DNA from: Pseudomonadota bacterium
Lineage (GTDB): Bacteria; Pseudomonadota; Alphaproteobacteria; Rhizobiales; Hyphomicrobiaceae
DNA length: 46,935 bases
Assembly (NCBI GenBank): GCA_963205015.1
Contig: CAUJKI010000276.1
Coordinates: 1 to 46,935 of the forward strand
Reading direction: 5' to 3'
Shown: positions 1 to 46,935 of the stretch, piece after piece
How positions within the stretch are numbered: position 1 is the stretch's first letter
How the letters are laid out: each line of letters opens with the position of its first letter
Notes under the pieces: model-generated
The model's database searches: none
Told to the model about the DNA's origin: nothing
What the model saw: the letters and a program-made list of their open reading frames with translations, nothing else
Program-made: the position numbers and the translations under genes

Positions 1-7
1 CGGCCAC

Positions 8-550
8 TCAGGTCTCGACGGCGGTGTTGTGCTCGGTCTCCCTCATATGCTGGGCGTCGTTATGATGTTTCTTGGCGAGCGCTTCCGCCGTGCCGCGCCA
101 GCGCTTCGTTTCGCCGCCGACCTTATAGGACGCGGTGAGCATCTCGCTGGTCGCGGCGATACGATACGTGCCCTTCTGCTTCAAATGCACATCAAAGGTC
201 GACCGATAGCGGCCCGTGCTGCCGTTCTGCGCTTCGACCGTCGAGCCATCCGGTGCCGTCACCACAAGCGCGGCAGGCCGACCGCCTCGCCGGCCAGCGG
301 GGCCTTTGCCCTTGCCGGCTCCCGCGCCCGCGGCGGGTGGTCCGTCGTCATCGGCGCCGATATTGGCAAGCCGCAACGGGAAGTGCTCGAAGTAGAAGAG
401 GTCATTGGAGACAGCGGCGTCGACGGTCACCCATGGGTCCTCGCCGGACAGAACCGTCGCCGACGGCAACATCCAGATGCGATGAGCTTCCGCGCTGATC
501 GGAATGGATGCGAGAAGCGCGATTGCGGCAAGTTTGACAGTGGTCTTCAT
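8..550 (-). CDS. DUF4198 family periplasmic protein (3' end possibly truncated or corrupted)
   Basis: Signal peptide ending AEA-H, then HRIWMLPSATVLSG..WVTVDAAVSNDLFYFEH and GRYRSTFDVHL..KGTYRIA, typical of DUF4198 next to DUF2271/PepSY. ATG at 550 follows GAGAGGG; the ORF track starts at 574. Confidence 0.75.
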   Translation of the reverse strand: MKTTVKLAAIALLASIPISAEAHRIWMLPSATVLSGEDPWVTVDAAVSNDLFYFEHFPLRLANIGADDDGPPAAGAGAGKGKGPAGRRGGRPAALVVTAPDGSTVEAQNGSTGRYRSTFDVHLKQKGTYRIAATSEMLTASYKVGGETKRWRGTAEALAKKHHNDAQHMRETEHNTAVET

Positions 551-570
551 GATCATCCCTCTCGCTGGTG

Positions 571-1083
571 TCATGGCTTGAGATTGACGGAGATAGTGCC
601 GAGCTCATGCTCGCCCTTCGCGGTCAGGCTTACGGCTTCCTTGGGCGGCCACTGCACCGGGACGCGCAGCAGCTCTCGCCCGCCAACCTCGCGCGCCGCC
701 TCGACGACGAGCTGATATTCGCCCGGCGGAAGGTCGGAGAGTGGCTTCGTCGAACCTGCAAATTCGACACTGTGCTGGCCAGGAGCACGCGTCGCGCTCG
801 TCAACCCATCGGCCGGCATGGACAGCTCGCGGCCTGTGCGGCGCCACCACTGGCGAAGATCCTTCAGCCACTTCGTGCCTTCGTTGTTGCGCAGATTGAC
901 ATCGTACCAGACGGCCAGATTGGCCGCGACGGTATTGTCGGGGCGCTCGAGCCAGATGGCGACATAGGGGCGATGGTATTCCGCGACGGTCAACCGCGGA
1001 ATCTCGACATTCAGACTGATATCGGCCGCCAATGCCGGCGCCGCCATGGCGCCCGACAGTCCGACCGTGATCGCAACGCGCAT
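571..1083 (-). CDS. DUF2271 domain periplasmic protein
   Basis: Signal peptide; EIPRL.VAEYHRPYVAIW, WLKDLRQWWR, DGLTSATR.PG and VEAAREVGGRELLR motifs. Confidence 0.9.
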   Translation of the reverse strand: MRVAITVGLSGAMAAPALAADISLNVEIPRLTVAEYHRPYVAIWLERPDNTVAANLAVWYDVNLRNNEGTKWLKDLRQWWRRTGRELSMPADGLTSATRAPGQHSVEFAGSTKPLSDLPPGEYQLVVEAAREVGGRELLRVPVQWPPKEAVSLTAKGEHELGTISVNLKP

Positions 1084-1095
1084 TGCTATCCTCGT

Positions 1096-1824
1096 TCAGT
1101 GGACAAAGATGATGAGCACGATGATCGGGACGGCAATGCCGAGCCCGACCATCGGCCAGGTTGAGGGGCGCCCGACTGCGTGAAGCTTCAGCAGCACGAA
1201 TCCGGTGATGCAGAAGACAATGCAGGCAAGCGCAAACACATCGAGAAAGAGGCTCCACGCGAAGCCGGTGTTGCGACCCTTGTGGAGGTCATTCAGATAG
1301 GCGATCCAGCCGCGGTCCGTTTGCTCATACGTAACGTCGCCGCTGCTTCTGTCGATCGTGAGCCAGGCGTCGCCACCCGGCCGCGGGAGCGCCACATAGA
1401 CTTCAGATGCGGACCACTCCGCGATGCGGCCCCCGACATCGACGCGAACGCGCGTATTGATCCAGTCCGCGATCGGATTCGGCACCGCACCCTTTGCCGT
1501 GGCTGGACCGGACTTGACGTGCCCCAGCATATCCGGTGGCAATTTCGCCTCGACCTGGCGCACACGCGGTGAGGCATCGATCTGAGACGCATGATTGAGC
1601 GTGATGCCGGTCACGCTGAACAGGAGCATACCGACGAGCGAGATCGCGGCGCTGATCCAATGCCATTGCTGCATGTGACGCAGCCAGAACGAGCGGCTCG
1701 TCCATTTGTTCTTAGGCGCACGGCCGGGCCGGCCGCGCTGCGGCGGCCTGCCGCCCGCGGGTGTGGAAGTTGCAGGATCATTTTTGGCATCGCTGCCAGC
1801 CTTGTCGGAGAGCATACGCGTCAT
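1096..1824 (-). CDS. PepSY-associated TM helix membrane protein
   Basis: WHWISAA..L.GMLLFSVTGITLNH and YLNDLHKGRNTG.AW motifs with several TM helices; start overlaps the Sel1 gene stop. Confidence 0.9.
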   Translation of the reverse strand: MTRMLSDKAGSDAKNDPATSTPAGGRPPQRGRPGRAPKNKWTSRSFWLRHMQQWHWISAAISLVGMLLFSVTGITLNHASQIDASPRVRQVEAKLPPDMLGHVKSGPATAKGAVPNPIADWINTRVRVDVGGRIAEWSASEVYVALPRPGGDAWLTIDRSSGDVTYEQTDRGWIAYLNDLHKGRNTGFAWSLFLDVFALACIVFCITGFVLLKLHAVGRPSTWPMVGLGIAVPIIVLIIFVH

Positions 1825-2705
1825 TACCGGACGGCTCCGACAGAGGCAACGACCCGCCTCAAAGCGCGCACGATGTCAGGCCTCCCACGTCGCCGCTTTG
1901 GGCGCACGGCGCGCGTCGACCCCGGGCCATCGCTCTGGAGGGAATGGCCCGGAGGGTGAATTGCCGCCCTGCGCGATTGCGCAAAGGCACGCACGGAGAG
2001 CGCACGCAGGCGATCGTCCGCTTGATTTGCGAGCAGCCTTCCCAGCTCGTCACAGAAATCTGCCGGCGCGGACGAGATGGATCGGCGGAGCCAGACGACC
2101 GCCGGACCGATCTCGCCGAGCGCAATGAGATGACGCGCCGTGTGAAAGGCGCCGCGGAAACATCCCCCGCGTGCGGCACGCAGATACCAGCGGCGTGCGG
2201 CTGCAGGCTTGGGGGGGCCTCGCCAGCCCTCCTCACAGGCGCGGCCGAGCATGTTCATGGCCTTGGCATTTCGCCGATGGGCGGCGCGCGCGAGCAAGCA
2301 CAATGCTTCGGTGAGCTCGCCCGGTACGCCGTCCTCGCGCAGGATCAGGCACGCCAGATTGAACTGCGCCCATGCGTGCCCCACTTCGGCAGCAGCCCGG
2401 TAGCAGTGGGCGGCGAGCCCCAGATTGATGGCAGTTCCCCAGCCGAGCTCGTGACAGCGCCCGACCATGTTCATGGCGTCGCGATGGCCGGATCGCGCCG
2501 CGAGCTGGAACCATCGGAATGCCGCATCGAGGTCGCGAGTGGTGCCATGCCCGTCGAGCAGCATGAGAGCCCACGAAAGCTGAGCGCCGGCATCACCGGA
2601 GATCGCCAGCTTGCGCACGTGCTCGGCGGCGAAATGAGGGTCCCCTGAAAGGCGTGCCGCGCGCGTAGCGCCACACTGCCAGACGAAGATCGGCGGGTTG
2701 CTCAT
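1824..2705 (-). CDS. Sel1-repeat (TPR-like) protein
   Basis: Repeated A..G...A...LG.....G.G...D...A..W...AA units (e.g. AMNMVGRCHELGWG, AQFNLA, AMNMLGRACEEGW). Confidence 0.85.
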   Translation of the reverse strand: MSNPPIFVWQCGATRAARLSGDPHFAAEHVRKLAISGDAGAQLSWALMLLDGHGTTRDLDAAFRWFQLAARSGHRDAMNMVGRCHELGWGTAINLGLAAHCYRAAAEVGHAWAQFNLACLILREDGVPGELTEALCLLARAAHRRNAKAMNMLGRACEEGWRGPPKPAAARRWYLRAARGGCFRGAFHTARHLIALGEIGPAVVWLRRSISSAPADFCDELGRLLANQADDRLRALSVRAFAQSRRAAIHPPGHSLQSDGPGSTRAVRPKRRRGRPDIVRALRRVVASVGAVR

Positions 2706-2732
2706 TACGGCCCTGGCTTCTCAAAATCGAAT

Positions 2733-2765
2733 GGCGGATACGGGCAACTCGAGCCCGCATCCGCC
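2733..2765 (-). terminator. Stem-loop after the receptor gene (weak terminator or stabiliser)
   Basis: Minus strand GGCGGAUGCGGGC-N7-GCCCGUAUCCGCC (13 bp including one G-U) followed by AUUCGAUUUU. Confidence 0.5.
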
Positions 2766-2785
2766 GAAAGCGCCGCCGGAGCGCC

Positions 2786-5260
2786 CTAGAACTTCTTGCC
2801 GACAGTGAACAACACCGTTCGGCCCGCGGCGACGACGGCACGATTGCCGAAGCTTCCGTCGTAGTTCAGCTCATCCGTCAGGTTGTAGCCGTTGGCGGCG
2901 AAGCGCCAGCCATCCTTCTCGTAAGAGATCATCGCGTCGAACGTGAAGGTCGCCGGGATGATAGAGGTATTGCCCGAGTTCGCGTAGATCTCGTCGGCAT
3001 AGCGGACACCGGCGCCAATCGTCGTCTTGCCCGGACCGAGGTTCATGAGCTGCGATATCTCGACTGTGCTCCAGACCGAGAAGGCGTGCTCAGGAACGAA
3101 GGCTACGCGATTTCCCTTGTTTGCATTTGCCGGCGGACTGTTGTTGTTGCCGGCCGCATTGGCGAGAATCTCGCTGTCCATGTAGGCGTACGCGGCCTGA
3201 ATGGTCCAGGCGGATGTAAGCCTGCCGGTCAGACCAAGCTCGAGACCTTGGACGCGCTGCTCTTCGCCTGTGGCAACCAGCTGGCCGACAGTGTCCTGTA
3301 TGCGCGCGTTCGCCTTGTCGACGCGGAACAGGGCTGCGGTCAGACCGAGACGACCATCCAGAAGGGCCCACTTGGCACCGATCTCCCAGAGCTTGTTCTC
3401 TTCCGGCTTCATCGTATCGTTGCCGATCGATGCGTTGTCGTTGGTGATGAACTGTCCAGCCAGCGACGAGAACGACTTCGCATAGGAAATGTAGTAGGTC
3501 TGCTGCTTCGTCGGCTCCCAGATCACACTCGCCTTTGGACTCCAGAAACTCGTGGTCGCGTCGGTGTCGACGGCGCAAGTCGAGCTCGGCGGATTCGACC
3601 CTGCGACGGGTGTGCACCCGACCCACAAGCCTGTTTGCGTATCCGTTGCGTTATAAGAGGCTGAGAACCGGTCCCAGCGAATGCCACCGAGGACCGAGAA
3701 CTCCGGCGTCAGCCAAACACGGTCGCTCGCGAAGATTCCGATATTGTCCGATTCCGCCTTCTTGAATGCAGTTGTGCTCCTGCTGATAAAGAAGCCGGGA
3801 TTCTGCTCGTAGATCGGATTTCCGATCGTCCCGACGAGCTTTGCGGCGTTCGGCTGCGAGGGATCAAGCGTCGTGCGCTTGTCATTCTGATAGAAGACAT
3901 CGATACCCGCCACGAACTCGTGACGCAGCCCACCGGCGTGGAACTTCGCGACGGCCGTCGTGACGTTTTGGATGCCCCAGGATTCCTGGTCGAATCCACC
4001 ACCCGGTCCGCCAAGAGAATAGGCGCCGTTGAACGTACCGTTCAGGATGCTGTCGCCGCAGGTGTTCGTCAGCGGATCGCTGTCGGCTGCAGCGCAGCTC
4101 GGTACGGTTTGCAACCAGTACCGGCTGTACATGGCGAGGCGCGTGTCGTTGTGGATCGTCAGCCCCTCGTTGACACGCTTCGTGTAGCGCGCCGTGAGCA
4201 TGTCGACGTCGGAATCGTCGATATCCGTCACCTTGCCGTAGAAGTTCTTGCGCGAGACGCCGAACTCGGTGACCGGCTTGCCCATAAGCGGATTGGTCGC
4301 CCCGTCCGGATCGAAGATCGGGACACCCATGTCAGGCTTGCGCCTGCCAGACTGGTGCAGGTAGTTGATGGTGAACTTCTCGTCGGTTCCGAGCCCGAAG
4401 GCCAGCGACGCGAGAATGCCCCAGCGGTCGGAATAGAGATGATCGCGACCGACAATGTCCTGATCGTGGAACAGCCCGACGATGCGCGCCGCCGTCGTAT
4501 TGTTGATCTGCTTGTTGACATCGACCGTCGTGCGCACCATCGGCCCCATGCCCACGGTCACGTCGACGCTCGCGGCATCGCCGAGATGAGCGGTCTTCTG
4601 CTGGATATTGACGGCGCCGCCAGTCGTACCCATGCCGAATACTTCGGACGACGGTCCCTTGAGGACCTGCACCTGCTCGTAGGCGAAGCTGTCGCGAACA
4701 TAGACGCCGAAGTCGCGCAGACCATCGACATAGATGTCGCCCTTGGCTTGAAAGCCGCGAATACGGAACTGGTCGCCATTCATGCCGCCGCCGCCTTCGC
4801 CGATGGCGACAGTAACGCCTGGAACGCTCCGCAATGCCTGTTCGAGGGTGGTGACGTTCTCCTCGCGAAGCTGGCGCTGACCGATCACGTTAACGGTCTG
4901 GGGCGTGTCTTGAATGGTTCCAGGCAGACGACCGATACCCGTGCCGGCCTCGAGCGAGTTGGCCGGGCTTCCCGGAGGTCCCGAGACGGCGTCGGCGGGA
5001 TCCGCGAGCAGTGCAGGAGCCGCGGGAGCAGGCGATGCGGCCACTGGCGCAGCCTGCTTAGCTTTGGCTCTAGCCTTGGCCTTCGGCGGTGCTTTCTTCG
5101 TCTCGACGGAGAGCGGCGGCAGCGTTGTCTGCGCCGCGGCTGTCGTCGCGAACAACATCGAGGCTACGCCTAGCGTCATATGCCCCAGCAGCAGCTTGTC
5201 AGCCGGTCGCGCACGCGTTTCGGCGCTCGCTGCTGCGCGCACTTCTTGATTCTTGTCCAT
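2786..5260 (-). CDS. TonB-dependent siderophore receptor (Fiu/PiuA-like)
   Basis: Signal peptide; plug motifs DTPQTVNVI, LRSVPGVT, IRGF, DGLRD, EQVQVLKGPSS..G....GGAVN; NLTDE..Y and a C-terminal Phe. Confidence 0.93.
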   Translation of the reverse strand: MDKNQEVRAAASAETRARPADKLLLGHMTLGVASMLFATTAAAQTTLPPLSVETKKAPPKAKARAKAKQAAPVAASPAPAAPALLADPADAVSGPPGSPANSLEAGTGIGRLPGTIQDTPQTVNVIGQRQLREENVTTLEQALRSVPGVTVAIGEGGGGMNGDQFRIRGFQAKGDIYVDGLRDFGVYVRDSFAYEQVQVLKGPSSEVFGMGTTGGAVNIQQKTAHLGDAASVDVTVGMGPMVRTTVDVNKQINNTTAARIVGLFHDQDIVGRDHLYSDRWGILASLAFGLGTDEKFTINYLHQSGRRKPDMGVPIFDPDGATNPLMGKPVTEFGVSRKNFYGKVTDIDDSDVDMLTARYTKRVNEGLTIHNDTRLAMYSRYWLQTVPSCAAADSDPLTNTCGDSILNGTFNGAYSLGGPGGGFDQESWGIQNVTTAVAKFHAGGLRHEFVAGIDVFYQNDKRTTLDPSQPNAAKLVGTIGNPIYEQNPGFFISRSTTAFKKAESDNIGIFASDRVWLTPEFSVLGGIRWDRFSASYNATDTQTGLWVGCTPVAGSNPPSSTCAVDTDATTSFWSPKASVIWEPTKQQTYYISYAKSFSSLAGQFITNDNASIGNDTMKPEENKLWEIGAKWALLDGRLGLTAALFRVDKANARIQDTVGQLVATGEEQRVQGLELGLTGRLTSAWTIQAAYAYMDSEILANAAGNNNSPPANANKGNRVAFVPEHAFSVWSTVEISQLMNLGPGKTTIGAGVRYADEIYANSGNTSIIPATFTFDAMISYEKDGWRFAANGYNLTDELNYDGSFGNRAVVAAGRTVLFTVGKKF

Positions 5261-5379
5261 TGCAGTCCCCCACGCGCAGTCGGCTGCGCGATTCCGAGAT
5301 CATTCCCCTGATTTCGCGGCGTTGGGGGCGGGGGGTTGGCCTGGCTGCCTGCACCGCGAAGAAGATCACAAAATGAAAG

Positions 5380-5396
5380 TTTACTCATGCAGTCAA
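5380..5396. promoter_or_regulatory. Putative iron-responsive operator (IRO/Iron-Rhodo-box-like palindrome)
   Basis: Minus strand TTGACT-GCATG-AGTAAA, an imperfect palindrome resembling TGA-N9-TCA, about 120 nt upstream of the receptor start in an AT-rich patch. Confidence 0.45.
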
Positions 5397-5610
5397 GTAA
5401 TCTGTCGCAATCATGTCGTTGGGCGATGCATTGAAGCCACATACGCCGAGCGTGGCCTCACATCGCGGAAATGGCACTTTTTCACGATTAACTGCGCTCT
5501 CCATGCAGCGCCTAGCGCAACGTGTTGAACTGATATGCACTCACGGGTGGGCTGCGGCAGCTCATTGGAGGACCGAGACGGCGCAGCGTCCGGAAAGCAT
5601 ATCGGCTGCT

Positions 5611-6279
5611 TCACGAGTTTGTGCGCAGGTTCCATTCCGGACGCATCATGGCCACCAGTCCAGCCTCGAGGCCGGCCGAGGTATCCACGGGCAGACCCTT
5701 CCAGTCCAGCGGCTGGGGCGCCGCGACAAGAACCTTCACGCGTCTGCCGCTATCGAGCGTCTCGGCTATAAGGATTTCCACGCGCGCCGACGAATTCTTC
5801 CGCGTGAAACTAGAGTTCAGGCGCCGGAGACGATGCCGCAAGCCGCGCCGCGTGGCGCCGATGTACTTGACGATGTCGTCCACAACGAATGCATACACTC
5901 CGGCATCCACGGGAATCGTCGCTCCCAATGAAATAACGCCGTCATTGCCAAGCAACCACTCGCCGATGAAGATGAAGCCCGCCTGAAGAAGCACCTCCCA
6001 AGAATGCGCGCCGGCGGGCGCATCCTTTTTGGGCGCATCCATTCTGAGAGACGCCGCGGGCGCCTGCTTTGGCTGTGATGCGCCGGCATCGATAAGGGCT
6101 TTACGTACATTCTGATATCGAACATTCAGCAAGGCGGCGATTTCGGATCGCTCATATCCGGCGCGTGACAACGCTCGAATCTTATCCGCCTTCGTGGACA
6201 AGCCGGCAATGATATCGGCGAATGGGCGTCTGTTTGCGTCCATAGCTACAAGCGAGCTCAGGTCCGTCCGAATCGCCAA
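5611..6279 (-). CDS. HTH + GIY-YIG nuclease-like protein
   Basis: N-terminal TKADKIRAL..AGY.RSEIAALLNVRYQNVRKAL (HTH-like). C-terminal GVYAF..D..VKYIGAT.RGL..RL, late Glu (GLEAGL) and P.WN, the GIY-YIG pattern. Alternative ATG at 6243. Confidence 0.7.
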   Translation of the reverse strand: MAIRTDLSSLVAMDANRRPFADIIAGLSTKADKIRALSRAGYERSEIAALLNVRYQNVRKALIDAGASQPKQAPAASLRMDAPKKDAPAGAHSWEVLLQAGFIFIGEWLLGNDGVISLGATIPVDAGVYAFVVDDIVKYIGATRRGLRHRLRRLNSSFTRKNSSARVEILIAETLDSGRRVKVLVAAPQPLDWKGLPVDTSAGLEAGLVAMMRPEWNLRTNS

Positions 6280-6494
6280 CGCTCAGAGCGCGATAAGGAT
6301 CGCCTATAGCGAATGTAGTTCCGGACGACAACTTGCACATTTCGACGACCGGCGTGCTTGTTGAGCATCGATCAGCTGAGAATATCGAATGCGCGACACG
6401 CACGACATCCTGCAGCGATGCTCCTGCGCAGGATCCTCGCCGCACGACGCTGTGCTGCGGTCTCGGGCCACGCCCCGGTCGCACCTGCGATCGC

Positions 6495-7367
6495 CTAAGA
6501 TTTGGTCGCGCTCTGCGACGCGAGCGCAAGCTCGAGCTTCTCGAGCTCCGCGGCATTGATGCCGTAGCTGTGCTCGGCGTCGGGAAAATCACCCGCGACA
6601 ACGTCCGCACAATAGCTCTGGAACGCCCCGCTGATCAGCGGGGCAAGGTCGACGTAACGCTTGGCGAAGCGCGGCGTGAACTGCTCGAAGAGCCCCAGGA
6701 GGTCGGCTGAGACGAGACCTTGTCCATCGCAATGGACACCGGCGCCGTAGCTGATGGTGGGAACGCGCAACCGGGCCGTAACCAGCCGTGCAACTTCGCG
6801 CGGCACGCACTCGAGGATGACCGCGAAGGCCCCTGCAGCCTCCAATGCCAAGGCATCCTCTATGAGGCGCGAGCCTGCGCCGGCATCGCCCCCTTGCACC
6901 TTGAGGCCGCCGAGCTGGGCAGCGCTTTGCGGCGTCAGGCCGATATGTCCGATCACCGGAATGCCGGCGTTGTGAATGGCAGCAAGCGTCGGCACGATGG
7001 TCCGGCCACCTTCTACTTTCACGGCGTCCGCGCCCGCTTCCTTAAGGAAACGGCCGGCATTCCGCACGGCTTCCTCGACCGAGACCTGATACGACATGAA
7101 GGGCATGTCGGCGACGACCATCGCCCGCTTCGCAGCTCGCGACACAGCCCGCGTGTGATGAAGCATCTCCTCCAACGTAACAGCCACGGTGCTGTCGTAG
7201 CCAAGCGCCGTCATGGCAAGCGAATCTCCGACCAGGATCGTGTCGAGACCGGCACGGTCTGCCAGGAGCGCAAGGGCATAGTCGTAGATGCTGAGCATCG
7301 TAATCTTGCGCTTCTCCTCCTTCTGCTTCTGGAGGTGGGCGGGCAAAACCTTCCTGACTGAATTCAT
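6495..7367 (-). CDS. panB: 3-methyl-2-oxobutanoate hydroxymethyltransferase
   Basis: ILVGDSL, VADMPFMSY, AVKVEGG, GHIGLTPQS, KVQG, GAG..CDGQ.LV..DLLG; GGAGG RBS before ATG 7367. Confidence 0.96.
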   Translation of the reverse strand: MNSVRKVLPAHLQKQKEEKRKITMLSIYDYALALLADRAGLDTILVGDSLAMTALGYDSTVAVTLEEMLHHTRAVSRAAKRAMVVADMPFMSYQVSVEEAVRNAGRFLKEAGADAVKVEGGRTIVPTLAAIHNAGIPVIGHIGLTPQSAAQLGGLKVQGGDAGAGSRLIEDALALEAAGAFAVILECVPREVARLVTARLRVPTISYGAGVHCDGQGLVSADLLGLFEQFTPRFAKRYVDLAPLISGAFQSYCADVVAGDFPDAEHSYGINAAELEKLELALASQSATKS

Positions 7368-7457
7368 GGGGACCTCCGGAGAGCCTTGGGGCTGCGCCAC
7401 ATCGCGGGTGTCCAACAAGTTGGACGCAGATGCTCCGCGAGCGGCACTGTCTTGCGA

Positions 7458-8158
<701 letters not shown>

Positions 8159-8162
<4 letters not shown>

Positions 8163-9985
8163 GACGCGGCCTCCAGCTTACCGGCGCTGTTGGACTGTTC
8201 GAGCGAGCCGCCGAGATAGGCTTCGATGACGCGAGGATCTACTTGAACCTCCGCGGGGGCACCTTGCGCAATTCTCTCGCCGTAATCGAGCACCGTCACG
8301 CGATCGGCGAGCTTCATCACGAACTCCATGTTGTGCTCGACCAGCAGGATCGACGTGCCGCTGGCGCGGATCCGGCGGATGACGTCGGCAATCTCCTGCG
8401 CTTCGCGGTCGTTGAGACCGGCCACCGGCTCGTCCAGCAGCATCACGGTGGGTTCCTCGGCCATGGCACGGGCCAACTCGGCAAGCTTGCGATGGCCGTA
8501 GGGCAGATCCTCGGGGCGGGCGGCGGCGAGGTGTGCAATGCCGAACTGCTGCAACAGAGCGAGCGCACGAGCCCGTTCCTCGACCTCGAATGTCGATGAC
8601 AGCAGCCACGAAAAGAAGTCCGCGGGCATCGACCGGGTCGAGCGGATGCCGAGCTGGACGTTCTCCAGGACCGTCAGGCTGCCCACGAGCTGGAGGTTCT
8701 GGAACGTGCGGGAAAGGCCCATGTGCGCTCGCGCATGCGCCGGCAGCGACGACACGTCCTTGCCATTGAGCAGAATACGCCCGGAGTCCGCCCGATAGAG
8801 ACCGCTGACGCAGTTGATGAGGGTCGACTTGCCCGCTCCATTGGGGCCGATCAGAGCGTGTATCTTGCCGTACTCGATTGCCAGCGAAACGTCCCTTACC
8901 GCAACAACGCCGCCGTAACGCTTCGTCAGATTCTCGACGACCAAGGTCGGCCCGGTCGAAGGCGGCGCGACCGGAAGCGCAAAGGCTCGGTCCGTTGGCG
9001 CCGCCTGCGTCTCGGATCCCTCGCTGGAGCGGGCGAACAGGAATTTCCCGACGCTCTGCACCAGTCCGATCGCACCCTGCGGGAAGAGCAGCAGGACTGT
9101 CAGAAGGATGATCCCGTTTACCAGGAACGACACATCGTAGAGCGAAGCGATCAGCTCCGCGATCATGAGTGTGATCAAAGTACCGATCAGCGGGCCGTAA
9201 GAGGCGCCAAGACCGCCGATAACGGTCGCGATCAGCATGGTCAGCGTCAGGTTCAGAGTGAAGGCGTCGCTGTTGATGTAGGCATTCTGGTGCGTGAAGA
9301 AGGCGCCCGCCGTGCCGGCGAGTACCGAGCTCACGGCAAACACGGCCGTGCGCCAGACGGGCACATTGATACCTGCCGTGCGCGCGGCACTCTCATTCTC
9401 CTTGAGCGCCAGCAGATTGCGGCGGACGCGCGAATGCATCACGTAGTCGCTTGTGATCTGCACCGCCAGATAGACGGCGCCGACGACCCATAGGAAGTAG
9501 GCCTTGCCCATGGTCGACGAGCCGAAGTCGAGGGCCGGTATGCCGTAGATGCCCATCGTGCCGCCCGTCAGGTCGACCCAACGCTGCGTCGCGATCTCGA
9601 CCATGAAGCCGAATGCGAGCGTGGCCATCGCGAGATAGAGGCCGCGCGTGCGGAGCGCGACCAGTCCGACCAGACAGCCCGCCGCTCCCGCGAGAGCAAT
9701 GCCGCCCAGCATGGCCGCGGCAATCGGCCAACCGAGCTTCGCGGTCAGCAAGGCGGAGCCGTACGCGCCGATCGCATAGAAACCAGCCTGGCCGAGCGAC
9801 ATCTGGCCGGAGAGGCCAAGGAGCAGATTGAGGCCGATCACCGCGATCGTCGTGTAAAGCAGCGTCTGCGCGAGATGGATGTGGAAGGTGTTCCCGGTCA
9901 GCAAAGGAAAGAGAGCGATGGCAACGGCGATCGCCACATATGCGCCGTTGCGAAGCCAGGGACTGAAACTCGTCTCAGCGAACAT
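8159..9985 (-). CDS. Fused LivM-like permease / LivG-like ATPase
   Basis: N-terminal GLNLL.G..GQMSLGQAGFYAIGAY and GLYLAMATLAFG; C-terminal GPNGAGKST, RTFQN, LPYG, LDEP.AG, LVEH, VIEAYLG. Confidence 0.92.
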
Positions 9986-10874
9986 CGGTCTTTGCCTCCC
10001 CGAACAGTCCGCTTGGCTTGATCACGAGCAGGGCCAGGACGAGGAGAAGCGGATAAAGATCGCCGAAGGCCGAGTTGATGTAGTTGGAGAAGCTTTCTAC
10101 CACCCCGAACAGGATCGCGCCGATCAGTATCCCGAGCGGATTCGCGAAGCCGCCGAGCGAAGCCACCGCGAAGGCCTTCACGGTGAACACCAGGCCCATG
10201 AACGGATGCACCGTCACGATCGGGCCGACGAGCACACCCGACAATGCGGCGAGAACGGAGGCCAGGACGAACACAAGCACGACCGTCCGGCGCACGTTGA
10301 CGCCGAGAAGCGCCGCGGTCTCGGGGCTGAATGCAACGGCGTAGATGGCGCGGCCTTGTCGGGTGCGGAAGAGTAGCGCGTAGAACAGCAGGATCGCGAC
10401 CAGCGCCACCACGATCACGAGCAGCTCCTCGACGAAGACCCCGGCGCCGAAGACCTGCACGACGTTCTGGCGGTTTGCGGAAAAGAGCGGGGGAGAATAC
10501 TGCGATGATTTCCCCCACACCAGCGTGACCACGTTCTGGACGATCAGGGCGACGCCCATTGTCGTGAGTATCCAGGAGTATTGGCCACCGACGAGCGCGC
10601 GCATTCGATCGAGCGGGCGGATCGCGAACCGCTCGAGGCCCCAGCCCATCAACGCCAGAACGACGATGACCACCGCCATCACCAGCGCCACTGGAACCCC
10701 CGCCAGCAGCAAAGCCATACTCAGATAGGCGGCGAACATCAGGAAATCGCCCTGGCCGAAGTTCAATCGCGTCGTGGCGAGGTGAGCGATGAACAGTCCG
10801 GTGGCGGTGAGGGCATAGATGGCCCCCATCGCCAGTCCGCTCAGCAAAAGCTGGACGAAATTCGCAGCCGACAT
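9975..10874 (-). CDS. livH: LivH-like ABC permease
   Basis: GLAMGAIYAL.A.G, NFGQGDF.M, G.AI.AVA....AA.LLGVN, LGGF, KPSGLFG. Confidence 0.9.
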   Translation of the reverse strand: MSAANFVQLLLSGLAMGAIYALTATGLFIAHLATTRLNFGQGDFLMFAAYLSMALLLAGVPVALVMAVVIVVLALMGWGLERFAIRPLDRMRALVGGQYSWILTTMGVALIVQNVVTLVWGKSSQYSPPLFSANRQNVVQVFGAGVFVEELLVIVVALVAILLFYALLFRTRQGRAIYAVAFSPETAALLGVNVRRTVVLVFVLASVLAALSGVLVGPIVTVHPFMGLVFTVKAFAVASLGGFANPLGILIGAILFGVVESFSNYINSAFGDLYPLLLVLALLVIKPSGLFGEAKTDVR

Positions 10875-10929
10875 GGGCGGGCGATGCTCCGTTCGAGTTC
10901 AAAGGCGCAGGCAGCGCCGGTCGCAGCGG

Positions 10930-12066
10930 TCAGTATTTCAGTCTGACTACCTGCCCGTCCTTCCAGACGCCGAGAAACACGTGCTCCCGGTCGAGGCACT
11001 CATGATCCTGGGGACCAAACGGCTTGGCGGGTGTCGCCGATATCGCCTGGATCCCGTCGACGGCTTCGAGCGCGTCGCGCATGCCCTTGGGATCGAGCGT
11101 CTTCGCCGTATCTGCCGCCTTCAGAACCACCTGACCCGCGTCATAGCCGAGCGCGGCAATGACCGGCCAGCGGAACGCCTTGCCGTACTCCTTCTCCATG
11201 CGCGAGACAAAGGCCTTGGAGCTGTCGAGCGCCATGTCGAGCGCCTGCCCCATCACGGTTCCTTCGATCTCCTTCTGGCCGACGATCTGCAGGACCTTGA
11301 GTGATGAGAGTCCCCAGTTCCCGGCAATGATTGGACGATAGTCGAGCTTCGCCATGGGGCGATAGATCAGCTCGAAGGACTCGTGGAAGTTCAGCACCAG
11401 CTCGGCGCCGGCCTCCTTCATCTTCAGTAGTTGCGGCGTCAGATCACTGACATTGGGTGCGGCTGATTCCACAGCGACAAGCTGGACATTGCGCGCCTTG
11501 AGGCCTTCCTGGATCTCCTTGGCGGCAAAGACGGCATAGCCCGTCGTGGAGTGGACAAGGCCGATCTTCTTGAACGTCTTGGTGCCCCAATCGAGCATGC
11601 TCTCGATCTGGAACTTCTCCACCATCGAGCAGCGGAAGATGTAGCTCGGGCTCTCCTTGATGAACTGCGCGGTGATATTGGTAGCAATCGACGGCCCCGC
11701 CACGAGAGGCACACCGGCTTTCTGCATGATTGGCGCGAATGCGAGCACATTGCCGCTCGAGACGGTGCCGATGATCACAGGCACGTTGTCGTTCTGCATC
11801 AGGCGCTGCACCAACGACACGGCCTTCTGCGGATTCGCTTCATCGTCATAGACGACGAGCTCGATCTTGTGCTTGCCGCCCTTGGCCTCGTAGTCCTTCA
11901 CGGCGAGCTTTATGCCCTGGAGATAGGACTCGCCGAAATCGGTGATCGCCGGCGGACCGCTGAGGCCCTGGACGACGCCGATCTTCACGTTCTCGGCCGA
12001 TGCACTCCCAATCGAAAGGGCGAAGCCCGCGAGCAGCGCAAGTGCGCTGCCGTGCTTGATAGCCAT
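10930..12066 (-). CDS. Liv-type ABC substrate-binding protein
   Basis: Signal peptide; VKIG....LSG, YDDEANP.KA, D.TPQL.K, ALGYDA; AGGAGG RBS. Confidence 0.9.
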   Translation of the reverse strand: MAIKHGSALALLAGFALSIGSASAENVKIGVVQGLSGPPAITDFGESYLQGIKLAVKDYEAKGGKHKIELVVYDDEANPQKAVSLVQRLMQNDNVPVIIGTVSSGNVLAFAPIMQKAGVPLVAGPSIATNITAQFIKESPSYIFRCSMVEKFQIESMLDWGTKTFKKIGLVHSTTGYAVFAAKEIQEGLKARNVQLVAVESAAPNVSDLTPQLLKMKEAGAELVLNFHESFELIYRPMAKLDYRPIIAGNWGLSSLKVLQIVGQKEIEGTVMGQALDMALDSSKAFVSRMEKEYGKAFRWPVIAALGYDAGQVVLKAADTAKTLDPKGMRDALEAVDGIQAISATPAKPFGPQDHECLDREHVFLGVWKDGQVVRLKY

Positions 12067-12204
12067 CTTGTTTCCTCCTGGTTAGATCACTGCTTCTTTT
12101 CATTGCGCCCGCTGTCGCCCGGGCTGAAGTGCGTCCGTCTTTTACTCTCCTCGTTCCCACTTGCGCGCTCGGCTCGAACAAACGCGCTCTTGATCGATCA
12201 GATA

Positions 12205-12537
12205 CTAGGCAAGACGAAATACGGGCACGCCATTCTTGCTCTCCGCCAGCACCACGCGCGCACCGAGTTGGCCGCCTGCATCCGGCGAATCGAGGCGGCC
12301 GGTCACCTTGACGCCGGCGTCCAGCTCGATCACGGCGACCGCGTAGCTACCCTCCGCACGGAAGGCAGCCGGCGGCCGGCGGATGACAGTCCATGACAGG
12401 AGCGAGCCTGCGCCGGGAACCTTGCCGGGCTGCAACGCGGGTGCGTGACAAACAGGACAGATCTCACGCGGCCCCGCATCGAGCGCGCCGCAGGCGCTGC
12501 ATTTCAAAACTTCGACGAATCCTGCGCTCGCGGGCAT
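12205..12537 (-). CDS. DUF35 Zn-ribbon/OB-fold protein (thiolase partner)
   Basis: CSAC...CPVC zinc ribbon, G.LLSWTVI, YAVAVIELDAG; directly downstream of the thiolase. Confidence 0.9.
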   Translation of the reverse strand: MPASAGFVEVLKCSACGALDAGPREICPVCHAPALQPGKVPGAGSLLSWTVIRRPPAAFRAEGSYAVAVIELDAGVKVTGRLDSPDAGGQLGARVVLAESKNGVPVFRLA

Positions 12538-12553
12538 GTCGGTCCTCCAATCC

Positions 12554-13717
12554 TCAGACGTCCGGCCGCTTGAGAATGCTGACGGTACAGGCGATGCCGG
12601 AACCGCCGAGATTGTGCGTCATGCCGATGCCGGCGTCCTTGACCTGGTTGGCGTGCAGGCCGCGGAGTTGCAGCACCGCCTCGTAAAGCTGCCCGACGCC
12701 GGTCGCGCCGACCGGATGCCCTTTCGCCAGCAGCCCGCCGGACGGGTTGATTGGAATGTCGCCGCCAACACGCGTACGCCCCTCGGCAGCCCACTTGGCG
12801 CCCATGCCGCGCGGCACAAGGCCGAGGTCCTCGCTATCGATGATCTCGGCCATCGAGAAGCAGTCGTGTAGCTCGACGAAGTCGATGTCCTTAGCGGCGA
12901 GCCCCGCGGCCCGATAGGCGAACTCCGCCGCTTTGACGGTGGCGTCGAATGAAACGATGTCGCGGTGCCCGGCAATCCTCGGTGATCCACGCGTCTGCAC
13001 ACTCGCCAGGACGTCGATCGGCAGGTCGGGCGCGTCTTTGACGCGATCCTTCGCGACGACGACGATCGCAGCTGCTCCGTCGCTCACGGGACAGCAGTCA
13101 TAAAGCTGGATCGGATCGGCGATCGGCTGCGACTGGCGGATGACGTCGAAGGTCAGCTCGGCGCCAAGCTGCGCCAGCGGGTTCTTGAGGCCGTTGGCCT
13201 TGTTCTTGATGACGACCGACGACACCTCGTCCCGTGTCGTCCCGTACTTCGCCGCATGAATGCGCCAGGCGAGGCCGAAAAGGCCTGGAAACGTCAATCC
13301 CGAGGGCCCATCCGACCGGTTGTCCATCGCGCAGTTGAGCGCCTGCGTCACCTGCCCGCCCGAAGCGTGCGTCATCTTCTCGACGCCAACGACGAGGGCC
13401 GCATCGCACATGCCGGAGCTGACCGCCAGCACGGCATGGCGAAAGGCGATGCCGCCCGAAGCGCACGCGCCTTCGACCTTGGTGCACGGGATGTTCTCCA
13501 GGCCGAGTTCGTCGGCGACGATGCCGGCAAGGACCTCTTGTCCGCTGAGCGGTCCGGCGATGAAGTTGCCGAGATAGAGAGCGCCGATTTCCTTGCGCGA
13601 CACGCCGGCATTCCTGAGCGCCGTGTTGGCGGCCTCGACAGCCAGGCTCTCAAGACCCCTGCCCTCGTGCTTGCCGAAGAGAGTCGAACCGATGCCGGTG
13701 ATCGCTACGTCACGCAT
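12554..13717 (-). CDS. Thiolase, SCP-x/archaeal type
   Basis: VAITGIGST.FG, EGACASG (catalytic Cys), DCCPVSDGAAA, ELHDCF, NPSGGLLAKGHPVGATG. ATG at 13717 overlaps the ligase stop; the ORF-track extension is spurious. Confidence 0.92.
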   Translation of the reverse strand: MRDVAITGIGSTLFGKHEGRGLESLAVEAANTALRNAGVSRKEIGALYLGNFIAGPLSGQEVLAGIVADELGLENIPCTKVEGACASGGIAFRHAVLAVSSGMCDAALVVGVEKMTHASGGQVTQALNCAMDNRSDGPSGLTFPGLFGLAWRIHAAKYGTTRDEVSSVVIKNKANGLKNPLAQLGAELTFDVIRQSQPIADPIQLYDCCPVSDGAAAIVVVAKDRVKDAPDLPIDVLASVQTRGSPRIAGHRDIVSFDATVKAAEFAYRAAGLAAKDIDFVELHDCFSMAEIIDSEDLGLVPRGMGAKWAAEGRTRVGGDIPINPSGGLLAKGHPVGATGVGQLYEAVLQLRGLHANQVKDAGIGMTHNLGGSGIACTVSILKRPDV

Positions 13718-15242
13718 TGCCGCTCTCCTTGAGAAGCTGTCGCAGGTCCGTCTTGAGAATCTTGCCGTAACTGTTCTTGGGTAGGCTCTCGACGATACGA
13801 TAGTCGCGCGGCCGCTTGTATCGCGCGACGTTCTCGAGGCAGAGAGCGTCAAGCCCCTGAGCGGTGAGCGTCGCATCCGGGCGCGGCACGACGAAGGCCA
13901 CCACCTCCTCGCCCCAATCTGGATGCTCGCGGCCAATGACGGCGCACTCGAGCACCATCGGATGCGTCAGCAGAACCTCCTCGATCTCGCGCGGGTAGAT
14001 GTTGGAGCCGCCGGAGATGATCATGTCCTTGGAGCGGTCCTTGAGCGTCAGGAAGCCTTCCGCGTCTGCGAAGCCCAGATCGCCCGTCCACAGCCAGCCG
14101 TCGCGCAGCGACTTGGCATTGGCCTCCGGGTTGTTCCAATAGCCGCCCATGACGCAGTCCGATCGCGTGATGACTTCGCCGATCTCGCCCGCCGGCAACT
14201 CGCGCCCATCGCCATCGACCACCTTCACGTCCACCCCCGTCCGCGGCACGCCGCAGGACGCGAGAATCTCCTCTCTGCGTGGATGGTCGGTCTGCGCAAG
14301 CACATGCTTGCCGACGAAGCTGATGGTCATGGGCGACTCGCCCTGCCCGTAGATCTGCACAAGCTTCGGCCCGAAGATCTCGAGCGCCTTCTTGAGATCG
14401 CTCACGTACATCGGCGCGCCGCCGAAATAGAGCGTCCGCAGCCCCCGCGTATCGGCTGAGCCGGCGCGCTGGTGATTGATCAGCCGCGAAAGCATGGTCG
14501 GCGCGGCGAACATGGTGACGCTCTGATGATGCGCCAGCACGTCGAAGATGCGATCCGGCTCGAACGACCCCGAGAGCACGATGTTGTGCGCACCCTTGGC
14601 GAGGTGAGGAATGGCGTAGAGGCCCGAGGCGTGCGACAGCGGCGCCGCGTGCAGCTTGACGTCGCGCTCGTCGAGATTGTCGATGTCGGCGTAGTAGCAA
14701 TGGGCCATGAACAGCAGATTGCGAAACGAGAGCACCGCGCCCTTCGGCCGGCCGGTCGTCCCGCTCGTGTAGAACAGCCAGGCCTCATCCTCGGGTCCGC
14801 TTTCGACGTCGTCGATACAGTCGGATGCGAGGAGAGCCGCATAGTCTTTGCTGTCGGTCGACAGGACGCCGGGCATTCCGGGCGCGAAGATCTGCAGCGC
14901 GCCGAGCCGATCGGCCAGCTCGGGCGTGCAGAAGCAGGCCTTGCAGTCTGCATTACCCAGGATGAACGCGATCTCCTTCTCGTGCAGCTTGGCGTTCATC
15001 GGCACGGCCACCAGGCCAGCGCGCCAGATGCCGTAGAGCACCTCGAAGTACTCGGCGCAGTTCTCCATCGCGATCCCGACCCGGGCGCCACGCGCCAGCC
15101 CGAGGCGTCCGCGCAATGCCCCGGCGATGCGGCCGATGTTGGTCTCGAGTTGGCCGTAGCTGATGGTCCCGCGCTCCGACGTGATCGCGGGGTGGTTCGG
15201 CAGGCGCTTGGCGACGCGGCGGACGGTTTGAGAGAGATTCAC
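13710..15242 (-). CDS. Acyl-CoA synthetase (AMP-forming)
   Basis: FYTSGTTGRPKG, YGQGE, TGDLG, DRSKDMIISGG.NIYPREIE, LPKNSYGKILK. Probable GTG start at 15242. Confidence 0.93.
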   Translation of the reverse strand: MNLSQTVRRVAKRLPNHPAITSERGTISYGQLETNIGRIAGALRGRLGLARGARVGIAMENCAEYFEVLYGIWRAGLVAVPMNAKLHEKEIAFILGNADCKACFCTPELADRLGALQIFAPGMPGVLSTDSKDYAALLASDCIDDVESGPEDEAWLFYTSGTTGRPKGAVLSFRNLLFMAHCYYADIDNLDERDVKLHAAPLSHASGLYAIPHLAKGAHNIVLSGSFEPDRIFDVLAHHQSVTMFAAPTMLSRLINHQRAGSADTRGLRTLYFGGAPMYVSDLKKALEIFGPKLVQIYGQGESPMTISFVGKHVLAQTDHPRREEILASCGVPRTGVDVKVVDGDGRELPAGEIGEVITRSDCVMGGYWNNPEANAKSLRDGWLWTGDLGFADAEGFLTLKDRSKDMIISGGSNIYPREIEEVLLTHPMVLECAVIGREHPDWGEEVVAFVVPRPDATLTAQGLDALCLENVARYKRPRDYRIVESLPKNSYGKILKTDLRQLLKESGNA

Positions 15243-15244
15243 GA

Positions 15245-15427
15245 TCAACCCCGGCCCTGTGGCTGCTGCTGACGGCCGGCGATTGGCATCACGCCACGGA
15301 TGCCGGCTGGCTCGCCGTCGATCCCGCTTCCGGGGAGACCCCGGAATTGCCGAGCTGTAGGTTTGGATGCGAGCGCCGGTAGCGGCGCGACGCCAGCAAG
15401 AGACCCGCCGGGCGCATTCTGTCTCAT
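15245..15427 (-). CDS. Candidate 60-aa upstream small ORF
   Basis: GGAGGAG RBS and A-rich tract before ATG 15427; stop ends 2 nt before the ligase GTG. No recognisable family. Confidence 0.3.
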   Translation of the reverse strand: MRQNAPGGSLAGVAPLPALASKPTARQFRGLPGSGIDGEPAGIRGVMPIAGRQQQPQGRG

Positions 15428-15638
15428 CGTCTCCTCCAACTATTCTTTTCTTATTGTATTTTCTTGTTTTTCTTCGGTCCGCACACGTGCCGCCTGCGGC
15501 AGTCCATAGACGCCCCACCGTCGATACTCCGACAAAGATGCCGGGGTTGGTCGGAGCTTTGATAGTTGTTGTAGATCGCTTGAGTGTGCTCAACTATCCC
15601 GCAGTTTGCAGGAGTGGCTGTGCAAAAATCGAGGAGCT

Positions 15639-16619
15639 GTGGCCAGGCCCTTCCATTGGGACCATCTGCGATCGCTGATCGCCATCGCGAGGCAGGGGTC
15701 GATATCTGCTGCCGCGCGCGCGATATCCGTCGAGCATTCGACGCTCAGCCGTCATATCGCCGCCCTTGAGGAGCGGATCGGGTCCAAGCTCTTCGAGAGG
15801 ACACCGAGCGGCACTGTGCTAACCACGGCGGGTGCGCGGCTGCTCGAGGCAGCCGAAGCCATGCAGGCCGTCGTGACGCGCGCCGAGGAGGATATCGGCG
15901 GCCAGGATATGGCCGTGAGCGGCTCGGTGCGGATCGGCGCGCCGGAGGTGGTGGGGGCCTTCCTGCTCGCGCCGCGGCTGGCGAAGCTCTCGAAGGCCCA
16001 TCCCAATCTTTCGGTTCAACTGGCAGCCATGCCGCACAATTTCAGCCTGACGAAGCGCGAGACCGACATGGTCGTCGCACTCTCGCGGCCAGAGCATGGC
16101 CAGCTCGTCAGCAAGAAGCTCTCCGACTACACCCTGTGCGCCTACGCGAGCCGCGACTACATCAAGGCGGCGGCGCCGATCCGAGAGCTGTCCGATCTCA
16201 AATCACATGAGCTCATCAACTATACCGACGACCAGATGTATTCTTCCTATATCGACTACCTGGAACTCGTGCTTCCCGACGTCGAGGCACGGTTTCAGAG
16301 TTCGAGCATGATCGCGCAACTGCATGCGACGATCGAAGGGCTCGGCATTTGCGTCCTGCCGCATTTTCTGACGCGGATGCACGAGTCGCTCGTGCCGGTC
16401 CTGCCGTCGCAAACCTCGCTCGTCCGGTCGTGGTATCTCGTGTATCGAGAGGACTCGCGCAATCTGGCGCGTATAAGAGTGATCAGCGACTACCTCATCG
16501 AGGAGTTTGCAAAGATCCACGGCCTGCTGACGGGGGCCAATCTACACGGTGCCATCGACGGCAAGGTTCTCGCCGTGGACGACGTCGATCAAAGCAAGAA
16601 AAGACGGCAGCCGGCCTAA
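15639..16619 (+). CDS. LysR family regulator
   Basis: WDHLRSLIAIARQGSISAAAR..V.HSTLSRHIAALEE.IG.KLFER; divergent from the ligase operon; start approximate. Confidence 0.93.
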   Translation: MARPFHWDHLRSLIAIARQGSISAAARAISVEHSTLSRHIAALEERIGSKLFERTPSGTVLTTAGARLLEAAEAMQAVVTRAEEDIGGQDMAVSGSVRIGAPEVVGAFLLAPRLAKLSKAHPNLSVQLAAMPHNFSLTKRETDMVVALSRPEHGQLVSKKLSDYTLCAYASRDYIKAAAPIRELSDLKSHELINYTDDQMYSSYIDYLELVLPDVEARFQSSSMIAQLHATIEGLGICVLPHFLTRMHESLVPVLPSQTSLVRSWYLVYREDSRNLARIRVISDYLIEEFAKIHGLLTGANLHGAIDGKVLAVDDVDQSKKRRQPA

Positions 16620-16645
16620 AGACCTTCGATCGCCTTACATGCGTC

Positions 16646-17911
16646 TCACATGAAGCGCCGCGGTGAGAACGGCTTGAGGTCGAGAGCTGGCGTTTCTCCG
16701 GAAACCAGCTCGGCCAGCACTCTTGCCGTCATAGGCGCGCCCGTCATACCGACATGGCCATGACCGAAACCGTAGAGCACGTCCGGCGTCGCAGCCGATC
16801 GGCCGATGACGGGCAATGAATCAGGCAGGCTCGGCCGGAAACCCATCCACTGACTGAGGCGCTTTTCATCGTAGGAGCTGGAGAGAGCCGGCAGGAGCTG
16901 CCGCGCATGGTCAAGCAGGACGCGTGCGCGTCGCCAATCCGGGGGAAGGTCGAGGCCGCCGAGCTCGACGGTACCGGCGAGCCGCAAGCCGCCTTCCATC
17001 ATGGTGACGACAAACTTGCCTTCCGCCTCAGTGGTTGGAAGCTTAGGTCGCACCTCAGGGTCCGCGATCATCAGATGATAGCCACGCTCGGTGTCGAGCA
17101 GAACGCGATCCCCCAGCCGATCGGCGAAGGGCTTGGAGTGTGCGCCCGCGGCGATCACCACACTCTCCGCCGGAACATCACCACGGTCCGTTTGAACGGC
17201 ACGGACAGTTGCGCCGTCAAGGGCGACGCCGGTTGCGGAGGCGGCAATCAGGGTGGCACCATTCCTGAGAGCGTGCTCGACGAGACTCTTGACGAGCTTC
17301 GAGGGGTTCGTCGTATGCCCATTCTCCGGGATGAGAACGCCTCGTACGAAGCGCGGCGACAGCACAGGATCAAAGTCGCGGAGCTCATCGCGGTCGAGAT
17401 ACTCGAGCCGGACGCCATTCTCACGACGCAGAGACCAGCCCGCCTGGTCCTTCTGAAAGCCCTCTTCAGAACGATAGACGTAGATGTGCCCGTCATGGCG
17501 CACGAGATCGCCAGCACCGGCCTCACGCGCAAGATCCGTCATCGTCGCGACGGTCGGCCCGAGGAGCGCTCGCAAGGCCTGCGCCTGCGCCGTCACCTTC
17601 GCTGGCGTCCCCGATTGCACGAAGCGCACGAGCCACGGCGCAATCTTGGGCAGATAGCTCCATCGGACCGACAAAGGCCCCATCGGATCGAACATCCAGC
17701 CAGGCACGTTCTTCAGCATGCCCGGCATCGACATCGGCACGATCGAGGAGCCATTCAAGCAGCCGGCATTGCCGAACGAGGCCCCTTCACCCGGCGGCTT
17801 CGGGTCGATAATCGTCACCGCATGGCCTCGTCGCTGAAGCATCAGAGCCGTGCACGCGCCGACGATGCCAGCCCCGATGATCGCAACTTTCCTGGACGTC
17901 ATGACCTGCAT
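16646..17911 (-). CDS. FAD-dependent oxidoreductase, glyphosate oxidoreductase (GOX)/D-amino acid dehydrogenase-like
   Basis: GAGIVG, GASFGNAGCLNGSS.VPMSMPG, DPMGPLS, ENGHT.NP, LDTERGYH, WMGFRPS.PDSLPVIG, FGHGH.GMTGAPMTA. Confidence 0.9.
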   Translation of the reverse strand: MQVMTSRKVAIIGAGIVGACTALMLQRRGHAVTIIDPKPPGEGASFGNAGCLNGSSIVPMSMPGMLKNVPGWMFDPMGPLSVRWSYLPKIAPWLVRFVQSGTPAKVTAQAQALRALLGPTVATMTDLAREAGAGDLVRHDGHIYVYRSEEGFQKDQAGWSLRRENGVRLEYLDRDELRDFDPVLSPRFVRGVLIPENGHTTNPSKLVKSLVEHALRNGATLIAASATGVALDGATVRAVQTDRGDVPAESVVIAAGAHSKPFADRLGDRVLLDTERGYHLMIADPEVRPKLPTTEAEGKFVVTMMEGGLRLAGTVELGGLDLPPDWRRARVLLDHARQLLPALSSSYDEKRLSQWMGFRPSLPDSLPVIGRSAATPDVLYGFGHGHVGMTGAPMTARVLAELVSGETPALDLKPFSPRRFM

Positions 17912-17978
17912 TGCCTGCTGATGTGCCGCACTGCACCGCGGCGCCGATTACATCCAGACGTTGTCAACGCGGCTGCCA

Positions 17979-18024
17979 CGCGTCAAATATCGAAGCGAGG
18001 GGTGTTCATTCGTTGAGGCTATGA
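17979..18024 (-). promoter_or_regulatory. LysR box (TCAT-N11-ATGA) plus TTGAC -35 for the GOX-like gene
   Basis: Palindromic T-N11-A site at 18006-18024; 34/46 identical to 18978-19023. Confidence 0.75.
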
Positions 18025-18983
18025 TCAGACAATCGATGTCCCGAGCCCGGATCCGGCAGTTGGAGGCGTTCCATGCGGTTCTGCAGACCGGGTCGGCGAC
18101 CCGTGCCGCGGAACTGCTTCGCATTTCGCAGCCATCCGTCAGCAAGCTTCTCCAGGAGCTCGAGGCGGAGACCGGTGTCCGCCTCTTCGAGCGTGTGCGC
18201 AAGCGCCTCTTTCCGACGCCCGAAGCTCGCCGGCTCGCCCAGGAAGTGGACGATCTCTTCCGGAAGCTCAGCCGCATCGAGCACGTCGCAAACGAAATGC
18301 GCGCCAAGGGCGTCGGCCAGCTCAGGATCGCGTCGCTGCCCGCGCTCGGCTTTGGGCTCATCCCGCGCGTTCTCGCGCGCTTCCGACACGATCAGCCGGA
18401 GCTCCGCGCGGTGCTGTCGCTCGCCCCCTCCCAGCGCGTGGTCGAGATGGTGGCGTCGGGCGAGGTGGATATCGGCTTTGCCTATCCCGTACCGGGGAAG
18501 CCGACCACGCTCGAACGCCATACCCTTGCGGTATTGCCTGCAGTCGTCGTCCTGCCCCCGGGACACCGACTTGCGCGGCAAAAGGAACTGCGGCCCGAAG
18601 ATCTCGAAGACGAAACCCTCGTTTCGCTCGGCCGCGAGGACCGATCGCGCGACAACATGGATATGCTTTTCGACAAGACGCGCCTCGACGCCGCCGTGGC
18701 GGTCGAAACTCCCTTTGCCGCCGTAGCATGCGAGCTGGTGGCCGCCGGCGTGGGCGTGGCGCTCGTCGATCCGGTCACGGCATACTTCTACGGCGATCGC
18801 CTCGAGGTCCGCCCGATCGAGCCGAGCTTCAGCTTCGACTTCGGCGCGCTCACGCTCGCTGGAAGCCCCCCATCGTCCGCAGCACATCGCCTTTTGGATA
18901 TGGTGGCGGACGCAATCCCGATGGCGACATCGACGTTGCGTGGATCCCGGTCTCATCGCCCAAAAAAGCATCAGCGTTCATAG
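18021..18983 (+). CDS. LysR family regulator
   Basis: IRQLEAFHAVLQTGSATRAAELLRISQPSVSKLLQELE...G.RLFER; start at 18021 or 18036. Confidence 0.93.
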   Translation: MIRQSMSRARIRQLEAFHAVLQTGSATRAAELLRISQPSVSKLLQELEAETGVRLFERVRKRLFPTPEARRLAQEVDDLFRKLSRIEHVANEMRAKGVGQLRIASLPALGFGLIPRVLARFRHDQPELRAVLSLAPSQRVVEMVASGEVDIGFAYPVPGKPTTLERHTLAVLPAVVVLPPGHRLARQKELRPEDLEDETLVSLGREDRSRDNMDMLFDKTRLDAAVAVETPFAAVACELVAAGVGVALVDPVTAYFYGDRLEVRPIEPSFSFDFGALTLAGSPPSSAAHRLLDMVADAIPMATSTLRGSRSHRPKKHQRS

Positions 18984-19023
18984 CTGCAAGGAATGAACTG
19001 GTCGCGCTTTCGTATTTGACCCG
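18978..19023 (+). promoter_or_regulatory. LysR box (TTCAT-N11-ATGAA) plus TTGAC -35 for the deacetylase-tct operon
   Basis: Inverted repeat at 18977-18997 followed by TATTTGAC at the same spacing as in the copy at 17979-18024. Confidence 0.75.
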
Positions 19024-19127
19024 ATATCGGGAAGATGGGCACCTTTGATCCATATCCCGTGCGGCGCGGCGCCCTTTCCCGGACGCTGATGTCGAAGGCA
19101 AACTGCGATCCACTCGCTGGAGCCACG

Positions 19128-20126
19128 ATGAAAGAGATCAAGGTCGTCTTGACGATGGACTGCGAGCCGACGACGGCCACCAGTCATCCGGCCGCAACCG
19201 GGCCGGCCGACTGGCGGGCTGGCGAGGACGCCGTCCGCGGCTACGTCGAGATTGCGACCCACTACGGCCTGCCGGTCACGCTTTTCGTTCATCCCGAGGC
19301 GGCAGTTGCCCAGGCTGCGATGTTTCGTGAGCTCGAGAGCAAGGGGGCCTGCATCGGCCTCCACATGCACCCGTGGAAGTACGCGCTGTGGCGCCATGAC
19401 GGCAAAAAGTACCTCGCCCACTATGGCGGCCTTTCTGCAACCGAGCAGAAGGACCTGTTGGCCGAGTCGTCAGCGATCTGGGCGGAGGCGATCGGTCATA
19501 GGCCGGAATACTTCCGCCCCGGCACATTCTCGGCCAACGATGCGATCTTCAATGTGCTGCGGGAACAGGGCTTCCGTGGGGGCTCGTGCACGGCGCCCGG
19601 CCGCTTCATTCCCGAAATGCAGGCGATCTGGGTCGGTGGCCAGCCGGATCCGCATCGCGCCAATCCGAACTTCCGCCAGGCGCTCGGTGCACTCGATTTC
19701 GCCAACATGCCGCTGTCGGCCGACTTCTCGAAATCATTGAGCGGCCCGGCTGGGCGCAGCATGTACGCAGACTTCCGGCCGGACGTGGACTGGCCCGGCC
19801 AGTATGATGTGAGCTATCGTACCATCGCGACCAACATCGTCGCACAGGTGCGCGAGCGAGCGCCCGCGGTGCCGGTCCTCAACGCGATCACACACAATCA
19901 CTACGCCTACCGCGACACCTCGGATCCCGTGTATCGCCGCCTGCGCGTCATGCTCGACGAGATGATGTCGGCCTGTGCTGCCGCGGGCGTCAAGCCCGTC
20001 GGCTCGACGCTGAAGAACGTCGCAGATGCGGTTCTCGCCCTGCCGCCCGTGCAGGAGCCGTTCGTGTGCGAGGGCGCCATATTCGATCTCGAGGCCGACC
20101 GGGCCGAGATCGGGACATCCGCCTGA
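19128..20126 (+). CDS. Polysaccharide deacetylase (NodB/CE4-like) family hydrolase
   Basis: LTMDCE, PVTLFV, IGLHMHP (metal-binding His pair), FRPG motifs; no signal peptide; GGAG before ATG 19128. Confidence 0.7.
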   Translation: MKEIKVVLTMDCEPTTATSHPAATGPADWRAGEDAVRGYVEIATHYGLPVTLFVHPEAAVAQAAMFRELESKGACIGLHMHPWKYALWRHDGKKYLAHYGGLSATEQKDLLAESSAIWAEAIGHRPEYFRPGTFSANDAIFNVLREQGFRGGSCTAPGRFIPEMQAIWVGGQPDPHRANPNFRQALGALDFANMPLSADFSKSLSGPAGRSMYADFRPDVDWPGQYDVSYRTIATNIVAQVRERAPAVPVLNAITHNHYAYRDTSDPVYRRLRVMLDEMMSACAAAGVKPVGSTLKNVADAVLALPPVQEPFVCEGAIFDLEADRAEIGTSA

Positions 20127-20141
20127 AAGGGGAGACTTGCC

Positions 20142-21101
20142 ATGGTTGTGAGATGGACACGCAGAGCAGTCATCGCGGCGGGCCTCGGCTCCCTTCTGCT
20201 CAGCCAGGGCGCGCTGGCGCAGGCAACCTATCCGCGTCGCCCGATCTCACTGGTGGTGACGTTTGCAGCGGGCGGCGGCACGGACGTGCTGGCGCGCATC
20301 GCCGCAAAATACCTCTCGGAGGAGCTCGGCCAACCGGTCAACGTCGTCAACAAGCCCGGCGGCAACTCCATTCCCGGTGCCATGTCGGTCATGAGCGCTG
20401 CGCCGGATGGCTACAATCTTCTCTTTGATTCACCGGCGACCAGCTCACTCCACGCGCTCGTCTCGGACCTGCCGTATAAGGTCGACCAGCGCACGTGGGG
20501 GCCGCTGCTCACAACCGGACCGTACATCTACGCCGTCAACGCGAAGTCGCCGTGGAAGTCCCTCAAGGACATGGCCGAAGCCTCCCGCGGCAATCCGGAA
20601 TCGCTGCGCATCGGCTGGATGGGCGGAACGAGCTTCACGGATACGACGATGCTCAAGCTTTTGAGTGTTGCCGGGGTCGACGCTTCGAAGGTCAAGAAAG
20701 TACCCTTCGCCGGCTCGGGGCCGGGCATGGTGGCGCTTGCGGGCGGACACATCGACCTCTCAGGCGGCAACATCGGCGCTGCGACGTCGCTCATGGCATC
20801 CGGTGATCTTCGCGCGCTTGCGGTCACGGGCGACGAACGCGTGCCGGCGCTGCCGGACGTGCCCTCTTCCAAGGAAGCGGGCGTCTATGTGCCTCTGACG
20901 AGCTGGAATGCGCTTTCCGGCCCCGCCGGCATGTCGCCGGACATCGTCAAGCGTCTGGACGATGCCGTGCAGAAGATGGTGAAGCGACCGGAGTACATCA
21001 AGGATCTCGCTGCCGTCGGTAATCTGCCGTCTTACAAGGCCCCATCCGTTATGCCGGCCTTCATCAAGGAAGAGGTGAAGACCCTGAGCGACCTCCGCTG
21101 A
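20142..21101 (+). CDS. tctC: Tripartite tricarboxylate transporter substrate-binding protein (Bug/TctC)
   Basis: YP.RPI.LVV.FAAGGGTD..AR, VVNKPGG, APDGY, VPF.GSG, RALAVT...R...LPDVP. Confidence 0.93.
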   Translation: MVVRWTRRAVIAAGLGSLLLSQGALAQATYPRRPISLVVTFAAGGGTDVLARIAAKYLSEELGQPVNVVNKPGGNSIPGAMSVMSAAPDGYNLLFDSPATSSLHALVSDLPYKVDQRTWGPLLTTGPYIYAVNAKSPWKSLKDMAEASRGNPESLRIGWMGGTSFTDTTMLKLLSVAGVDASKVKKVPFAGSGPGMVALAGGHIDLSGGNIGAATSLMASGDLRALAVTGDERVPALPDVPSSKEAGVYVPLTSWNALSGPAGMSPDIVKRLDDAVQKMVKRPEYIKDLAAVGNLPSYKAPSVMPAFIKEEVKTLSDLR

Positions 21102-21117
21102 CCGTGGCGCACGCTTC

Positions 21118-21627
21118 GTGAACGCGCCCTCGCCGCAAGAGAGAGAGGCCTCGGGGAGAGAGGCTGCTTCTCTCACCCGCTTTCTCGAGCCCGTTCTTCT
21201 TATCGTTCTAGGCGGCGCGGGCGTCGTCGACGGCTGGCGGATCATCACGACAAAGGCGGAGACACCCGGCGGTGTCGAGGCCGGCGGCTGGATCGCGGCA
21301 CTCGGGGGAATGCTCGTCGCCGGAGCCTGCGTCCAAATCGCACGCGATATCCTTCGCGGGCCGGAGGCCGCATCCGCGACAGAGCCCGACGTACTCTTCA
21401 AGCCGCCGGCGATCGCACTCGTGCTGTTGCTGCTCTACGTCGCCCTGATCACCCCGCTTGGCTATGTGCTGGCCACTGCGCTCTTCATGGCGGCTTATCT
21501 CCGGATCTTCGGCCGCTATGGCCCTCTCACCGTCGCGGCAATTGCGATACCATTCGCCGCCGGGTCCGGCTGGCTTTGGTCGGCGTTGAACATGACGCTG
21601 CCGCAGGGCGTTCTCCCGTGGCCTTGA
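21118..21627 (+). CDS. tctB: TTT small membrane subunit
   Basis: About four TM helices, LGYVLAT..F, LPQG near the C-terminus; lies between tctC and tctA. Confidence 0.85.
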   Translation: MNAPSPQEREASGREAASLTRFLEPVLLIVLGGAGVVDGWRIITTKAETPGGVEAGGWIAALGGMLVAGACVQIARDILRGPEAASATEPDVLFKPPAIALVLLLLYVALITPLGYVLATALFMAAYLRIFGRYGPLTVAAIAIPFAAGSGWLWSALNMTLPQGVLPWP

Positions 21628-21695
21628 TCAGCCTCCCGACGCCGATCTCCGGGCCAGCACGCTAGCTGCCGACGCCACGCGAGGGATAGAGCTTC

Positions 21696-23159
21696 ATGGA
21701 TCTCCTGAACGGCCTCCTGTCGGTGCTGACGCTGGAGTATCTCGCCTATTCCTTTGTGGGATGCCTGCTCGGCACGCTGGTCGGCGTTCTACCCGGCGTC
21801 GGTGCCGCTTCCGCCGTCGCGATCCTCTTTCCATTCACGACGTTCCTGCCGCCCACCGGCATGATCATTACCATGGCGGCGATCTACTACGGCGCCCAGT
21901 ACGGCGGCTCCACGACGGCCATCCTCGTCAACGTGCCGGGCGAGGTCTCGTCGATGGTGACGGCGGTCGATGGTTACGAGATGACCAAGCGCGGCAAGGC
22001 GGGTCCGGCGCTCGCGATGGCGGCCATTGCATCATTTCTGGCCGGCATCGTCGGTGCCGTCGTCGTCGCGCTGGTCGGCCCATCGGTCGCACGTCTGGCG
22101 CTGCTCTTCGGTCCGGCGGAGTATTTTGGCCTCGGGCTGTTCAGCCTTACGGCAATCGCCGCCCTCGCTGGCTCGTCGCTCTTTCGCGCCGTTCTCGTGA
22201 CCCTGTTCGGTATGCTGCTCGCATCCGTGGGCTTTGATGATTCCTCCGGACTGCCACGTCTCACATTCGGGCAAGCACCGCTGCTGCAGGGCTTCGACCT
22301 CGTACCGGTCATGATCGGCCTGTTCGGTGTCGGCGAGGTACTCTCCTCCCTGCAGGAGAAGGCCGGCCCGGCAATCACGAGCCGCATCGGCAAGCTGATG
22401 CCGGAACCGGCGGAGCTGAAAGCGGGACTGGCCGCAGCTTCCCGAGCGACAGGTATCTCGCTCATTCTCGGCCTGCTCCCGGGCATGATGCCGTCGATAG
22501 GGTCGTTTTTATCGTACTCGATCGAGCGTTATCGATCGTCCGAGCCGCAGCGGTTCGGCAAAGGAGCGATCGAGGGCGTCGCCTCCGCGGAAGCCGCCAA
22601 CAACGCGACGGCAATGTCCAACCTGATCCCGCTGCTGGGGCTCGGCATCCCGACCGGACCGACCATGGCGCTCATGCTCGCAGCCTTCACCTTGTACGGC
22701 ATCGTGCCTGGCCCGCTCCTCTTCACGCAGCAGGCGGATCTGGTATGGACGCTGATCGGCAGCTTCTTCGTCGGCAACGTCATCCTGCTGATCCTGAATC
22801 TGCCGCTCGTCGGCCTCTGGGTCCGACTTTCCACGATCCCCTATCCCATCCTTGCGCCGATCATCCTCGTCGTCTGCATGGTCGGTGCCTACAGCACCCG
22901 CAACAGCATGTTCGACGTGTGGGTCTGTGCATTGTTCGGACTGCTCGGCTGGATCATGCGCGCGCGAGGTTGGCCGCTCGCGCCCCTCGTGCTCGCCTTC
23001 GTCCTTGGCCCGATGATCGAGCGTGCCGGGCGCCAGGTCTTCGCCATATCGCCCGAGCTTCTGCTGCATCGCCCTGCGTTCTGGGCCTTCATCGTCCTCG
23101 GGTTTGTCGTGATCTGGGCTTCCAGCCGGCTCGCGGTGCGAGGCGAACTCAGCGACTGA
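21696..23159 (+). CDS. tctA: TTT large membrane subunit
   Basis: GTLVGVLPG.G, YYGAQYGGS..AILVNVPG, DGYEM...G, EAANNA, LGLGIP. Confidence 0.95.
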   Translation: MDLLNGLLSVLTLEYLAYSFVGCLLGTLVGVLPGVGAASAVAILFPFTTFLPPTGMIITMAAIYYGAQYGGSTTAILVNVPGEVSSMVTAVDGYEMTKRGKAGPALAMAAIASFLAGIVGAVVVALVGPSVARLALLFGPAEYFGLGLFSLTAIAALAGSSLFRAVLVTLFGMLLASVGFDDSSGLPRLTFGQAPLLQGFDLVPVMIGLFGVGEVLSSLQEKAGPAITSRIGKLMPEPAELKAGLAAASRATGISLILGLLPGMMPSIGSFLSYSIERYRSSEPQRFGKGAIEGVASAEAANNATAMSNLIPLLGLGIPTGPTMALMLAAFTLYGIVPGPLLFTQQADLVWTLIGSFFVGNVILLILNLPLVGLWVRLSTIPYPILAPIILVVCMVGAYSTRNSMFDVWVCALFGLLGWIMRARGWPLAPLVLAFVLGPMIERAGRQVFAISPELLLHRPAFWAFIVLGFVVIWASSRLAVRGELSD

Positions 23160-23223
23160 GACGCACAGCCTTCCTTGCCCACGCACCCTCATCACAGGCT
23201 GGCATCACGACTTCACTGCTCGC

Positions 23224-24018
23224 TCACCGACCTTCGAACCGGGCCTCTCTCTTCTCGCGGAAGGCCGTCGTACCTTCGCGAATATCCTGCGTTCCGCCAA
23301 GGTCGTAGAAGGAACGCGATTCGAACTTCAGCGCCTCCTCGAAAGACATGCCGATCGTGCGCCGCATGACGTCCTTCGCGAAGCGCTGAGCAAGTGGCGC
23401 TCGACTGGCAAGCATCGCCGCATAGTCCATTGCCTTGCCGACGAGTTGGTCGGCCGGATGGATGCGGTTCACGAGACCGATCCGGTAGGCGTGCTCCGCA
23501 TCGACGCGCTCGCCCGAGAGCACGATCTCCATGGCGTGGCCAAGCCCGACGATCTGGGGGAGGCGTATCAACCCGCCATCGCAGGCATGAAAGCCCCATT
23601 TCACGTCCTGAAGTGCAAACTCGGCATTCGGTGAGCAGAAGCGGATATCGCACGCGAGAGCCAGCTCAAAGCCACCCGAAATGGCAAAGCCATTGACAGC
23701 CGCGACAATGGGCTTGCCGATATCCATATTGCGCGTGATGCCTGCGAAGCCGGGCCCGTCGGTATAGCGCCGGCGGAATTCGGGGGCGGGCCGATTGGCG
23801 AAGTCGATTGTATAGGTCTTGAGATCCGCACCCGCGCAGAAGGCTTTATCCCCCGCCCCGGTGATCACGGCGACACGGGCTGTCGCGTCGCGATCGAAAC
23901 GCCGCCAGGCTTCGGTCAACGCATCGTTCGCCGCAAAATCGAGCGAATTCATCTTCTCGGCACGGTCGATAGTAATGAGCGTGACCGGCCCACGCTGTTC
24001 GTACAGGATATCGCTCAC
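23224..24018 (-). CDS. Enoyl-CoA hydratase/isomerase (crotonase) family
   Basis: FCAGADLK, KPIVAAVNGFAISGGFELALACDIR, REG..AF.EKR...F.GR. Confidence 0.93.
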   Translation of the reverse strand: MSDILYEQRGPVTLITIDRAEKMNSLDFAANDALTEAWRRFDRDATARVAVITGAGDKAFCAGADLKTYTIDFANRPAPEFRRRYTDGPGFAGITRNMDIGKPIVAAVNGFAISGGFELALACDIRFCSPNAEFALQDVKWGFHACDGGLIRLPQIVGLGHAMEIVLSGERVDAEHAYRIGLVNRIHPADQLVGKAMDYAAMLASRAPLAQRFAKDVMRRTIGMSFEEALKFESRSFYDLGGTQDIREGTTAFREKREARFEGR

Positions 24019-24052
24019 GAGTTATGCTCCGCAAAGGTGTAGCTTCAGCCTC

Positions 24053-24087
24053 TGTCCAGTAGACCACAGTGTCTGGTCAAATGACTA
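24053..24087. promoter_or_regulatory. Tandem GntR/FadR-type operator-like palindromes
   Basis: TGTCCAGTAGACCA (24053-24066) and TGGTCAAATGACTA (24074-24087), resembling TGGTC-N4-GACCA, just upstream of the hydratase. Confidence 0.5.
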
Positions 24088-24272
24088 CTACCCGGGCGGC
24101 AACCGACGCCCGGATATGCCCGCCGACTGCTCTGGCGCAGCTCGACGCTTGATCCCAGGCTTTCATCCTTGTTGTGCGCATCGAGGGATACGCTGGCGAC
24201 TAAATGCTTGCGCCCGCAGTACCGCGCGACCTAAAGAGCAGGCTTCCGATGCGCTGAAGTCGAAATTTACAC

Positions 24273-24797
24273 ATGCCTTCCGCCCATCTTTATCACCTTA
24301 CTCTTATCCTTGGCGGCGCACGCTCAGGCAAAAGCCGATATGCGGAAGAGCTCGTCATGCGTTTAGCACCACCGTGGGTTTACGTGGCGACAGCGGAAGC
24401 TCTCGATGACGAGATGCGGGCGCGGATCCATCACCATCGCAGTCGCCGCGATGCCCGCTGGCGGACTATCGAGGCGCCGTTTGATCTGTCCAAAGCGCTC
24501 ATTGCGCTCGACGATTCCCGGCAGCCGATCGTCATCGACTGCCTGACACTCTGGCTGAGCAACATACTGCTTGCGGACGCCGACATTGTCGCTGCCAGCG
24601 ATGACCTCATTGCCGCGCTCACTGTCGCATCTGGGCCAGTGGTCGTCGTTTCCAACGAGGTCGGCCTCGGGATCGTGCCCGACACACCTCTCGGTCGCCG
24701 CTTCCGCGACGCGCAAGGCCAGCTCAATCAGCGTGTTGCGGCCCTGGCCGATCGCGTTTTTCTTCTTGCAGCAGGACTTCCATTGCAGCTCAAGTAG
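24273..24797 (+). CDS. cobU: Adenosylcobinamide kinase / cobinamide-phosphate guanylyltransferase (CobU/CobP)
   Basis: LILGGARSGKS.YAE, YVATA...D.EM..RI..H..RR, DCLTLWLSN, VSNEVGLGIVP, RFRD..G.LNQ. Confidence 0.96.
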   Translation: MPSAHLYHLTLILGGARSGKSRYAEELVMRLAPPWVYVATAEALDDEMRARIHHHRSRRDARWRTIEAPFDLSKALIALDDSRQPIVIDCLTLWLSNILLADADIVAASDDLIAALTVASGPVVVVSNEVGLGIVPDTPLGRRFRDAQGQLNQRVAALADRVFLLAAGLPLQLK

Positions 24798-24896
24798 CCG
24801 AACTAGAAATGGACCGCAGGGACAGTTGCCTCGCGCGAGAGCCGCCGAGCACCTGCCAGTTTGCCGGAACTCCAGGATGTTGTACGGATTGACGGC

Positions 24897-25793
24897 ATGA
24901 ACGTCGCTACCCCGGTCCGCCCCCGCCATTCGCCTTGCATCGGCGTCTGCAAGCTCGACGAGCAGAGCGGTTTCTGCCTCGGTTGCGCGCGCACGGGCGA
25001 CGAGATCGCCGCCTGGGCGTCGCTCGATGAATCCGGGCGGAATGCCATCTGGCAGAAGTTGCCCGACCGGCTGACAGCACTGGCGGTGCGCATTCGCCTG
25101 ATGCCCTGGACCGGCGACGAGATCCTCGACTGGGTCGCGGGAACCATCATGGAGCGTAGAGGCACATGGGTAACCGGGATGCCGGGCGCGATTGCCGAGT
25201 TTCCCTGCCAGCCGGCTCGCAGTGTCTCTGTCTCAACCGGACCGGACTTCATAGTCGGCCGCGCTGACGATGCTCTATTCCGTCTGCGCGCGACGGACAG
25301 GTTGCGCGCCTTCGCGTTCGACGGCGATGGCCCCATCGTTCTCGGCCAATCGCGCGCACGGCTCGACGAGAGCAAACCCGAGCATTTTACCGCACTCGGC
25401 ACCGATCAGAATGCCATCGATGCCGATCACCGTGGTCAAGCGCTGTTCGATTTCGGGCTCGGCCGCCGCTTCAGCCGTTTCTGCATCCGGACCGGCAATG
25501 CGGAATTCGCGGACCGGCTGAATGCGCTCGCGGGCCTGTCCTGGCGCGAGGTTTTTGCCAAGGCCGGCGCACAGATCCTTGCCGAGAGCCCGACGCGGGT
25601 CGTCGCATCGAACCTCGCCCGCATCGAAGTGTTCTCGGCGATACCGCCGCCCGGCGGGCGGTCGCCTGAGGGCGCGCATACGCACTTTCTGCCGCAGTTC
25701 TTCGCTTCGGGCGAGGAAATCCCAGCCGCACTGGCGCTGCCCGACTATGCCGCACCAGTGGCGGTCTTCTATCCGGGCAACCCTCCCGAGTGA
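24897..25793 (+). CDS. DUF1289 domain fused to an uncharacterised C-terminal domain
   Basis: SPCIGVCKLD...FCLGCART.DEI..W at the N-terminus; about 230 aa C-terminal region with GAIAEF, LFDFGLG, FCIRT, EGAHTHFLP. Confidence 0.75.
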   Translation: MNVATPVRPRHSPCIGVCKLDEQSGFCLGCARTGDEIAAWASLDESGRNAIWQKLPDRLTALAVRIRLMPWTGDEILDWVAGTIMERRGTWVTGMPGAIAEFPCQPARSVSVSTGPDFIVGRADDALFRLRATDRLRAFAFDGDGPIVLGQSRARLDESKPEHFTALGTDQNAIDADHRGQALFDFGLGRRFSRFCIRTGNAEFADRLNALAGLSWREVFAKAGAQILAESPTRVVASNLARIEVFSAIPPPGGRSPEGAHTHFLPQFFASGEEIPAALALPDYAAPVAVFYPGNPPE

Positions 25794-25796
25794 CCG

Positions 25797-26375
25797 TCAG
25801 ACCCCTTGTGCCCCAGGCATCGTCGCGGCTCCTTCGAGAATATTTCGGCTCACCACACCGACCGCCACTGCCACCCGATGGGCAGCGAGAAGCACCGGGA
25901 AAGCTACCGCATTGACGGTAGCAACGTAGGACACCACCGCGAAACTGAAGGCGCCCTCGCTGCTCGGCAGGATGAACGTCGCTGCGTAGAGCACGGCCTG
26001 ATAGGCGACGAACGCTACGCCAAATGCCGCAGCGGCGGCGAGAAGCCGATTGGTCGACGCGATAGCAGTCACGAGTACCCTTGCGCACAGGAAACCAGCG
26101 ACAGCACCCGCGCCGATCGCGATCCCCCAGGCATAGGCCTGCAGCTCCTGCGGATAGCCGAGGAATCCGAATCCGACGATCTGGTTGGCGAGCCAGATCA
26201 CACCGACGAGAATGAGGCCGTCGCGGCGATCGATGTCGAGTGCGGCCAACGCGGCGAGCGCGGCAAATGGCGTCGCACATGCATAGACGCCGCTGAGCAC
26301 AACGGCTGCCGCCGTCAGCAACCCTATCCACAACAGCCTTTTGTCGGCACCTGTCTCGCTGATCGCAGCTTTCAT
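25797..26375 (-). CDS. Hypothetical integral membrane protein (last gene of the B12 operon)
   Basis: Five to six hydrophobic segments, ACATPFAALAA and WLANQ.VGF..LGYP; GAAGGG RBS before ATG 26375. Confidence 0.7.
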   Translation of the reverse strand: MKAAISETGADKRLLWIGLLTAAAVVLSGVYACATPFAALAALAALDIDRRDGLILVGVIWLANQIVGFGFLGYPQELQAYAWGIAIGAGAVAGFLCARVLVTAIASTNRLLAAAAAFGVAFVAYQAVLYAATFILPSSEGAFSFAVVSYVATVNAVAFPVLLAAHRVAVAVGVVSRNILEGAATMPGAQGV

Positions 26376-26416
26376 CGTTGTGTTCCCTTCAGTTGCGGTT
26401 CGCGATGTCTTAGGCA

Positions 26417-27142
26417 CTATGCCACGGCCACGGCAACGAGGAGCAAGAGCAGCGTCTCCGTTATCTCGACGCCGGCGCCGAGGCAGTCACCGGTGATCCC
26501 GCCCAATCGGAGTTTCCAATATACGGCAATTGCGGGAACCACGAGCAGAGCACCGAGCAGTACGGGGGCGAGCCAGAGGCTTAGCAGCGCCAGGACAAGC
26601 CCCTGCGCGGCCGCCATCGGCCAGCTGATCTGCCATGAGAAGCGCTCGCCGGATCCGCTTGCCAGCGGCGGCACGGCAAGGCTCCATACGAGCGGTCCCC
26701 AGCGTGCCCATGCCGGCACGAGAGCGAGCGCGAACAGCGCCGGCAGCCCGGAAATCTCCGCAAGCAGCACGAGCTTGGCAATGAGCTGGAGCCCAATTGC
26801 CATGGCACCGAAGGCGCCGACATGTGGATCGCGCAAGACCTCGAGAAAACGCTCCGGAGATCGATGCGCGGCAGCGAGCGCATCCGCGACATCGCCGAGC
26901 CCATCGAGATGCAGGCCGCCGGTGATCCAGACCCACACGACCAGCGCGACAAGTGCACCGATCCAAGGCGACGCCTGCTGGCCGGTCCAGAGAGCGAGCG
27001 CGAGGACAATGCCGATGATGGCGCCCACAACCGCGAACCAGATCGCCGAGCGCGATAGGTCATCCGGGTTGAACTCGGCAAATCGGGGTGCCGGCAACCG
27101 GGTCAGGAACTGCAGCGCATGACCGAAGGTGCGGAACGTCAT
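26417..27142 (-). CDS. cobS: Adenosylcobinamide-GDP ribazoletransferase (CobS/CobV)
   Basis: ALQFLTRLP, TGGLHLDGLGD.AD, L.V.RDPHVGAFG, GGITGDCLGA..E..E. Confidence 0.96.
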   Translation of the reverse strand: MTFRTFGHALQFLTRLPAPRFAEFNPDDLSRSAIWFAVVGAIIGIVLALALWTGQQASPWIGALVALVVWVWITGGLHLDGLGDVADALAAAHRSPERFLEVLRDPHVGAFGAMAIGLQLIAKLVLLAEISGLPALFALALVPAWARWGPLVWSLAVPPLASGSGERFSWQISWPMAAAQGLVLALLSLWLAPVLLGALLVVPAIAVYWKLRLGGITGDCLGAGVEITETLLLLLVAVAVA

Positions 27143-27735
27143 GGCTGCACGACCTCGACGATCTCACCCCAGAGATGCCCGTCGTCCTGTTCGACATGTA
27201 GCGTGACACGGGTTCCAGGATCGATCCGAATAGCCCATGTGTGCTCGAGCGGGATAGCGCAGGCAATCGAGAGCGCCGCACGCATGGGGCCCGCGTGGGA
27301 GACGACGAGCACGGTGCCGTTCGTCTCCAGCTTCAGGAGACGGGCAATGGCACGCGCGGCCCGACCGCAAAGCAAGCGCCAGCTCTCGCCATTCGGCGGC
27401 CCCGGTGCTTCGGCATCGCGATAGAAGGCATCCAGTTGCCTGGCGATAGCCGGATCGGCGCGCAGTTCGGCGATCGGACGCCCATCCCAATCGCCAAAGT
27501 CGAGCTCCGCCCAATCATCGTCGGTGAGCAGAGGCAGACCGCGCAGACGCGCCAGCTTCTCGGCCGGCTCGCGCGAGCGGCGCAATGGCGAGGTAACGAT
27601 CGATGACCACGTGCGGCTGGCGGCTTGCCGTTCGAGCTGCTGCCACCCGGCTTCCGACAACGCGACGTCGGTGCGTCCGAGGAGGAGACCATGCCGTTCC
27701 GTTTCACCGTGACGGAGCAGGTCGATCAGAGGCAT
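27139..27735 (-). CDS. cobC: Histidine phosphatase, alpha-ribazole phosphatase (CobC-like)
   Basis: LLRHGET, GRTD..LS..G, SPL.R, ELDFGDWDG, PPNGES, VSHAG; translationally coupled between cobT and cobS. Confidence 0.85.
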   Translation of the reverse strand: MPLIDLLRHGETERHGLLLGRTDVALSEAGWQQLERQAASRTWSSIVTSPLRRSREPAEKLARLRGLPLLTDDDWAELDFGDWDGRPIAELRADPAIARQLDAFYRDAEAPGPPNGESWRLLCGRAARAIARLLKLETNGTVLVVSHAGPMRAALSIACAIPLEHTWAIRIDPGTRVTLHVEQDDGHLWGEIVEVVQP

Positions 27736-28835
27736 CAGCCGCGCTCCGACACGTGAGCTTCTTCGAACGTCGCCATCCCGGCGTGCAGAGCACAGGCGAG
27801 CCGCACGACAGGCAGAGCCACCGCAGCCCCCGATCCTTCGCCGAGCCGCATTTTCAAGTCGAGAATGGGCTCCGCGCCGAGCGCCTCCAACACCAGCCGG
27901 TGCCCCTTCTCGGACGAACGATGCGAGTAGATGAGCCAGGGCTGGCATGAAGAGTTCTGACGTAGGGCCACAAGCGCCGCCACCGTGACGATGAAGCCAT
28001 CGATGAGGATGGGCACCCTGGCCTGAGCAGCGGCGACGATCGCACCTGTCAGCGCCGCGATCTCCAAGCCGCCGACGCGCATCAGTACGTCGAGAGGGAG
28101 AGCTTCTGCCCGGTGCAGTCCATGCCACTTCAACGCTTCCGCAATAACAAGCGATTTGCGGCGGATGCCTTCTCTATCGAGGCCCGTGCCGGCGCCCACG
28201 ACGTCGTCTGCCGATCGCGCAAGAAGCGCCGCAGCGACCGCAGCCGCCGAGGTGGTATTGCCGATCCCCATCTCGCCGAAAATCAGCAGATCGGCGCCCT
28301 GTCCTGCCGCACGCTGCACGGCGCGACGGCCGGCCGCGAGGGCGAACCTCATTTCTTCGGTCGTCATTGCCGGCTCACGTGAAAAGTCCCGGGTGCCGCA
28401 GCATGGCTTGTCCGTGATGACACCCGCGATTTCCGTCGCTGCAAGCGTACCGACGTCGATCACCTCCAACGGCGCACCAAGCTCACGTGCGAGTACCGAT
28501 ATCGCGGCGCCGCCGCGGGCAAAGTTGTCCAGCATTTGCACCGTGACGGCAGACGGGTAGGCGGAGACACCCTGCGCGGTGATGCCGTGGTCGCCCGCAA
28601 ACAGGATGATGCGGGCCAACGCAACGCCCGGGCAATCCCTCTCCTGGCACGCAGCAAGTTGTATAGCGATGCGCTCGAGCACGCCCAGAGAGCCGCGCGG
28701 CTTGGTGAGCGCATTCTGCCGCGCCTCAGCCTGAGCCACATGCTTCTGCGAAGGCTGCGCGCAGGGAGCTTCTATCCAATCGTCCGGGATCACGGTTGCG
28801 CTCTTTGATAGACGAAGCCCGTGTTCAGCGGCCAT
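27735..28835 (-). CDS. cobT: Nicotinate-nucleotide-dimethylbenzimidazole phosphoribosyltransferase
   Basis: LTKPRGSLG.LE, FAGDHG....GVSAYP..VT, GGAAI, GEMGIGNTT, GGLEIA, DGFI, MRLGEGSGA, MATF. Start at 28835 or 28793. Confidence 0.96.
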   Translation of the reverse strand: MAAEHGLRLSKSATVIPDDWIEAPCAQPSQKHVAQAEARQNALTKPRGSLGVLERIAIQLAACQERDCPGVALARIILFAGDHGITAQGVSAYPSAVTVQMLDNFARGGAAISVLARELGAPLEVIDVGTLAATEIAGVITDKPCCGTRDFSREPAMTTEEMRFALAAGRRAVQRAAGQGADLLIFGEMGIGNTTSAAAVAAALLARSADDVVGAGTGLDREGIRRKSLVIAEALKWHGLHRAEALPLDVLMRVGGLEIAALTGAIVAAAQARVPILIDGFIVTVAALVALRQNSSCQPWLIYSHRSSEKGHRLVLEALGAEPILDLKMRLGEGSGAAVALPVVRLACALHAGMATFEEAHVSERG

Positions 28836-29853
28836 TCTCCGATCGGAAGTAGAACGGCATCGTGAAACCCATCTGGACCGGCGATGCACCAGGCGGTGGG
28901 GCCGGAAACGGCGCCGCGCCGCGCACTGCGGACAACACGTTGCGATCAAGCCCGACATCACCGGACGAGCGCGCAATCCTCGCATAGCTGAGCCCACCCG
29001 AGCGCGATACGCCGAATGTAACGACAACGGTGCCGTGTGAGCCGGTTCCAGGCGGTCTGCGCGCTGCCACATGCGCACGCACAAGGGCGGCGTAGTTGAT
29101 AGCCGAGCCCGTGCTGGCGGAAATGCTGCTGGATCGCGCTGCGCCCGACATGGCACGCGACGGCGCGCCACCTTTGCGTCTGGGCTCGCTCCTGGCCTTC
29201 TTGGCTCTCGTCGGCTCTTTTGTCCTCTCTTTGACCGGAGATTTCACCTCGGACTCCGGCTTGGCTCTAGGAGGCTCGGACTTCTCGATCTCCGGAGGTG
29301 CCTGCTGGTGCTCAACCCACGCCGGCTCATCCGGGACCTCTGGCTGAAGCTCAGGCGGCACAGGCGGTGCCTCATCGATCCTGGCTATGGTCTCTTCCTT
29401 TGCCGCGTCTTCCATCACGGGTGCGGAGGGCTCGGTCTCCACCGGCTGAGACGCCGCCGGCGCCTCCCGCTCGCTGCCTGCTTCCGATTGAACGGAGCTT
29501 CGCGATGCAGCCGCTTCCTGGGACGGCGAGGGCTGAATAGCTTCCAACACCTCGCTCGTCACAAGCTCTATGCTGATCGCCTCCGTAGGCAAGGGGATGG
29601 CACCCGGCCTCGGCTCGAACCACAGAACCATGGCAGCGGCAACGCTGCCATGCAGGAGGAGGGAAAAGAGCACGCTGACAACGGTGGCCGCAGCACGCAT
29701 CGTCGGACCGCCACCATCATGCGGCTCCGCCAAGGCCGGCAAGGAAACGCGTCGAGCTGCCGCCGGCAAGCCTTCTTGTTCGGAAGCCGTGCTCGTTTCG
29801 AGATCGGGAGGCATTTCTAACGTGTTCGGCCGCTTCTGCAGTGCTTCGGGCAT
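28825..29853 (-). CDS. TonB/TolA-family energy transducer
   Basis: TM anchor with SLLLH, Pro/Glu/Lys-rich linker, C-terminal GTVVVTF.V.RSG...SSG...LD...AAPFP.PP; start uncertain. Confidence 0.85.
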   Translation of the reverse strand: MPEALQKRPNTLEMPPDLETSTASEQEGLPAAARRVSLPALAEPHDGGGPTMRAAATVVSVLFSLLLHGSVAAAMVLWFEPRPGAIPLPTEAISIELVTSEVLEAIQPSPSQEAAASRSSVQSEAGSEREAPAASQPVETEPSAPVMEDAAKEETIARIDEAPPVPPELQPEVPDEPAWVEHQQAPPEIEKSEPPRAKPESEVKSPVKERTKEPTRAKKARSEPRRKGGAPSRAMSGAARSSSISASTGSAINYAALVRAHVAARRPPGTGSHGTVVVTFGVSRSGGLSYARIARSSGDVGLDRNVLSAVRGAAPFPAPPPGASPVQMGFTMPFYFRSENGR

Positions 29854-29931
29854 CCCTGATACAGCTCATGGCAAAGGCCAGCGGATCGATCGACCCGCTG
29901 ACCGAAACGTGCGGCCAGTCCAGATCCTACG

Positions 29932-31842
29932 CTACTTGTCCGGCAAGGCGAACTGGATACCGCCGTAAACGGACAGGCCTGGCGTGCCGTAGCCGAGCAC
30001 TGTCTGATACTTCTCGTCCAGCAGGTTCTCCGCACGAATGTAAGCCTTCATTCCAGGAGTGAACTCGTAGGCGACCTTGGCGTTGATCAGCCAGTAGTCA
30101 TCCAACTTCGCACCCCCATCAAGCGTATCGGCGATATATCTGGCGATCACGTTGGCCTGGATCTTGTCCGTTGGCCGCAGGTCAAGACCGACGGAAAGAC
30201 TGTGCCGCGGCACCCGTGCCAGCCGAGCGCCGCTCGCCTGCTCGGTATCGGTGTAGGTGTACCCGCTCGTCACCGTAATGCCGGAGGAAATCTTCGCCGC
30301 CGCAGTCAGCTCGACACCTTCGCGCTTGGTCACGCCGGGCACGTTGATCAGACAGGGAACACCAGGCGGGCCGCATGTAGGGTCAAACGTGATCAGGTTG
30401 AGTGTATCGATCTCGAAGTAGGTGGCCGCGAGCTTGAACCTACCATTGTAGAAGCCCTGCTCGATGCCGACATCCCAGCTCTCGCTCTCCTCAGGGAGAA
30501 GATTAGGGTTGCCGTACTCCGGATACCAAGGCGGGTAGTTGGTGTACATCTCATCCAACGAGGGCGCACGGAAGCCGGTCCCTCTGCTGGCCCGGAACTT
30601 GGTTTCAGTGCCGGGGACGAGATAGGCGCCAGTGATGCGGTGCGTACTGAAGTCACCAAAATTGCTATGATCATCGATACGCCCACCAGCAGTCAGGATG
30701 AGGCCAGGAATCGGCTCGGCCATAAGCTGAGCGTAGACGCTGGCGACGTCGGCAGAGAACCTGCTGCTTGGATCATTGCTGCTGCGCGCACGCGTCTCTT
30801 CCCAATCACCCCCGAAGAGTAGCGACAGCCGCTCGTTGAACTTCAAGACACCCTTGTACTCGGCCTTGACGCGATCCCCTTCGAACCAATAGGTCCGTGC
30901 TCCAGAGCTGAAGCCGTCGCGTTCGATCCGCATGGCCTGAACCGCGAATGTGTTCTGAAGGGCGCCATTCAGCAGATAGAATTCAGTTCCGACGCGCGCA
31001 GCCTGCTGAAAATACTTCGCGCTGTCCGCGGTATCGGTAGGAGGCCAGTCGAGTTCGACGTTGGCTCTGGTGGAGCGGGCTGCAAAGAAGATCTTGGCAC
31101 TCGGCGACAGATAGTACTCACCGCGCCCAGAGAACGTCAGATTGCGATAACCGTCGTCTTCAGTGCCAGCAGCGGCGGCCGAAAAGCCGTCCGTGTTCAC
31201 GCCCTGGACGGTGAAGGAGATGTTGCTGCCGTCCGCAGTCAGGTAACCGGCTGTGTAGGCGCCGCGCCACGTATTGTAGGCGCCATACTCGACGCCGCCG
31301 CTCTGCGAGAAACCGAGCTTCCTTGCGGCCTTCGTCTCGATGGTGATGACGCCGCCGACGGCATCGCCGCCATAGAGTGTGCTCTGCGAGCCCTTCAGGA
31401 CTTCAATTCGAGCAACATCACCCACTAGAAGGTGCTCGAAGTGCGCAGCCGTAACCGTGCTCGACGGATCACTGACATCGATGCCGTCAACCAGGACCTT
31501 GACGTAACCGCCGGTGGTGCCGCGCAAACTGATCGTGGATGTTCCGCCGGGACCAGCTTGAGAGAAATGCACACCCGGCAGCGTCTCGAGGTAGTCCTTG
31601 ACGTATGTCTGCGCGCGCGCCTCGAGTTCTCTCTCGGTGATCACCTCGACCGACGAGCCGACCTTTGCCGCGTCGGTGGGCGTGCGGTTGGCCGAATAGA
31701 TCACGATGCCCTCGAGCGGCGTCGTATCCTGCGCGCTGGCCGACGACGTCATCGCGGGCAACAACGCACATGCGGCAGCGAAAGCCACCCGAGAGACGCC
31801 ACATGCTCGCCTCGGAGCGCGAACACGAACCCGAATAGTCAT
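29932..31842 (-). CDS. btuB: TonB-dependent cobalamin receptor
   Basis: ANRTP....VGSSV.VIT, LPGV, VLVDG, RIEVLKG.QSTLYG.DA.GGVI.I, GFRAPS, NLLDEKY....GY; downstream of a cobalamin riboswitch. Confidence 0.9.
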   Translation of the reverse strand: MTIRVRVRAPRRACGVSRVAFAAACALLPAMTSSASAQDTTPLEGIVIYSANRTPTDAAKVGSSVEVITERELEARAQTYVKDYLETLPGVHFSQAGPGGTSTISLRGTTGGYVKVLVDGIDVSDPSSTVTAAHFEHLLVGDVARIEVLKGSQSTLYGGDAVGGVITIETKAARKLGFSQSGGVEYGAYNTWRGAYTAGYLTADGSNISFTVQGVNTDGFSAAAAGTEDDGYRNLTFSGRGEYYLSPSAKIFFAARSTRANVELDWPPTDTADSAKYFQQAARVGTEFYLLNGALQNTFAVQAMRIERDGFSSGARTYWFEGDRVKAEYKGVLKFNERLSLLFGGDWEETRARSSNDPSSRFSADVASVYAQLMAEPIPGLILTAGGRIDDHSNFGDFSTHRITGAYLVPGTETKFRASRGTGFRAPSLDEMYTNYPPWYPEYGNPNLLPEESESWDVGIEQGFYNGRFKLAATYFEIDTLNLITFDPTCGPPGVPCLINVPGVTKREGVELTAAAKISSGITVTSGYTYTDTEQASGARLARVPRHSLSVGLDLRPTDKIQANVIARYIADTLDGGAKLDDYWLINAKVAYEFTPGMKAYIRAENLLDEKYQTVLGYGTPGLSVYGGIQFALPDK

Positions 31843-32099
31843 ATGACCCCGTCACGATTGATGGACGGGAGCACCGGCAGTTGCGGCCCGAAGGGCTCGG
31901 CGGAAACGGCTGCTGCTTGAGGTGGCCGCCAAAGCAGTCAAATCCCTCAGCAACCCGCTTCAGCGAGCGCTATCTCTGATCTGTCAGTAGGTAAAGAAGA
32001 CCCCGGGCATTTTCTGACGTAGCTCCCAATCGGTTGCACATCAGTCGCCGCTACGGGTAACCGTTCCACCGCGCGGCCCGCACGGGGGATGGGCGACTC

Positions 32100-32315
32100 G
32101 TGCCGGCAGGTCTCCTGGCTCGCGGCTCAAGCATCGCTCTCCAGCCTTCCCGACAGCTTTGGCCGCCGTCAGTGGCATATTTGGAGAGGACTCGCCGCTT
32201 ACAGTTGCGGGCGCAGCCACGGGATCAACGCGGGGGCTCCAAGAAGCGTCGCGTCTCACCGTGTTCCCTCTAGGCCATACGTACCTGCGTACATGTGGCC
32301 TCACCGTCACGCGTT
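32100..32315 (-). ncRNA. Cobalamin riboswitch
   Basis: Minus strand GACGGT...AGGGAACACGGTG...GCCCGCAACTGTAA...GCCACTG...GGGAAGG...GAGCCAGGAGACCTGCC (B12 box), upstream of btuB-cobTCS. Confidence 0.96.
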
Positions 32316-32317
32316 CA

Positions 32318-32346
32318 AATGCGCCTCAAGACACGTTCGCTGTCAA
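32318..32346 (-). promoter_or_regulatory. Putative sigma70 promoter of the B12 operon
   Basis: TTGACA (32346-32341), N17, weak -10 (CGCATT), ending just before the riboswitch. Confidence 0.5.
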
Positions 32347-32450
32347 TACCAAAGCGCAACAGGCCCATCTGCAAAATGCCCCAGGTACAATTCTGCAACA
32401 TCACATTGATCCGCCCGCGCCCTTCATCTGGGGCCCGCGTCCGACGCCGC

Positions 32451-33713
32451 TCATGGTGCCTCGTTCAACGCCTTTCCGTCGGCGGGGCCGGTTGCATCGC
32501 TGCCCATGCGGAAGCGGTGCCCATCAAGGTCTTCGACATTCATCTCGCGCACACCCCAGGGGAAATTGGTCGGCTCCTGACGAATGATCGCACCGCGGCG
32601 GCGATAGTCCTGATAGAGGGCATCGACGTCCTGCACGAAAATCGACATCCAGGCGCCGGGGCAACCCTGCGACCCCTGACAGAGAAAAATGCGAACCTGG
32701 TCGCGATGGACGCATCCGAACGTGGGGGGTGTGCCCCAATCCCATTCCTTGAGGAAGCCCAGCTTTTCGACGTAGTAGGCGATCGACGCCGGGACATCCT
32801 TAACGTTGAGGATCGGAACAGCAGACTCGAACCGATTGGCAGTCTGCTCTGCTGGATCGGCGCCGGCGGCCACCAGCAGCTCGGCAATTCGCGGGTCGGT
32901 CTGGGGCGAAGCATAGCTCAGCGCGGTATTGCCGCGATCATCCTTCATGGTCGGGTCAGCACCGAGCTGCAACAGAAGTTCAACCATTTCCGGCCGATTC
33001 TTCAGCACTGCAAAATGCAGCGGCGTGCGCCGGCGCTCGAACCGGCTCATCTGACGGGACAGAAGCCGCGGGTCGCGCTTCACGAGGGCGCGAACCAGAT
33101 CGGCACGATCGAGCGCTATCGCAGCAAATATGGTCGGATGAGCGCCGCGCGCGAGGAGCCAATCCGCAACCTCCTGCTGGACCGTCCGGAAGCACGTCGC
33201 CCAGCCGATGACGCCCATCTCGTGCTCGTCACCGGCACCATCGATATCGGCGCCTGCGTCCACGAGCCGCTTCGCGACCTCGAGACGACCGTCCTGGGCC
33301 GCCCAGTGCAGCGCGGTCGCATGGTCAAGCCGGTCGCGCTCATTGACATCGACGCCATATCCGAGCAGCAGCTCGACACAATTCAGGTGGCCACCCTCGG
33401 CGGCGAGATGAAGCAGCGGCCGGTTCCACTGCCCACCGGATATGGCGAGCTTGGACGGATGCTCGCCCAGCAGACGCGCAAGCGTGCGCGCATCGCCCTG
33501 AACGGCAGCGGCAACGATCTGGCCGTCCAGACTCAGCGTGTCGACATGCGCTTTGAGAGCGCGCCAACTCGCAAATCCATACTCCCGCGCGATCTCGAGC
33601 TGCGCCTGATGCAGCTTGGCGGCGGGCTCACCGACACGCAGTTCAGCAAGCCGCTCCTTCGCGGATTTCTTCAACCAGTCGAGATTGGGCTGGGCCGGAA
33701 GCGCCTTGGGCAT
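32451..33713 (-). CDS. Fusion of a small helical N-terminal domain, ankyrin repeats and a VOC/bleomycin-resistance-like domain
   Basis: N-terminus LP.QPNLDWLKK.AK...LHQAQLEIAREYGFASW..LKAHV; ankyrin units (PLLHLAA, TALHWAA, TPLHFAV, TALSYA, GAD); C-terminus VPILNV.DV..SIAYY..KLGF...DVDALY...PWG.RE..V.D.DG. Confidence 0.9.
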   Translation of the reverse strand: MPKALPAQPNLDWLKKSAKERLAELRVGEPAAKLHQAQLEIAREYGFASWRALKAHVDTLSLDGQIVAAAVQGDARTLARLLGEHPSKLAISGGQWNRPLLHLAAEGGHLNCVELLLGYGVDVNERDRLDHATALHWAAQDGRLEVAKRLVDAGADIDGAGDEHEMGVIGWATCFRTVQQEVADWLLARGAHPTIFAAIALDRADLVRALVKRDPRLLSRQMSRFERRRTPLHFAVLKNRPEMVELLLQLGADPTMKDDRGNTALSYASPQTDPRIAELLVAAGADPAEQTANRFESAVPILNVKDVPASIAYYVEKLGFLKEWDWGTPPTFGCVHRDQVRIFLCQGSQGCPGAWMSIFVQDVDALYQDYRRRGAIIRQEPTNFPWGVREMNVEDLDGHRFRMGSDATGPADGKALNEAP

Positions 33714-33836
33714 GTGACACCTTCTTTCTCATGCGCCCGGTGTCCGCGTCTCGGGCCAGAAAGAAGATGCTGAAGCACTTGGTAGCTGAGGTGGGTTCAA
33801 CCCTTCACGCGGACCGTCGGTCGCCTGCTCGACCGG
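33714..33836 (-). ncRNA. Candidate structured 5' leader RNA (pseudoknot, RBS-sequestering)
   Basis: 12-bp helix 33758-33769/33718-33729 covering the SD; inner helix 33752-33756/33735-33739; loop 33742-33749 complementary to 33807-33814; 5' hairpin 33818-33835. Confidence 0.65.
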
Positions 33837-33842
33837 AGCCGA

Positions 33843-33870
33843 ATTATCCCAGCTTGGGAACTTCTGTCAA
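33843..33870 (-). promoter_or_regulatory. Sigma70 promoter of the ankyrin-fusion gene
   Basis: TTGACA-N16-GATAAT on the minus strand. Confidence 0.7.
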
Positions 33871-33958
33871 ACCCAGACCACTCAGCATTCGTCAGAGCTC
33901 CGCAGTCCGCCCATGGAGCAGCGGCACGATCTGTTCCAGGAGATGCACGCCAGCGTCC

Positions 33959-35209
33959 TTAGCCGAACCGCTTCGCGGAATACGGCGCCGGATCGATCGG
34001 GGACGAGCGCCGCAACGCCAGGCTCGACACAATCTTGGCGCTCGGCGGTCCACCGGTCATGCCGAAGTGGCCGTGGCCGAGAGCGAGAAAGACATTCGGC
34101 AAGCCCGGCGCCTCCCCGAGAATGGGCAGGCTGTCCGGCGTCGAGGGTCGGAAGCCCATCCAGAAGCGGTGCTCGCGCGTGTCGACGTCGGGGAACATGC
34201 CTTTGACGTGCTCGAGCAGGACTTTGGCGCGCTCCAGGTTCGGCGGTGCCTGAAGACCGGCGATCTCGACCGTGCCGGCCACGCGCAGCCCATGCTCCAT
34301 GGGTGTCACACCGAACGCCCTCGTCTTGTTCGAGATCGGCAAGCGCAGATCAATGCCCGGGGCGGTAAGCATCGCGTGATAGCCGCGTTCGGTCTCGAGC
34401 GGGATGCGCACCCCGAGCGGCCGCAGCAGATCCTTCGACCACGCGCCGGCCGCGACGACGACACGCTTGGCCCTGCGCCAGCCGATGTTGGTCATCACCG
34501 TGTAGCCGCCGCTCTCGCCAGGAATGATCCGCGAGGCGCGCTCCGCGACCAGCGTGCCGCCAGCCTCCTGCAGCAGCTCGCCGAGCGTTTGCACGAGGCG
34601 CTGCGGGTTGACCGTGAAGCCGTTGCCGGGGAGCAGCAGGCCACGCACGACACGGCGCGAGATGCCGGGAAACATCTGACGCATGTCATCCTGTGAGAGC
34701 TTCTCGACGCGAATGCCCTGTCGCTCGCGTAAGCTCCTCTCCAGCGCGGCGGACGGCGTTTCGGCATCGCTCTCCCAGGCGTGGACCTGGCCCATTGGGC
34801 GTATGAGCTCCGAGAACTTGGCTTGACCGAGGAGCTCGCGCCAGCAGTCGAACGACGTTTGATGCAGTGCACGCATGGCGTCCGAGATCTGCTCGACGCG
34901 CGCCGCGCGGCTGGCCATCACCCAACGCACGAGCCACGGGAACGACGTCGGCAGGTAACGCCAGTCAACGGACAAAGGCCCCAGCCGGTCGGTCAGCCAG
35001 CCCGGGACTTTACGCACCATGCCAGGCAGTGCGATCGGCACCGAGGTGTCGGCGCTGATCAGGCCGGCGTTGCCGAATGAAGCACCGCCGGCCGGCGGCA
35101 GCGGATCCACGACGACAACCGTCTCTCCGGCGCGCTGGAGGTAGAGAGCCGTCGTCAGGCCGGCGACGCCGGCACCGATGACGATCGTTGGGTCAACCAC
35201 TTCTGCCAT
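33959..35209 (-). CDS. Second FAD-dependent DadA/GOX-like oxidoreductase
   Basis: IGAGVAG, GASFGNAG, LETERGYH, GLRVAGTVE, WMGFRPSTPDSLP, GHGHFGMTG. Confidence 0.9.
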   Translation of the reverse strand: MAEVVDPTIVIGAGVAGLTTALYLQRAGETVVVVDPLPPAGGASFGNAGLISADTSVPIALPGMVRKVPGWLTDRLGPLSVDWRYLPTSFPWLVRWVMASRAARVEQISDAMRALHQTSFDCWRELLGQAKFSELIRPMGQVHAWESDAETPSAALERSLRERQGIRVEKLSQDDMRQMFPGISRRVVRGLLLPGNGFTVNPQRLVQTLGELLQEAGGTLVAERASRIIPGESGGYTVMTNIGWRRAKRVVVAAGAWSKDLLRPLGVRIPLETERGYHAMLTAPGIDLRLPISNKTRAFGVTPMEHGLRVAGTVEIAGLQAPPNLERAKVLLEHVKGMFPDVDTREHRFWMGFRPSTPDSLPILGEAPGLPNVFLALGHGHFGMTGGPPSAKIVSSLALRRSSPIDPAPYSAKRFG

Positions 35210-35254
35210 GAGCACACCGTTGTTCAAGTTGCTGGGCTGATGAGGCGCGGCGGA

Positions 35255-36064
35255 TCAGCTCGATCCGTCGGTGCCGGTGGATTTGGTCGCACGCAAGCTG
35301 CGCAGGAGCATATCGAACGCCAGGACCAAGCCCGTGACGGCGATCAGGAAGGCGCTGACGGCGGCGATCACCGGCTCGAGCTCGAGATGCAGGCTGTTCC
35401 AGATCCTGACAGGCAGCGTCTGTGACCGCACACCTGCCAGGAAGAGCGAAATGATCAGCTCGTCGAACGAAGCGAGGAAGGCGAACAGCGCCGACGACAT
35501 GATCCCTGGAAAGGCGAGCGGGATCACCACCCGCCGGAAGACATACACACGGCTGCCGCCGAGGCTGAGGCCTGCACGCTCGAGGTTGATGTCCACCGAC
35601 TGGAGCGACGAAAGCAGGATGAGCACGACGATCGGCAGCGTCACGACCGCGTGGCAGAAGCCGATCCAGACGATATTGCCGACAAGGCCGAACTTCGCCG
35701 TCACGAAATACATGGCGATGGCCGTGATGACGTGCGGGACGATGATCGGAATGAGCAGAACCGACAGGACGGCCTTCTTAGCTCTGAAGTTGCCGCGCAG
35801 GTAGGCGTAGGCGGCGAAGAATCCGAGCACTGTCGAGATGCCGCAAGCGATCAGCGCGATGATCAGGCTTGACCACAGCGATTGGCGCCATCGCGTGTCA
35901 CCGAAGAAGGCATAGAACCAGCGCAGCGAAAACGAGTCCGGCGGAAATCGCAGATAGCCCTCGCCGCTGAAGGCGAGAACACAGACGATGACAATCGGCG
36001 CCATGAGCAGCAGGCAGCCCAAGGCAATGTAGAAGGATAGTGTCACGCCTCCCGCCCGGACCAT
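35255..36064 (-). CDS. PotC-like ABC permease
   Basis: FPP..FSLRWF, LERAG.SLG, F..SFDE, TLP. Confidence 0.9.
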   Translation of the reverse strand: MVRAGGVTLSFYIALGCLLLMAPIVIVCVLAFSGEGYLRFPPDSFSLRWFYAFFGDTRWRQSLWSSLIIALIACGISTVLGFFAAYAYLRGNFRAKKAVLSVLLIPIIVPHVITAIAMYFVTAKFGLVGNIVWIGFCHAVVTLPIVVLILLSSLQSVDINLERAGLSLGGSRVYVFRRVVIPLAFPGIMSSALFAFLASFDELIISLFLAGVRSQTLPVRIWNSLHLELEPVIAAVSAFLIAVTGLVLAFDMLLRSLRATKSTGTDGSS

Positions 36065-36068
36065 CGCC

Positions 36069-36917
36069 TCACGCTCCCATCATGCGGCGGACATCAGTGA
36101 CGCGATAGTAGATGACATAAAGAACCAGCGTCATTGCCAGCAGGGCCACGGACATGATGGCGGCACTCGTCCAATCGAGCGTAATCTCCACCGCACGCTC
36201 GATAAGCATGGCGATCATCACGTCGCTCGGGCCGCCCATCAGCGCCGGCGTTATGAAGAAGCCGATTGCCAGGATGAAGACGATGAGCGATCCCGAGACT
36301 ACACCGTGCAGGCTGAGCGGGAAGTAGACTTTACGGAAGGTGTAGACGGGCGAGGCGCCGAGACCGTATGCGGCACGCACCAGATTGGAGTCGATCCCGC
36401 GCATGGTTGCGTACAGCGTCAGCACCATGTACGGCAGCAATACGTACGTCATGCCGATGAGCACGCCCATCTTGTTGTAGAGGAGCGGCAGCGGAGCATC
36501 GATTACCCCGAGCGACAGCAGGGCCTGATTGATCGTGCCGTTTCGTCCGAGAAGAACCATCCATGAATAGGTCCTCACGATCACGCTCGTGAAGTAGGGC
36601 ACGATGATGCAGAAGAGTACGAGTGCGAACCGCCAGCCCGTGTTGTTTGCGAGGTAGTAGGCGATCGGGTAGCCGATGACGAGCGTAAGCGCCGTCACCA
36701 TCGCGGATATCCAGTTTGTCGTGATGAGTGCGTTGACGATGCCGGGGGCCGACAGCACATCGATGAATCGATGCATGACGGCGCTCACGCCTTCTTCCTC
36801 GGCAAACACACCGACGAAGAACCACGCGAGCGGAATGACGAACAGCAGAATGAGGAGCGCGAACGCCGGAATGATCAGCAGGCCTGGGTCGAACGACTGG
36901 TGAGCTGTCCGTGTCAT
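36069..36917 (-). CDS. PotB-like ABC permease
   Basis: GYPIAY, VRTYSW..LL..NG.IN, LPYMVL, AA.GLGA, F.TPALMGG. Confidence 0.9.
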   Translation of the reverse strand: MTRTAHQSFDPGLLIIPAFALLILLFVIPLAWFFVGVFAEEEGVSAVMHRFIDVLSAPGIVNALITTNWISAMVTALTLVIGYPIAYYLANNTGWRFALVLFCIIVPYFTSVIVRTYSWMVLLGRNGTINQALLSLGVIDAPLPLLYNKMGVLIGMTYVLLPYMVLTLYATMRGIDSNLVRAAYGLGASPVYTFRKVYFPLSLHGVVSGSLIVFILAIGFFITPALMGGPSDVMIAMLIERAVEITLDWTSAAIMSVALLAMTLVLYVIYYRVTDVRRMMGA

Positions 36918-38044
36918 GATCCGAGCACCAAGCTGTCCGCGACGGCCCAGGTCAGAGCCACGTCGTCGCCGACCTCGAAGCCTGGCCCTCCGGTATTCTG
37001 GATATCGACCGTGATCTCTGCCGCTCCTACAGTCACGGCATAGCGATTGACGTTACCGAGGAAGGATCGCCGGCGCACCTGGCCCGCGACGCTGTTCGTC
37101 CCCGGACGCGCGGCGTCTGCAGGGGGCGCGGAAACTGAAATACGCTCCGGCCGAATGAAGAGGTGAACCTTCTTTCCCGCCAGATCGGTCGACGCGGAAG
37201 GGGCATTCAACACCAGCCCGTGGCTGATCCGCAGGATGGCACCGGCGGATGAAACATCCTGCAAGGTGCCCTCGATGAGATTGGCCTCGCCGAGAAACCG
37301 GCCAATGAAAGTATTCACGGGCCGTTCGTACATTTCGCCCGGCGTCGCCACCTGTTCAATGCGGCCGCGATTCATCACGCCGATGCGATCGGACATGTTC
37401 ATCGCTTCTTCCTGGTCGTGCGTGACATACACGACTGTCATGCCGAGCTGCCGCTGAATCTCCTTGATCTCGACTTGCATGTCATAGCGAAGGTTCTTGT
37501 CCAGGGCTCCGAGCGGCTCGTCCATCAAGACAACACGCGGCTCGAAGACGATGGCGCGGGCGATTGCGACGCGCTGCTGTTGGCCGCCCGAAAGCTGGCG
37601 CGAGAAGCGGTCTGCAAATCTCTCGAGCCGCACAAGCGCTAGCGCATCCCCGACCCGGCGCTTGATATCAGCCTCCGGCGCCCCACGCGCCCGGAGCGGA
37701 AAAGCGACGTTCTCGAAGACGTTCAGGTGCGGGAAGATCGCATAGTTCTGGAACACCATGCCGAATCCGCGTGCCTGCGGAGATCTCGTCGTGATGTCCA
37801 CACCGTCGACGAGGATACGGCCCCCGTCGACGTTCGCGAACCCCGCGATCATCATCAGAGTCGTCGTCTTTCCCGAGCCCGACGGTCCAAGCAGCGAGAA
37901 AAACTCGCCCGATCGTATATCGATCGAAATATCGTCGACGACGGCTTCCTCGCCATATCGCTTGGTCACGCGCTGGAGCGAGACCGTACCTAACCCGTCA
38001 GTCGCATGATGCGAAGGCGCCGCTTGAACTTCCTGCTGAGCCAT
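36914..38044 (-). CDS. PotA-like ABC ATPase
   Basis: [45 protein letters not shown]. Confidence 0.93.
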
Positions 38045-38070
38045 TGTGTCGACGGACTATATGCAAACTG

Positions 38071-38451
38071 CTACTTGCCGAGGTAGGCGTGGGCCACAAG
38101 CTCAACCCGGATGCCCGGGCTCAAAAGCTCCTTCACCACCACTGTCGCACGGCTCGGATAGGGCTGAGAGAAGAAATCCTTGTAGACCTCGTTCATCGCC
38201 GGTGCGTCTGCCGCATCGACAATGTAGATGACGATCTGCGCGACATCGCGGAGAGTTCCGCCGGCGGCCTCGACGGCCTGCTTCATGTTGGAGAGCGTCT
38301 GGCGCATTTGCACGGTCATATCGCCCTGAACCATCTCGCCGGTGCGCGGGTCGCGCGGCACATGGGCCATATAGAGGATATCGCCCGCGCGAACCGTACC
38401 GTTCACTGGCCCCTTGGACGGCGCGAGGCCCGTATCAACGACGGTAAACAT
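38071..38451 (-). CDS. RidA/YjgF/UK114 family protein
   Basis: Q..QTL.N....EAAG, MNEVY..FF..PYPSRA (conserved Arg), RVEL; GGGGAG RBS. Confidence 0.9.
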   Translation of the reverse strand: MFTVVDTGLAPSKGPVNGTVRAGDILYMAHVPRDPRTGEMVQGDMTVQMRQTLSNMKQAVEAAGGTLRDVAQIVIYIVDAADAPAMNEVYKDFFSQPYPSRATVVVKELLSPGIRVELVAHAYLGK

Positions 38452-38521
38452 TTGATGCTCCCCTGATGATGCCCAAAGCGCTGCATGGATCAGCCTGTCT
38501 TGGCACCTTCGCTCACCCCCG

Positions 38522-38579
38522 GTCCGCAAGTTCGCAGACACCGCACTCCAGTGTTGGCGTCTCGAACGAACTTGCGGAC
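38522..38579. repeat. Intergenic inverted repeat (long stem-loop)
   Basis: GTCCGCAAGTTCG (38522-38534) and CGAACTTGCGGAC (38567-38579) form a perfect 13-bp pair, with additional inner pairing. Confidence 0.75.
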
Positions 38580-38587
38580 GGAGCTGA

Positions 38588-39667
38588 CTAGCGCAGAACC
38601 CACTTCTGCCAGACAGCGTTGACCTTCGTGCGGTTGGCGGCCCACCAATCGATGTCGCGACGGAAGCCGGCCTGCGTCCACGGCAGGTTCGTCTTGGGAT
38701 CGAGCAGCTCGGGCGCTGTCGCCGGGTACGATTTCTTGTTGACCGGAATCGCCTTGTAGGCGCGCATCCAGGCCGACTGGATATCGGGGCTGAGGCTGAA
38801 GTCGATAAACTTCAACGCCGCATCTACATTCTTCGAGCCCTTCGGAATGCCGTAGGACTGCACAAGCACCATGTTCTGGTTCCACTGCGCCCCGAGCGGC
38901 GCCCCCTTGTCGATGGCGACGCCCAGCCGCGTGCTCCAAAGCGAAGCGAGCACGACCTCCTTGTCAGCGAGCATCTGCGTGGAGAGTGCCCCGGTATCCC
39001 AGAACTTCGTGATCGCCGGGCGCACGCGCGACATCGAGTTGAAGGCGCGGTCGATGTCCAGCGGATAGATCTTGTCGTTGGTCGGCGCCACGCCATCGGC
39101 AACAAGGGCGAATTCGAGGTTCGGCGATCCGGACGCCATGTCCGGCAGCGTGCGCGGTCCCGGAAACGCCTTGATGTCCCAGAACTCGGCCCAGGACTTC
39201 GGCTCTTTGCCCTTGGCATAGGCGGCTGTGTGATAGCCCATGACCATCGCATAGACGAAGTTCCCGACCTGCTCCTTCCGCTTCACGATCGGATCGAGAT
39301 CTTCGGGATTGGTCATCTTGAACACGGAATAATCCATGGGCATCAGGGCGCCAGCTTGGTCGAGCTGGAGCAGCGTGTCGTCGCCCGTGTCGATGAGATC
39401 GACTTCCATGTTGCCCGACTTGTGCATCGCGAGGAGCTTCGCCACAGTCGCCGGCACCGGCACGATCTCGATCCCGGTCGCCTTGCGGAAAGGATCGTAG
39501 ACGTGCTCCTTCTTGACCTCGTCGAAGCTGCCGCCGGGCGTTCGTACAGGGAGCTGAACATTAGCCCAGGTCGGCCTGGTGATGATGAAGGGCGCGGCGA
39601 TGAGCGAAGTGCCGAGAGCGGTTGTAACCTGTCGACGCGACAGCCGTACTTTCGTATCACCAGACAT
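38588..39667 (-). CDS. PotD/opine-type ABC substrate-binding protein (Tat-like signal)
   Basis: LSRRQV signal, PF.KATGI, P.SWAEFWD..AFPG.R, LE.AL.ADGV, YPLDIDRAF, IPKG.KN. Confidence 0.9.
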   Translation of the reverse strand: MSGDTKVRLSRRQVTTALGTSLIAAPFIITRPTWANVQLPVRTPGGSFDEVKKEHVYDPFRKATGIEIVPVPATVAKLLAMHKSGNMEVDLIDTGDDTLLQLDQAGALMPMDYSVFKMTNPEDLDPIVKRKEQVGNFVYAMVMGYHTAAYAKGKEPKSWAEFWDIKAFPGPRTLPDMASGSPNLEFALVADGVAPTNDKIYPLDIDRAFNSMSRVRPAITKFWDTGALSTQMLADKEVVLASLWSTRLGVAIDKGAPLGAQWNQNMVLVQSYGIPKGSKNVDAALKFIDFSLSPDIQSAWMRAYKAIPVNKKSYPATAPELLDPKTNLPWTQAGFRRDIDWWAANRTKVNAVWQKWVLR

Positions 39668-40016
39668 GGCAGGGCTCCCTTCATTCCAGCTGAGCCAGGA
39701 AGCCTAACTCAAGCAGTTGGACCCAGCAATTCGGACCTGCGCTTATTTATCACGCGGGAGGCCTGAATATTTCGCGGTGCGAAGCATACTTCAGAGACAT
39801 CTCGCGATTGAAATCGGCTCCAGCACCAGCACATCTGATCTATGAAGCTGCAATGTTCTCCGGAGGCCCCCGACCTGCTCCTTTGAAATAGAGACAAGCG
39901 ACCGAGCGGACCCGGCTATCTCCAGCCCTCGACGCGAAGCCCCTCGCCGGCGTGAAGCGGGATGACAATCTCGCCGACCTCAAGAGCGGCCCCGCGCTCT
40001 TCAACGGTGCTTCGTG

Positions 40017-41420
40017 CTAGCTCGGCATTGCAGCCGCGAATAGATCCGCAGCGGTACGCTGGTCGAAGCTCATTGCGGTATTGAACAGAGTTGCCTCTCC
40101 TGCCTCGCCCAAGCACGGCCGCACAAGCGAGGAGAACTTGCGCCGGAGTTCGGCAGGCGTCACGAAGTTGTCCGGATCGCCCTTCGGGACACGTTGAAAA
40201 GACTCGTGCACCGTTCCGTCCTTCAGGACAACCTTCAGTGATCCCGAAAGCAGGCCAGGATAGTTCTCCTCGACGCGCAGGTCGTGGAACACGTCGACCT
40301 GTCGCGTGAGCGCCAGCGTCTCTTTGTCGGCAAGCTGCGGCGCATAATCGTCCCAGGCAAGCTGCCCCTGCCGAAGCATGACCGCCACAGTGAAGTGGGT
40401 GGAAAACTGCCCGTCCACCACGCCCTTCGGCTCACGCTTCGCCTCCTGCGGATGGCCCGTCAGCACGAGCCCCGTGTTGCTGAGACCAACGGTTACCTGC
40501 GCGATGTCCTTGCTGCGATCGCCATACTGCTCGTAGAAAGCGCCCGCGAGATCCGCCGGAGCGTGGGACAGGCGGCATGCCGGATACGGTTTGATACCCG
40601 TCGTTGCGATCTCCCAGACCTCGCGCAATCCTGCGACCGCCTTCTCCGGCTGCGCATTCGGCACGTATGCGTGGAAGAGCCCGAACCGGCCTTCCAGCGC
40701 ATCCACCGCGCCGGTGAAGCCGTGCTTCGCAAAGGTTGCCGCGACGAGGCCATTGCGGCCTGCGTTGCCGGCCTGGAAGCGCTTGGTCCAGGCGCCATTA
40801 CGCAGATATTGCATGGAGCCCGCGGCTTCCGACAGAGCGATGCCGAAGGCATGCATCATCTGCTCGACAGAGAGGCCGAGCACGCTGCCTGCCGCCGCCG
40901 TGGCTCCGAAGCAGCCGGCAACTGCCGTCGGATGAAAGCCGCGCTCGTACATGTCAGCCGGCTGAAGCGCCTGGCTGATCTTGCAGGTGACATCATAGCC
41001 AACGACGATGGCGGTGAGAATCTGCTGCCCGCTCGCACCCGTCATTTCGGCTGCGGCAAGGGCCGCCGGAATAACTGATGGGCTCGGCGCCAGCGAGGCC
41101 GGCGTATTCATCGGATCGAAGTCCATGGAATGGCCAAGCGTGCCGTTGACGAGCGCTGCCACTGGCGGGGCATACTGCGTCCTGTTGGAAAAGACGCTCG
41201 CTCCAGCGCCCCCCGTGCCGGCGCTGCCCAGAGCCTTGGCGGCGGCAAGCATCGATGGCGTCGATTCCGCATCGTGCGCCGCTCGCACGGCGATGCCGAC
41301 AAAATCGGCGAGGAAATGCTTGGCGCGCTCGATGACCGCTGGCGGCACGTCCGAGAACTTCAGCGTGGCCGCGTGCTCCGCCAGCCGCCGGGTGATGTTC
41401 TCGCCAATGTTCTCAGACAT
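40017..41420 (-). CDS. MmgE/PrpD family protein
   Basis: AALVNGT.GH.MDFD, RGFHPT, KRFQAG.A.RNG..AA..A..GFTG, LEG.FG, KPYPACR..H, PKGDP.N. Confidence 0.92.
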   Translation of the reverse strand: MSENIGENITRRLAEHAATLKFSDVPPAVIERAKHFLADFVGIAVRAAHDAESTPSMLAAAKALGSAGTGGAGASVFSNRTQYAPPVAALVNGTLGHSMDFDPMNTPASLAPSPSVIPAALAAAEMTGASGQQILTAIVVGYDVTCKISQALQPADMYERGFHPTAVAGCFGATAAAGSVLGLSVEQMMHAFGIALSEAAGSMQYLRNGAWTKRFQAGNAGRNGLVAATFAKHGFTGAVDALEGRFGLFHAYVPNAQPEKAVAGLREVWEIATTGIKPYPACRLSHAPADLAGAFYEQYGDRSKDIAQVTVGLSNTGLVLTGHPQEAKREPKGVVDGQFSTHFTVAVMLRQGQLAWDDYAPQLADKETLALTRQVDVFHDLRVEENYPGLLSGSLKVVLKDGTVHESFQRVPKGDPDNFVTPAELRRKFSSLVRPCLGEAGEATLFNTAMSFDQRTAADLFAAAMPS

Positions 41421-41521
41421 TTTTGTTCTCCGTCTTCCGGGCTTTCCGCCCTGCGTATGACTGTTCGTCGAACTCGTCCTCGACGCTCGCGCGAGCGCTC
41501 GCCTCTCGAACGATCAGGACC

Positions 41522-43177
41522 CTAGCTGTGGACGGTGCGCTGCGGCCAGATGAGCTGGACGGTTTGCAGAACCACCACACCTATGACGAGCTGCAGCAGG
41601 GAAAGACTCGCGACCTGCGAGAAATTCCCGACATTCCAAACCTCAAAGGATAGTACGGAGAACGTCCGCGTCTCTGCCGTGTAGAGCAGAATCACCATGG
41701 ACAACTCTGTGATGAAGATGCTGAAGAGCAGCATCCAGCTCGCGACGATACTCGGCCGGATAAGCGGCAGCGTGATACGGGTAAAGGTGCGCAGCCAGCC
41801 GTAGCCGGCGATGCGCGCGCTCTCCTCGAGCTCCGGGTGCACCTGTACGATGCTCGCCGAGATGCTCCTCACCGCGTACCCCGAGAACCGGCCGATAAAG
41901 GCGAGGACAATGATCCATATCGTACCGTAGACCGCAATCGGCATGCGCAGCCAGAATAGCGCCACCCCGACGCCGAACGCGATCCCCGGCACCGAGACCG
42001 GGAGCACGGCGAGGTACTCCAGCACCTGCCGATGCGGGATCGTGGTCCGCTGCGTCGTCCACGAGATGATGATGCCGATGATCGTCGCCAGGGTTGCGGC
42101 GACGAGCGCGATCACGAGGCTGTTCCTCAGCGTCGCCCGGACGTCCTCGGAGGTCCACAGGTACTCGAAGTTCTCCGTGGTGAAGCGGCCGGACCACGTG
42201 AAGGTGGAGAAGGCGGCCGCGATCAGCACCAGGATCGGCGCGATGATCGTAAAGAAGCAATAGAGCCAGACGAATCCGGCCGCGAGGTATCGCGTCCTGC
42301 CGAGGTGGATCTCGCGCGTGCGAAAGCCCTTGCCCGAGACGGTGATGAACGAGCGGCCCTTGAGCAGCCAGCGCTGCAGCATGGTCGCCAGCAGCGAGAG
42401 GATGATGAGGTAGACCGACAGCACAGCCATCACGCCGAACGCGGGCGGCACTTCCTGCGACGCGAGATAGATGCGCGAGGTAATGAAGTAGAGCTGGCGC
42501 GCCCAACCGATAACGACCGGCGTCCCGAAGAGACCGATGGTGATGACGAAAGCCAACACCGCGCCCGAAAGGATCGCCGGCGCAACCAGCGGCAACGTCA
42601 CGGTGACCGCCGTGCGCGTACGACTGAGGCCCGACACCTGCGCTGCCTCTTCGAGGCTGGGGTCCATGCTGCGTAAGGCCGCCGCCACGATCATCATCAC
42701 GTAGGGCGCGAGGTAAATGCCGATGACCCACGCGATCCCGGTGAGCGTATAGACGCTCAGCGGCTCGGCATTGAACAAGGCACGAAACGGCAGGTTGAAG
42801 ACACCGATCCTCGGAGCCGCCAGCAGGATCCAGGCGACGGCCCCGACGAAGGGCGGAATGAAGATCGGGATCGTCGCCAGCTTCTCCAGGAACCCCTTTC
42901 CCGGCACGTTGGTCCGGGCAAAGAGCCAGGCCATCGGTACGCCGGCTGCGCAGGCCACTGCCGTCGCGCCGAGCCCGATCGCCAAGGTGTTGAGCAGCGC
43001 GATCCAGTAGGGCCAGCGCCCTAGAACGAGCTGGAGATGGGTGGGCGAGAAGCTCCAGGACCCGCCCTCGTACTGGACGAAGCCCTGGATGATCACGATC
43101 GCCAGCGGGACGACGACAATGAAGAACAGGGCCGCCGCCGCGACAGCGAAGATCCCATAGCGCCGGACGTGCTTCAT
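41522..43177 (-). CDS. Fe(III)/thiamine-type ABC permease (FbpB-like, duplicated domain)
   Basis: RTNVPG, PPFVGA.AW, DPSLEEAA, FGTP, PELEESARIAG. Confidence 0.9.
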   Translation of the reverse strand: MKHVRRYGIFAVAAAALFFIVVVPLAIVIIQGFVQYEGGSWSFSPTHLQLVLGRWPYWIALLNTLAIGLGATAVACAAGVPMAWLFARTNVPGKGFLEKLATIPIFIPPFVGAVAWILLAAPRIGVFNLPFRALFNAEPLSVYTLTGIAWVIGIYLAPYVMMIVAAALRSMDPSLEEAAQVSGLSRTRTAVTVTLPLVAPAILSGAVLAFVITIGLFGTPVVIGWARQLYFITSRIYLASQEVPPAFGVMAVLSVYLIILSLLATMLQRWLLKGRSFITVSGKGFRTREIHLGRTRYLAAGFVWLYCFFTIIAPILVLIAAAFSTFTWSGRFTTENFEYLWTSEDVRATLRNSLVIALVAATLATIIGIIISWTTQRTTIPHRQVLEYLAVLPVSVPGIAFGVGVALFWLRMPIAVYGTIWIIVLAFIGRFSGYAVRSISASIVQVHPELEESARIAGYGWLRTFTRITLPLIRPSIVASWMLLFSIFITELSMVILLYTAETRTFSVLSFEVWNVGNFSQVASLSLLQLVIGVVVLQTVQLIWPQRTVHS

Positions 43178-43220
43178 CTCGTCTTCCGCACTGCCGCTGC
43201 TGCCCGGACCGTCACGATGC

Positions 43221-44267
43221 TCACTGGATACCTGTGACGCCCTGCCACCACGAAATGATTGCCTTCTGCTCCTCCATCGCCTTCTTGAGGTCGAACGGGA
43301 TGAGCTTCACCTGATCGAGCGGCGGCAGGCCTTGTGGCGACGGCGCACCCTTGCGGAGAGCATACTCGCCACGCGAGATGATGACGTCCTGCCCCTCGCT
43401 CAGGAGGAACTCGATATAGAGGCGCGCGGCATTAGGATGACGAGCATTCTTGAGCACCCCGCCTGCGAAGTAGAACGGCACGGCACCGGACTTCGGGATC
43501 TTGAAATCGAGCGGTGCGCCCTTGCGGATGGCATCGCCGACGTGGTTCGTCAGGATGTACATCATCAGCGGACGCTCACCGGACACGAGCTTGGCGACGC
43601 TACCCGGCGTATTCATCGACACTTCGGGTTTGGTGCGCGTAAGGCCCTCATAGATCTGGCGCGCTTTCTCCTCGCCGTAGTTCTGGCGCATCGCCGCGAC
43701 TACCATGAAGGCGACCGATGAGCCGCGCGGATCAACATAGGCGATGCGGTCCTGCCACTCCTTCGCGGGGCTGGCGAAACTCGTCCAATCGTCGGGAACA
43801 GGCATTCCCTTCATCTGGCCGGTGTGGGAGACCAGCGCCGCATATCCGAGCTTCGTACGCACGAAATTGCCGACCTTGATGCCCTCGGGGAAATCCTTGA
43901 GCGCCTGCGGCGTGAGGTCGGCCAGGTGTCCGCCGGCGTCCAGCGCGAGCAGCGTGTCCTCGACGTTGGTAAAGACGTCGGCCACAGGCTTACCGGCGTT
44001 ATGCTCGGACATGTAGCGGTTGTACACTTGCCAACCGCCGGCAGTGACCGACGTCGCCTTGATCTTCGGATAGACCTCCATGAAGCGCTTCACCTGATGA
44101 GGTGTCTCGCTGATGTCGCCGCCATAGACCACGAGCTGGCCTTCCTTCTCGGCCGCGGCGACGAGCGCTGGATCTGCGGCCTGAGCGGACAGGGCGCCGA
44201 GCGCGATTGCGGAACAGGTCAATCCGGCCAGAAGGAGCCGAATGCGGGCCTGCAGGGATGATCTCAT
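43221..44267 (-). CDS. Fe(III)-type ABC substrate-binding protein
   Basis: Signal peptide, AA.KEG.LVVY, F...YP.I, ADV, DPR, ARHPNAARLYIEFLLS.GQ; GGAGG RBS before ATG 44267. Confidence 0.88.
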   Translation of the reverse strand: MRSSLQARIRLLLAGLTCSAIALGALSAQAADPALVAAAEKEGQLVVYGGDISETPHQVKRFMEVYPKIKATSVTAGGWQVYNRYMSEHNAGKPVADVFTNVEDTLLALDAGGHLADLTPQALKDFPEGIKVGNFVRTKLGYAALVSHTGQMKGMPVPDDWTSFASPAKEWQDRIAYVDPRGSSVAFMVVAAMRQNYGEEKARQIYEGLTRTKPEVSMNTPGSVAKLVSGERPLMMYILTNHVGDAIRKGAPLDFKIPKSGAVPFYFAGGVLKNARHPNAARLYIEFLLSEGQDVIISRGEYALRKGAPSPQGLPPLDQVKLIPFDLKKAMEEQKAIISWWQGVTGIQ

Positions 44268-44653
44268 TGGTTTCCTCCACGAAATCGGGCTGTCCGAAAT
44301 GGCCGCTGAACCGCCAGCCTTAAGATCGCTGCCCGTTGGTCGCCGCATGCGCGGCGGCAGCCGAATCTAATCGGTGCAAGAGGAAATGCGCCAATGACAA
44401 ATTTTGAACCCTGCCGCAAATGAGTTCATCTGCCCAGCTGTGTCCACCTCCTCCGGACCCGTCCAATTTTCTTGGAGTGTCGTTGAAGAAAGATCGATTG
44501 CGCAATGGACGCTCTCAATCCATGCTGCTCCAAAACAAGCATTGCGAGGAAACGATGGGCGTGGGCAAGGGATCAGCGTGGATGGCTTCGCCGCGAGGCG
44601 ATGCCAGCGCGTCTGTCCTGCAAAACCGATGCCCTCATGCCTCAGCCGGCCCG

Positions 44654-45595
44654 TCAGGCCGATCTCTGATGCTGGGCGATATCCCGACTGCTCGTCAGCA
44701 GCTCGGTCTTGAGCCACTCTCGAAGCGCCCGATGGCTCGGATGGTCCGCCGTCGCCTTCGGAAAGATGAGATGGTGCTCGCACCTGAGCCCGACGTCGAT
44801 TCCGAATGGCCTGACCAGCCTGCCGCTCCGCAAGTCGTCCGAGACGACGATGCCCTTGCCGAGCGCGACGCCGTTTCCGGCAACGGCAGCGTCGATCGCC
44901 ATCGTTCCTGGATAGAAGGTGAGGCTTCGGCTTGGGACAAGATCTTCGACGCCAGCGAGAGACAGCCACGTGCTCCAGTCCACGTACACATGGTCCTTGA
45001 GAAGGCAAGGATAGTGCAGCAGCGTGTGCTGTGCGAGGTCGGCCGGCTCGCGCAAGGCGCTGGCGCCCGCGCACAACACCGGATTGCAGACCGGAAAGAC
45101 CTCATCCTCGGCAACGAGCTCCGAGGCGAAGCCCGGATGCGGGATCGGCCCATAGCGGAGCGCGAGATCGAAACCGATATGCGAGATGTCATGCATGGCG
45201 TTGGCTGCCACGACATCGACGATGATGTCGTTGCGCGCGCGAGAGAATTGCAGGATGCGCGATGCCAGCCACTTGCTGCCGAGCGTCGGCGGCACGGCGA
45301 TCACCATGCGCGTCGCACCGGCACGGGCGGACACACGTTCGGTGGCGCGGGCAAGGAGACGAAAGCTCTCGCGCACATCCGGAAGGAAGTCCGTACCTGC
45401 AACGGTCAGGGACAGTGCATTGTTGGCGCGAATGAACAGCTTCACGCTCAGCGCGTCCTCGAGCGTCTTGATCTGGTGACTGATTGCGCCGGTGGTGACA
45501 TGCAGCTCTTCGGCAGCCCTGGTGAAGCTCAGGTGGCGCGCCGCAGCCTCGAAGGCCCTCACCGCCTTAAGCGGAATGTTGCGATCCATTTCCAT
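44654..45595 (-). CDS. GcvA-like LysR family regulator
   Basis: PLKAVRAFEAAARHLSFTRAAEELHVT.GAISHQIK.LE, DLALRYG, AAVAG.GVAL, G.LVRPF. Confidence 0.93.
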   Translation of the reverse strand: MEMDRNIPLKAVRAFEAAARHLSFTRAAEELHVTTGAISHQIKTLEDALSVKLFIRANNALSLTVAGTDFLPDVRESFRLLARATERVSARAGATRMVIAVPPTLGSKWLASRILQFSRARNDIIVDVVAANAMHDISHIGFDLALRYGPIPHPGFASELVAEDEVFPVCNPVLCAGASALREPADLAQHTLLHYPCLLKDHVYVDWSTWLSLAGVEDLVPSRSLTFYPGTMAIDAAVAGNGVALGKGIVVSDDLRSGRLVRPFGIDVGLRCEHHLIFPKATADHPSHRALREWLKTELLTSSRDIAQHQRSA

Positions 45596-45704
45596 CCCTA
45601 TCCGCCTGCGGACCTGCTGGTGGCGTTGACGCCACGACGCGCGTTTGCGCTTCCGGCCCGCCAACTGGAGGTCTCTTTGGCACCATTCTATCTCCGATCC
45701 GGCC

Positions 45705-46823
45705 ATGCTCGCCACTGATACATTCGCGGCCCAGCGTACGGATGCAACAGCCGCAAGCGTGACCATCGAAGGCTTGGTCAAGTCCTTCGGTGGCGTCGTG
45801 GTCATTCCCGATCTCTCGGTGTCGTTTCAGGCCGGGGCGATCTCGGTGCTTCTTGGCTCGAGCGGCTGTGGCAAGACGACGATCCTCCGCTGCATCGCCG
45901 GCCTCGAGGAGCCGTCCGGCGGCGACATCGTGATCCATGACCGGACGGTCTTCTCCGCGCGGCAGCGGATCAACATTCCGCCCGAGCGCCGTGATCTCGG
46001 GATGGTGTTCCAGTCCTATGCGATCTGGCCGCACATGACCGTACACGAGAACGTGGCCCTGCCGCTGCGGGCGCATGGCGTGTCCAATGCCGAAACGCAG
46101 GCGCGGGTACGGGATCTGCTGAAGCTCGTCGGTCTGGACGGGCTTGGCGATCGCAACGCCACGCAACTGTCGGGCGGTCAACAGCAGCGCGTCGCGATCG
46201 CCCGCTGTCTCGCCAATCAGCCGAAGCTCATCCTGCTCGATGAGCCACTGAGCAACCTCGACGCCAAGCTGCGCGTGGCCATGCGCTCCGAGCTCAGGGA
46301 GTTGCAGCGACGGCTCAATGCGACGATGATCTTCGTAACCCACGATCAGGAAGAGGCGATGTCGCTCGCCGACGAGATCTTCCTGTTCCGCAGCGGCCAT
46401 CTGGAGCAGCGCGGACCGGGAGCCGAGCTTTACCGGCGTCCGAAGTCACGCTATGTCGCCGAGTTCTTCGGCAAGGCGAACCTCGTCGATGCGGCGCTTC
46501 ACGCGGTCGGCGGGCAGCATGAGCTGCGCGCGTCTGCCACGGGCGACACGATCGCAAAGGGCACATTCAATCAAACGGCGGATACTGGCCGCGATTTGCT
46601 TTGCATGGTCCGGCCCGAAACGTGGCGCATCCATCCGCCGGGGAGTGGTGGCCTGCAGGGGCGGGTCGTCGAGGTCACTCTACTCGGAGACCGGCTCGAG
46701 TTGCAGGTCGATACACCGATCGGGCGCCAGTACGTCCTGACGCTCGGCTACGCGCAAGTCGCAGCCGGCGACAGCGTGTCCCTGTCGGTGATTTCAGAGC
46801 ACGTGCACTTCTTGCTCGAGTGA
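45705..46823 (+). CDS. FbpC/PotA-like ABC ATPase
   Basis: [60 protein letters not shown]. Confidence 0.93.
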   Translation: MLATDTFAAQRTDATAASVTIEGLVKSFGGVVVIPDLSVSFQAGAISVLLGSSGCGKTTILRCIAGLEEPSGGDIVIHDRTVFSARQRINIPPERRDLGMVFQSYAIWPHMTVHENVALPLRAHGVSNAETQARVRDLLKLVGLDGLGDRNATQLSGGQQQRVAIARCLANQPKLILLDEPLSNLDAKLRVAMRSELRELQRRLNATMIFVTHDQEEAMSLADEIFLFRSGHLEQRGPGAELYRRPKSRYVAEFFGKANLVDAALHAVGGQHELRASATGDTIAKGTFNQTADTGRDLLCMVRPETWRIHPPGSGGLQGRVVEVTLLGDRLELQVDTPIGRQYVLTLGYAQVAAGDSVSLSVISEHVHFLLE

Positions 46824-46935
46824 CGGCGGCTACATTGATGAGCCACCGCAACAATCAGCCGAATGTGATCCGGCTCATGTTGGGCAACTAGAATTCAATA
46901 CCCAGCCAACCCTTGACTTGCTCGTGAAGATCACC

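Follow-up and report, generated by a model that had tools for sequence, protein, structure and literature searches.

The window, the whole stretch of 46,935 nucleotides analysed here, carries an intact, conserved and likely co-regulated cassette of five genes and a regulator, built around the sister enzyme of glyphosate oxidoreductase (GOX). Its oxidase gene diverges from a lysR gene, on whose far side lie a gene for a CE4-fold hydrolase and tctCBA, which encode a tripartite tricarboxylate transporter (TTT). We put it at slightly better than even (a probability of roughly 0.55) that this cassette serves the uptake of an amide-blocked or cyclic N-carboxymethyl amine, which is opened by the hydrolase and from which the oxidase releases glyoxylate, likely together with glycine. 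If this is true, GOX's sister clade gains a native substrate and an uncharacterised CE4 hydrolase family gains a function. The regulon is compact and self-contained and has a definable operator, so that its inducer could be found by a reporter screen and its two enzymes assayed in sequence. The cassette is a testable lead on the normal role of GOX-type enzymes, and the oxidase is a candidate for the breakdown of glyphosate or chelators by wastewater bacteria; the surprise is limited in that the enzyme family is already known and large.

The oxidase and its relationship to GOX

The oxidase gene (16646-17911, minus strand) is intact, with 0 internal stops, and encodes a GOX-family FAD-dependent amine oxidoreductase of 421 residues; the database version (P0002) has 418 residues and begins at the second in-frame ATG, at 17902. 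The locus has also been assembled independently, in a separate study (run X6), from which a 4874-bp contig covers window positions 15072-19945 with 117 differences and takes in the oxidase, the lysR gene and most of the hydrolase gene. Since a single contig from another study spans it, the locus is no assembly artefact.

In profile searches the protein is a DAO-family flavoenzyme (PF01266, 226.9 bits against a cut-off of 27.9). Its predicted model (pLDDT 92) has the glycine-oxidase fold (TM 0.69-0.75 to glycine oxidases), and its identity to the structures matched, those of glycine oxidases, IdaA and sarcosine oxidases, is 17-24%. IdaA of Chelativorans BNC1 (PDB 6PXS; TM 0.70) converts iminodiacetate (IDA) into glycine and glyoxylate, the reaction that is proposed here, but is shorter, belongs to a separate lineage and is only 21% identical. 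Two narrower assignments were rejected. The best NCBIfam match is the D-amino acid dehydrogenase PRK00711, but the score is 210 bits against a cut-off of 383, identity to E. coli DadA is 24%, and the two stand apart in the tree; the profile of the glycine oxidase ThiO (TIGR02352) scores 124 against a cut-off of 250.8 bits.

For comparison with GOX, named references were taken from cluster listings (ADD71136.1, ADD71135.1 and the synthetic ADV58259.1). The oxidase is identical to ADD71136.1 at 254 of 414 positions (61%), with no gaps over these 414 residues, and to ADV58259.1 at 243 of 414 (58.7%); the latter value exceeds the 35% similarity to GOX that serves as a threshold in the covered sections of a 2025 survey (PMC12452685). 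According to those sections, GOX oxidises glyphosate to AMPA and glyoxylate, and also IDA, without net H2O2, and its natural role in bacteria is called unresolved; they make no use of gene neighbourhoods (PMC12452685).

The sequence-only reading had quoted seven short motifs as GOX-like rather than DadA-like, and this description holds. The window oxidase has all seven (residues 20, 39, 75, 196, 254, 272 and 388), as does ADD71135.1; ADV58259.1 has six and E. coli DadA none. Of 32 sequences in the next more distant clade (clade C, below), 0, 0, 3, 25, 0, 0 and 0 carry them, respectively, and this scarcity makes most of them diagnostic of the window clade and the GOX clade together.

Trees were built with FastTree on 99 sequences and with IQ-TREE on 49 of those, after removal of two long-branch outgroups (L183 and a second Aminobacter gene). 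Three groups, some 60% apart, can be distinguished: clade A with the window oxidase (64-91%), clade B or GOX proper, and clade C from soil Alphaproteobacteria, many of them Stellaceae, whose members are 57-62% identical to the oxidase. Clade A is sister to clade B (support 99.8/99 in IQ-TREE, with the same placement in FastTree); its monophyly is weak when P0029 is included (51/80) and good when it is not (94/98). The GOX clade (100/100), ten members of which are 70-99% identical to ADV58259.1, excludes the window oxidase, and 15 alignment columns are diagnostic between the two clades. Together with Aminobacter and Ancylobacter/A. vitis proteins, clades A, B and C form a wider GOX-like clade of 42 sequences (99.8/100). 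Outside it fall E. coli DadA and the dehydrogenase encoded beside a hydroxyproline epimerase on S. meliloti pSymB, which we take to be HypO-like. Both resemble the window oxidase in family and length, but at 24% and 39% identity, respectively, they differ in part at the positions of N53, S56 and K299. The oxidase thus belongs on the GOX side of the tree, well away from the ordinary DadA clades, and the earlier label of a close GOX-like enzyme is right in that the two are sister clades at 59-61% identity: the window oxidase is GOX's sister, not GOX proper.

Five residues of the putative active site (N53, S56, H279, K299 and R359) are invariant or nearly so across clades A and B in the alignment. 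F358 is likewise common to both, whereas clade C has a histidine there. H335 aligns with H334 of GOX, a position reportedly linked to an improved GOX variant. These putative active-site residues do not fix the substrate, since clade C keeps most of them and yet has no recurring catabolic context in the loci surveyed.

The regulator and its predicted operator

The regulator gene (18021-18983, plus strand, with a start at 18021 or 18036) encodes a LysR-type protein whose nearest solved relative is OccR (E 4e-25). A sigma-70 consensus scan returned 0 promoters, after which a motif was obtained by comparing loci. Cross-locus alignment shows TCAT-N11-ATGAA-N16-ATTTGAC in both intergenic regions, facing the oxidase in one and the hydrolase in the other, so that at each predicted promoter the dyad stands at a fixed 18-bp spacing from TTGAC, the likely -35 element. 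Motif 1 (17982-18024, minus strand) lies 71 bp upstream of the oxidase and overlaps the lysR start region, an overlap that suggests autorepression of lysR; motif 2 (18978-19020, plus strand) has the same architecture and lies upstream of hydrolase-tctCBA. Canonical LysR recognition sites lie upstream of the -35 element, and the geometry of the motif fits a predicted site of this kind. LysR regulons are recognised by a T-N11-A dyad some 65 bp ahead of each start site, and both promoters appear to have one.

Two matches to the motif are found in the window and none in 100 shuffles. Genome-wide, a weight matrix gives two sites at 53.8 and 40.8 bits, the next scoring 17.5. The strict motif occurs at 30 sites in 15 related cassette loci, a count that is circular in that the motif was derived from these loci; outside them, the only strict site in 1.9 Mb of loci is the window's own, and none was found at GOX-clade, Aminobacter or hydrolase-only loci. 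Because the motif precedes both transcription units and has only two copies in the genome, co-regulation of the oxidase with hydrolase-tctCBA is well supported in silico, in agreement with the sequence-only reading, which had described a visible regulator and a co-regulated transporter. In the window genome the regulon likely consists of oxidase, hydrolase and transporter only, and a regulon of so few genes would imply that its products can be used without further enzymes of their own.

The layout recalls the OccR-regulated opine operons, where a LysR protein of the same subgroup is likewise encoded divergently and combined with a transporter and a flavin-dependent C-N oxidoreductase. By contrast, the opine operons have a multi-subunit opine oxidase and an ABC transporter, and the window cassette a single-subunit GOX-like oxidase and a TTT system.

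The hydrolase and the transporter

The sequence-only reading had named a divergent LysR gene and a TTT transporter, both of which are present, and had passed over the gene that lies between them (19128-20126, plus strand). It encodes a CE4/polysaccharide-deacetylase-fold hydrolase of 332 residues, whose predicted model (pLDDT 96.5) has 3LM3, 3RXZ, HP0310, the PuuE-like 1Z7A and ArnD as its nearest structures (Z 22.6-17.9). D11, E13, H81 and H256 are present in 112 of 112 aligned sequences and H79 in 111 of them; the residues were mapped onto HP0310 by motif, not from coordinates. As modelled, the protein has the CE4 barrel together with the conserved acid/His catalytic set. It shares this barrel with HP0310, the PuuE allantoinase, the HxnM cyclic imidase and the ArnD deformylase (Z 17.9-21.3), and also the Asp-x-acid motif, two metal-type histidines and a distal histidine, but differs from them in its low identity (12-18%), in HxH rather than HxxxH spacing and in a Glu at the second acid position. 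The structural description of HP0310 reports no groove for a polysaccharide and a small molecule as the likely ligand (PMC3084791), while the structurally similar HxnM opens a cyclic imide (PMC9304392). The structural group nearest to the hydrolase is described as small-molecule or cyclic-imide hydrolases (PMC3084791; PMC9304392).

No characterised close relative of the hydrolase was found. A PDB sequence search gave nothing below E 0.1, a plasmid search gave no match, and Atlas matches were to unnamed or polysaccharide-deacetylase clusters only. Hydrolase sequences more than 74% identical fall into roughly 60 clusters. Homologues are present in three genomes whose best oxidase matches are 44%, 32% and 28%, one of these genomes being 93% complete with a hydrolase 78% identical, so the pairing of hydrolase and oxidase is not obligatory. 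Homologues in G187 (78%), G359 and G398 lie near NtaA/DmoA-family, UbiD, MmgE/PrpD, TRAP or TauD genes, and the fusion partners of distant relatives (histidine phosphatase, SDR and TauD) give no consistent clue. In G359 a tandem hydrolase pair stands beside MmgE/PrpD (L177:9696-11652), and the match in G398 (C1:186085-187053) contains one TGA.

The hydrolase gene is followed on the same strand by the genes for the periplasmic binding protein TctC (20142-21101, identified by profile search), the small membrane subunit TctB (21118-21627) and the large membrane subunit TctA (21696-23159).

Conservation of the cassette

A survey covered 160 fetched loci, 15 with an oxidase at least 66% identical (the cassette loci) and 145 below 66%. 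Where the flank was long enough, LysR is present in 14/14 cassette loci against 0/118 of those below 66%, the hydrolase in 11/12 against 0/90, and TctA in 7/8 against 0/66. The 15 loci are partly redundant, three oxidases being 99-100% and three 95-96% identical. L103 retains hydrolase fragments only, L106 has a piece of tctC and no TctA, and in L110 an MFS gene follows the hydrolase. Degenerate or duplicated copies of the cassette, with a truncated second lysR and IS66 nearby, occur in L102, L103 and L106, and L102 has a broken hydrolase gene with an intact copy further along.

The GC content of the cassette (0.645) is close to that of the genome (0.641). Its distribution is patchy: genome sampling gave a hydrolase match in 1/300 genomes of the family and 2/400 of the class, and none in 13 genomes of the same genus or 400 of the phylum. 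In 60 relatives the cassette DNA matched tctA paralogues and one short oxidase stretch, among the matches listed. Two sets of neighbouring genes were considered as members and rejected. A second LysR gene to the left (15606-16619) has no orthologue beside the oxidase in related loci, where matches reach only 23-30%. The flanking genes for acyl-CoA ligase, thiolase and enoyl-CoA hydratase are likewise not a recurring part of the cassette loci. No paper describing the cassette was found in the literature searched, which left most subscription journals and patents outside.

Substrate clues from relatives

The neighbourhood of GOX itself is different. A GOX-clade gene 92% identical to ADD71136.1 is carried by three roseobacter plasmids, in two of which the order is LysR, TRAP, RidA, oxidase, RidA, bhcB and bhcC (L081:5064-13925 and L192:3073-11934). 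These two modules stand beside mer genes on conjugative plasmids. The sequence-only reading had taken the window locus for a native genomic context of GOX; the cassette is real, but it surrounds the sister enzyme and is not GOX's own native context, and on the three plasmids GOX-clade genes have LysR, TRAP, RidA and bhcBC in place of hydrolase and TTT. The GOX sequences compared (ADV58259.1, ADD71135.1, ADD71136.1 and Chelativorans Q11MN5) share 59-61% identity and putative active-site residues, including His334/335 and Phe358, with the window oxidase.

No match to bhcA or bhcD was found in the Roseovarius stretch around the GOX-clade gene. As described in the covered part of a preprint, BhcC and BhcB convert glyoxylate and glycine into iminosuccinate (bioRxiv 10.1101/2022.08.08.503134), and oxidation of IDA yields glycine and glyoxylate, according to the portion covered of another report (PMC7312458). 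The presence of bhcBC without the aminotransferase would make sense if the oxidase supplies both compounds, as IDA cleavage does; RidA would then hydrolyse the imine. The roseobacter module reads as a minimal route from IDA to oxaloacetate and offers what is probably the strongest hint at the role of GOX itself.

A second context is provided by Aminobacter aminovorans KCTC 2477, which degrades nitrilotriacetate (NTA) and IDA (PMC5146447). Its plasmid pAA02 encodes AA2016_RS30050, a protein 55% identical to the window oxidase and of the same wider GOX-like clade, adjacent to bhcABCD; the gene for an NtaA/DmoA-family monooxygenase is some 11 kb away. Its setting of RidA, ABC transporter, bhcABCD and ntaA-like monooxygenase differs from the window cassette, and the protein is a candidate for the IDA-oxidising enzyme of this strain. 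The gene, RidA and the ABC transporter stand together, flanked by bhcABCD on one side and an ntaR/A/B-like cluster on the other (L184:32553-50000; L185:1048-4526). A further GOX, Q11MN5, is 98.8% identical to the reference and comes from Chelativorans, presumably strain BNC1, to judge from its mnemonic CHESB. Near-identical copies carry the labels Agrobacterium, Brucella/Ochrobactrum group, Pseudotabrizicola and Accumulibacter (P0544), a distribution that suggests recent spread. By analogy, the contexts of the relatives point to iminodiacetate, but they belong to the GOX clade and to Aminobacter, not to the window clade.

Within the cassette loci, a serine dehydratase gene follows the oxidase in three of 15 (L106, L107 and L109). 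These dehydratases are 50-65% identical to one another, their oxidases 88-94%, and one of the loci also has an SHMT gene and another a piece of one, neighbours that are consistent with glycine as a product. The window genome has a malate synthase; no clear bhc cluster, no gcl and no close NtaA (best 47%) were found in it.

Proposed pathway and alternatives

In the reading that we favour, TctCBA would take up a carboxylate, an amide-blocked or cyclic N-carboxymethyl amine, which LysR would sense, binding the motif and activating both promoters. The CE4 hydrolase would act first and open the amide or the ring, and the freed secondary amine, for which iminodiacetate is the best guess, would become the substrate of the oxidase. 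By GOX chemistry, FAD-dependent oxidation to an imine and its hydrolysis would then give glyoxylate and, probably, glycine. These products would enter central metabolism via malate synthase and glycine catabolism, so that the regulon would need just two enzymes. We know of no natural N-acyl or cyclic IDA. Any glyphosate activity of the window oxidase would be incidental.

A wider proposal, which we regard as tentative and would not wager on, is that the cassette represents a route not yet described for some natural compound of the iminodiacetate type, cyclic or N-acylated, which would run through transport, optional oxidation by a P450, opening of the ring or amide by the CE4 enzyme and cleavage of the GOX type, and that, taken with the bhcBC-RidA and nta contexts, it reflects a GOX family that evolved as iminodiacetate or N-carboxymethyl-amine dehydrogenases. 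Were this so, GOX's natural role would be settled and a new hydrolase activity named.

The alternative that survives best, although we think it unlikely, is the degradation of a saturated N-heterocycle or opine lactam, the ring-opened product being an N-substituted glycine other than IDA, such as aminoethyl-glycine or a strombine-type opine; the chemistry would be GOX-like and the amine product something other than glycine. The likeness of LysR to the opine sensor OccR would suit an opine, but the match is modest at E 4e-25, and the serine dehydratase and SHMT neighbours suit glycine better. In a larger version, a P450 would first oxidise the carbon adjacent to nitrogen; in seven of the 15 cassette loci a P450 gene immediately follows the oxidase or a third motif copy, with ferredoxin and reductase genes behind it in L097. 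However, the oxidases of the P450 loci are 87-100% identical and make up a single subclade, and the P450 is missing from the window genome (best match 28%). Enzymes like HP0310 include cyclic imidases (PMC9304392), which also agrees with ring opening. The P450 of L097 (L097:7797-11057), with its ferredoxin and reductase attached to the cassette, is a divergent one with a polar I-helix region and a best PDB match at E 5e-22.

An N-acyl-D-amino-acid or imino-acid pathway, in which a deacylase would feed a DadA/HypO-like dehydrogenase with no release of glyoxylate, is improbable. CE4 enzymes are typically de-N-acylases, PRK00711 is the best NCBIfam match and identity to the S. meliloti hydroxyproline-cluster enzyme reaches 39%, but PRK00711 falls short of its cut-off with the window oxidase and scores similarly, at 220, with ADD71136.1; moreover, DadA and the hydroxyproline-cluster enzyme lie outside the 99.8/100 clade, and cassette loci have no recurrent racemase or epimerase. 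Recent selection for glyphosate or N-acetylglyphosate use, by deacetylation, GOX cleavage to AMPA and then C-P lyase, is very hard to credit even with a sister of GOX, a PhnJ gene elsewhere in the window genome and four sequencing runs with the locus from sludge or wastewater, since the whole cassette and its operators are kept across oxidases 66-91% identical, a divergence that would be far older than decades of herbicide use, and since the cassette loci showed no phosphonate genes and the genome no strong motif copy outside the cassette.

Other loci

Other members of the family stand in settings of their own. On an IncP plasmid of Acidovorax sp. T1 (L191:4039-11901), a GOX-like gene (45%) is combined with aroA, a member of the isocitrate-lyase/PEP-mutase family and the gene for a TTT binding protein, and IS91 and IS1071 adjoin the group; this is possibly a glyphosate-related module. 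A further GOX-like clade (50-55%; L083, L084 and L186-L190) is accompanied in all seven loci by a flavin reductase, an LLM monooxygenase and a sugar-lactone-oxidase-like gene, and in most by an aldehyde dehydrogenase and an ABC binding protein. Speculatively, these genes could convert N-hydroxyethyl into N-carboxymethyl amines.

Between 33959 and 41420 the window itself encodes a second DAO-family paralogue (43% identical to the oxidase), which lies outside the GOX-like clade, together with an ABC transporter and RidA-like and MmgE/PrpD genes. Between 24273 and 31842, translations indicate cobalamin salvage-like genes, presumably cobU/cobS/cobC/cobT-like, and a TonB receptor. The same stretch encodes a DUF1289-DUF6925 fusion at 24861-25793.

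Follow-up and report, generated by a model that had tools for sequence, protein, structure and literature searches.

Two matching LysR-type operator-promoters at either end of a lysR gene suggest co-regulation of a Gox-like oxidoreductase gene and a hydrolase-TctCBA operon

The OccR-occQ operator of Agrobacterium tumefaciens provides the closest described counterpart of the promoters analysed here; in the accessible part of its description, OccR has three overlapping sites, two of them at -64 and -33 with a half-site in common and an inducer-dependent one in the middle (PMC5002191). The RS/AS sliding-dimer model is presented as general for LysR-type regulators in the available portion of a second source (PMC11495319). 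On the enzymatic side, glyphosate oxidoreductase (Gox) is reported to use glyphosate as well as iminodiacetate, while the accessible text of PMC12452685 describes its normal role as unresolved; in degraders of EDTA and NTA, iminodiacetate is oxidised to glycine and glyoxylate, according to the part of PMC7312458 that is available. The folds nearest to that of the hydrolase modelled below (among them 3RXZ, 3QBU, 1Z7A and ArnD) have been grouped with the PuuE-like allantoinases and the ArnD deformylase (PMC10967932), and a PuuE-like imidase has been described (PMC11424739), as stated in the accessible sections of these two papers. Our literature search, outside which most subscription papers lay, returned nothing that joined glyphosate oxidoreductase with iminodiacetate oxidase, nothing on LysR induction of a gox gene and, for piperazine, iminodiacetic acid and P450, only an unrelated match.

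The window, which is the whole stretch of 46,935 nucleotides analysed here, carries a lysR gene (18036..18983, plus strand) whose start was set by an alignment of 42 orthologues. Its 315-aa product is an OccR/LysR-like regulator with an HTH_1 domain (PF00126, E 3e-20) and a LysR substrate-binding domain (PF03466, E 1e-42), and its best solved relative is OccR (5VVH; E 4e-25 for the effector domain and 2e-30 for the profile). This gene is the only one between the two arms of an inverted repeat. As the original prediction had stated, the reverse complement of 17979-18024 (copy A) and the sequence at 18978-19023 (copy B) are identical at 34 of 46 positions in a gapless alignment, both contain TCAT-N11-ATGA and, at positions 39-43, TTGAC at a fixed spacing, and the two face outward from opposite ends of lysR. 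The pair is the longest of 328 inverted pairs within 16000-21000, and when every 46-mer of the 5,563,766-base assembly was compared, on either strand, each copy proved to be the other's best non-self match, the runners-up matching at 27 and 28 of 46 positions. Beyond the 46 bp, identity between A and B falls to background (7/25 upstream and 18/54 downstream), and Rfam gave no match at the repeat.

Copy A (17979..18024, minus strand) is a putative operator-promoter facing the Gox-like gene, and ends 11 nt ahead of the likely lysR start (ATG 18036). It comprises a dyad box at 18006-18024, centred at about -64, a half-site at 17987-17990 and the -35 element TTGACG at 17981-17986, which are followed on the same strand by a predicted -10 element, CAACGT (17958..17963), after a 17-bp spacer and by a predicted transcription start near 17951. 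Copy B (18978..19023, plus strand) faces the hydrolase-tct operon in the same manner, with a dyad box at 18978-18996 that overlaps the lysR stop codon, a half-site at 19012-19015, the -35 element TTGACC at 19016-19021, a predicted -10 element, CACCTT (19040..19045), after an 18-bp spacer, and a predicted start near 19052 that precedes the homologue-supported ATG at 19128.

Orthologous loci were found in a scan of genomes (one among 60, the Pseudorhodoplanes MAG L001) and in a scan of metagenomes (nine among the 80 matches listed, L072-L080). Taking as sites in these loci the best matches to the window copies, all of which fell at the expected places, we found copy A in 9/9 loci that cover the lysR 5' end and copy B in 9/9 that cover its 3' end; both copies were present in all eight orthologous loci that span both ends, where LysR identity is 64-80%. 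Since the orthologues are related to one another, these counts are not independent: L073, L075, L079 and L080 are nearly identical at the sites, and the set used for statistics consisted of the window and six loci, with L075, L076, L079 and L080 left out as close to L073. Within this set, 12 or more of the 14 copies agree at 20 of the 46 columns (TCATA, G.ATGAa, tATTTGac), and these core columns are 96% identical between orthologues versus 32-37% in the downstream flanks, a contrast that is partly built in, the core having been chosen for its conservation. The first half-site of copy B contains the lysR stop codon in the window (18978-18983), in L001 (7934-7939) and likewise in L073, L075 and L076; in L072 the stop falls at the box end, and in L074 and L077 it precedes the box.

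The genome-wide motif scan that had been proposed as a check was carried out with a matrix trained on 17 orthologous sites, from which the window's own two were excluded. This revealed two strong sites only, copies A and B, which came out on top of the whole assembly with 52.9 and 39.8 bits, ahead of a site at 21.3 bits; five column-permuted matrices peaked at 13.4-20.3 bits in the same assembly. Of all 25 copies, copy B of the window scores lowest (39.8 bits, with its 18-bp spacer). No further regulon member rose above the range of the permuted matrices in this assembly, from which members may be missing because it is 95% complete and in 687 contigs.

One further element was absent from the original prediction: past the -35 hexamer, xAxxxT occurs in every one of the 25 copies, at a distance of 17 bp in 23 of them and of 18 bp in the other two. 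The A and T of xAxxxT are the key -10 bases for sigma-70. We call this -10 weak, as would be expected of an activator-dependent promoter, because its first base is not T. A generic sigma-70 scan of 16500-24300 returned no promoters, since its pattern demands 9 of 12 consensus matches, which is out of reach of a weak -10; because that scan called neither site, the -35/-10 reading rests on conservation among orthologues. Read by eye, TCAT-N11-ATGA is present in both window copies and in 23 of 25 copies and variants, the extra copy in L076 being TTAT-N11-ATAA. The half-site at positions 35-38 (consensus ATAT, 1.0-1.9 bits) directly precedes TTGAC. The copies thus combine a T-N11-A dyad box with a weaker half-site abutting the -35, as is characteristic of LysR-type promoters, and lysR and the Gox-like gene are divergent, with the box over the regulator's own promoter region, which is likewise typical of the family. 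The position of xAxxxT 17-18 bp past the -35 in every copy places the centre of the dyad box at -64, if transcription starts 7 nt past xAxxxT. Counted in the same way, the conserved ATAT half-site spans -39 to -36, and could belong to a site centred at about -43 or to one at about -32.

On this evidence the conserved letters read as a standard LysR-family promoter, made up of dyad box, half-site, TTGAC -35 and xAxxxT -10. The geometry appears to be partly family-wide, in that a weak upstream match (at least 5 bits) was found in 17/126 distant LysR loci versus 0/126 in a control stretch inside the gene. The downstream position of distant LysR genes held the motif in 0/115 cases, so that the downstream copy appears specific to this LysR clade. 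At the level of a strong motif (30 bits), 0/130 distant LysR loci had a site, and neither did any of eight loci that contain a Gox homologue and lack this LysR clade (maximum 6.3 bits; five of the eight loci are only about 4 kb long).

Taken together, these comparisons support the central claim of the original prediction, namely that one LysR controls both flanking units: both copies recur wherever the locus is spanned, the geometry is OccR-like and the motif tracks the LysR clade. We put the probability that the Gox-like gene and the hydrolase-TctCBA operon are co-regulated by this one LysR in response to one ligand at roughly 0.85; activation and a single inducer are attributed to it by analogy with the behaviour of the LysR family. 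By analogy with OccR, a LysR dimer would anchor on the dyad box at about -64, and a second dimer over the -35 would keep the promoter off when ligand is absent. On ligand binding, this second dimer would move one helical turn upstream onto the shared half-site by the -35, where it would recruit sigma-70 polymerase to the weak xAxxxT -10. One ligand would in this manner switch on the Gox-like oxidase and the hydrolase-TctCBA operon through copies A and B. We propose that copy A would also repress lysR itself, because it lies just ahead of the lysR start.

The gene to the left (16646..17911, minus strand) codes for an FAD-dependent oxidoreductase (PF01266) of 418-421 aa, depending on the choice of start. 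Its GOX-like label held up, as the protein is 61% identical over 414 aa to ADD71136.1, which is named 'FAD-dependent glyphosate oxidase' in its source. A quick tree of 60 rows, 51 of them from a homologue search and cluster look-up and nine translated from loci, placed the Gox-like clade as sister to, and outside, an eight-row clade that holds ADD71136.1 (SH-aLRT 97, in a tree with long outgroup branches); no formal boundary of the Gox family was found against which to place it. Gox homologues adjoin bhc glyoxylate genes in two of the three plasmid regions read. Near-identical relatives of Gox are found on small conjugative plasmids of marine Rhodobacterales, as in L067, where LysR-TRAP-RidA-gox-RidA-bhcB-bhcC (1064-9925) lies beside a mercury-resistance operon. 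An IdaA-like identity for the window enzyme was considered and dropped, the match to 6PXS (an entry labelled only 'FAD dependent oxidoreductase', which we take to be IdaA) reaching merely E 2e-10. Elsewhere in the window (33959-39667, minus strand), a second PF01266 oxidoreductase shares its operon with RidA and an ABC transporter of the polyamine type, and there is no copy of the motif nearby.

On the other side of lysR, a gene for a 332-aa NodB/CE4-fold hydrolase (19128..20126; PF01522, E 8.6e-8) is followed on the plus strand by genes for the three parts of a tripartite tricarboxylate transporter: the substrate-binding protein TctC (20142..21101; PF03401), TctB (21118..21627; PF07331) and TctA (21696..23159; PF01970), with gaps of 15, 16 and 68 nt between successive genes. 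The original prediction had called the first of these proteins a deacetylase. Its membership of the NodB/CE4 fold stood, as the PF01522 match, the structural model and the fold comparisons all identify a NodB barrel; the fold is, however, nearer to amidohydrolases of the PuuE/ArnD type than to canonical polysaccharide deacetylases. The model (pLDDT 95.6) was compared with solved structures by VIA-align, and gave as its best folds 3LM3 (Z 21.6), 3RXZ (20.8), 3QBU (HP0310; 20.4), 1Z7A (20.0) and ArnD 8T0J (17.5), with an rmsd of 3.1-3.6 over 227-280 residues and 13-17% identity, whereas canonical polysaccharide deacetylases scored lower (Z about 11-14). A search for sequence relatives with solved structures gave none at E < 0.05, and in the Protein Atlas the protein falls only in unnamed or PF01522 clusters. 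Its homologues are mostly about 332 aa long; motif 1 reads TMDCE, and H81, R130 and H256 are invariant. The model suggests that this protein is likely to be a small-molecule amidohydrolase.

What the two units might do together can be proposed from family chemistry. We tentatively favour, at somewhat under even odds, a route for an iminodiacetate-like compound that runs from uptake through hydrolysis of an amide or imide to oxidative cleavage of a C-N bond. In this scheme an amide or cyclic imide of an N-carboxymethyl amine would enter by way of the Tct system, its amide would be opened by the NodB-fold enzyme, and glyoxylate would be set free when the Gox-like enzyme cuts the C-N bond. The gene neighbourhoods of some relatives agree with this: besides the bhc genes next to plasmid-borne Gox homologues, genes for serine dehydratase and SHMT lie downstream of Gox in L076, and in L077 an MFS gene takes the place of TctCBA, with Gox, LysR, hydrolase and both sites retained. 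In the assembly itself there was no close bhcD match at E 1e-20 and bhcA-C had matches of only 33-47%, so that a glyoxylate route in this organism is conjecture. Five NtaA/SnaA-family monooxygenases exceeded the cut-off in the assembly; they lie on other contigs, without the motif, and were not counted as evidence.

The alternative that survives best leaves the regulation as described and changes the substrate alone, to a natural compound such as an opine-like N-carboxyalkyl amino acid or its lactam, in place of a chelator-derived one. This we consider somewhat unlikely. OccR, the closest solved relative of the regulator, senses the opine octopine, and the divergence of the Gox orthologues in the orthologous loci (67-75% identity) implies that they arose well before there were synthetic chelators or glyphosate; the runs that contain DNA of the module, among which no RNA run was listed, come from biofilm, sludge, wastewater and bioreactor samples, which fit a natural or a chelator-derived source alike. 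The module was not found in the genomes sampled: the LysR profile found 0/400 class genomes, and the hydrolase was found in 0/60 relatives, 0/400 phylum genomes and 0/400 order genomes among those sampled, and in none of the plasmids searched. A more specific version of the chelator-derived reading, to which we give less credence again, is an as yet undescribed catabolic route for cyclic imides or lactams, or for N-acyl derivatives, of iminodiacetate-type amines, as left by the breakdown of chelators or piperazine rings in wastewater; here the ring, primed by a P450 in some lineages, would be opened by the NodB-fold enzyme, after which glyoxylate would be freed by the Gox-like enzyme. If this were true, the LysR with either promoter would constitute a biosensor, and its inducer would reveal the natural substrate class of the Gox family. 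The control mechanism would be of a textbook LysR type; the value of the locus lies in giving access to what Gox-like enzymes act on in nature, as a defined regulator and two promoters make the substrate of the sister clade of Gox a question for a reporter screen. It would also assign to one pathway an uncharacterised, highly conserved family of NodB-fold hydrolases and, in some lineages, a divergent P450.

Co-regulation by the one LysR would hold equally if A and B derived from a recent duplication or were kept alike by gene conversion. The copies had been described as duplicated, a term that our comparisons did not bear out. Outside the core, A sites across genomes are 0.46 identical to one another and B sites 0.49, versus 0.42 for A against B within loci and 0.36 between loci; A is thus nearer to the A of other genomes, and B to their B, than A is to B. 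The within-locus excess (77 non-core A-B matches versus a permuted mean of 67.6; p = 0.041, 5040 permutations, seven loci) is in the direction expected of duplication or conversion, and may reflect shared base composition. Moreover, the flanks of A and B are at background in all seven loci, and the 34/46 agreement seen in the window is the top of a range of 27-34 across loci. Because similarity outside the functional core is weak, recent duplication is not supported, and we regard it as improbable. The two copies appear instead to be old or convergent, and may go back to an ancient duplication.

True copying of the promoter did take place in relatives, where copy A and the lysR 5' end are found again before a cytochrome P450 gene in L073 (369 bp at 80%) and L076 (158 bp at 80%). 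The same third copy is present at a contig end in L075 and L080, and a fourth copy in L076 precedes a hydrolase fragment and an MFS gene. The P450 (L073 4464-6098; L076 10645-14073) is divergent, with best solved relatives at about E 1e-21, is 91% identical between the two loci, and is accompanied in L076 by a ferredoxin and a reductase. Its position behind a copied promoter A and a truncated lysR 5' end has the appearance of regulon growth by promoter copying. In the window's own assembly, a search for an orthologue of this P450 gave matches of only 27-32%.

It is less probable still that the sites serve another regulator, either the LysR encoded at 15606-16619 or a global factor, or that lysR, hydrolase and tct genes form one transcript in which copy B is unused. 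The second LysR gene lies just past the Gox-like gene, and read-through from lysR is possible, as the interval between lysR and the hydrolase gene gave no terminator-like call. Against this, the second LysR is without an orthologue in any of the 10 orthologous loci (best identity 22-30%) and its own divergent region scores -8.7 bits, the presence of just two strong sites in the assembly is unlike a global regulon, and copy B is kept with its -35 and -10 in every locus that covers it, including L074 and L077, in which it is clear of the lysR coding sequence. Finally, although the repeats are inverted and bracket exactly one gene, and the module is patchy (0/60 relatives) with IS transposases near some orthologous loci, it is highly improbable that they serve as recombination sites for the inversion of lysR or mark the ends of a mobile element, as the orientation of lysR relative to its neighbours is the same in 11/11 cases (the window and all 10 orthologous loci) with only lysR between the arms, no strand-changing joint was seen in the contigs of four runs (rare variants are lost from contigs), the two boxes have different central spacers when recombination sites usually need matching ones, the conserved letters run on outward as -35 and -10 elements, and no recombinase was found among the 46 window ORFs scanned against Pfam.

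Several further features of the contig lie outside the bracketed units. A cobalamin riboswitch (RF00174, 106 bits; 32088-32323, minus strand) is located upstream of a gene for a TonB-dependent receptor (29932-31842) and of a cobalamin salvage cluster that encodes a phosphoribosyltransferase, a phosphatase, CobS and CobU. Within this cluster we noted a DUF1289-DUF6925 fusion protein (24861-25793, plus strand), adjoined by a 206-aa membrane protein (25797-26417) that had no Pfam match. An MmgE/PrpD-family protein (40017-41420, minus strand), whose best solved relative is iminodisuccinate epimerase (E 2e-37), is encoded downstream of genes for an ABC permease, a binding protein and a LysR (41522-45805); these genes may represent a second aminopolycarboxylate-type catabolic unit on the same contig.

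When set beside the known systems, the Gox-like enzyme resembles ADD71136.1 in sequence and differs in belonging to a separate sister clade, its own activity being putative; the L067 plasmid locus, which carries a near-identical relative of ADD71136.1 from the same 90% cluster, has genes for a TRAP transporter and RidA together with bhcBC, and is without this motif. The hydrolase model shares its best folds with amidohydrolases of the NodB1.2 type (PuuE-like allantoinase/imidase, HpPgdA and the ArnD deformylase), yet is only 14-17% identical to them, has an uncharacterised protein, 3LM3, as its top fold, and has an invariant D11/E13/H81 set that differs from the Glu-His-Trp triad of PuuE, as far as the accessible description of PuuE goes. 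For the promoters, the likeness to OccR-occQ would lie in the combination of a high-affinity dyad at -64, the predicted position of the box here, with a second site over the -35 that shares a half-site, as given in the available part of PMC5002191, whereas the box letters (TCAT-N11-ATGA), the presence of another complete copy where the regulator gene ends and the targets are different. As with OdcR (PodcA/B/C) and the nod boxes of NodD, in the accessible portion of PMC11495319, one regulator would serve several promoters that have a box in common, and one of these promoters diverges from the gene of the regulator; unlike in those regulons, the two promoters here bracket the regulator gene, whose stop codon is overlapped by the 3' copy in the window as well as in several orthologues.

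Follow-up and report, generated by a model that had tools for sequence, protein, structure and literature searches.

A portable basic domain and a doubly knotted leader RNA as a candidate self-regulating cassette of bacterial ankyrin and VOC proteins

Introduction

The translational riboswitches SAM-II, preQ1-II and guanidine-III hide the Shine-Dalgarno sequence by means of pseudoknots. At the protein level, TipA and AlbA are parallels to the mycobacterial protein ClpC2. The available part of PMC10030653 describes ClpC2 as repressing its own gene until cyclomarin binds, after which the protein acts as a sponge; operator DNA is bound, reportedly via the C-terminal domain, and the N-terminal domain serves for dimerisation. 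For ribosomal proteins, the available part of PMC3616713 describes that S4 of the E. coli alpha operon binds a double-pseudoknot leader, and that S15 stabilises the pseudoknotted leader of rpsO.

Here, a gene of an alphaproteobacterial contig is compared with these systems. It lies in the window, the whole stretch of 46,935 nucleotides that was analysed, and is preceded by a leader RNA with two pseudoknots. We propose from sequence comparison, at a probability of roughly 0.55, that the small N-terminal domain (NTD) of the protein binds its own leader and represses translation, and that domain and leader would form a portable self-regulation cassette.

Results

Three-part architecture of the protein and its setting

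The 420-aa minus-strand ORF encodes a helical NTD, ankyrin repeats and a VOC domain (Table 1), as an earlier note on this DNA had described from the letters. The basic helical N-terminal domain of ~58 aa seen there is modelled as three helices and holds 10 K/R vs 7 D/E. The several ankyrin repeats were recovered by Pfam (Ank_2, E 2e-41; Ank in 4 stretches), and the VOC domain was verified by a match to PF00903 together with the presence of the motif PWGVREMNVEDLDG. The three-part architecture is conserved, the best 120 of 1480 homologue rows (E<=1e-40) being almost all ~420 aa long with 66-100% identity; the first row is this protein. The closest relatives with named records are Alphaproteobacteria. 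The distribution of the NTD is patchy, and any match to the N-terminal 70 residues was present in 8/61 related genomes.

Table 1 Features of the gene and its leader in the window, and positions of the sister leaders.
Feature	Position	Strand	Basis and remarks
Whole gene, 420 aa	32451..33713	minus	ORF and homologue rows
N-terminal three-helix basic domain (NTD), residues 1-60	33534..33713	minus	Distantly related to the N-terminus of Glyoxalase_8 (PF20066)
Ankyrin repeats, about residues 61-290	32844..33533	minus	Pfam
VOC domain, bleomycin-resistance-protein-like	32496..32843	minus	Pfam, NCBIfam, structure matches; many conserved Trp, two conserved Cys
Sigma70-type promoter, TTGACA-16-GATAAT with TG extension	33843..33870	minus	11/12 matches
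Double-pseudoknot leader RNA (class I)	33714..33836	minus	Covariation; scored at 105 bits by model R1, whose source leaders include the window's own copy and which carries one wrong base pair
P1 hairpin	33819..33834	minus	Covariation; loop AGG 33826-33824
Pseudoknot 1	33826-33824 with 33791-33789	minus	P1 loop AGG pairs with CCT, after P3
P2, two-pair stem	33807..33817	minus	Loop GTCCGC 33814-33809 is the 5' strand of pseudoknot 2
P3 hairpin	33793..33803	minus	Covariation; after conserved RAA
P4 stem	33718..33769	minus	Loop GCGGAC 33747-33742 is the 3' strand of pseudoknot 2
Shine-Dalgarno	33725-33720	minus	Predicted fold; paired by base of P4
Sister leaders	L195-L205, L208-L210, L212, L188, L189		~120-180 nt before the domain match

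The gene had also been called a standalone unit between unrelated operons, and this description stood in part. A sigma70-type promoter of its own precedes it, and the neighbouring genes differ among the five orthologous loci with listed ORFs; on the other side, no terminator-like site was found after the stop codon of the 420-aa gene, and both neighbours are on the same strand. In the window, the gene is flanked by an FAD-oxidoreductase/ABC cluster on one side and, on the other, by a cobalamin riboswitch that precedes a TonB-dependent receptor. This riboswitch (32088-32323, minus strand, 106 bits; receptor at 29932-31842) is ordinary, and since a TTGACA lies directly upstream of it, a promoter of its own is probable. 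The genes with it also include a TonB-like gene and apparent cobalamin salvage genes. A cobalamin riboswitch adjoins the orthologue at L001:2528-2743 as well, and an apparent methylmalonyl-CoA mutase adjoins the orthologue in L007. A vitamin B12 link, considered from the riboswitch near the gene in the window and in L001, was rejected, the riboswitch being found in just 1/20 loci. RNA reads from a small share of one run gave a single 167-nt contig inside the ankyrin part; the leader was without cover, from which nothing follows.

The VOC domain and the ankyrin repeats

The VOC domain matches PF00903 over residues 302-402 with 36.6 bits vs a cut-off of 20.6 and is the most conserved part of the protein (mean 0.83 vs 0.77 and 0.74). 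The bleomycin-binding type assigned to it by the earlier note holds at the level of structure matches: the closest solved structures, 1jie (E 4.8e-7), 4iag, 1byl and 3itw, are bleomycin-binding proteins and TioX. It does not hold at the level of families, with scores of 40.3 for BLMA (NF033156, cut-off 140) and 26.9 for zbmA (cut-off 280). The BLMA-type proteins bind a cationic glycopeptide in an acidic cleft. The domain of this protein is near-neutral overall (13 K/R, 15 D/E), and its cleft is modelled at a pLDDT under 50. Because 40.3 bits lies far from the BLMA cut-off and the domain is nearly neutral, bleomycin is doubtful as the VOC ligand. In metal-dependent VOC enzymes, each module has His/Gln/Glu metal ligands on its first and last strands. 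The strands AVPIL, RIFL, MSIFV and RFRM of this domain, compared by eye and unaligned to a metal-bound enzyme, are without His/Gln/Glu.

A model of the full protein from its sequence alone was of poor quality (pLDDT 58.9). In the ankyrin part (32844-33250, minus strand), residues ~160-235 contain the non-canonical stretches G.GD.He..ViGWAT.F and MSrfE..r.PLH. These stretches are kept across orthologues and VOC-less relatives and may form a ligand or partner site.

The N-terminal domain and its cargos

The NTD was modelled from a 97-row alignment as three helices (11-28, 34-45 and 50-62; pLDDT 80). Within the 97 rows, K/R is conserved at position 15 in 97%, at 19 in 99%, at 43 in 88% and at 54 in 79%; Q38 and GF are conserved as well, and W50 is invariant. 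The copies adjacent to a leader have K/R at 15 and 19 in 31/31, and in the extra copies of two-copy proteins position 19 is not K/R in 6/6. The loss of K19 is a hint only, because the extra copies diverge throughout. Two-NTD proteins, with one copy lacking K19, are found at L054, L062, L069, L071, L077 and L031; at L031, the degenerate copy is the shorter one, which comes first.

Foldseek with the NTD model, a check that the earlier note had proposed, returned nothing at E<=0.001 (best E 1.2), the best VIA-align result had a Z of 4.4 (rmsd 3.0, 52 aligned), and the matches of an Atlas search were under 0.9. A search of solved sequences gave nothing significant, just a chain named JUBO2 at E 0.0035. 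Profile homology was positive: a pairwise hhalign comparison related the NTD to the N-terminus of Glyoxalase_8 at 95.6% (E 1.1e-8). PF20066 was matched by 42/97 NTD members at E<=0.1, and the domain of this protein scored 14.3 and 17.9 bits, below the family cut-off of 23.7. The NTD also matches the N-terminus of PRK05973 (E 0.011). The own genome has no Glyoxalase_8 match, and no function of the Glyoxalase_8/PRK05973 N-terminus was described in the literature searched. With proteins clustered at 50% identity, the unannotated NTD is present in no fewer than 2277 clusters.

The cargo that follows the NTD is exchanged between proteins, as the earlier note had supposed. It consists mostly of ankyrins, and also of VOC alone, TPR, DUF1835, PhyH, LRR, WD40, Clp_N and FliG_C. 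The leader RNA accompanies the NTD whichever cargo follows. Most members of the NTD module are without a VOC domain, which is thus not essential to it.

Structure of the leader RNA

The promoter is not significant alone, because shuffles yield 0.5 +/- 0.8 such sites; its TTGACA is preserved in both aligned relatives. Transcription would start near 33836, giving a leader of ~120 nt. The leader is conserved upstream of the relatives' genes, and a variable linker separates P3 from P4. By predicted fold and covariation, the structured leader overlaps the ribosome-binding site of the gene of its putative binder, a feature of autogenous operators. The Shine-Dalgarno window here has a predicted unpaired probability of 0.05; over all leaders compared, the mean is 0.21 vs 0.48 in shuffles, and the value is lower in 88/107.

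The structure was supported by covariation. In a structure-free mutual information analysis of 112 leaders, the top rank was a pair of pseudoknot 1, which is 96% paired with the types A:T 66, G:C 24, G:T 7, C:G 5 and T:A 5. The pairs of P3, P4 and P2 rank next. The 112 leaders had been chosen with pseudoknot 2 fixed, and that knot was therefore tested on protein-found loci, using 30 of 34 parsed leaders after exclusion of the near-duplicates L001, L009, L011 and L183. Among the 30 aligned leaders, two-sided changes occur in 26/34 base pairs, and the covariation is 0.359 vs 0.180 shuffled (0 of 500) and 0.10-0.15 slid. P2 is paired in 30/30 leaders, with the types C:G, A:U, G:C and U:A. In pseudoknot 2, 4/6 pairs change on both sides; its 100% pairing is in part a product of the parser, which demanded the complement, and the independent copy L235 alters a fifth pair. 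Without pseudoknots, the leader does not fold more stably than its shuffles (z -0.85).

Rfam 15 has no family over the leader in the window (E<=5), the cobalamin riboswitch being the only match, and in two further sets of 20 loci each the leader was unmatched. Nor was the leader RNA found described in the literature searched, the reach of which excludes the supplement of the 224-motif paper (PMC5737381). The RNA family, the NTD and their portability are not described in what was searched; the autoregulatory principle is already known.

The P4 stem of the window copy, at -24.5 kcal/mol, is stable alone, so the default state may be off and need an opener. The NTD could then bind the leader and activate translation by opening P4, as a positive-feedback or bistable switch. 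This direction is improbable. Pseudoknot 2 depends on the P4 loop, and whatever binds the knotted fold would thus be expected to favour the closed stem; moreover, the S4 and S15 precedents repress, as given in the available part of PMC3616713.

Leader and domain occur together

The coupling was followed from both sides. On the RNA side, a scan by sequence pattern gave at least 120 metagenome loci and 2 viral loci. Among the matches listed, 116/122 have an NTD within 420 nt at 15 bits or more. Of the remaining 6, two reach the contig edge, two (L113 and L176) do not score as RNA, and two (L141 and L153) are real RNAs (66.3 and 27.7 bits) in front of frames that are broken early. On the protein side, 38 loci with an NTD score of ~35 bits or more were taken, weaker hits being excluded; this set includes the window and a few near-duplicates. 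A leader is present in 36/38 (34 parsed, 2 more by covariance model), and the two NTD genes L043 and L186 have no scoring leader. The earlier note had made its reading depend in part on the co-occurrence of this N-terminus with a conserved leader, and this half of its test was passed in both directions.

Some loci stand apart from this pattern. Intact leaders are seen ahead of broken genes: the frame at L010:1395 onward has a stop at the invariant Trp, and the frames behind the intact leaders of L141 and L153 end shortly after the start. The leader has been lost at L186 and L206. L043, L053 and L187 are divergent NTD genes with partial leader likeness, on which model R1 is weak or silent. By eye, a GTTCGC/GCGAAC pair lies upstream of L043 and a P3-like hairpin upstream of L053; the upstream regions of the three genes are perhaps further RNA classes.

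The covariance model gave 14 strong hits over 150 genomes. Thirteen of them are model-building loci, and the sole new one, L233 (45.6 bits), precedes an NTD. Similarly, L235, a strong copy from a whole-genome search and outside the model-building set (84.9 bits), precedes an NTD. A weak hit, L034, is a known NTD locus, and seven other weak hits (21-29 bits) are without an NTD downstream and look like noise. The own 5.6-Mb genome, from an assembly that is 95% complete, has one strong RNA hit, one at 16.8 bits and one NTD; by eye, 10/11 of its relaxed-pattern hits are likely noise. The single RNA copy in the genome means that there is no regulon. The second RNA copies in other genomes stand before their own NTD genes. 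With L003 (an Actinomycetota record), L236 (Gemmatimonadota) and the metagenome contigs, the pair reaches at least three phyla. L175, a true RNA and NTD copy, is on an IMG/VR viral contig and may be host sequence.

The leader could instead be a stress-sensing RNA or a riboswitch that responds to a small molecule or an ion; the NTD would then be a constant functional part, for example for dimerisation or targeting. The compact double pseudoknot, the paired Shine-Dalgarno and the many near-invariant letters, with core letters GTCCGCG, AAGGG and CCCACC as expected of a riboswitch, speak for it, as does the lack of a matching RNA-binding fold for the NTD. Riboswitches, however, usually stand before varied genes that share a pathway, whereas the genes here have one 60-aa domain in common and functionally unrelated cargos. 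No confirmed RNA copy was found before an unrelated gene among the 122 matches listed or in the 150 genomes, and the covariation list shows no strong alternative fold that would free the Shine-Dalgarno. A riboswitch is therefore rather unlikely.

In type III toxin-antitoxin systems, RNA antitoxins lie upstream of their genes. In a comparable manner, the protein could be inhibited, localised or tagged by the leader, which would be processed or retained as its cofactor, so that the two form a stable ribonucleoprotein and not a feedback loop. The strict one-to-one coupling, the richness in pseudoknots, the patchy distribution (8/61 related genomes) and the lack of a regulon justifying a sensor are consistent with such a particle. 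It is nevertheless unlikely: Pfam scans show no nuclease or toxin domain among the cargos, the RNA stands as one unit instead of as repeats and extends over the ribosome-binding site, and just 1 true copy was found among 2 viral matches and 4 plasmid records.

A sister RNA class

The Glyoxalase_8-type genes carry a related leader, in which the same two knots were parsed in 18/20; these counts are from a custom parser without shuffle control. The P1 loop of the sister RNA can pair over 4-7 bases with the letters that follow GGTGAA, and a six-base strand with GC at its end is matched by a complement further downstream, in four sequence variants. P2 encloses the inner hairpin, which in class I comes after GAA. 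Model R1 does not score the sister class, and Rfam gave no match to the sister leaders in the loci tested. The cargos of this class include VOC, the Lon substrate-binding domain and the ClpX zinc finger. At L190 and L192, PRK05973-like genes combine a more distant NTD form with an apparent DnaB-type ATPase. A third conserved leader lies upstream of them; in it, CCTCCTCCC and GGGAAAGCATC come after a hairpin.

A tree of 53 domains over 71 columns, the bootstrap of which is not fully settled and the ankyrin labels of which are partly by eye, gave 1 change of RNA class (100/100) and 3 of VOC cargo. The class II rows were chosen by their domain family. This choice and the adjacency of RNA and domain predict the concordance, and the tree therefore indicates that the RNA does not follow the cargo; binding is not implied. 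Since RNA and NTD are adjacent, their inheritance as a block accounts for the tree concordance in full and for the coupling in part. Carried to its end, this would make the leader unrelated to the function of the NTD, both hitch-hiking as one inherited block, in line with their adjacency and the few genes without a leader (L186, L206). We hold this to be very unlikely, as strong, structured selection acts on each of them in no fewer than three phyla and neither was found apart at any frequency, though the downstream cargo is often exchanged.

Discussion

The reading preferred here is repression of translation by the NTD on its own leader. The cassette would consist of the promoter, the doubly knotted leader RNA and the small basic NTD, with a fused, swappable cargo, here the ankyrin repeats and a VOC fold that is probably non-catalytic. 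The RNA tracks one small basic domain and not a pathway, and direct binding is therefore the simplest reading. The NTD on the knotted leader would hold the ribosome-binding stem shut and limit its own synthesis; since pseudoknot 2 requires the P4 loop, the Shine-Dalgarno should stay closed off while the knotted fold is bound. We infer direct binding, repression as its direction and release upon binding of the cargo's ligand or partner.

When the cargo is occupied by a ligand or partner, repression would be released. The VOC domain here would bind a small aromatic or reactive toxic molecule; with this molecule bound, more of the protein would be made, and the molecule would be sequestered by it. 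Where the cargo is of the ligand-binding or protease-adaptor type, the protein would possibly be a self-titrating decoy, like ClpC2 but at the RNA level. A sensor controlling only itself would make sense if the effector is the protein itself, as with ClpC2. The cargo list (binding scaffolds, drug-binding folds and ClpA/C, ClpX and Lon recognition domains) fits a decoy, which is the least supported step of the proposal. The one-component sensor of the earlier note retains its structured leader, coupling and swappable cargo. Its nucleic-acid binding is putative, with conserved basic residues and no match to a known fold, its ligand sensing is likewise putative, and with one RNA copy in the genome no output gene was found.

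More tentatively, a superfamily of plug-in RNA-protein switches is possible, in which two sister leaders, each with its own branch of the NTD as a putative RNA-binding domain, would be joined to binding and protease-adaptor cargos (VOC, ankyrin, TPR, WD40, Clp_N, Lon-N and the ClpX zinc finger) to give self-titrating decoys; occupancy of the cargo would free the leader, and the decoy would amplify its own translation.

A widespread structured RNA with a one-to-one partner domain is a directly testable new RNA-protein pair, for which a 60-residue domain and a 120-nt RNA are enough for binding, structure and reporter work. If the proposal is true, a function would be assigned to an unannotated NTD and to the N-terminus of the Glyoxalase_8 family, the control of many stand-alone bacterial ankyrin genes would be explained, and a compact, modular translational switch would be on offer. 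If the RNA is a riboswitch instead, it would be a new class.

Compared with known systems, the leader resembles the SAM-II, preQ1-II and guanidine-III riboswitches in size, conserved core, pseudoknots and a hidden Shine-Dalgarno, but it has no Rfam match, and what links its genes is one protein domain, not a pathway. BLMA, ShBle, ZbmA and TioX are the best structure matches of the VOC domain, with the N-terminal Val-Pro and aromatic residues aligned; unlike them, the domain here is far under the family cut-offs, near-neutral and fused to ankyrins. No antibiotic genes were recognisable beside the orthologues in the loci listed. Glyoxalase_8 and PRK05973 have a homologous three-helix N-terminal domain, and the Glyoxalase_8 genes have the sister leader; this protein, in contrast, is under the Glyoxalase_8 cut-off and without the family's C-terminal part.

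The likeness to ClpC2, as presented in the available part of PMC10030653, lies in a single self-regulating gene whose product would be the effector and in a ligand domain after a small N-terminal domain; some module members also carry Clp_N, Lon substrate-binding or ClpX zinc-finger cargos. ClpC2 acts on operator DNA, whereas the conserved element here is a structured RNA. What the locus shares with the S4 and S15 leaders of the available part of PMC3616713 is a 5' leader with pseudoknots, located at the ribosome-binding site of the presumed binder's gene. Unlike S4 and S15, the protein here is non-ribosomal, the RNA lies wholly upstream of the start codon and is without an Rfam match, and the putative binder is a small portable domain fused to many unrelated cargos.

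Follow-up and report, generated by a model that had tools for sequence, protein, structure and literature searches.

A conserved leader RNA with two pseudoknots, tied to a small basic protein domain across at least nine bacterial phyla: a candidate autoregulatory cassette

Results

The window analysed here, a stretch of 46,935 nucleotides from a Hyphomicrobiaceae bacterium, carries on its minus strand, to which all coordinates of the gene and its leader refer, a gene of 420 codons (32451..33713, ATG at 33713). According to profile matches, its product combines a small N-terminal domain with ankyrin repeats (about residues 65-290) and a VOC/glyoxalase domain (residues 302-402), the latter showing a likeness to bleomycin-binding proteins that lies below the cut-off. 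The gene is preceded by a leader of about 123 nt and by a promoter formed of a -35 box TTGACA (33865..33870) and a -10 box GATAAT (33843..33848) with a 16-nt spacer. This is the sole promoter-like site between 32000 and 35500, where shuffled sequences yield 0.3 ± 0.5. From the -10 spacing, transcription is predicted to start near 33836-33834, at the foot of the first hairpin of the leader, and inspection of the sequence revealed no terminator or processing sign between leader and gene. One RNA run contained 5% of the words looked for, and its contigs left the leader uncovered, an outcome that speaks neither for nor against expression. Promoter, leader and gene constitute a unit (32451..33883) found in one other genome of the same genus (G122), with 85% identity over exactly this span and nothing beyond, in a different neighbourhood; the span is unmatched in the other 12 genomes of the genus. 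No second copy was found in the source genome. A weak match to the RNA model at 46407-46534 of the minus strand (14.6 bits, E 0.048) is probably due to chance. Directly downstream of the ankyrin gene lies an ordinary cobalamin riboswitch (RF00174, 106 bits, 32088-32323, minus strand), ahead of a gene for a TonB-dependent receptor (29932-31842).

Taken as a single sequence, the leader shows nothing beyond its promoter that exceeds chance. Its minimum free energy is no better than that of shuffled sequences (z -0.81, 44 of 200 shuffles equal or better), and a perfect complement of at least 8 nt, the length of the pseudoknot drawn in the original prediction, occurs in 232 of 500 shuffles when self-overlapping matches are counted. 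The significance of the fold thus rests on homologues. When 77 leaders are aligned without regard to structure, the pairs highest in mutual information are Watson-Crick, and two of them had not been drawn before. Homologous leaders do covary: three pairs, 33800:33796, 33753:33738 and 33826:33789, beat a tree-keeping null both in this alignment and in a model alignment of 100 sequences, as judged by a custom implementation with 60 null runs in place of R-scape. Next in rank are 33813:33743 (E 0.1) and 33817:33807 (E 0.2). The 20 core pairs are formed in 95.5% of cells against 37-49% when slid, and 17 of them show two-sided changes; the nested pairs were fitted by the covariance model, both pseudoknots were not, and the search pattern itself accounts for part of the invariance seen in the central motifs.

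The TTGACA-N16-GATAAT promoter and all helices named in the original prediction are present on the minus strand where it had placed them. P1 (33818..33835), identified by folding, is a 6-bp hairpin CGGUCG/CGACCG with loop AGCAGG (33829-33824); C33820 is 99% conserved and the stem reaches at least 4 bp in 82 of 95 scored members. Its loop enters a pseudoknot that was absent from the earlier reading (pseudoknot 1, 33789..33826), in which AGG (33826-33824) pairs with the CCU that follows P3 (33791-33789). Pseudoknot 1 has 4 bp in most members, with 89% of cells paired and two-sided changes in all 4 pairs, and pair 33826:33789, to which the covariance model was not fitted, covaries with E 0.02 against the tree-aware null. 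P2 (33807..33817), detected blindly by mutual information, is a stem of only two pairs, A33817:U33807 and C33816:G33808, closing the loop GGUCCGC; its identities are CG 83, AU 11 and UA 2 among 100, with a tree-aware E of about 0.2 that is non-significant alone. A GAA linker (A33805 96%, A33804 100% conserved) leads to the small hairpin GGGU-UGA-ACCC, P3 (33793..33806 with the linker, 33803-33793 for the hairpin), which holds the top covarying pair, 33800:33796.

The 3' half of the leader is a nested arm. P5 (33735..33756) pairs GCCCG (33756-33752) with CGGGC (33739-33735), and the covariation of 33753:33738 exceeds all 60 null runs. Its loop bears the 3' strand of pseudoknot 2 (33742..33814), a kissing helix between GUCCGC (33814-33809) and GCGGAC (33747-33742), paired in 99.7% of cells and with two-sided changes in 4 of 6 pairs (E 0.1 for 33813:33743), its central pairs being partly fixed by the search pattern. 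The original prediction had extended this contact to 8 nt, GUCCGCGU (33814-33807) with ACGCGGAC (33749-33742). The complement is indeed there, but only 6 of its 8 pairs are conserved: among 98 members, the seventh pair is present in 65%, mostly as G-U, and the eighth in 56%, and U33807 pairs with A33817 in 98%. From these counts we rejected the 8-bp form and prefer 6 bp together with P2. Finally, P4 (33718..33769) is a 12-bp helix with one G-U, in which an anti-SD strand (33769-33758) pairs with 33729-33718, spanning the Shine-Dalgarno (SD) sequence AAGAAGG. Over 98 members the median P4 energy is -15.6 kcal/mol with own arms, -9.4 with foreign arms and -7.5 with shuffled arms; own arms are top-ranked in just 8 of the 98. 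P1 and P4 stay below significance column by column owing to register slips, and are supported by stem counts and duplex energies.

On this comparative evidence the leader would form an H-type pseudoknot at its 5' end; P2, the AA linker and P3 would all lie within the long loop of this knot, and the P2 loop would kiss the P5 loop over 6 bp. The fold first proposed thus keeps its listed helices but needs two pseudoknots, a 6-bp kissing helix and an extra 2-bp stem. The comparison of homologues also supports the earlier claim of a conserved structured leader predicted to bury the SD. In the upstream DNA of 100 members, TTGAC lies 47-53 nt upstream of the invariant P1 C in 34 of 39 occurrences, and 61 of the 100 have a variant -35 box. 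Since TTGAC stands at a fixed distance before P1 across members, the RNA is predicted to begin at P1.

A search of Rfam 15, which could have ended the novelty of the leader, gave nothing at gathering level on the window leader and, with the threshold relaxed to E 10, just an unrelated lncRNA (E 6), in line with the earlier view that it matches no known riboswitch class. Among 20 loci of the short and sister leader classes described below, only a tRNA matched Rfam. The sul1 motif (RF03058), considered as a possible relative, was rejected: its model does not match the window, and its gene context differs, consisting of sulfate transporters and related genes (PMC5737381). Searching 61 relatives gave no sul1 match anywhere, and the controls were likewise unmatched.

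The leader family is closely tied to the N-terminal domain. A search with the first 63 residues in 151 same-family genomes gave 21 distinct genes, all 21 with a related leader (19 long, 2 short). With the covariance model, 25 matches including the window leader were obtained in 151 genomes of the order, and 25/25 directly precede the domain; the initial impression that similar leaders precede other genes with this domain was correct. A protein-first search of the same 151 genomes returned 37 domain matches, of which the 29 at E<=1e-10 comprise 25 genes with a long leader, 3 with a short one and 1 with none. The 8 weak matches are 2 internal repeats, 2 proteins of the Glyoxalase_8 family (PF20066), one of them with the sister leader, 2 helicase-like proteins and 2 without leader. 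In a phylum-wide sample of 16 domain genes, 2 lack a recognisable leader and 3 have a weak-scoring one only. Domain genes showing no leader include L039, L042, L389, L390 and L215; in L042, a single case, the first helix has lost the equivalents of K15 and K16. The domain fused to a helicase-like P-loop domain occurs at L391 (G550:C16) and L393 (G572:C1), whose upstream blocks in common are possibly a further leader class.

A pattern scan of a species-genome collection, blind to the downstream gene, gave at least 120 matches, which were scored on three structural features outside the pattern. Among the matches listed, 86 show all three features: 83 of them precede the domain, 2 are followed by a domain-like start that the end of the contig cuts off, and the remaining one is an orphan. 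With two features, 17 of the 18 listed precede the domain, and with fewer, 1 of 16; the remaining low-feature matches look like chance. The orphan (L049, around 2001-2072) is an intact leader without a domain gene behind it, possibly a decayed cassette. The titles of the 80 records listed place the matches in Acidobacteriota, Pseudomonadota, Actinomycetota, Verrucomicrobiota, Gemmatimonadota, Myxococcota, Planctomycetota, Armatimonadota and Methylomirabilota, hence in at least nine phyla, lower taxa being assigned to what we take to be their phylum. Only 1 of 8 matches in a viral pattern scan is a real leader: a long leader with a domain gene in a phage Y11 record marked unverified (L199, about 21250-21600), with bacterial-looking flanks.

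The literature covered by our full-text searches contains no description of the leader family. Neither "ankyrin" nor "glyoxalase" occurs in the portion of the main text of PMC5737381 that was accessible, one supplementary file of PMC8632094 gave no match to the leader, and the available part of preprint 10.64898/2026.10.21.760802 names no such leader; the family may be among the 1.52 million unnamed motif clusters reported there. We conclude that the leader belongs to a real, uncatalogued cis-regulatory RNA family of at least nine phyla, absent from Rfam and from the literature searched.

The N-terminal domain (residues 1-58, 33540..33713), recognisable by the pattern LP..P.L..LKK.AK / AQ..IAREYGF.SW, is modelled by AlphaFold2 (pLDDT 88.5) as three helices, 11-28, 34-44 and 50-57, with conserved residues K15, K16, K19, Q38, R43 and W50. 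In 70 domains, of which 64 were chosen via their RNA or are the window's own, positions 15, 16 and 19 are basic (K/R) in 99%, 86% and 100%, Q38 is kept in 93% and the net charge is positive in 67. The domain is repeated in some proteins. In the best 150 profile matches, which are selected for conservation and thus inflate that of first copies, first copies retain K15 in 114/121, K19 in 119/121 and Q38 in 118/121, whereas later copies have K15 in 13/57, K19 in 24/57 and Q38 in 20/57, with A42 and W50 still present in 56/57. This loss in later copies, with fold residues kept, points to K15, K19 and Q38 as a putative binding surface required only in the N-terminal copy.

Searching with the domain profile yields 10,885 clusters at 50% identity. 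Fold searches with the 58-residue model found nothing at Z>=5 or Foldseek E<=0.001 (best Z 4.8), a sequence search of the PDB returned only a designed-looking helical protein (E 0.0065), and the atlas matches are unnamed clusters at 0.84. PADLOC gave a single match (E 0.006) on 70 members. The parts fused to the domain vary: in 40 proteins the C-terminal part is ankyrin in 34, VOC only in 1, LON-N in 1, a pentapeptide repeat in 1 and of no family in 3, and FliG_C and FliM flagellar switch domains were found among 30 further proteins scanned (P0036, P0043, P0074). Fusions to a VOC domain that resembles bleomycin-binding proteins occur in all three leader classes (long, short and sister).

PF20066 matches the window protein with 14.3 bits (E 0.044), below its cut-off of 23.7. 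HHalign nevertheless assigns a probability of 96.6-97.2% to homology between the domain and the N-terminus of PF20066, whose ~55 first positions form a homologous three-helix domain; the window protein lacks the rest of this family. A different conserved and knotted leader lies directly after a TTGAC-type promoter at 27 of 30 PF20066 loci (drawn from 34 matches; L207, L215 and L226 are without it). In this sister leader, which the window's RNA model does not detect, the loop of the first hairpin pairs past a GGUGAA motif, and a long-range GCUCGC/GCGAGC helix shows compensatory changes in 24 aligned sequences, counted without a tree-aware null. In the sister leaders (L201-L230, L043, L044), two C-N-C-C stretches are alternative candidate partners of GGUG, an arrangement that, judging from sequence, may act as a switch.

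We estimated the cost of opening the ribosome-binding site (RBS) from nested folds without pseudoknot terms. In the window leader it is 8.5 kcal/mol when the core is free to refold, an ordinary value for this genome that 60% of 300 genes reach, and 15.4 kcal/mol when the core is held folded, a value reached by 7% of genes. Among 98 long members, locking the core raises the cost by more than 1 kcal/mol in 69 and lowers it in 16; in 150 control genes the same test raises it in 38 and lowers it in 57. The folded core is thus predicted to favour the OFF state in the long leader.

In a short variant of the leader, a plain hairpin takes the place of the kissing helix, and P1, pseudoknot 1, the linker and P3 are all retained; this identifies the 5' core as the conserved unit. 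The variant precedes the domain in 114 of the 119 metagenome matches listed, and the one full protein scanned ends with a VOC domain. Bases adjacent to the start are complementary to the pseudoknot strands, in two registers across two subfamilies. Holding the core lowers the median opening cost from 13.8 to 5.9 kcal/mol, with a fall in 96 of 98 members against a control shift of -1.35. The short variant is therefore predicted to be wired ON, opposite to the long form, and this is the main result against simple negative feedback; in the model, it fits a riboswitch, positive feedback or trapping of the S15 type. The short-variant loci (L025, L027, L198, L231-L233, L237-L355) lie ahead of genes that join the domain to a VOC domain, and many of them have no obvious SD. 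At L198 (pRL11, 375386-376033) the short-leader VOC gene lies between genes for an IS91 transposase and a tyrosine recombinase.

Discussion

We propose that promoter, leader and domain constitute an autoregulatory RNA-protein cassette, a reading to which we assign a probability of about 0.55. The small basic domain would bind the folded 5' core of the leader, with a site probably made of P1, pseudoknot 1, P2, the AA linker and P3, and thereby set the translation of its own protein. As the kissing helix links this core to the P5-P4 arm, stabilisation of the core would lock the SD helix (opening cost 8.5 to 15.4 kcal/mol), bury the SD and close a negative feedback loop. The cassette would travel as a whole and become joined to many C-terminal domains, through which binding may be modulated. 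The knot of the short variant would free the start region, so that repression would require trapping of the ribosome, as with Escherichia coli S15, and feedback would otherwise be positive. Autoregulation is favoured because the leader is almost exclusive to one domain while the C-terminal parts vary, because the basic residues are conserved as K/R and lost in later copies, because the homologous PF20066 domain has its own related leader, and because locking the core raises the opening cost more often than in controls. It is disfavoured by the ON logic of the short variant, which a ligand aptamer typically shows and which is hard to reconcile with negative feedback, by the 16 of 98 long leaders that shift in the same direction as the short variant, and by the domain genes that show no leader. 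The tie between leader and domain is itself weakened as evidence, since any leader that is inherited together with its gene stays linked to that gene, regardless of what triggers it.

The 5' pseudoknot core could instead be the aptamer of a new riboswitch class. Its ligand would be a small molecule or an ion, perhaps a toxic compound on which the VOC domains act, and binding would switch the long form OFF by way of P4 and the short form ON; we consider this rather unlikely. A multi-helix junction with two pseudoknots and near-invariant unpaired adenines is what such an aptamer would look like, and the leader does combine a complex conserved core with an expression platform, the motif invariance coming in part from the search pattern. 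That one core sits on two platforms of opposite predicted logic, and that bleomycin-binding-like VOC domains recur in all three leader classes, also speak for a ligand. Riboswitches, however, usually also precede unrelated genes of one pathway. Here all intact leaders precede the same domain instead of non-homologous genes with a common metabolic theme, and none was seen before a gene lacking the domain among the pattern, model and short-variant matches listed. The downstream domains have no evident common metabolite or pathway, and a ligand would explain neither the basic surface confined to first copies nor the sister RNA of a homologous domain. Comparative evidence on the trigger thus favours the domain over a small ligand.

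Two further readings appear improbable. The leader might be a ribosome-standby or S1-binding element on which the 30S subunit loads while the RBS is sequestered, as in tisB mRNA; translation would then be constitutive and slow, nothing would serve as its dedicated trigger, and the function of the domain would lie elsewhere. The 5' pseudoknot, the linker of about 20 nt and the strongly paired RBS reproduce the tisB layout (PMC7708055), and the folded core of the short form frees the start region. Standby would work, however, without junction nucleotides of invariant sequence, without a kissing contact to the SD arm and without an exclusive link to a single domain family. Alternatively, leader and domain could form a working ribonucleoprotein or a damage sensor, in which a nuclease or an RNA-damaging drug cuts or releases the leader, removes the anti-SD strand and so induces protective ankyrin/VOC proteins. 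The strict pairing of RNA and domain, partners that include ankyrin, Imm1, pentapeptide and bleomycin-binding-like folds, and the patchy, mobile-looking distribution of the cassette would suit this idea. Against it stand the leader-gene junction devoid of terminator or processing sign, the lone PADLOC match (1/70 members) and the lone real leader among 8 viral pattern matches.

Autoregulation by the domain, if confirmed by binding, would reveal a large new RNA-binding family, give a role to the uncharacterised N-terminus of PF20066 and provide small RNA-protein pairs usable in synthetic control; should a ligand bind instead, the leader would represent a new and common class of riboswitch. With a protein of 58 residues and an RNA of 123 nt, it is cheap to decide between these readings. 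Beyond this lies a tentative generalisation that we hold at distinctly below even odds: RNA-binding domains of ~55 residues would constitute an unrecognised superfamily, with about 10,900 clusters at 50% identity, and would spread together with their cognate multi-pseudoknot leaders as a portable cassette for self-control, its one RNA core wired OFF or ON and the C-terminal domain (ankyrin, VOC, LON-N, flagellar switch) gating binding. Were it true, this would amount to a widespread form of one-component post-transcriptional signalling in which orthogonal RNA-protein pairs occur naturally. PMC5737381 links the combination of a multi-helix junction, two pseudoknots and a wide phylogenetic range to biochemically sophisticated RNAs; the leader fits this profile, yet it is absent from Rfam and the literature searched.

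Among known systems, the E. coli rpsO (S15) operator (RF00114) is similar in being a pseudoknotted leader of its own ligand's gene, with two alternative folds and control at initiation by trapping (PMC3616713). Our leader likewise overlaps the RBS of the gene for its ligand protein, here putative, and occurs only before the cognate gene (25/25, 83/86 with 2 at contig ends and 1 orphan, and 114/119 of the matches listed). It differs from the S15 operator in having no sequence or model match to it, in its two pseudoknots and separate SD helix, and in its putative partner, a portable domain carried by proteins outside the ribosome, and it ranges over at least nine phyla. The tisB +42 mRNA also places a 5' pseudoknot upstream of a sequestered RBS (PMC7708055). 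No toxin-antitoxin layout or antisense RNA is seen here, however, and the kissing helix ties the knot to the RBS arm.

PreQ1-II and preQ1-III, both translational riboswitches, have an H-type pseudoknot in which loop 3 contains a hairpin. Our 5' core resembles them in its general topology, conserved junction nucleotides and translational platform, but its loop 3 has two helices, one of which kisses the SD arm, it is tied to a domain and not to metabolism, and no Rfam model matches it. In ANTAR proteins and the BglG/LicT antiterminators, a small RNA-binding domain is fused to varied sensors and acts on structured leaders. The ANTAR domain is likewise three-helix and of about 55 residues; homology to it (PF03861) was rejected, HHalign giving 0.4-1.0% against 22 ANTAR domains and 97.2% for a positive control. 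In contrast to both of these systems, every gene considered here comes with a leader of its own, a double-pseudoknot RNA.
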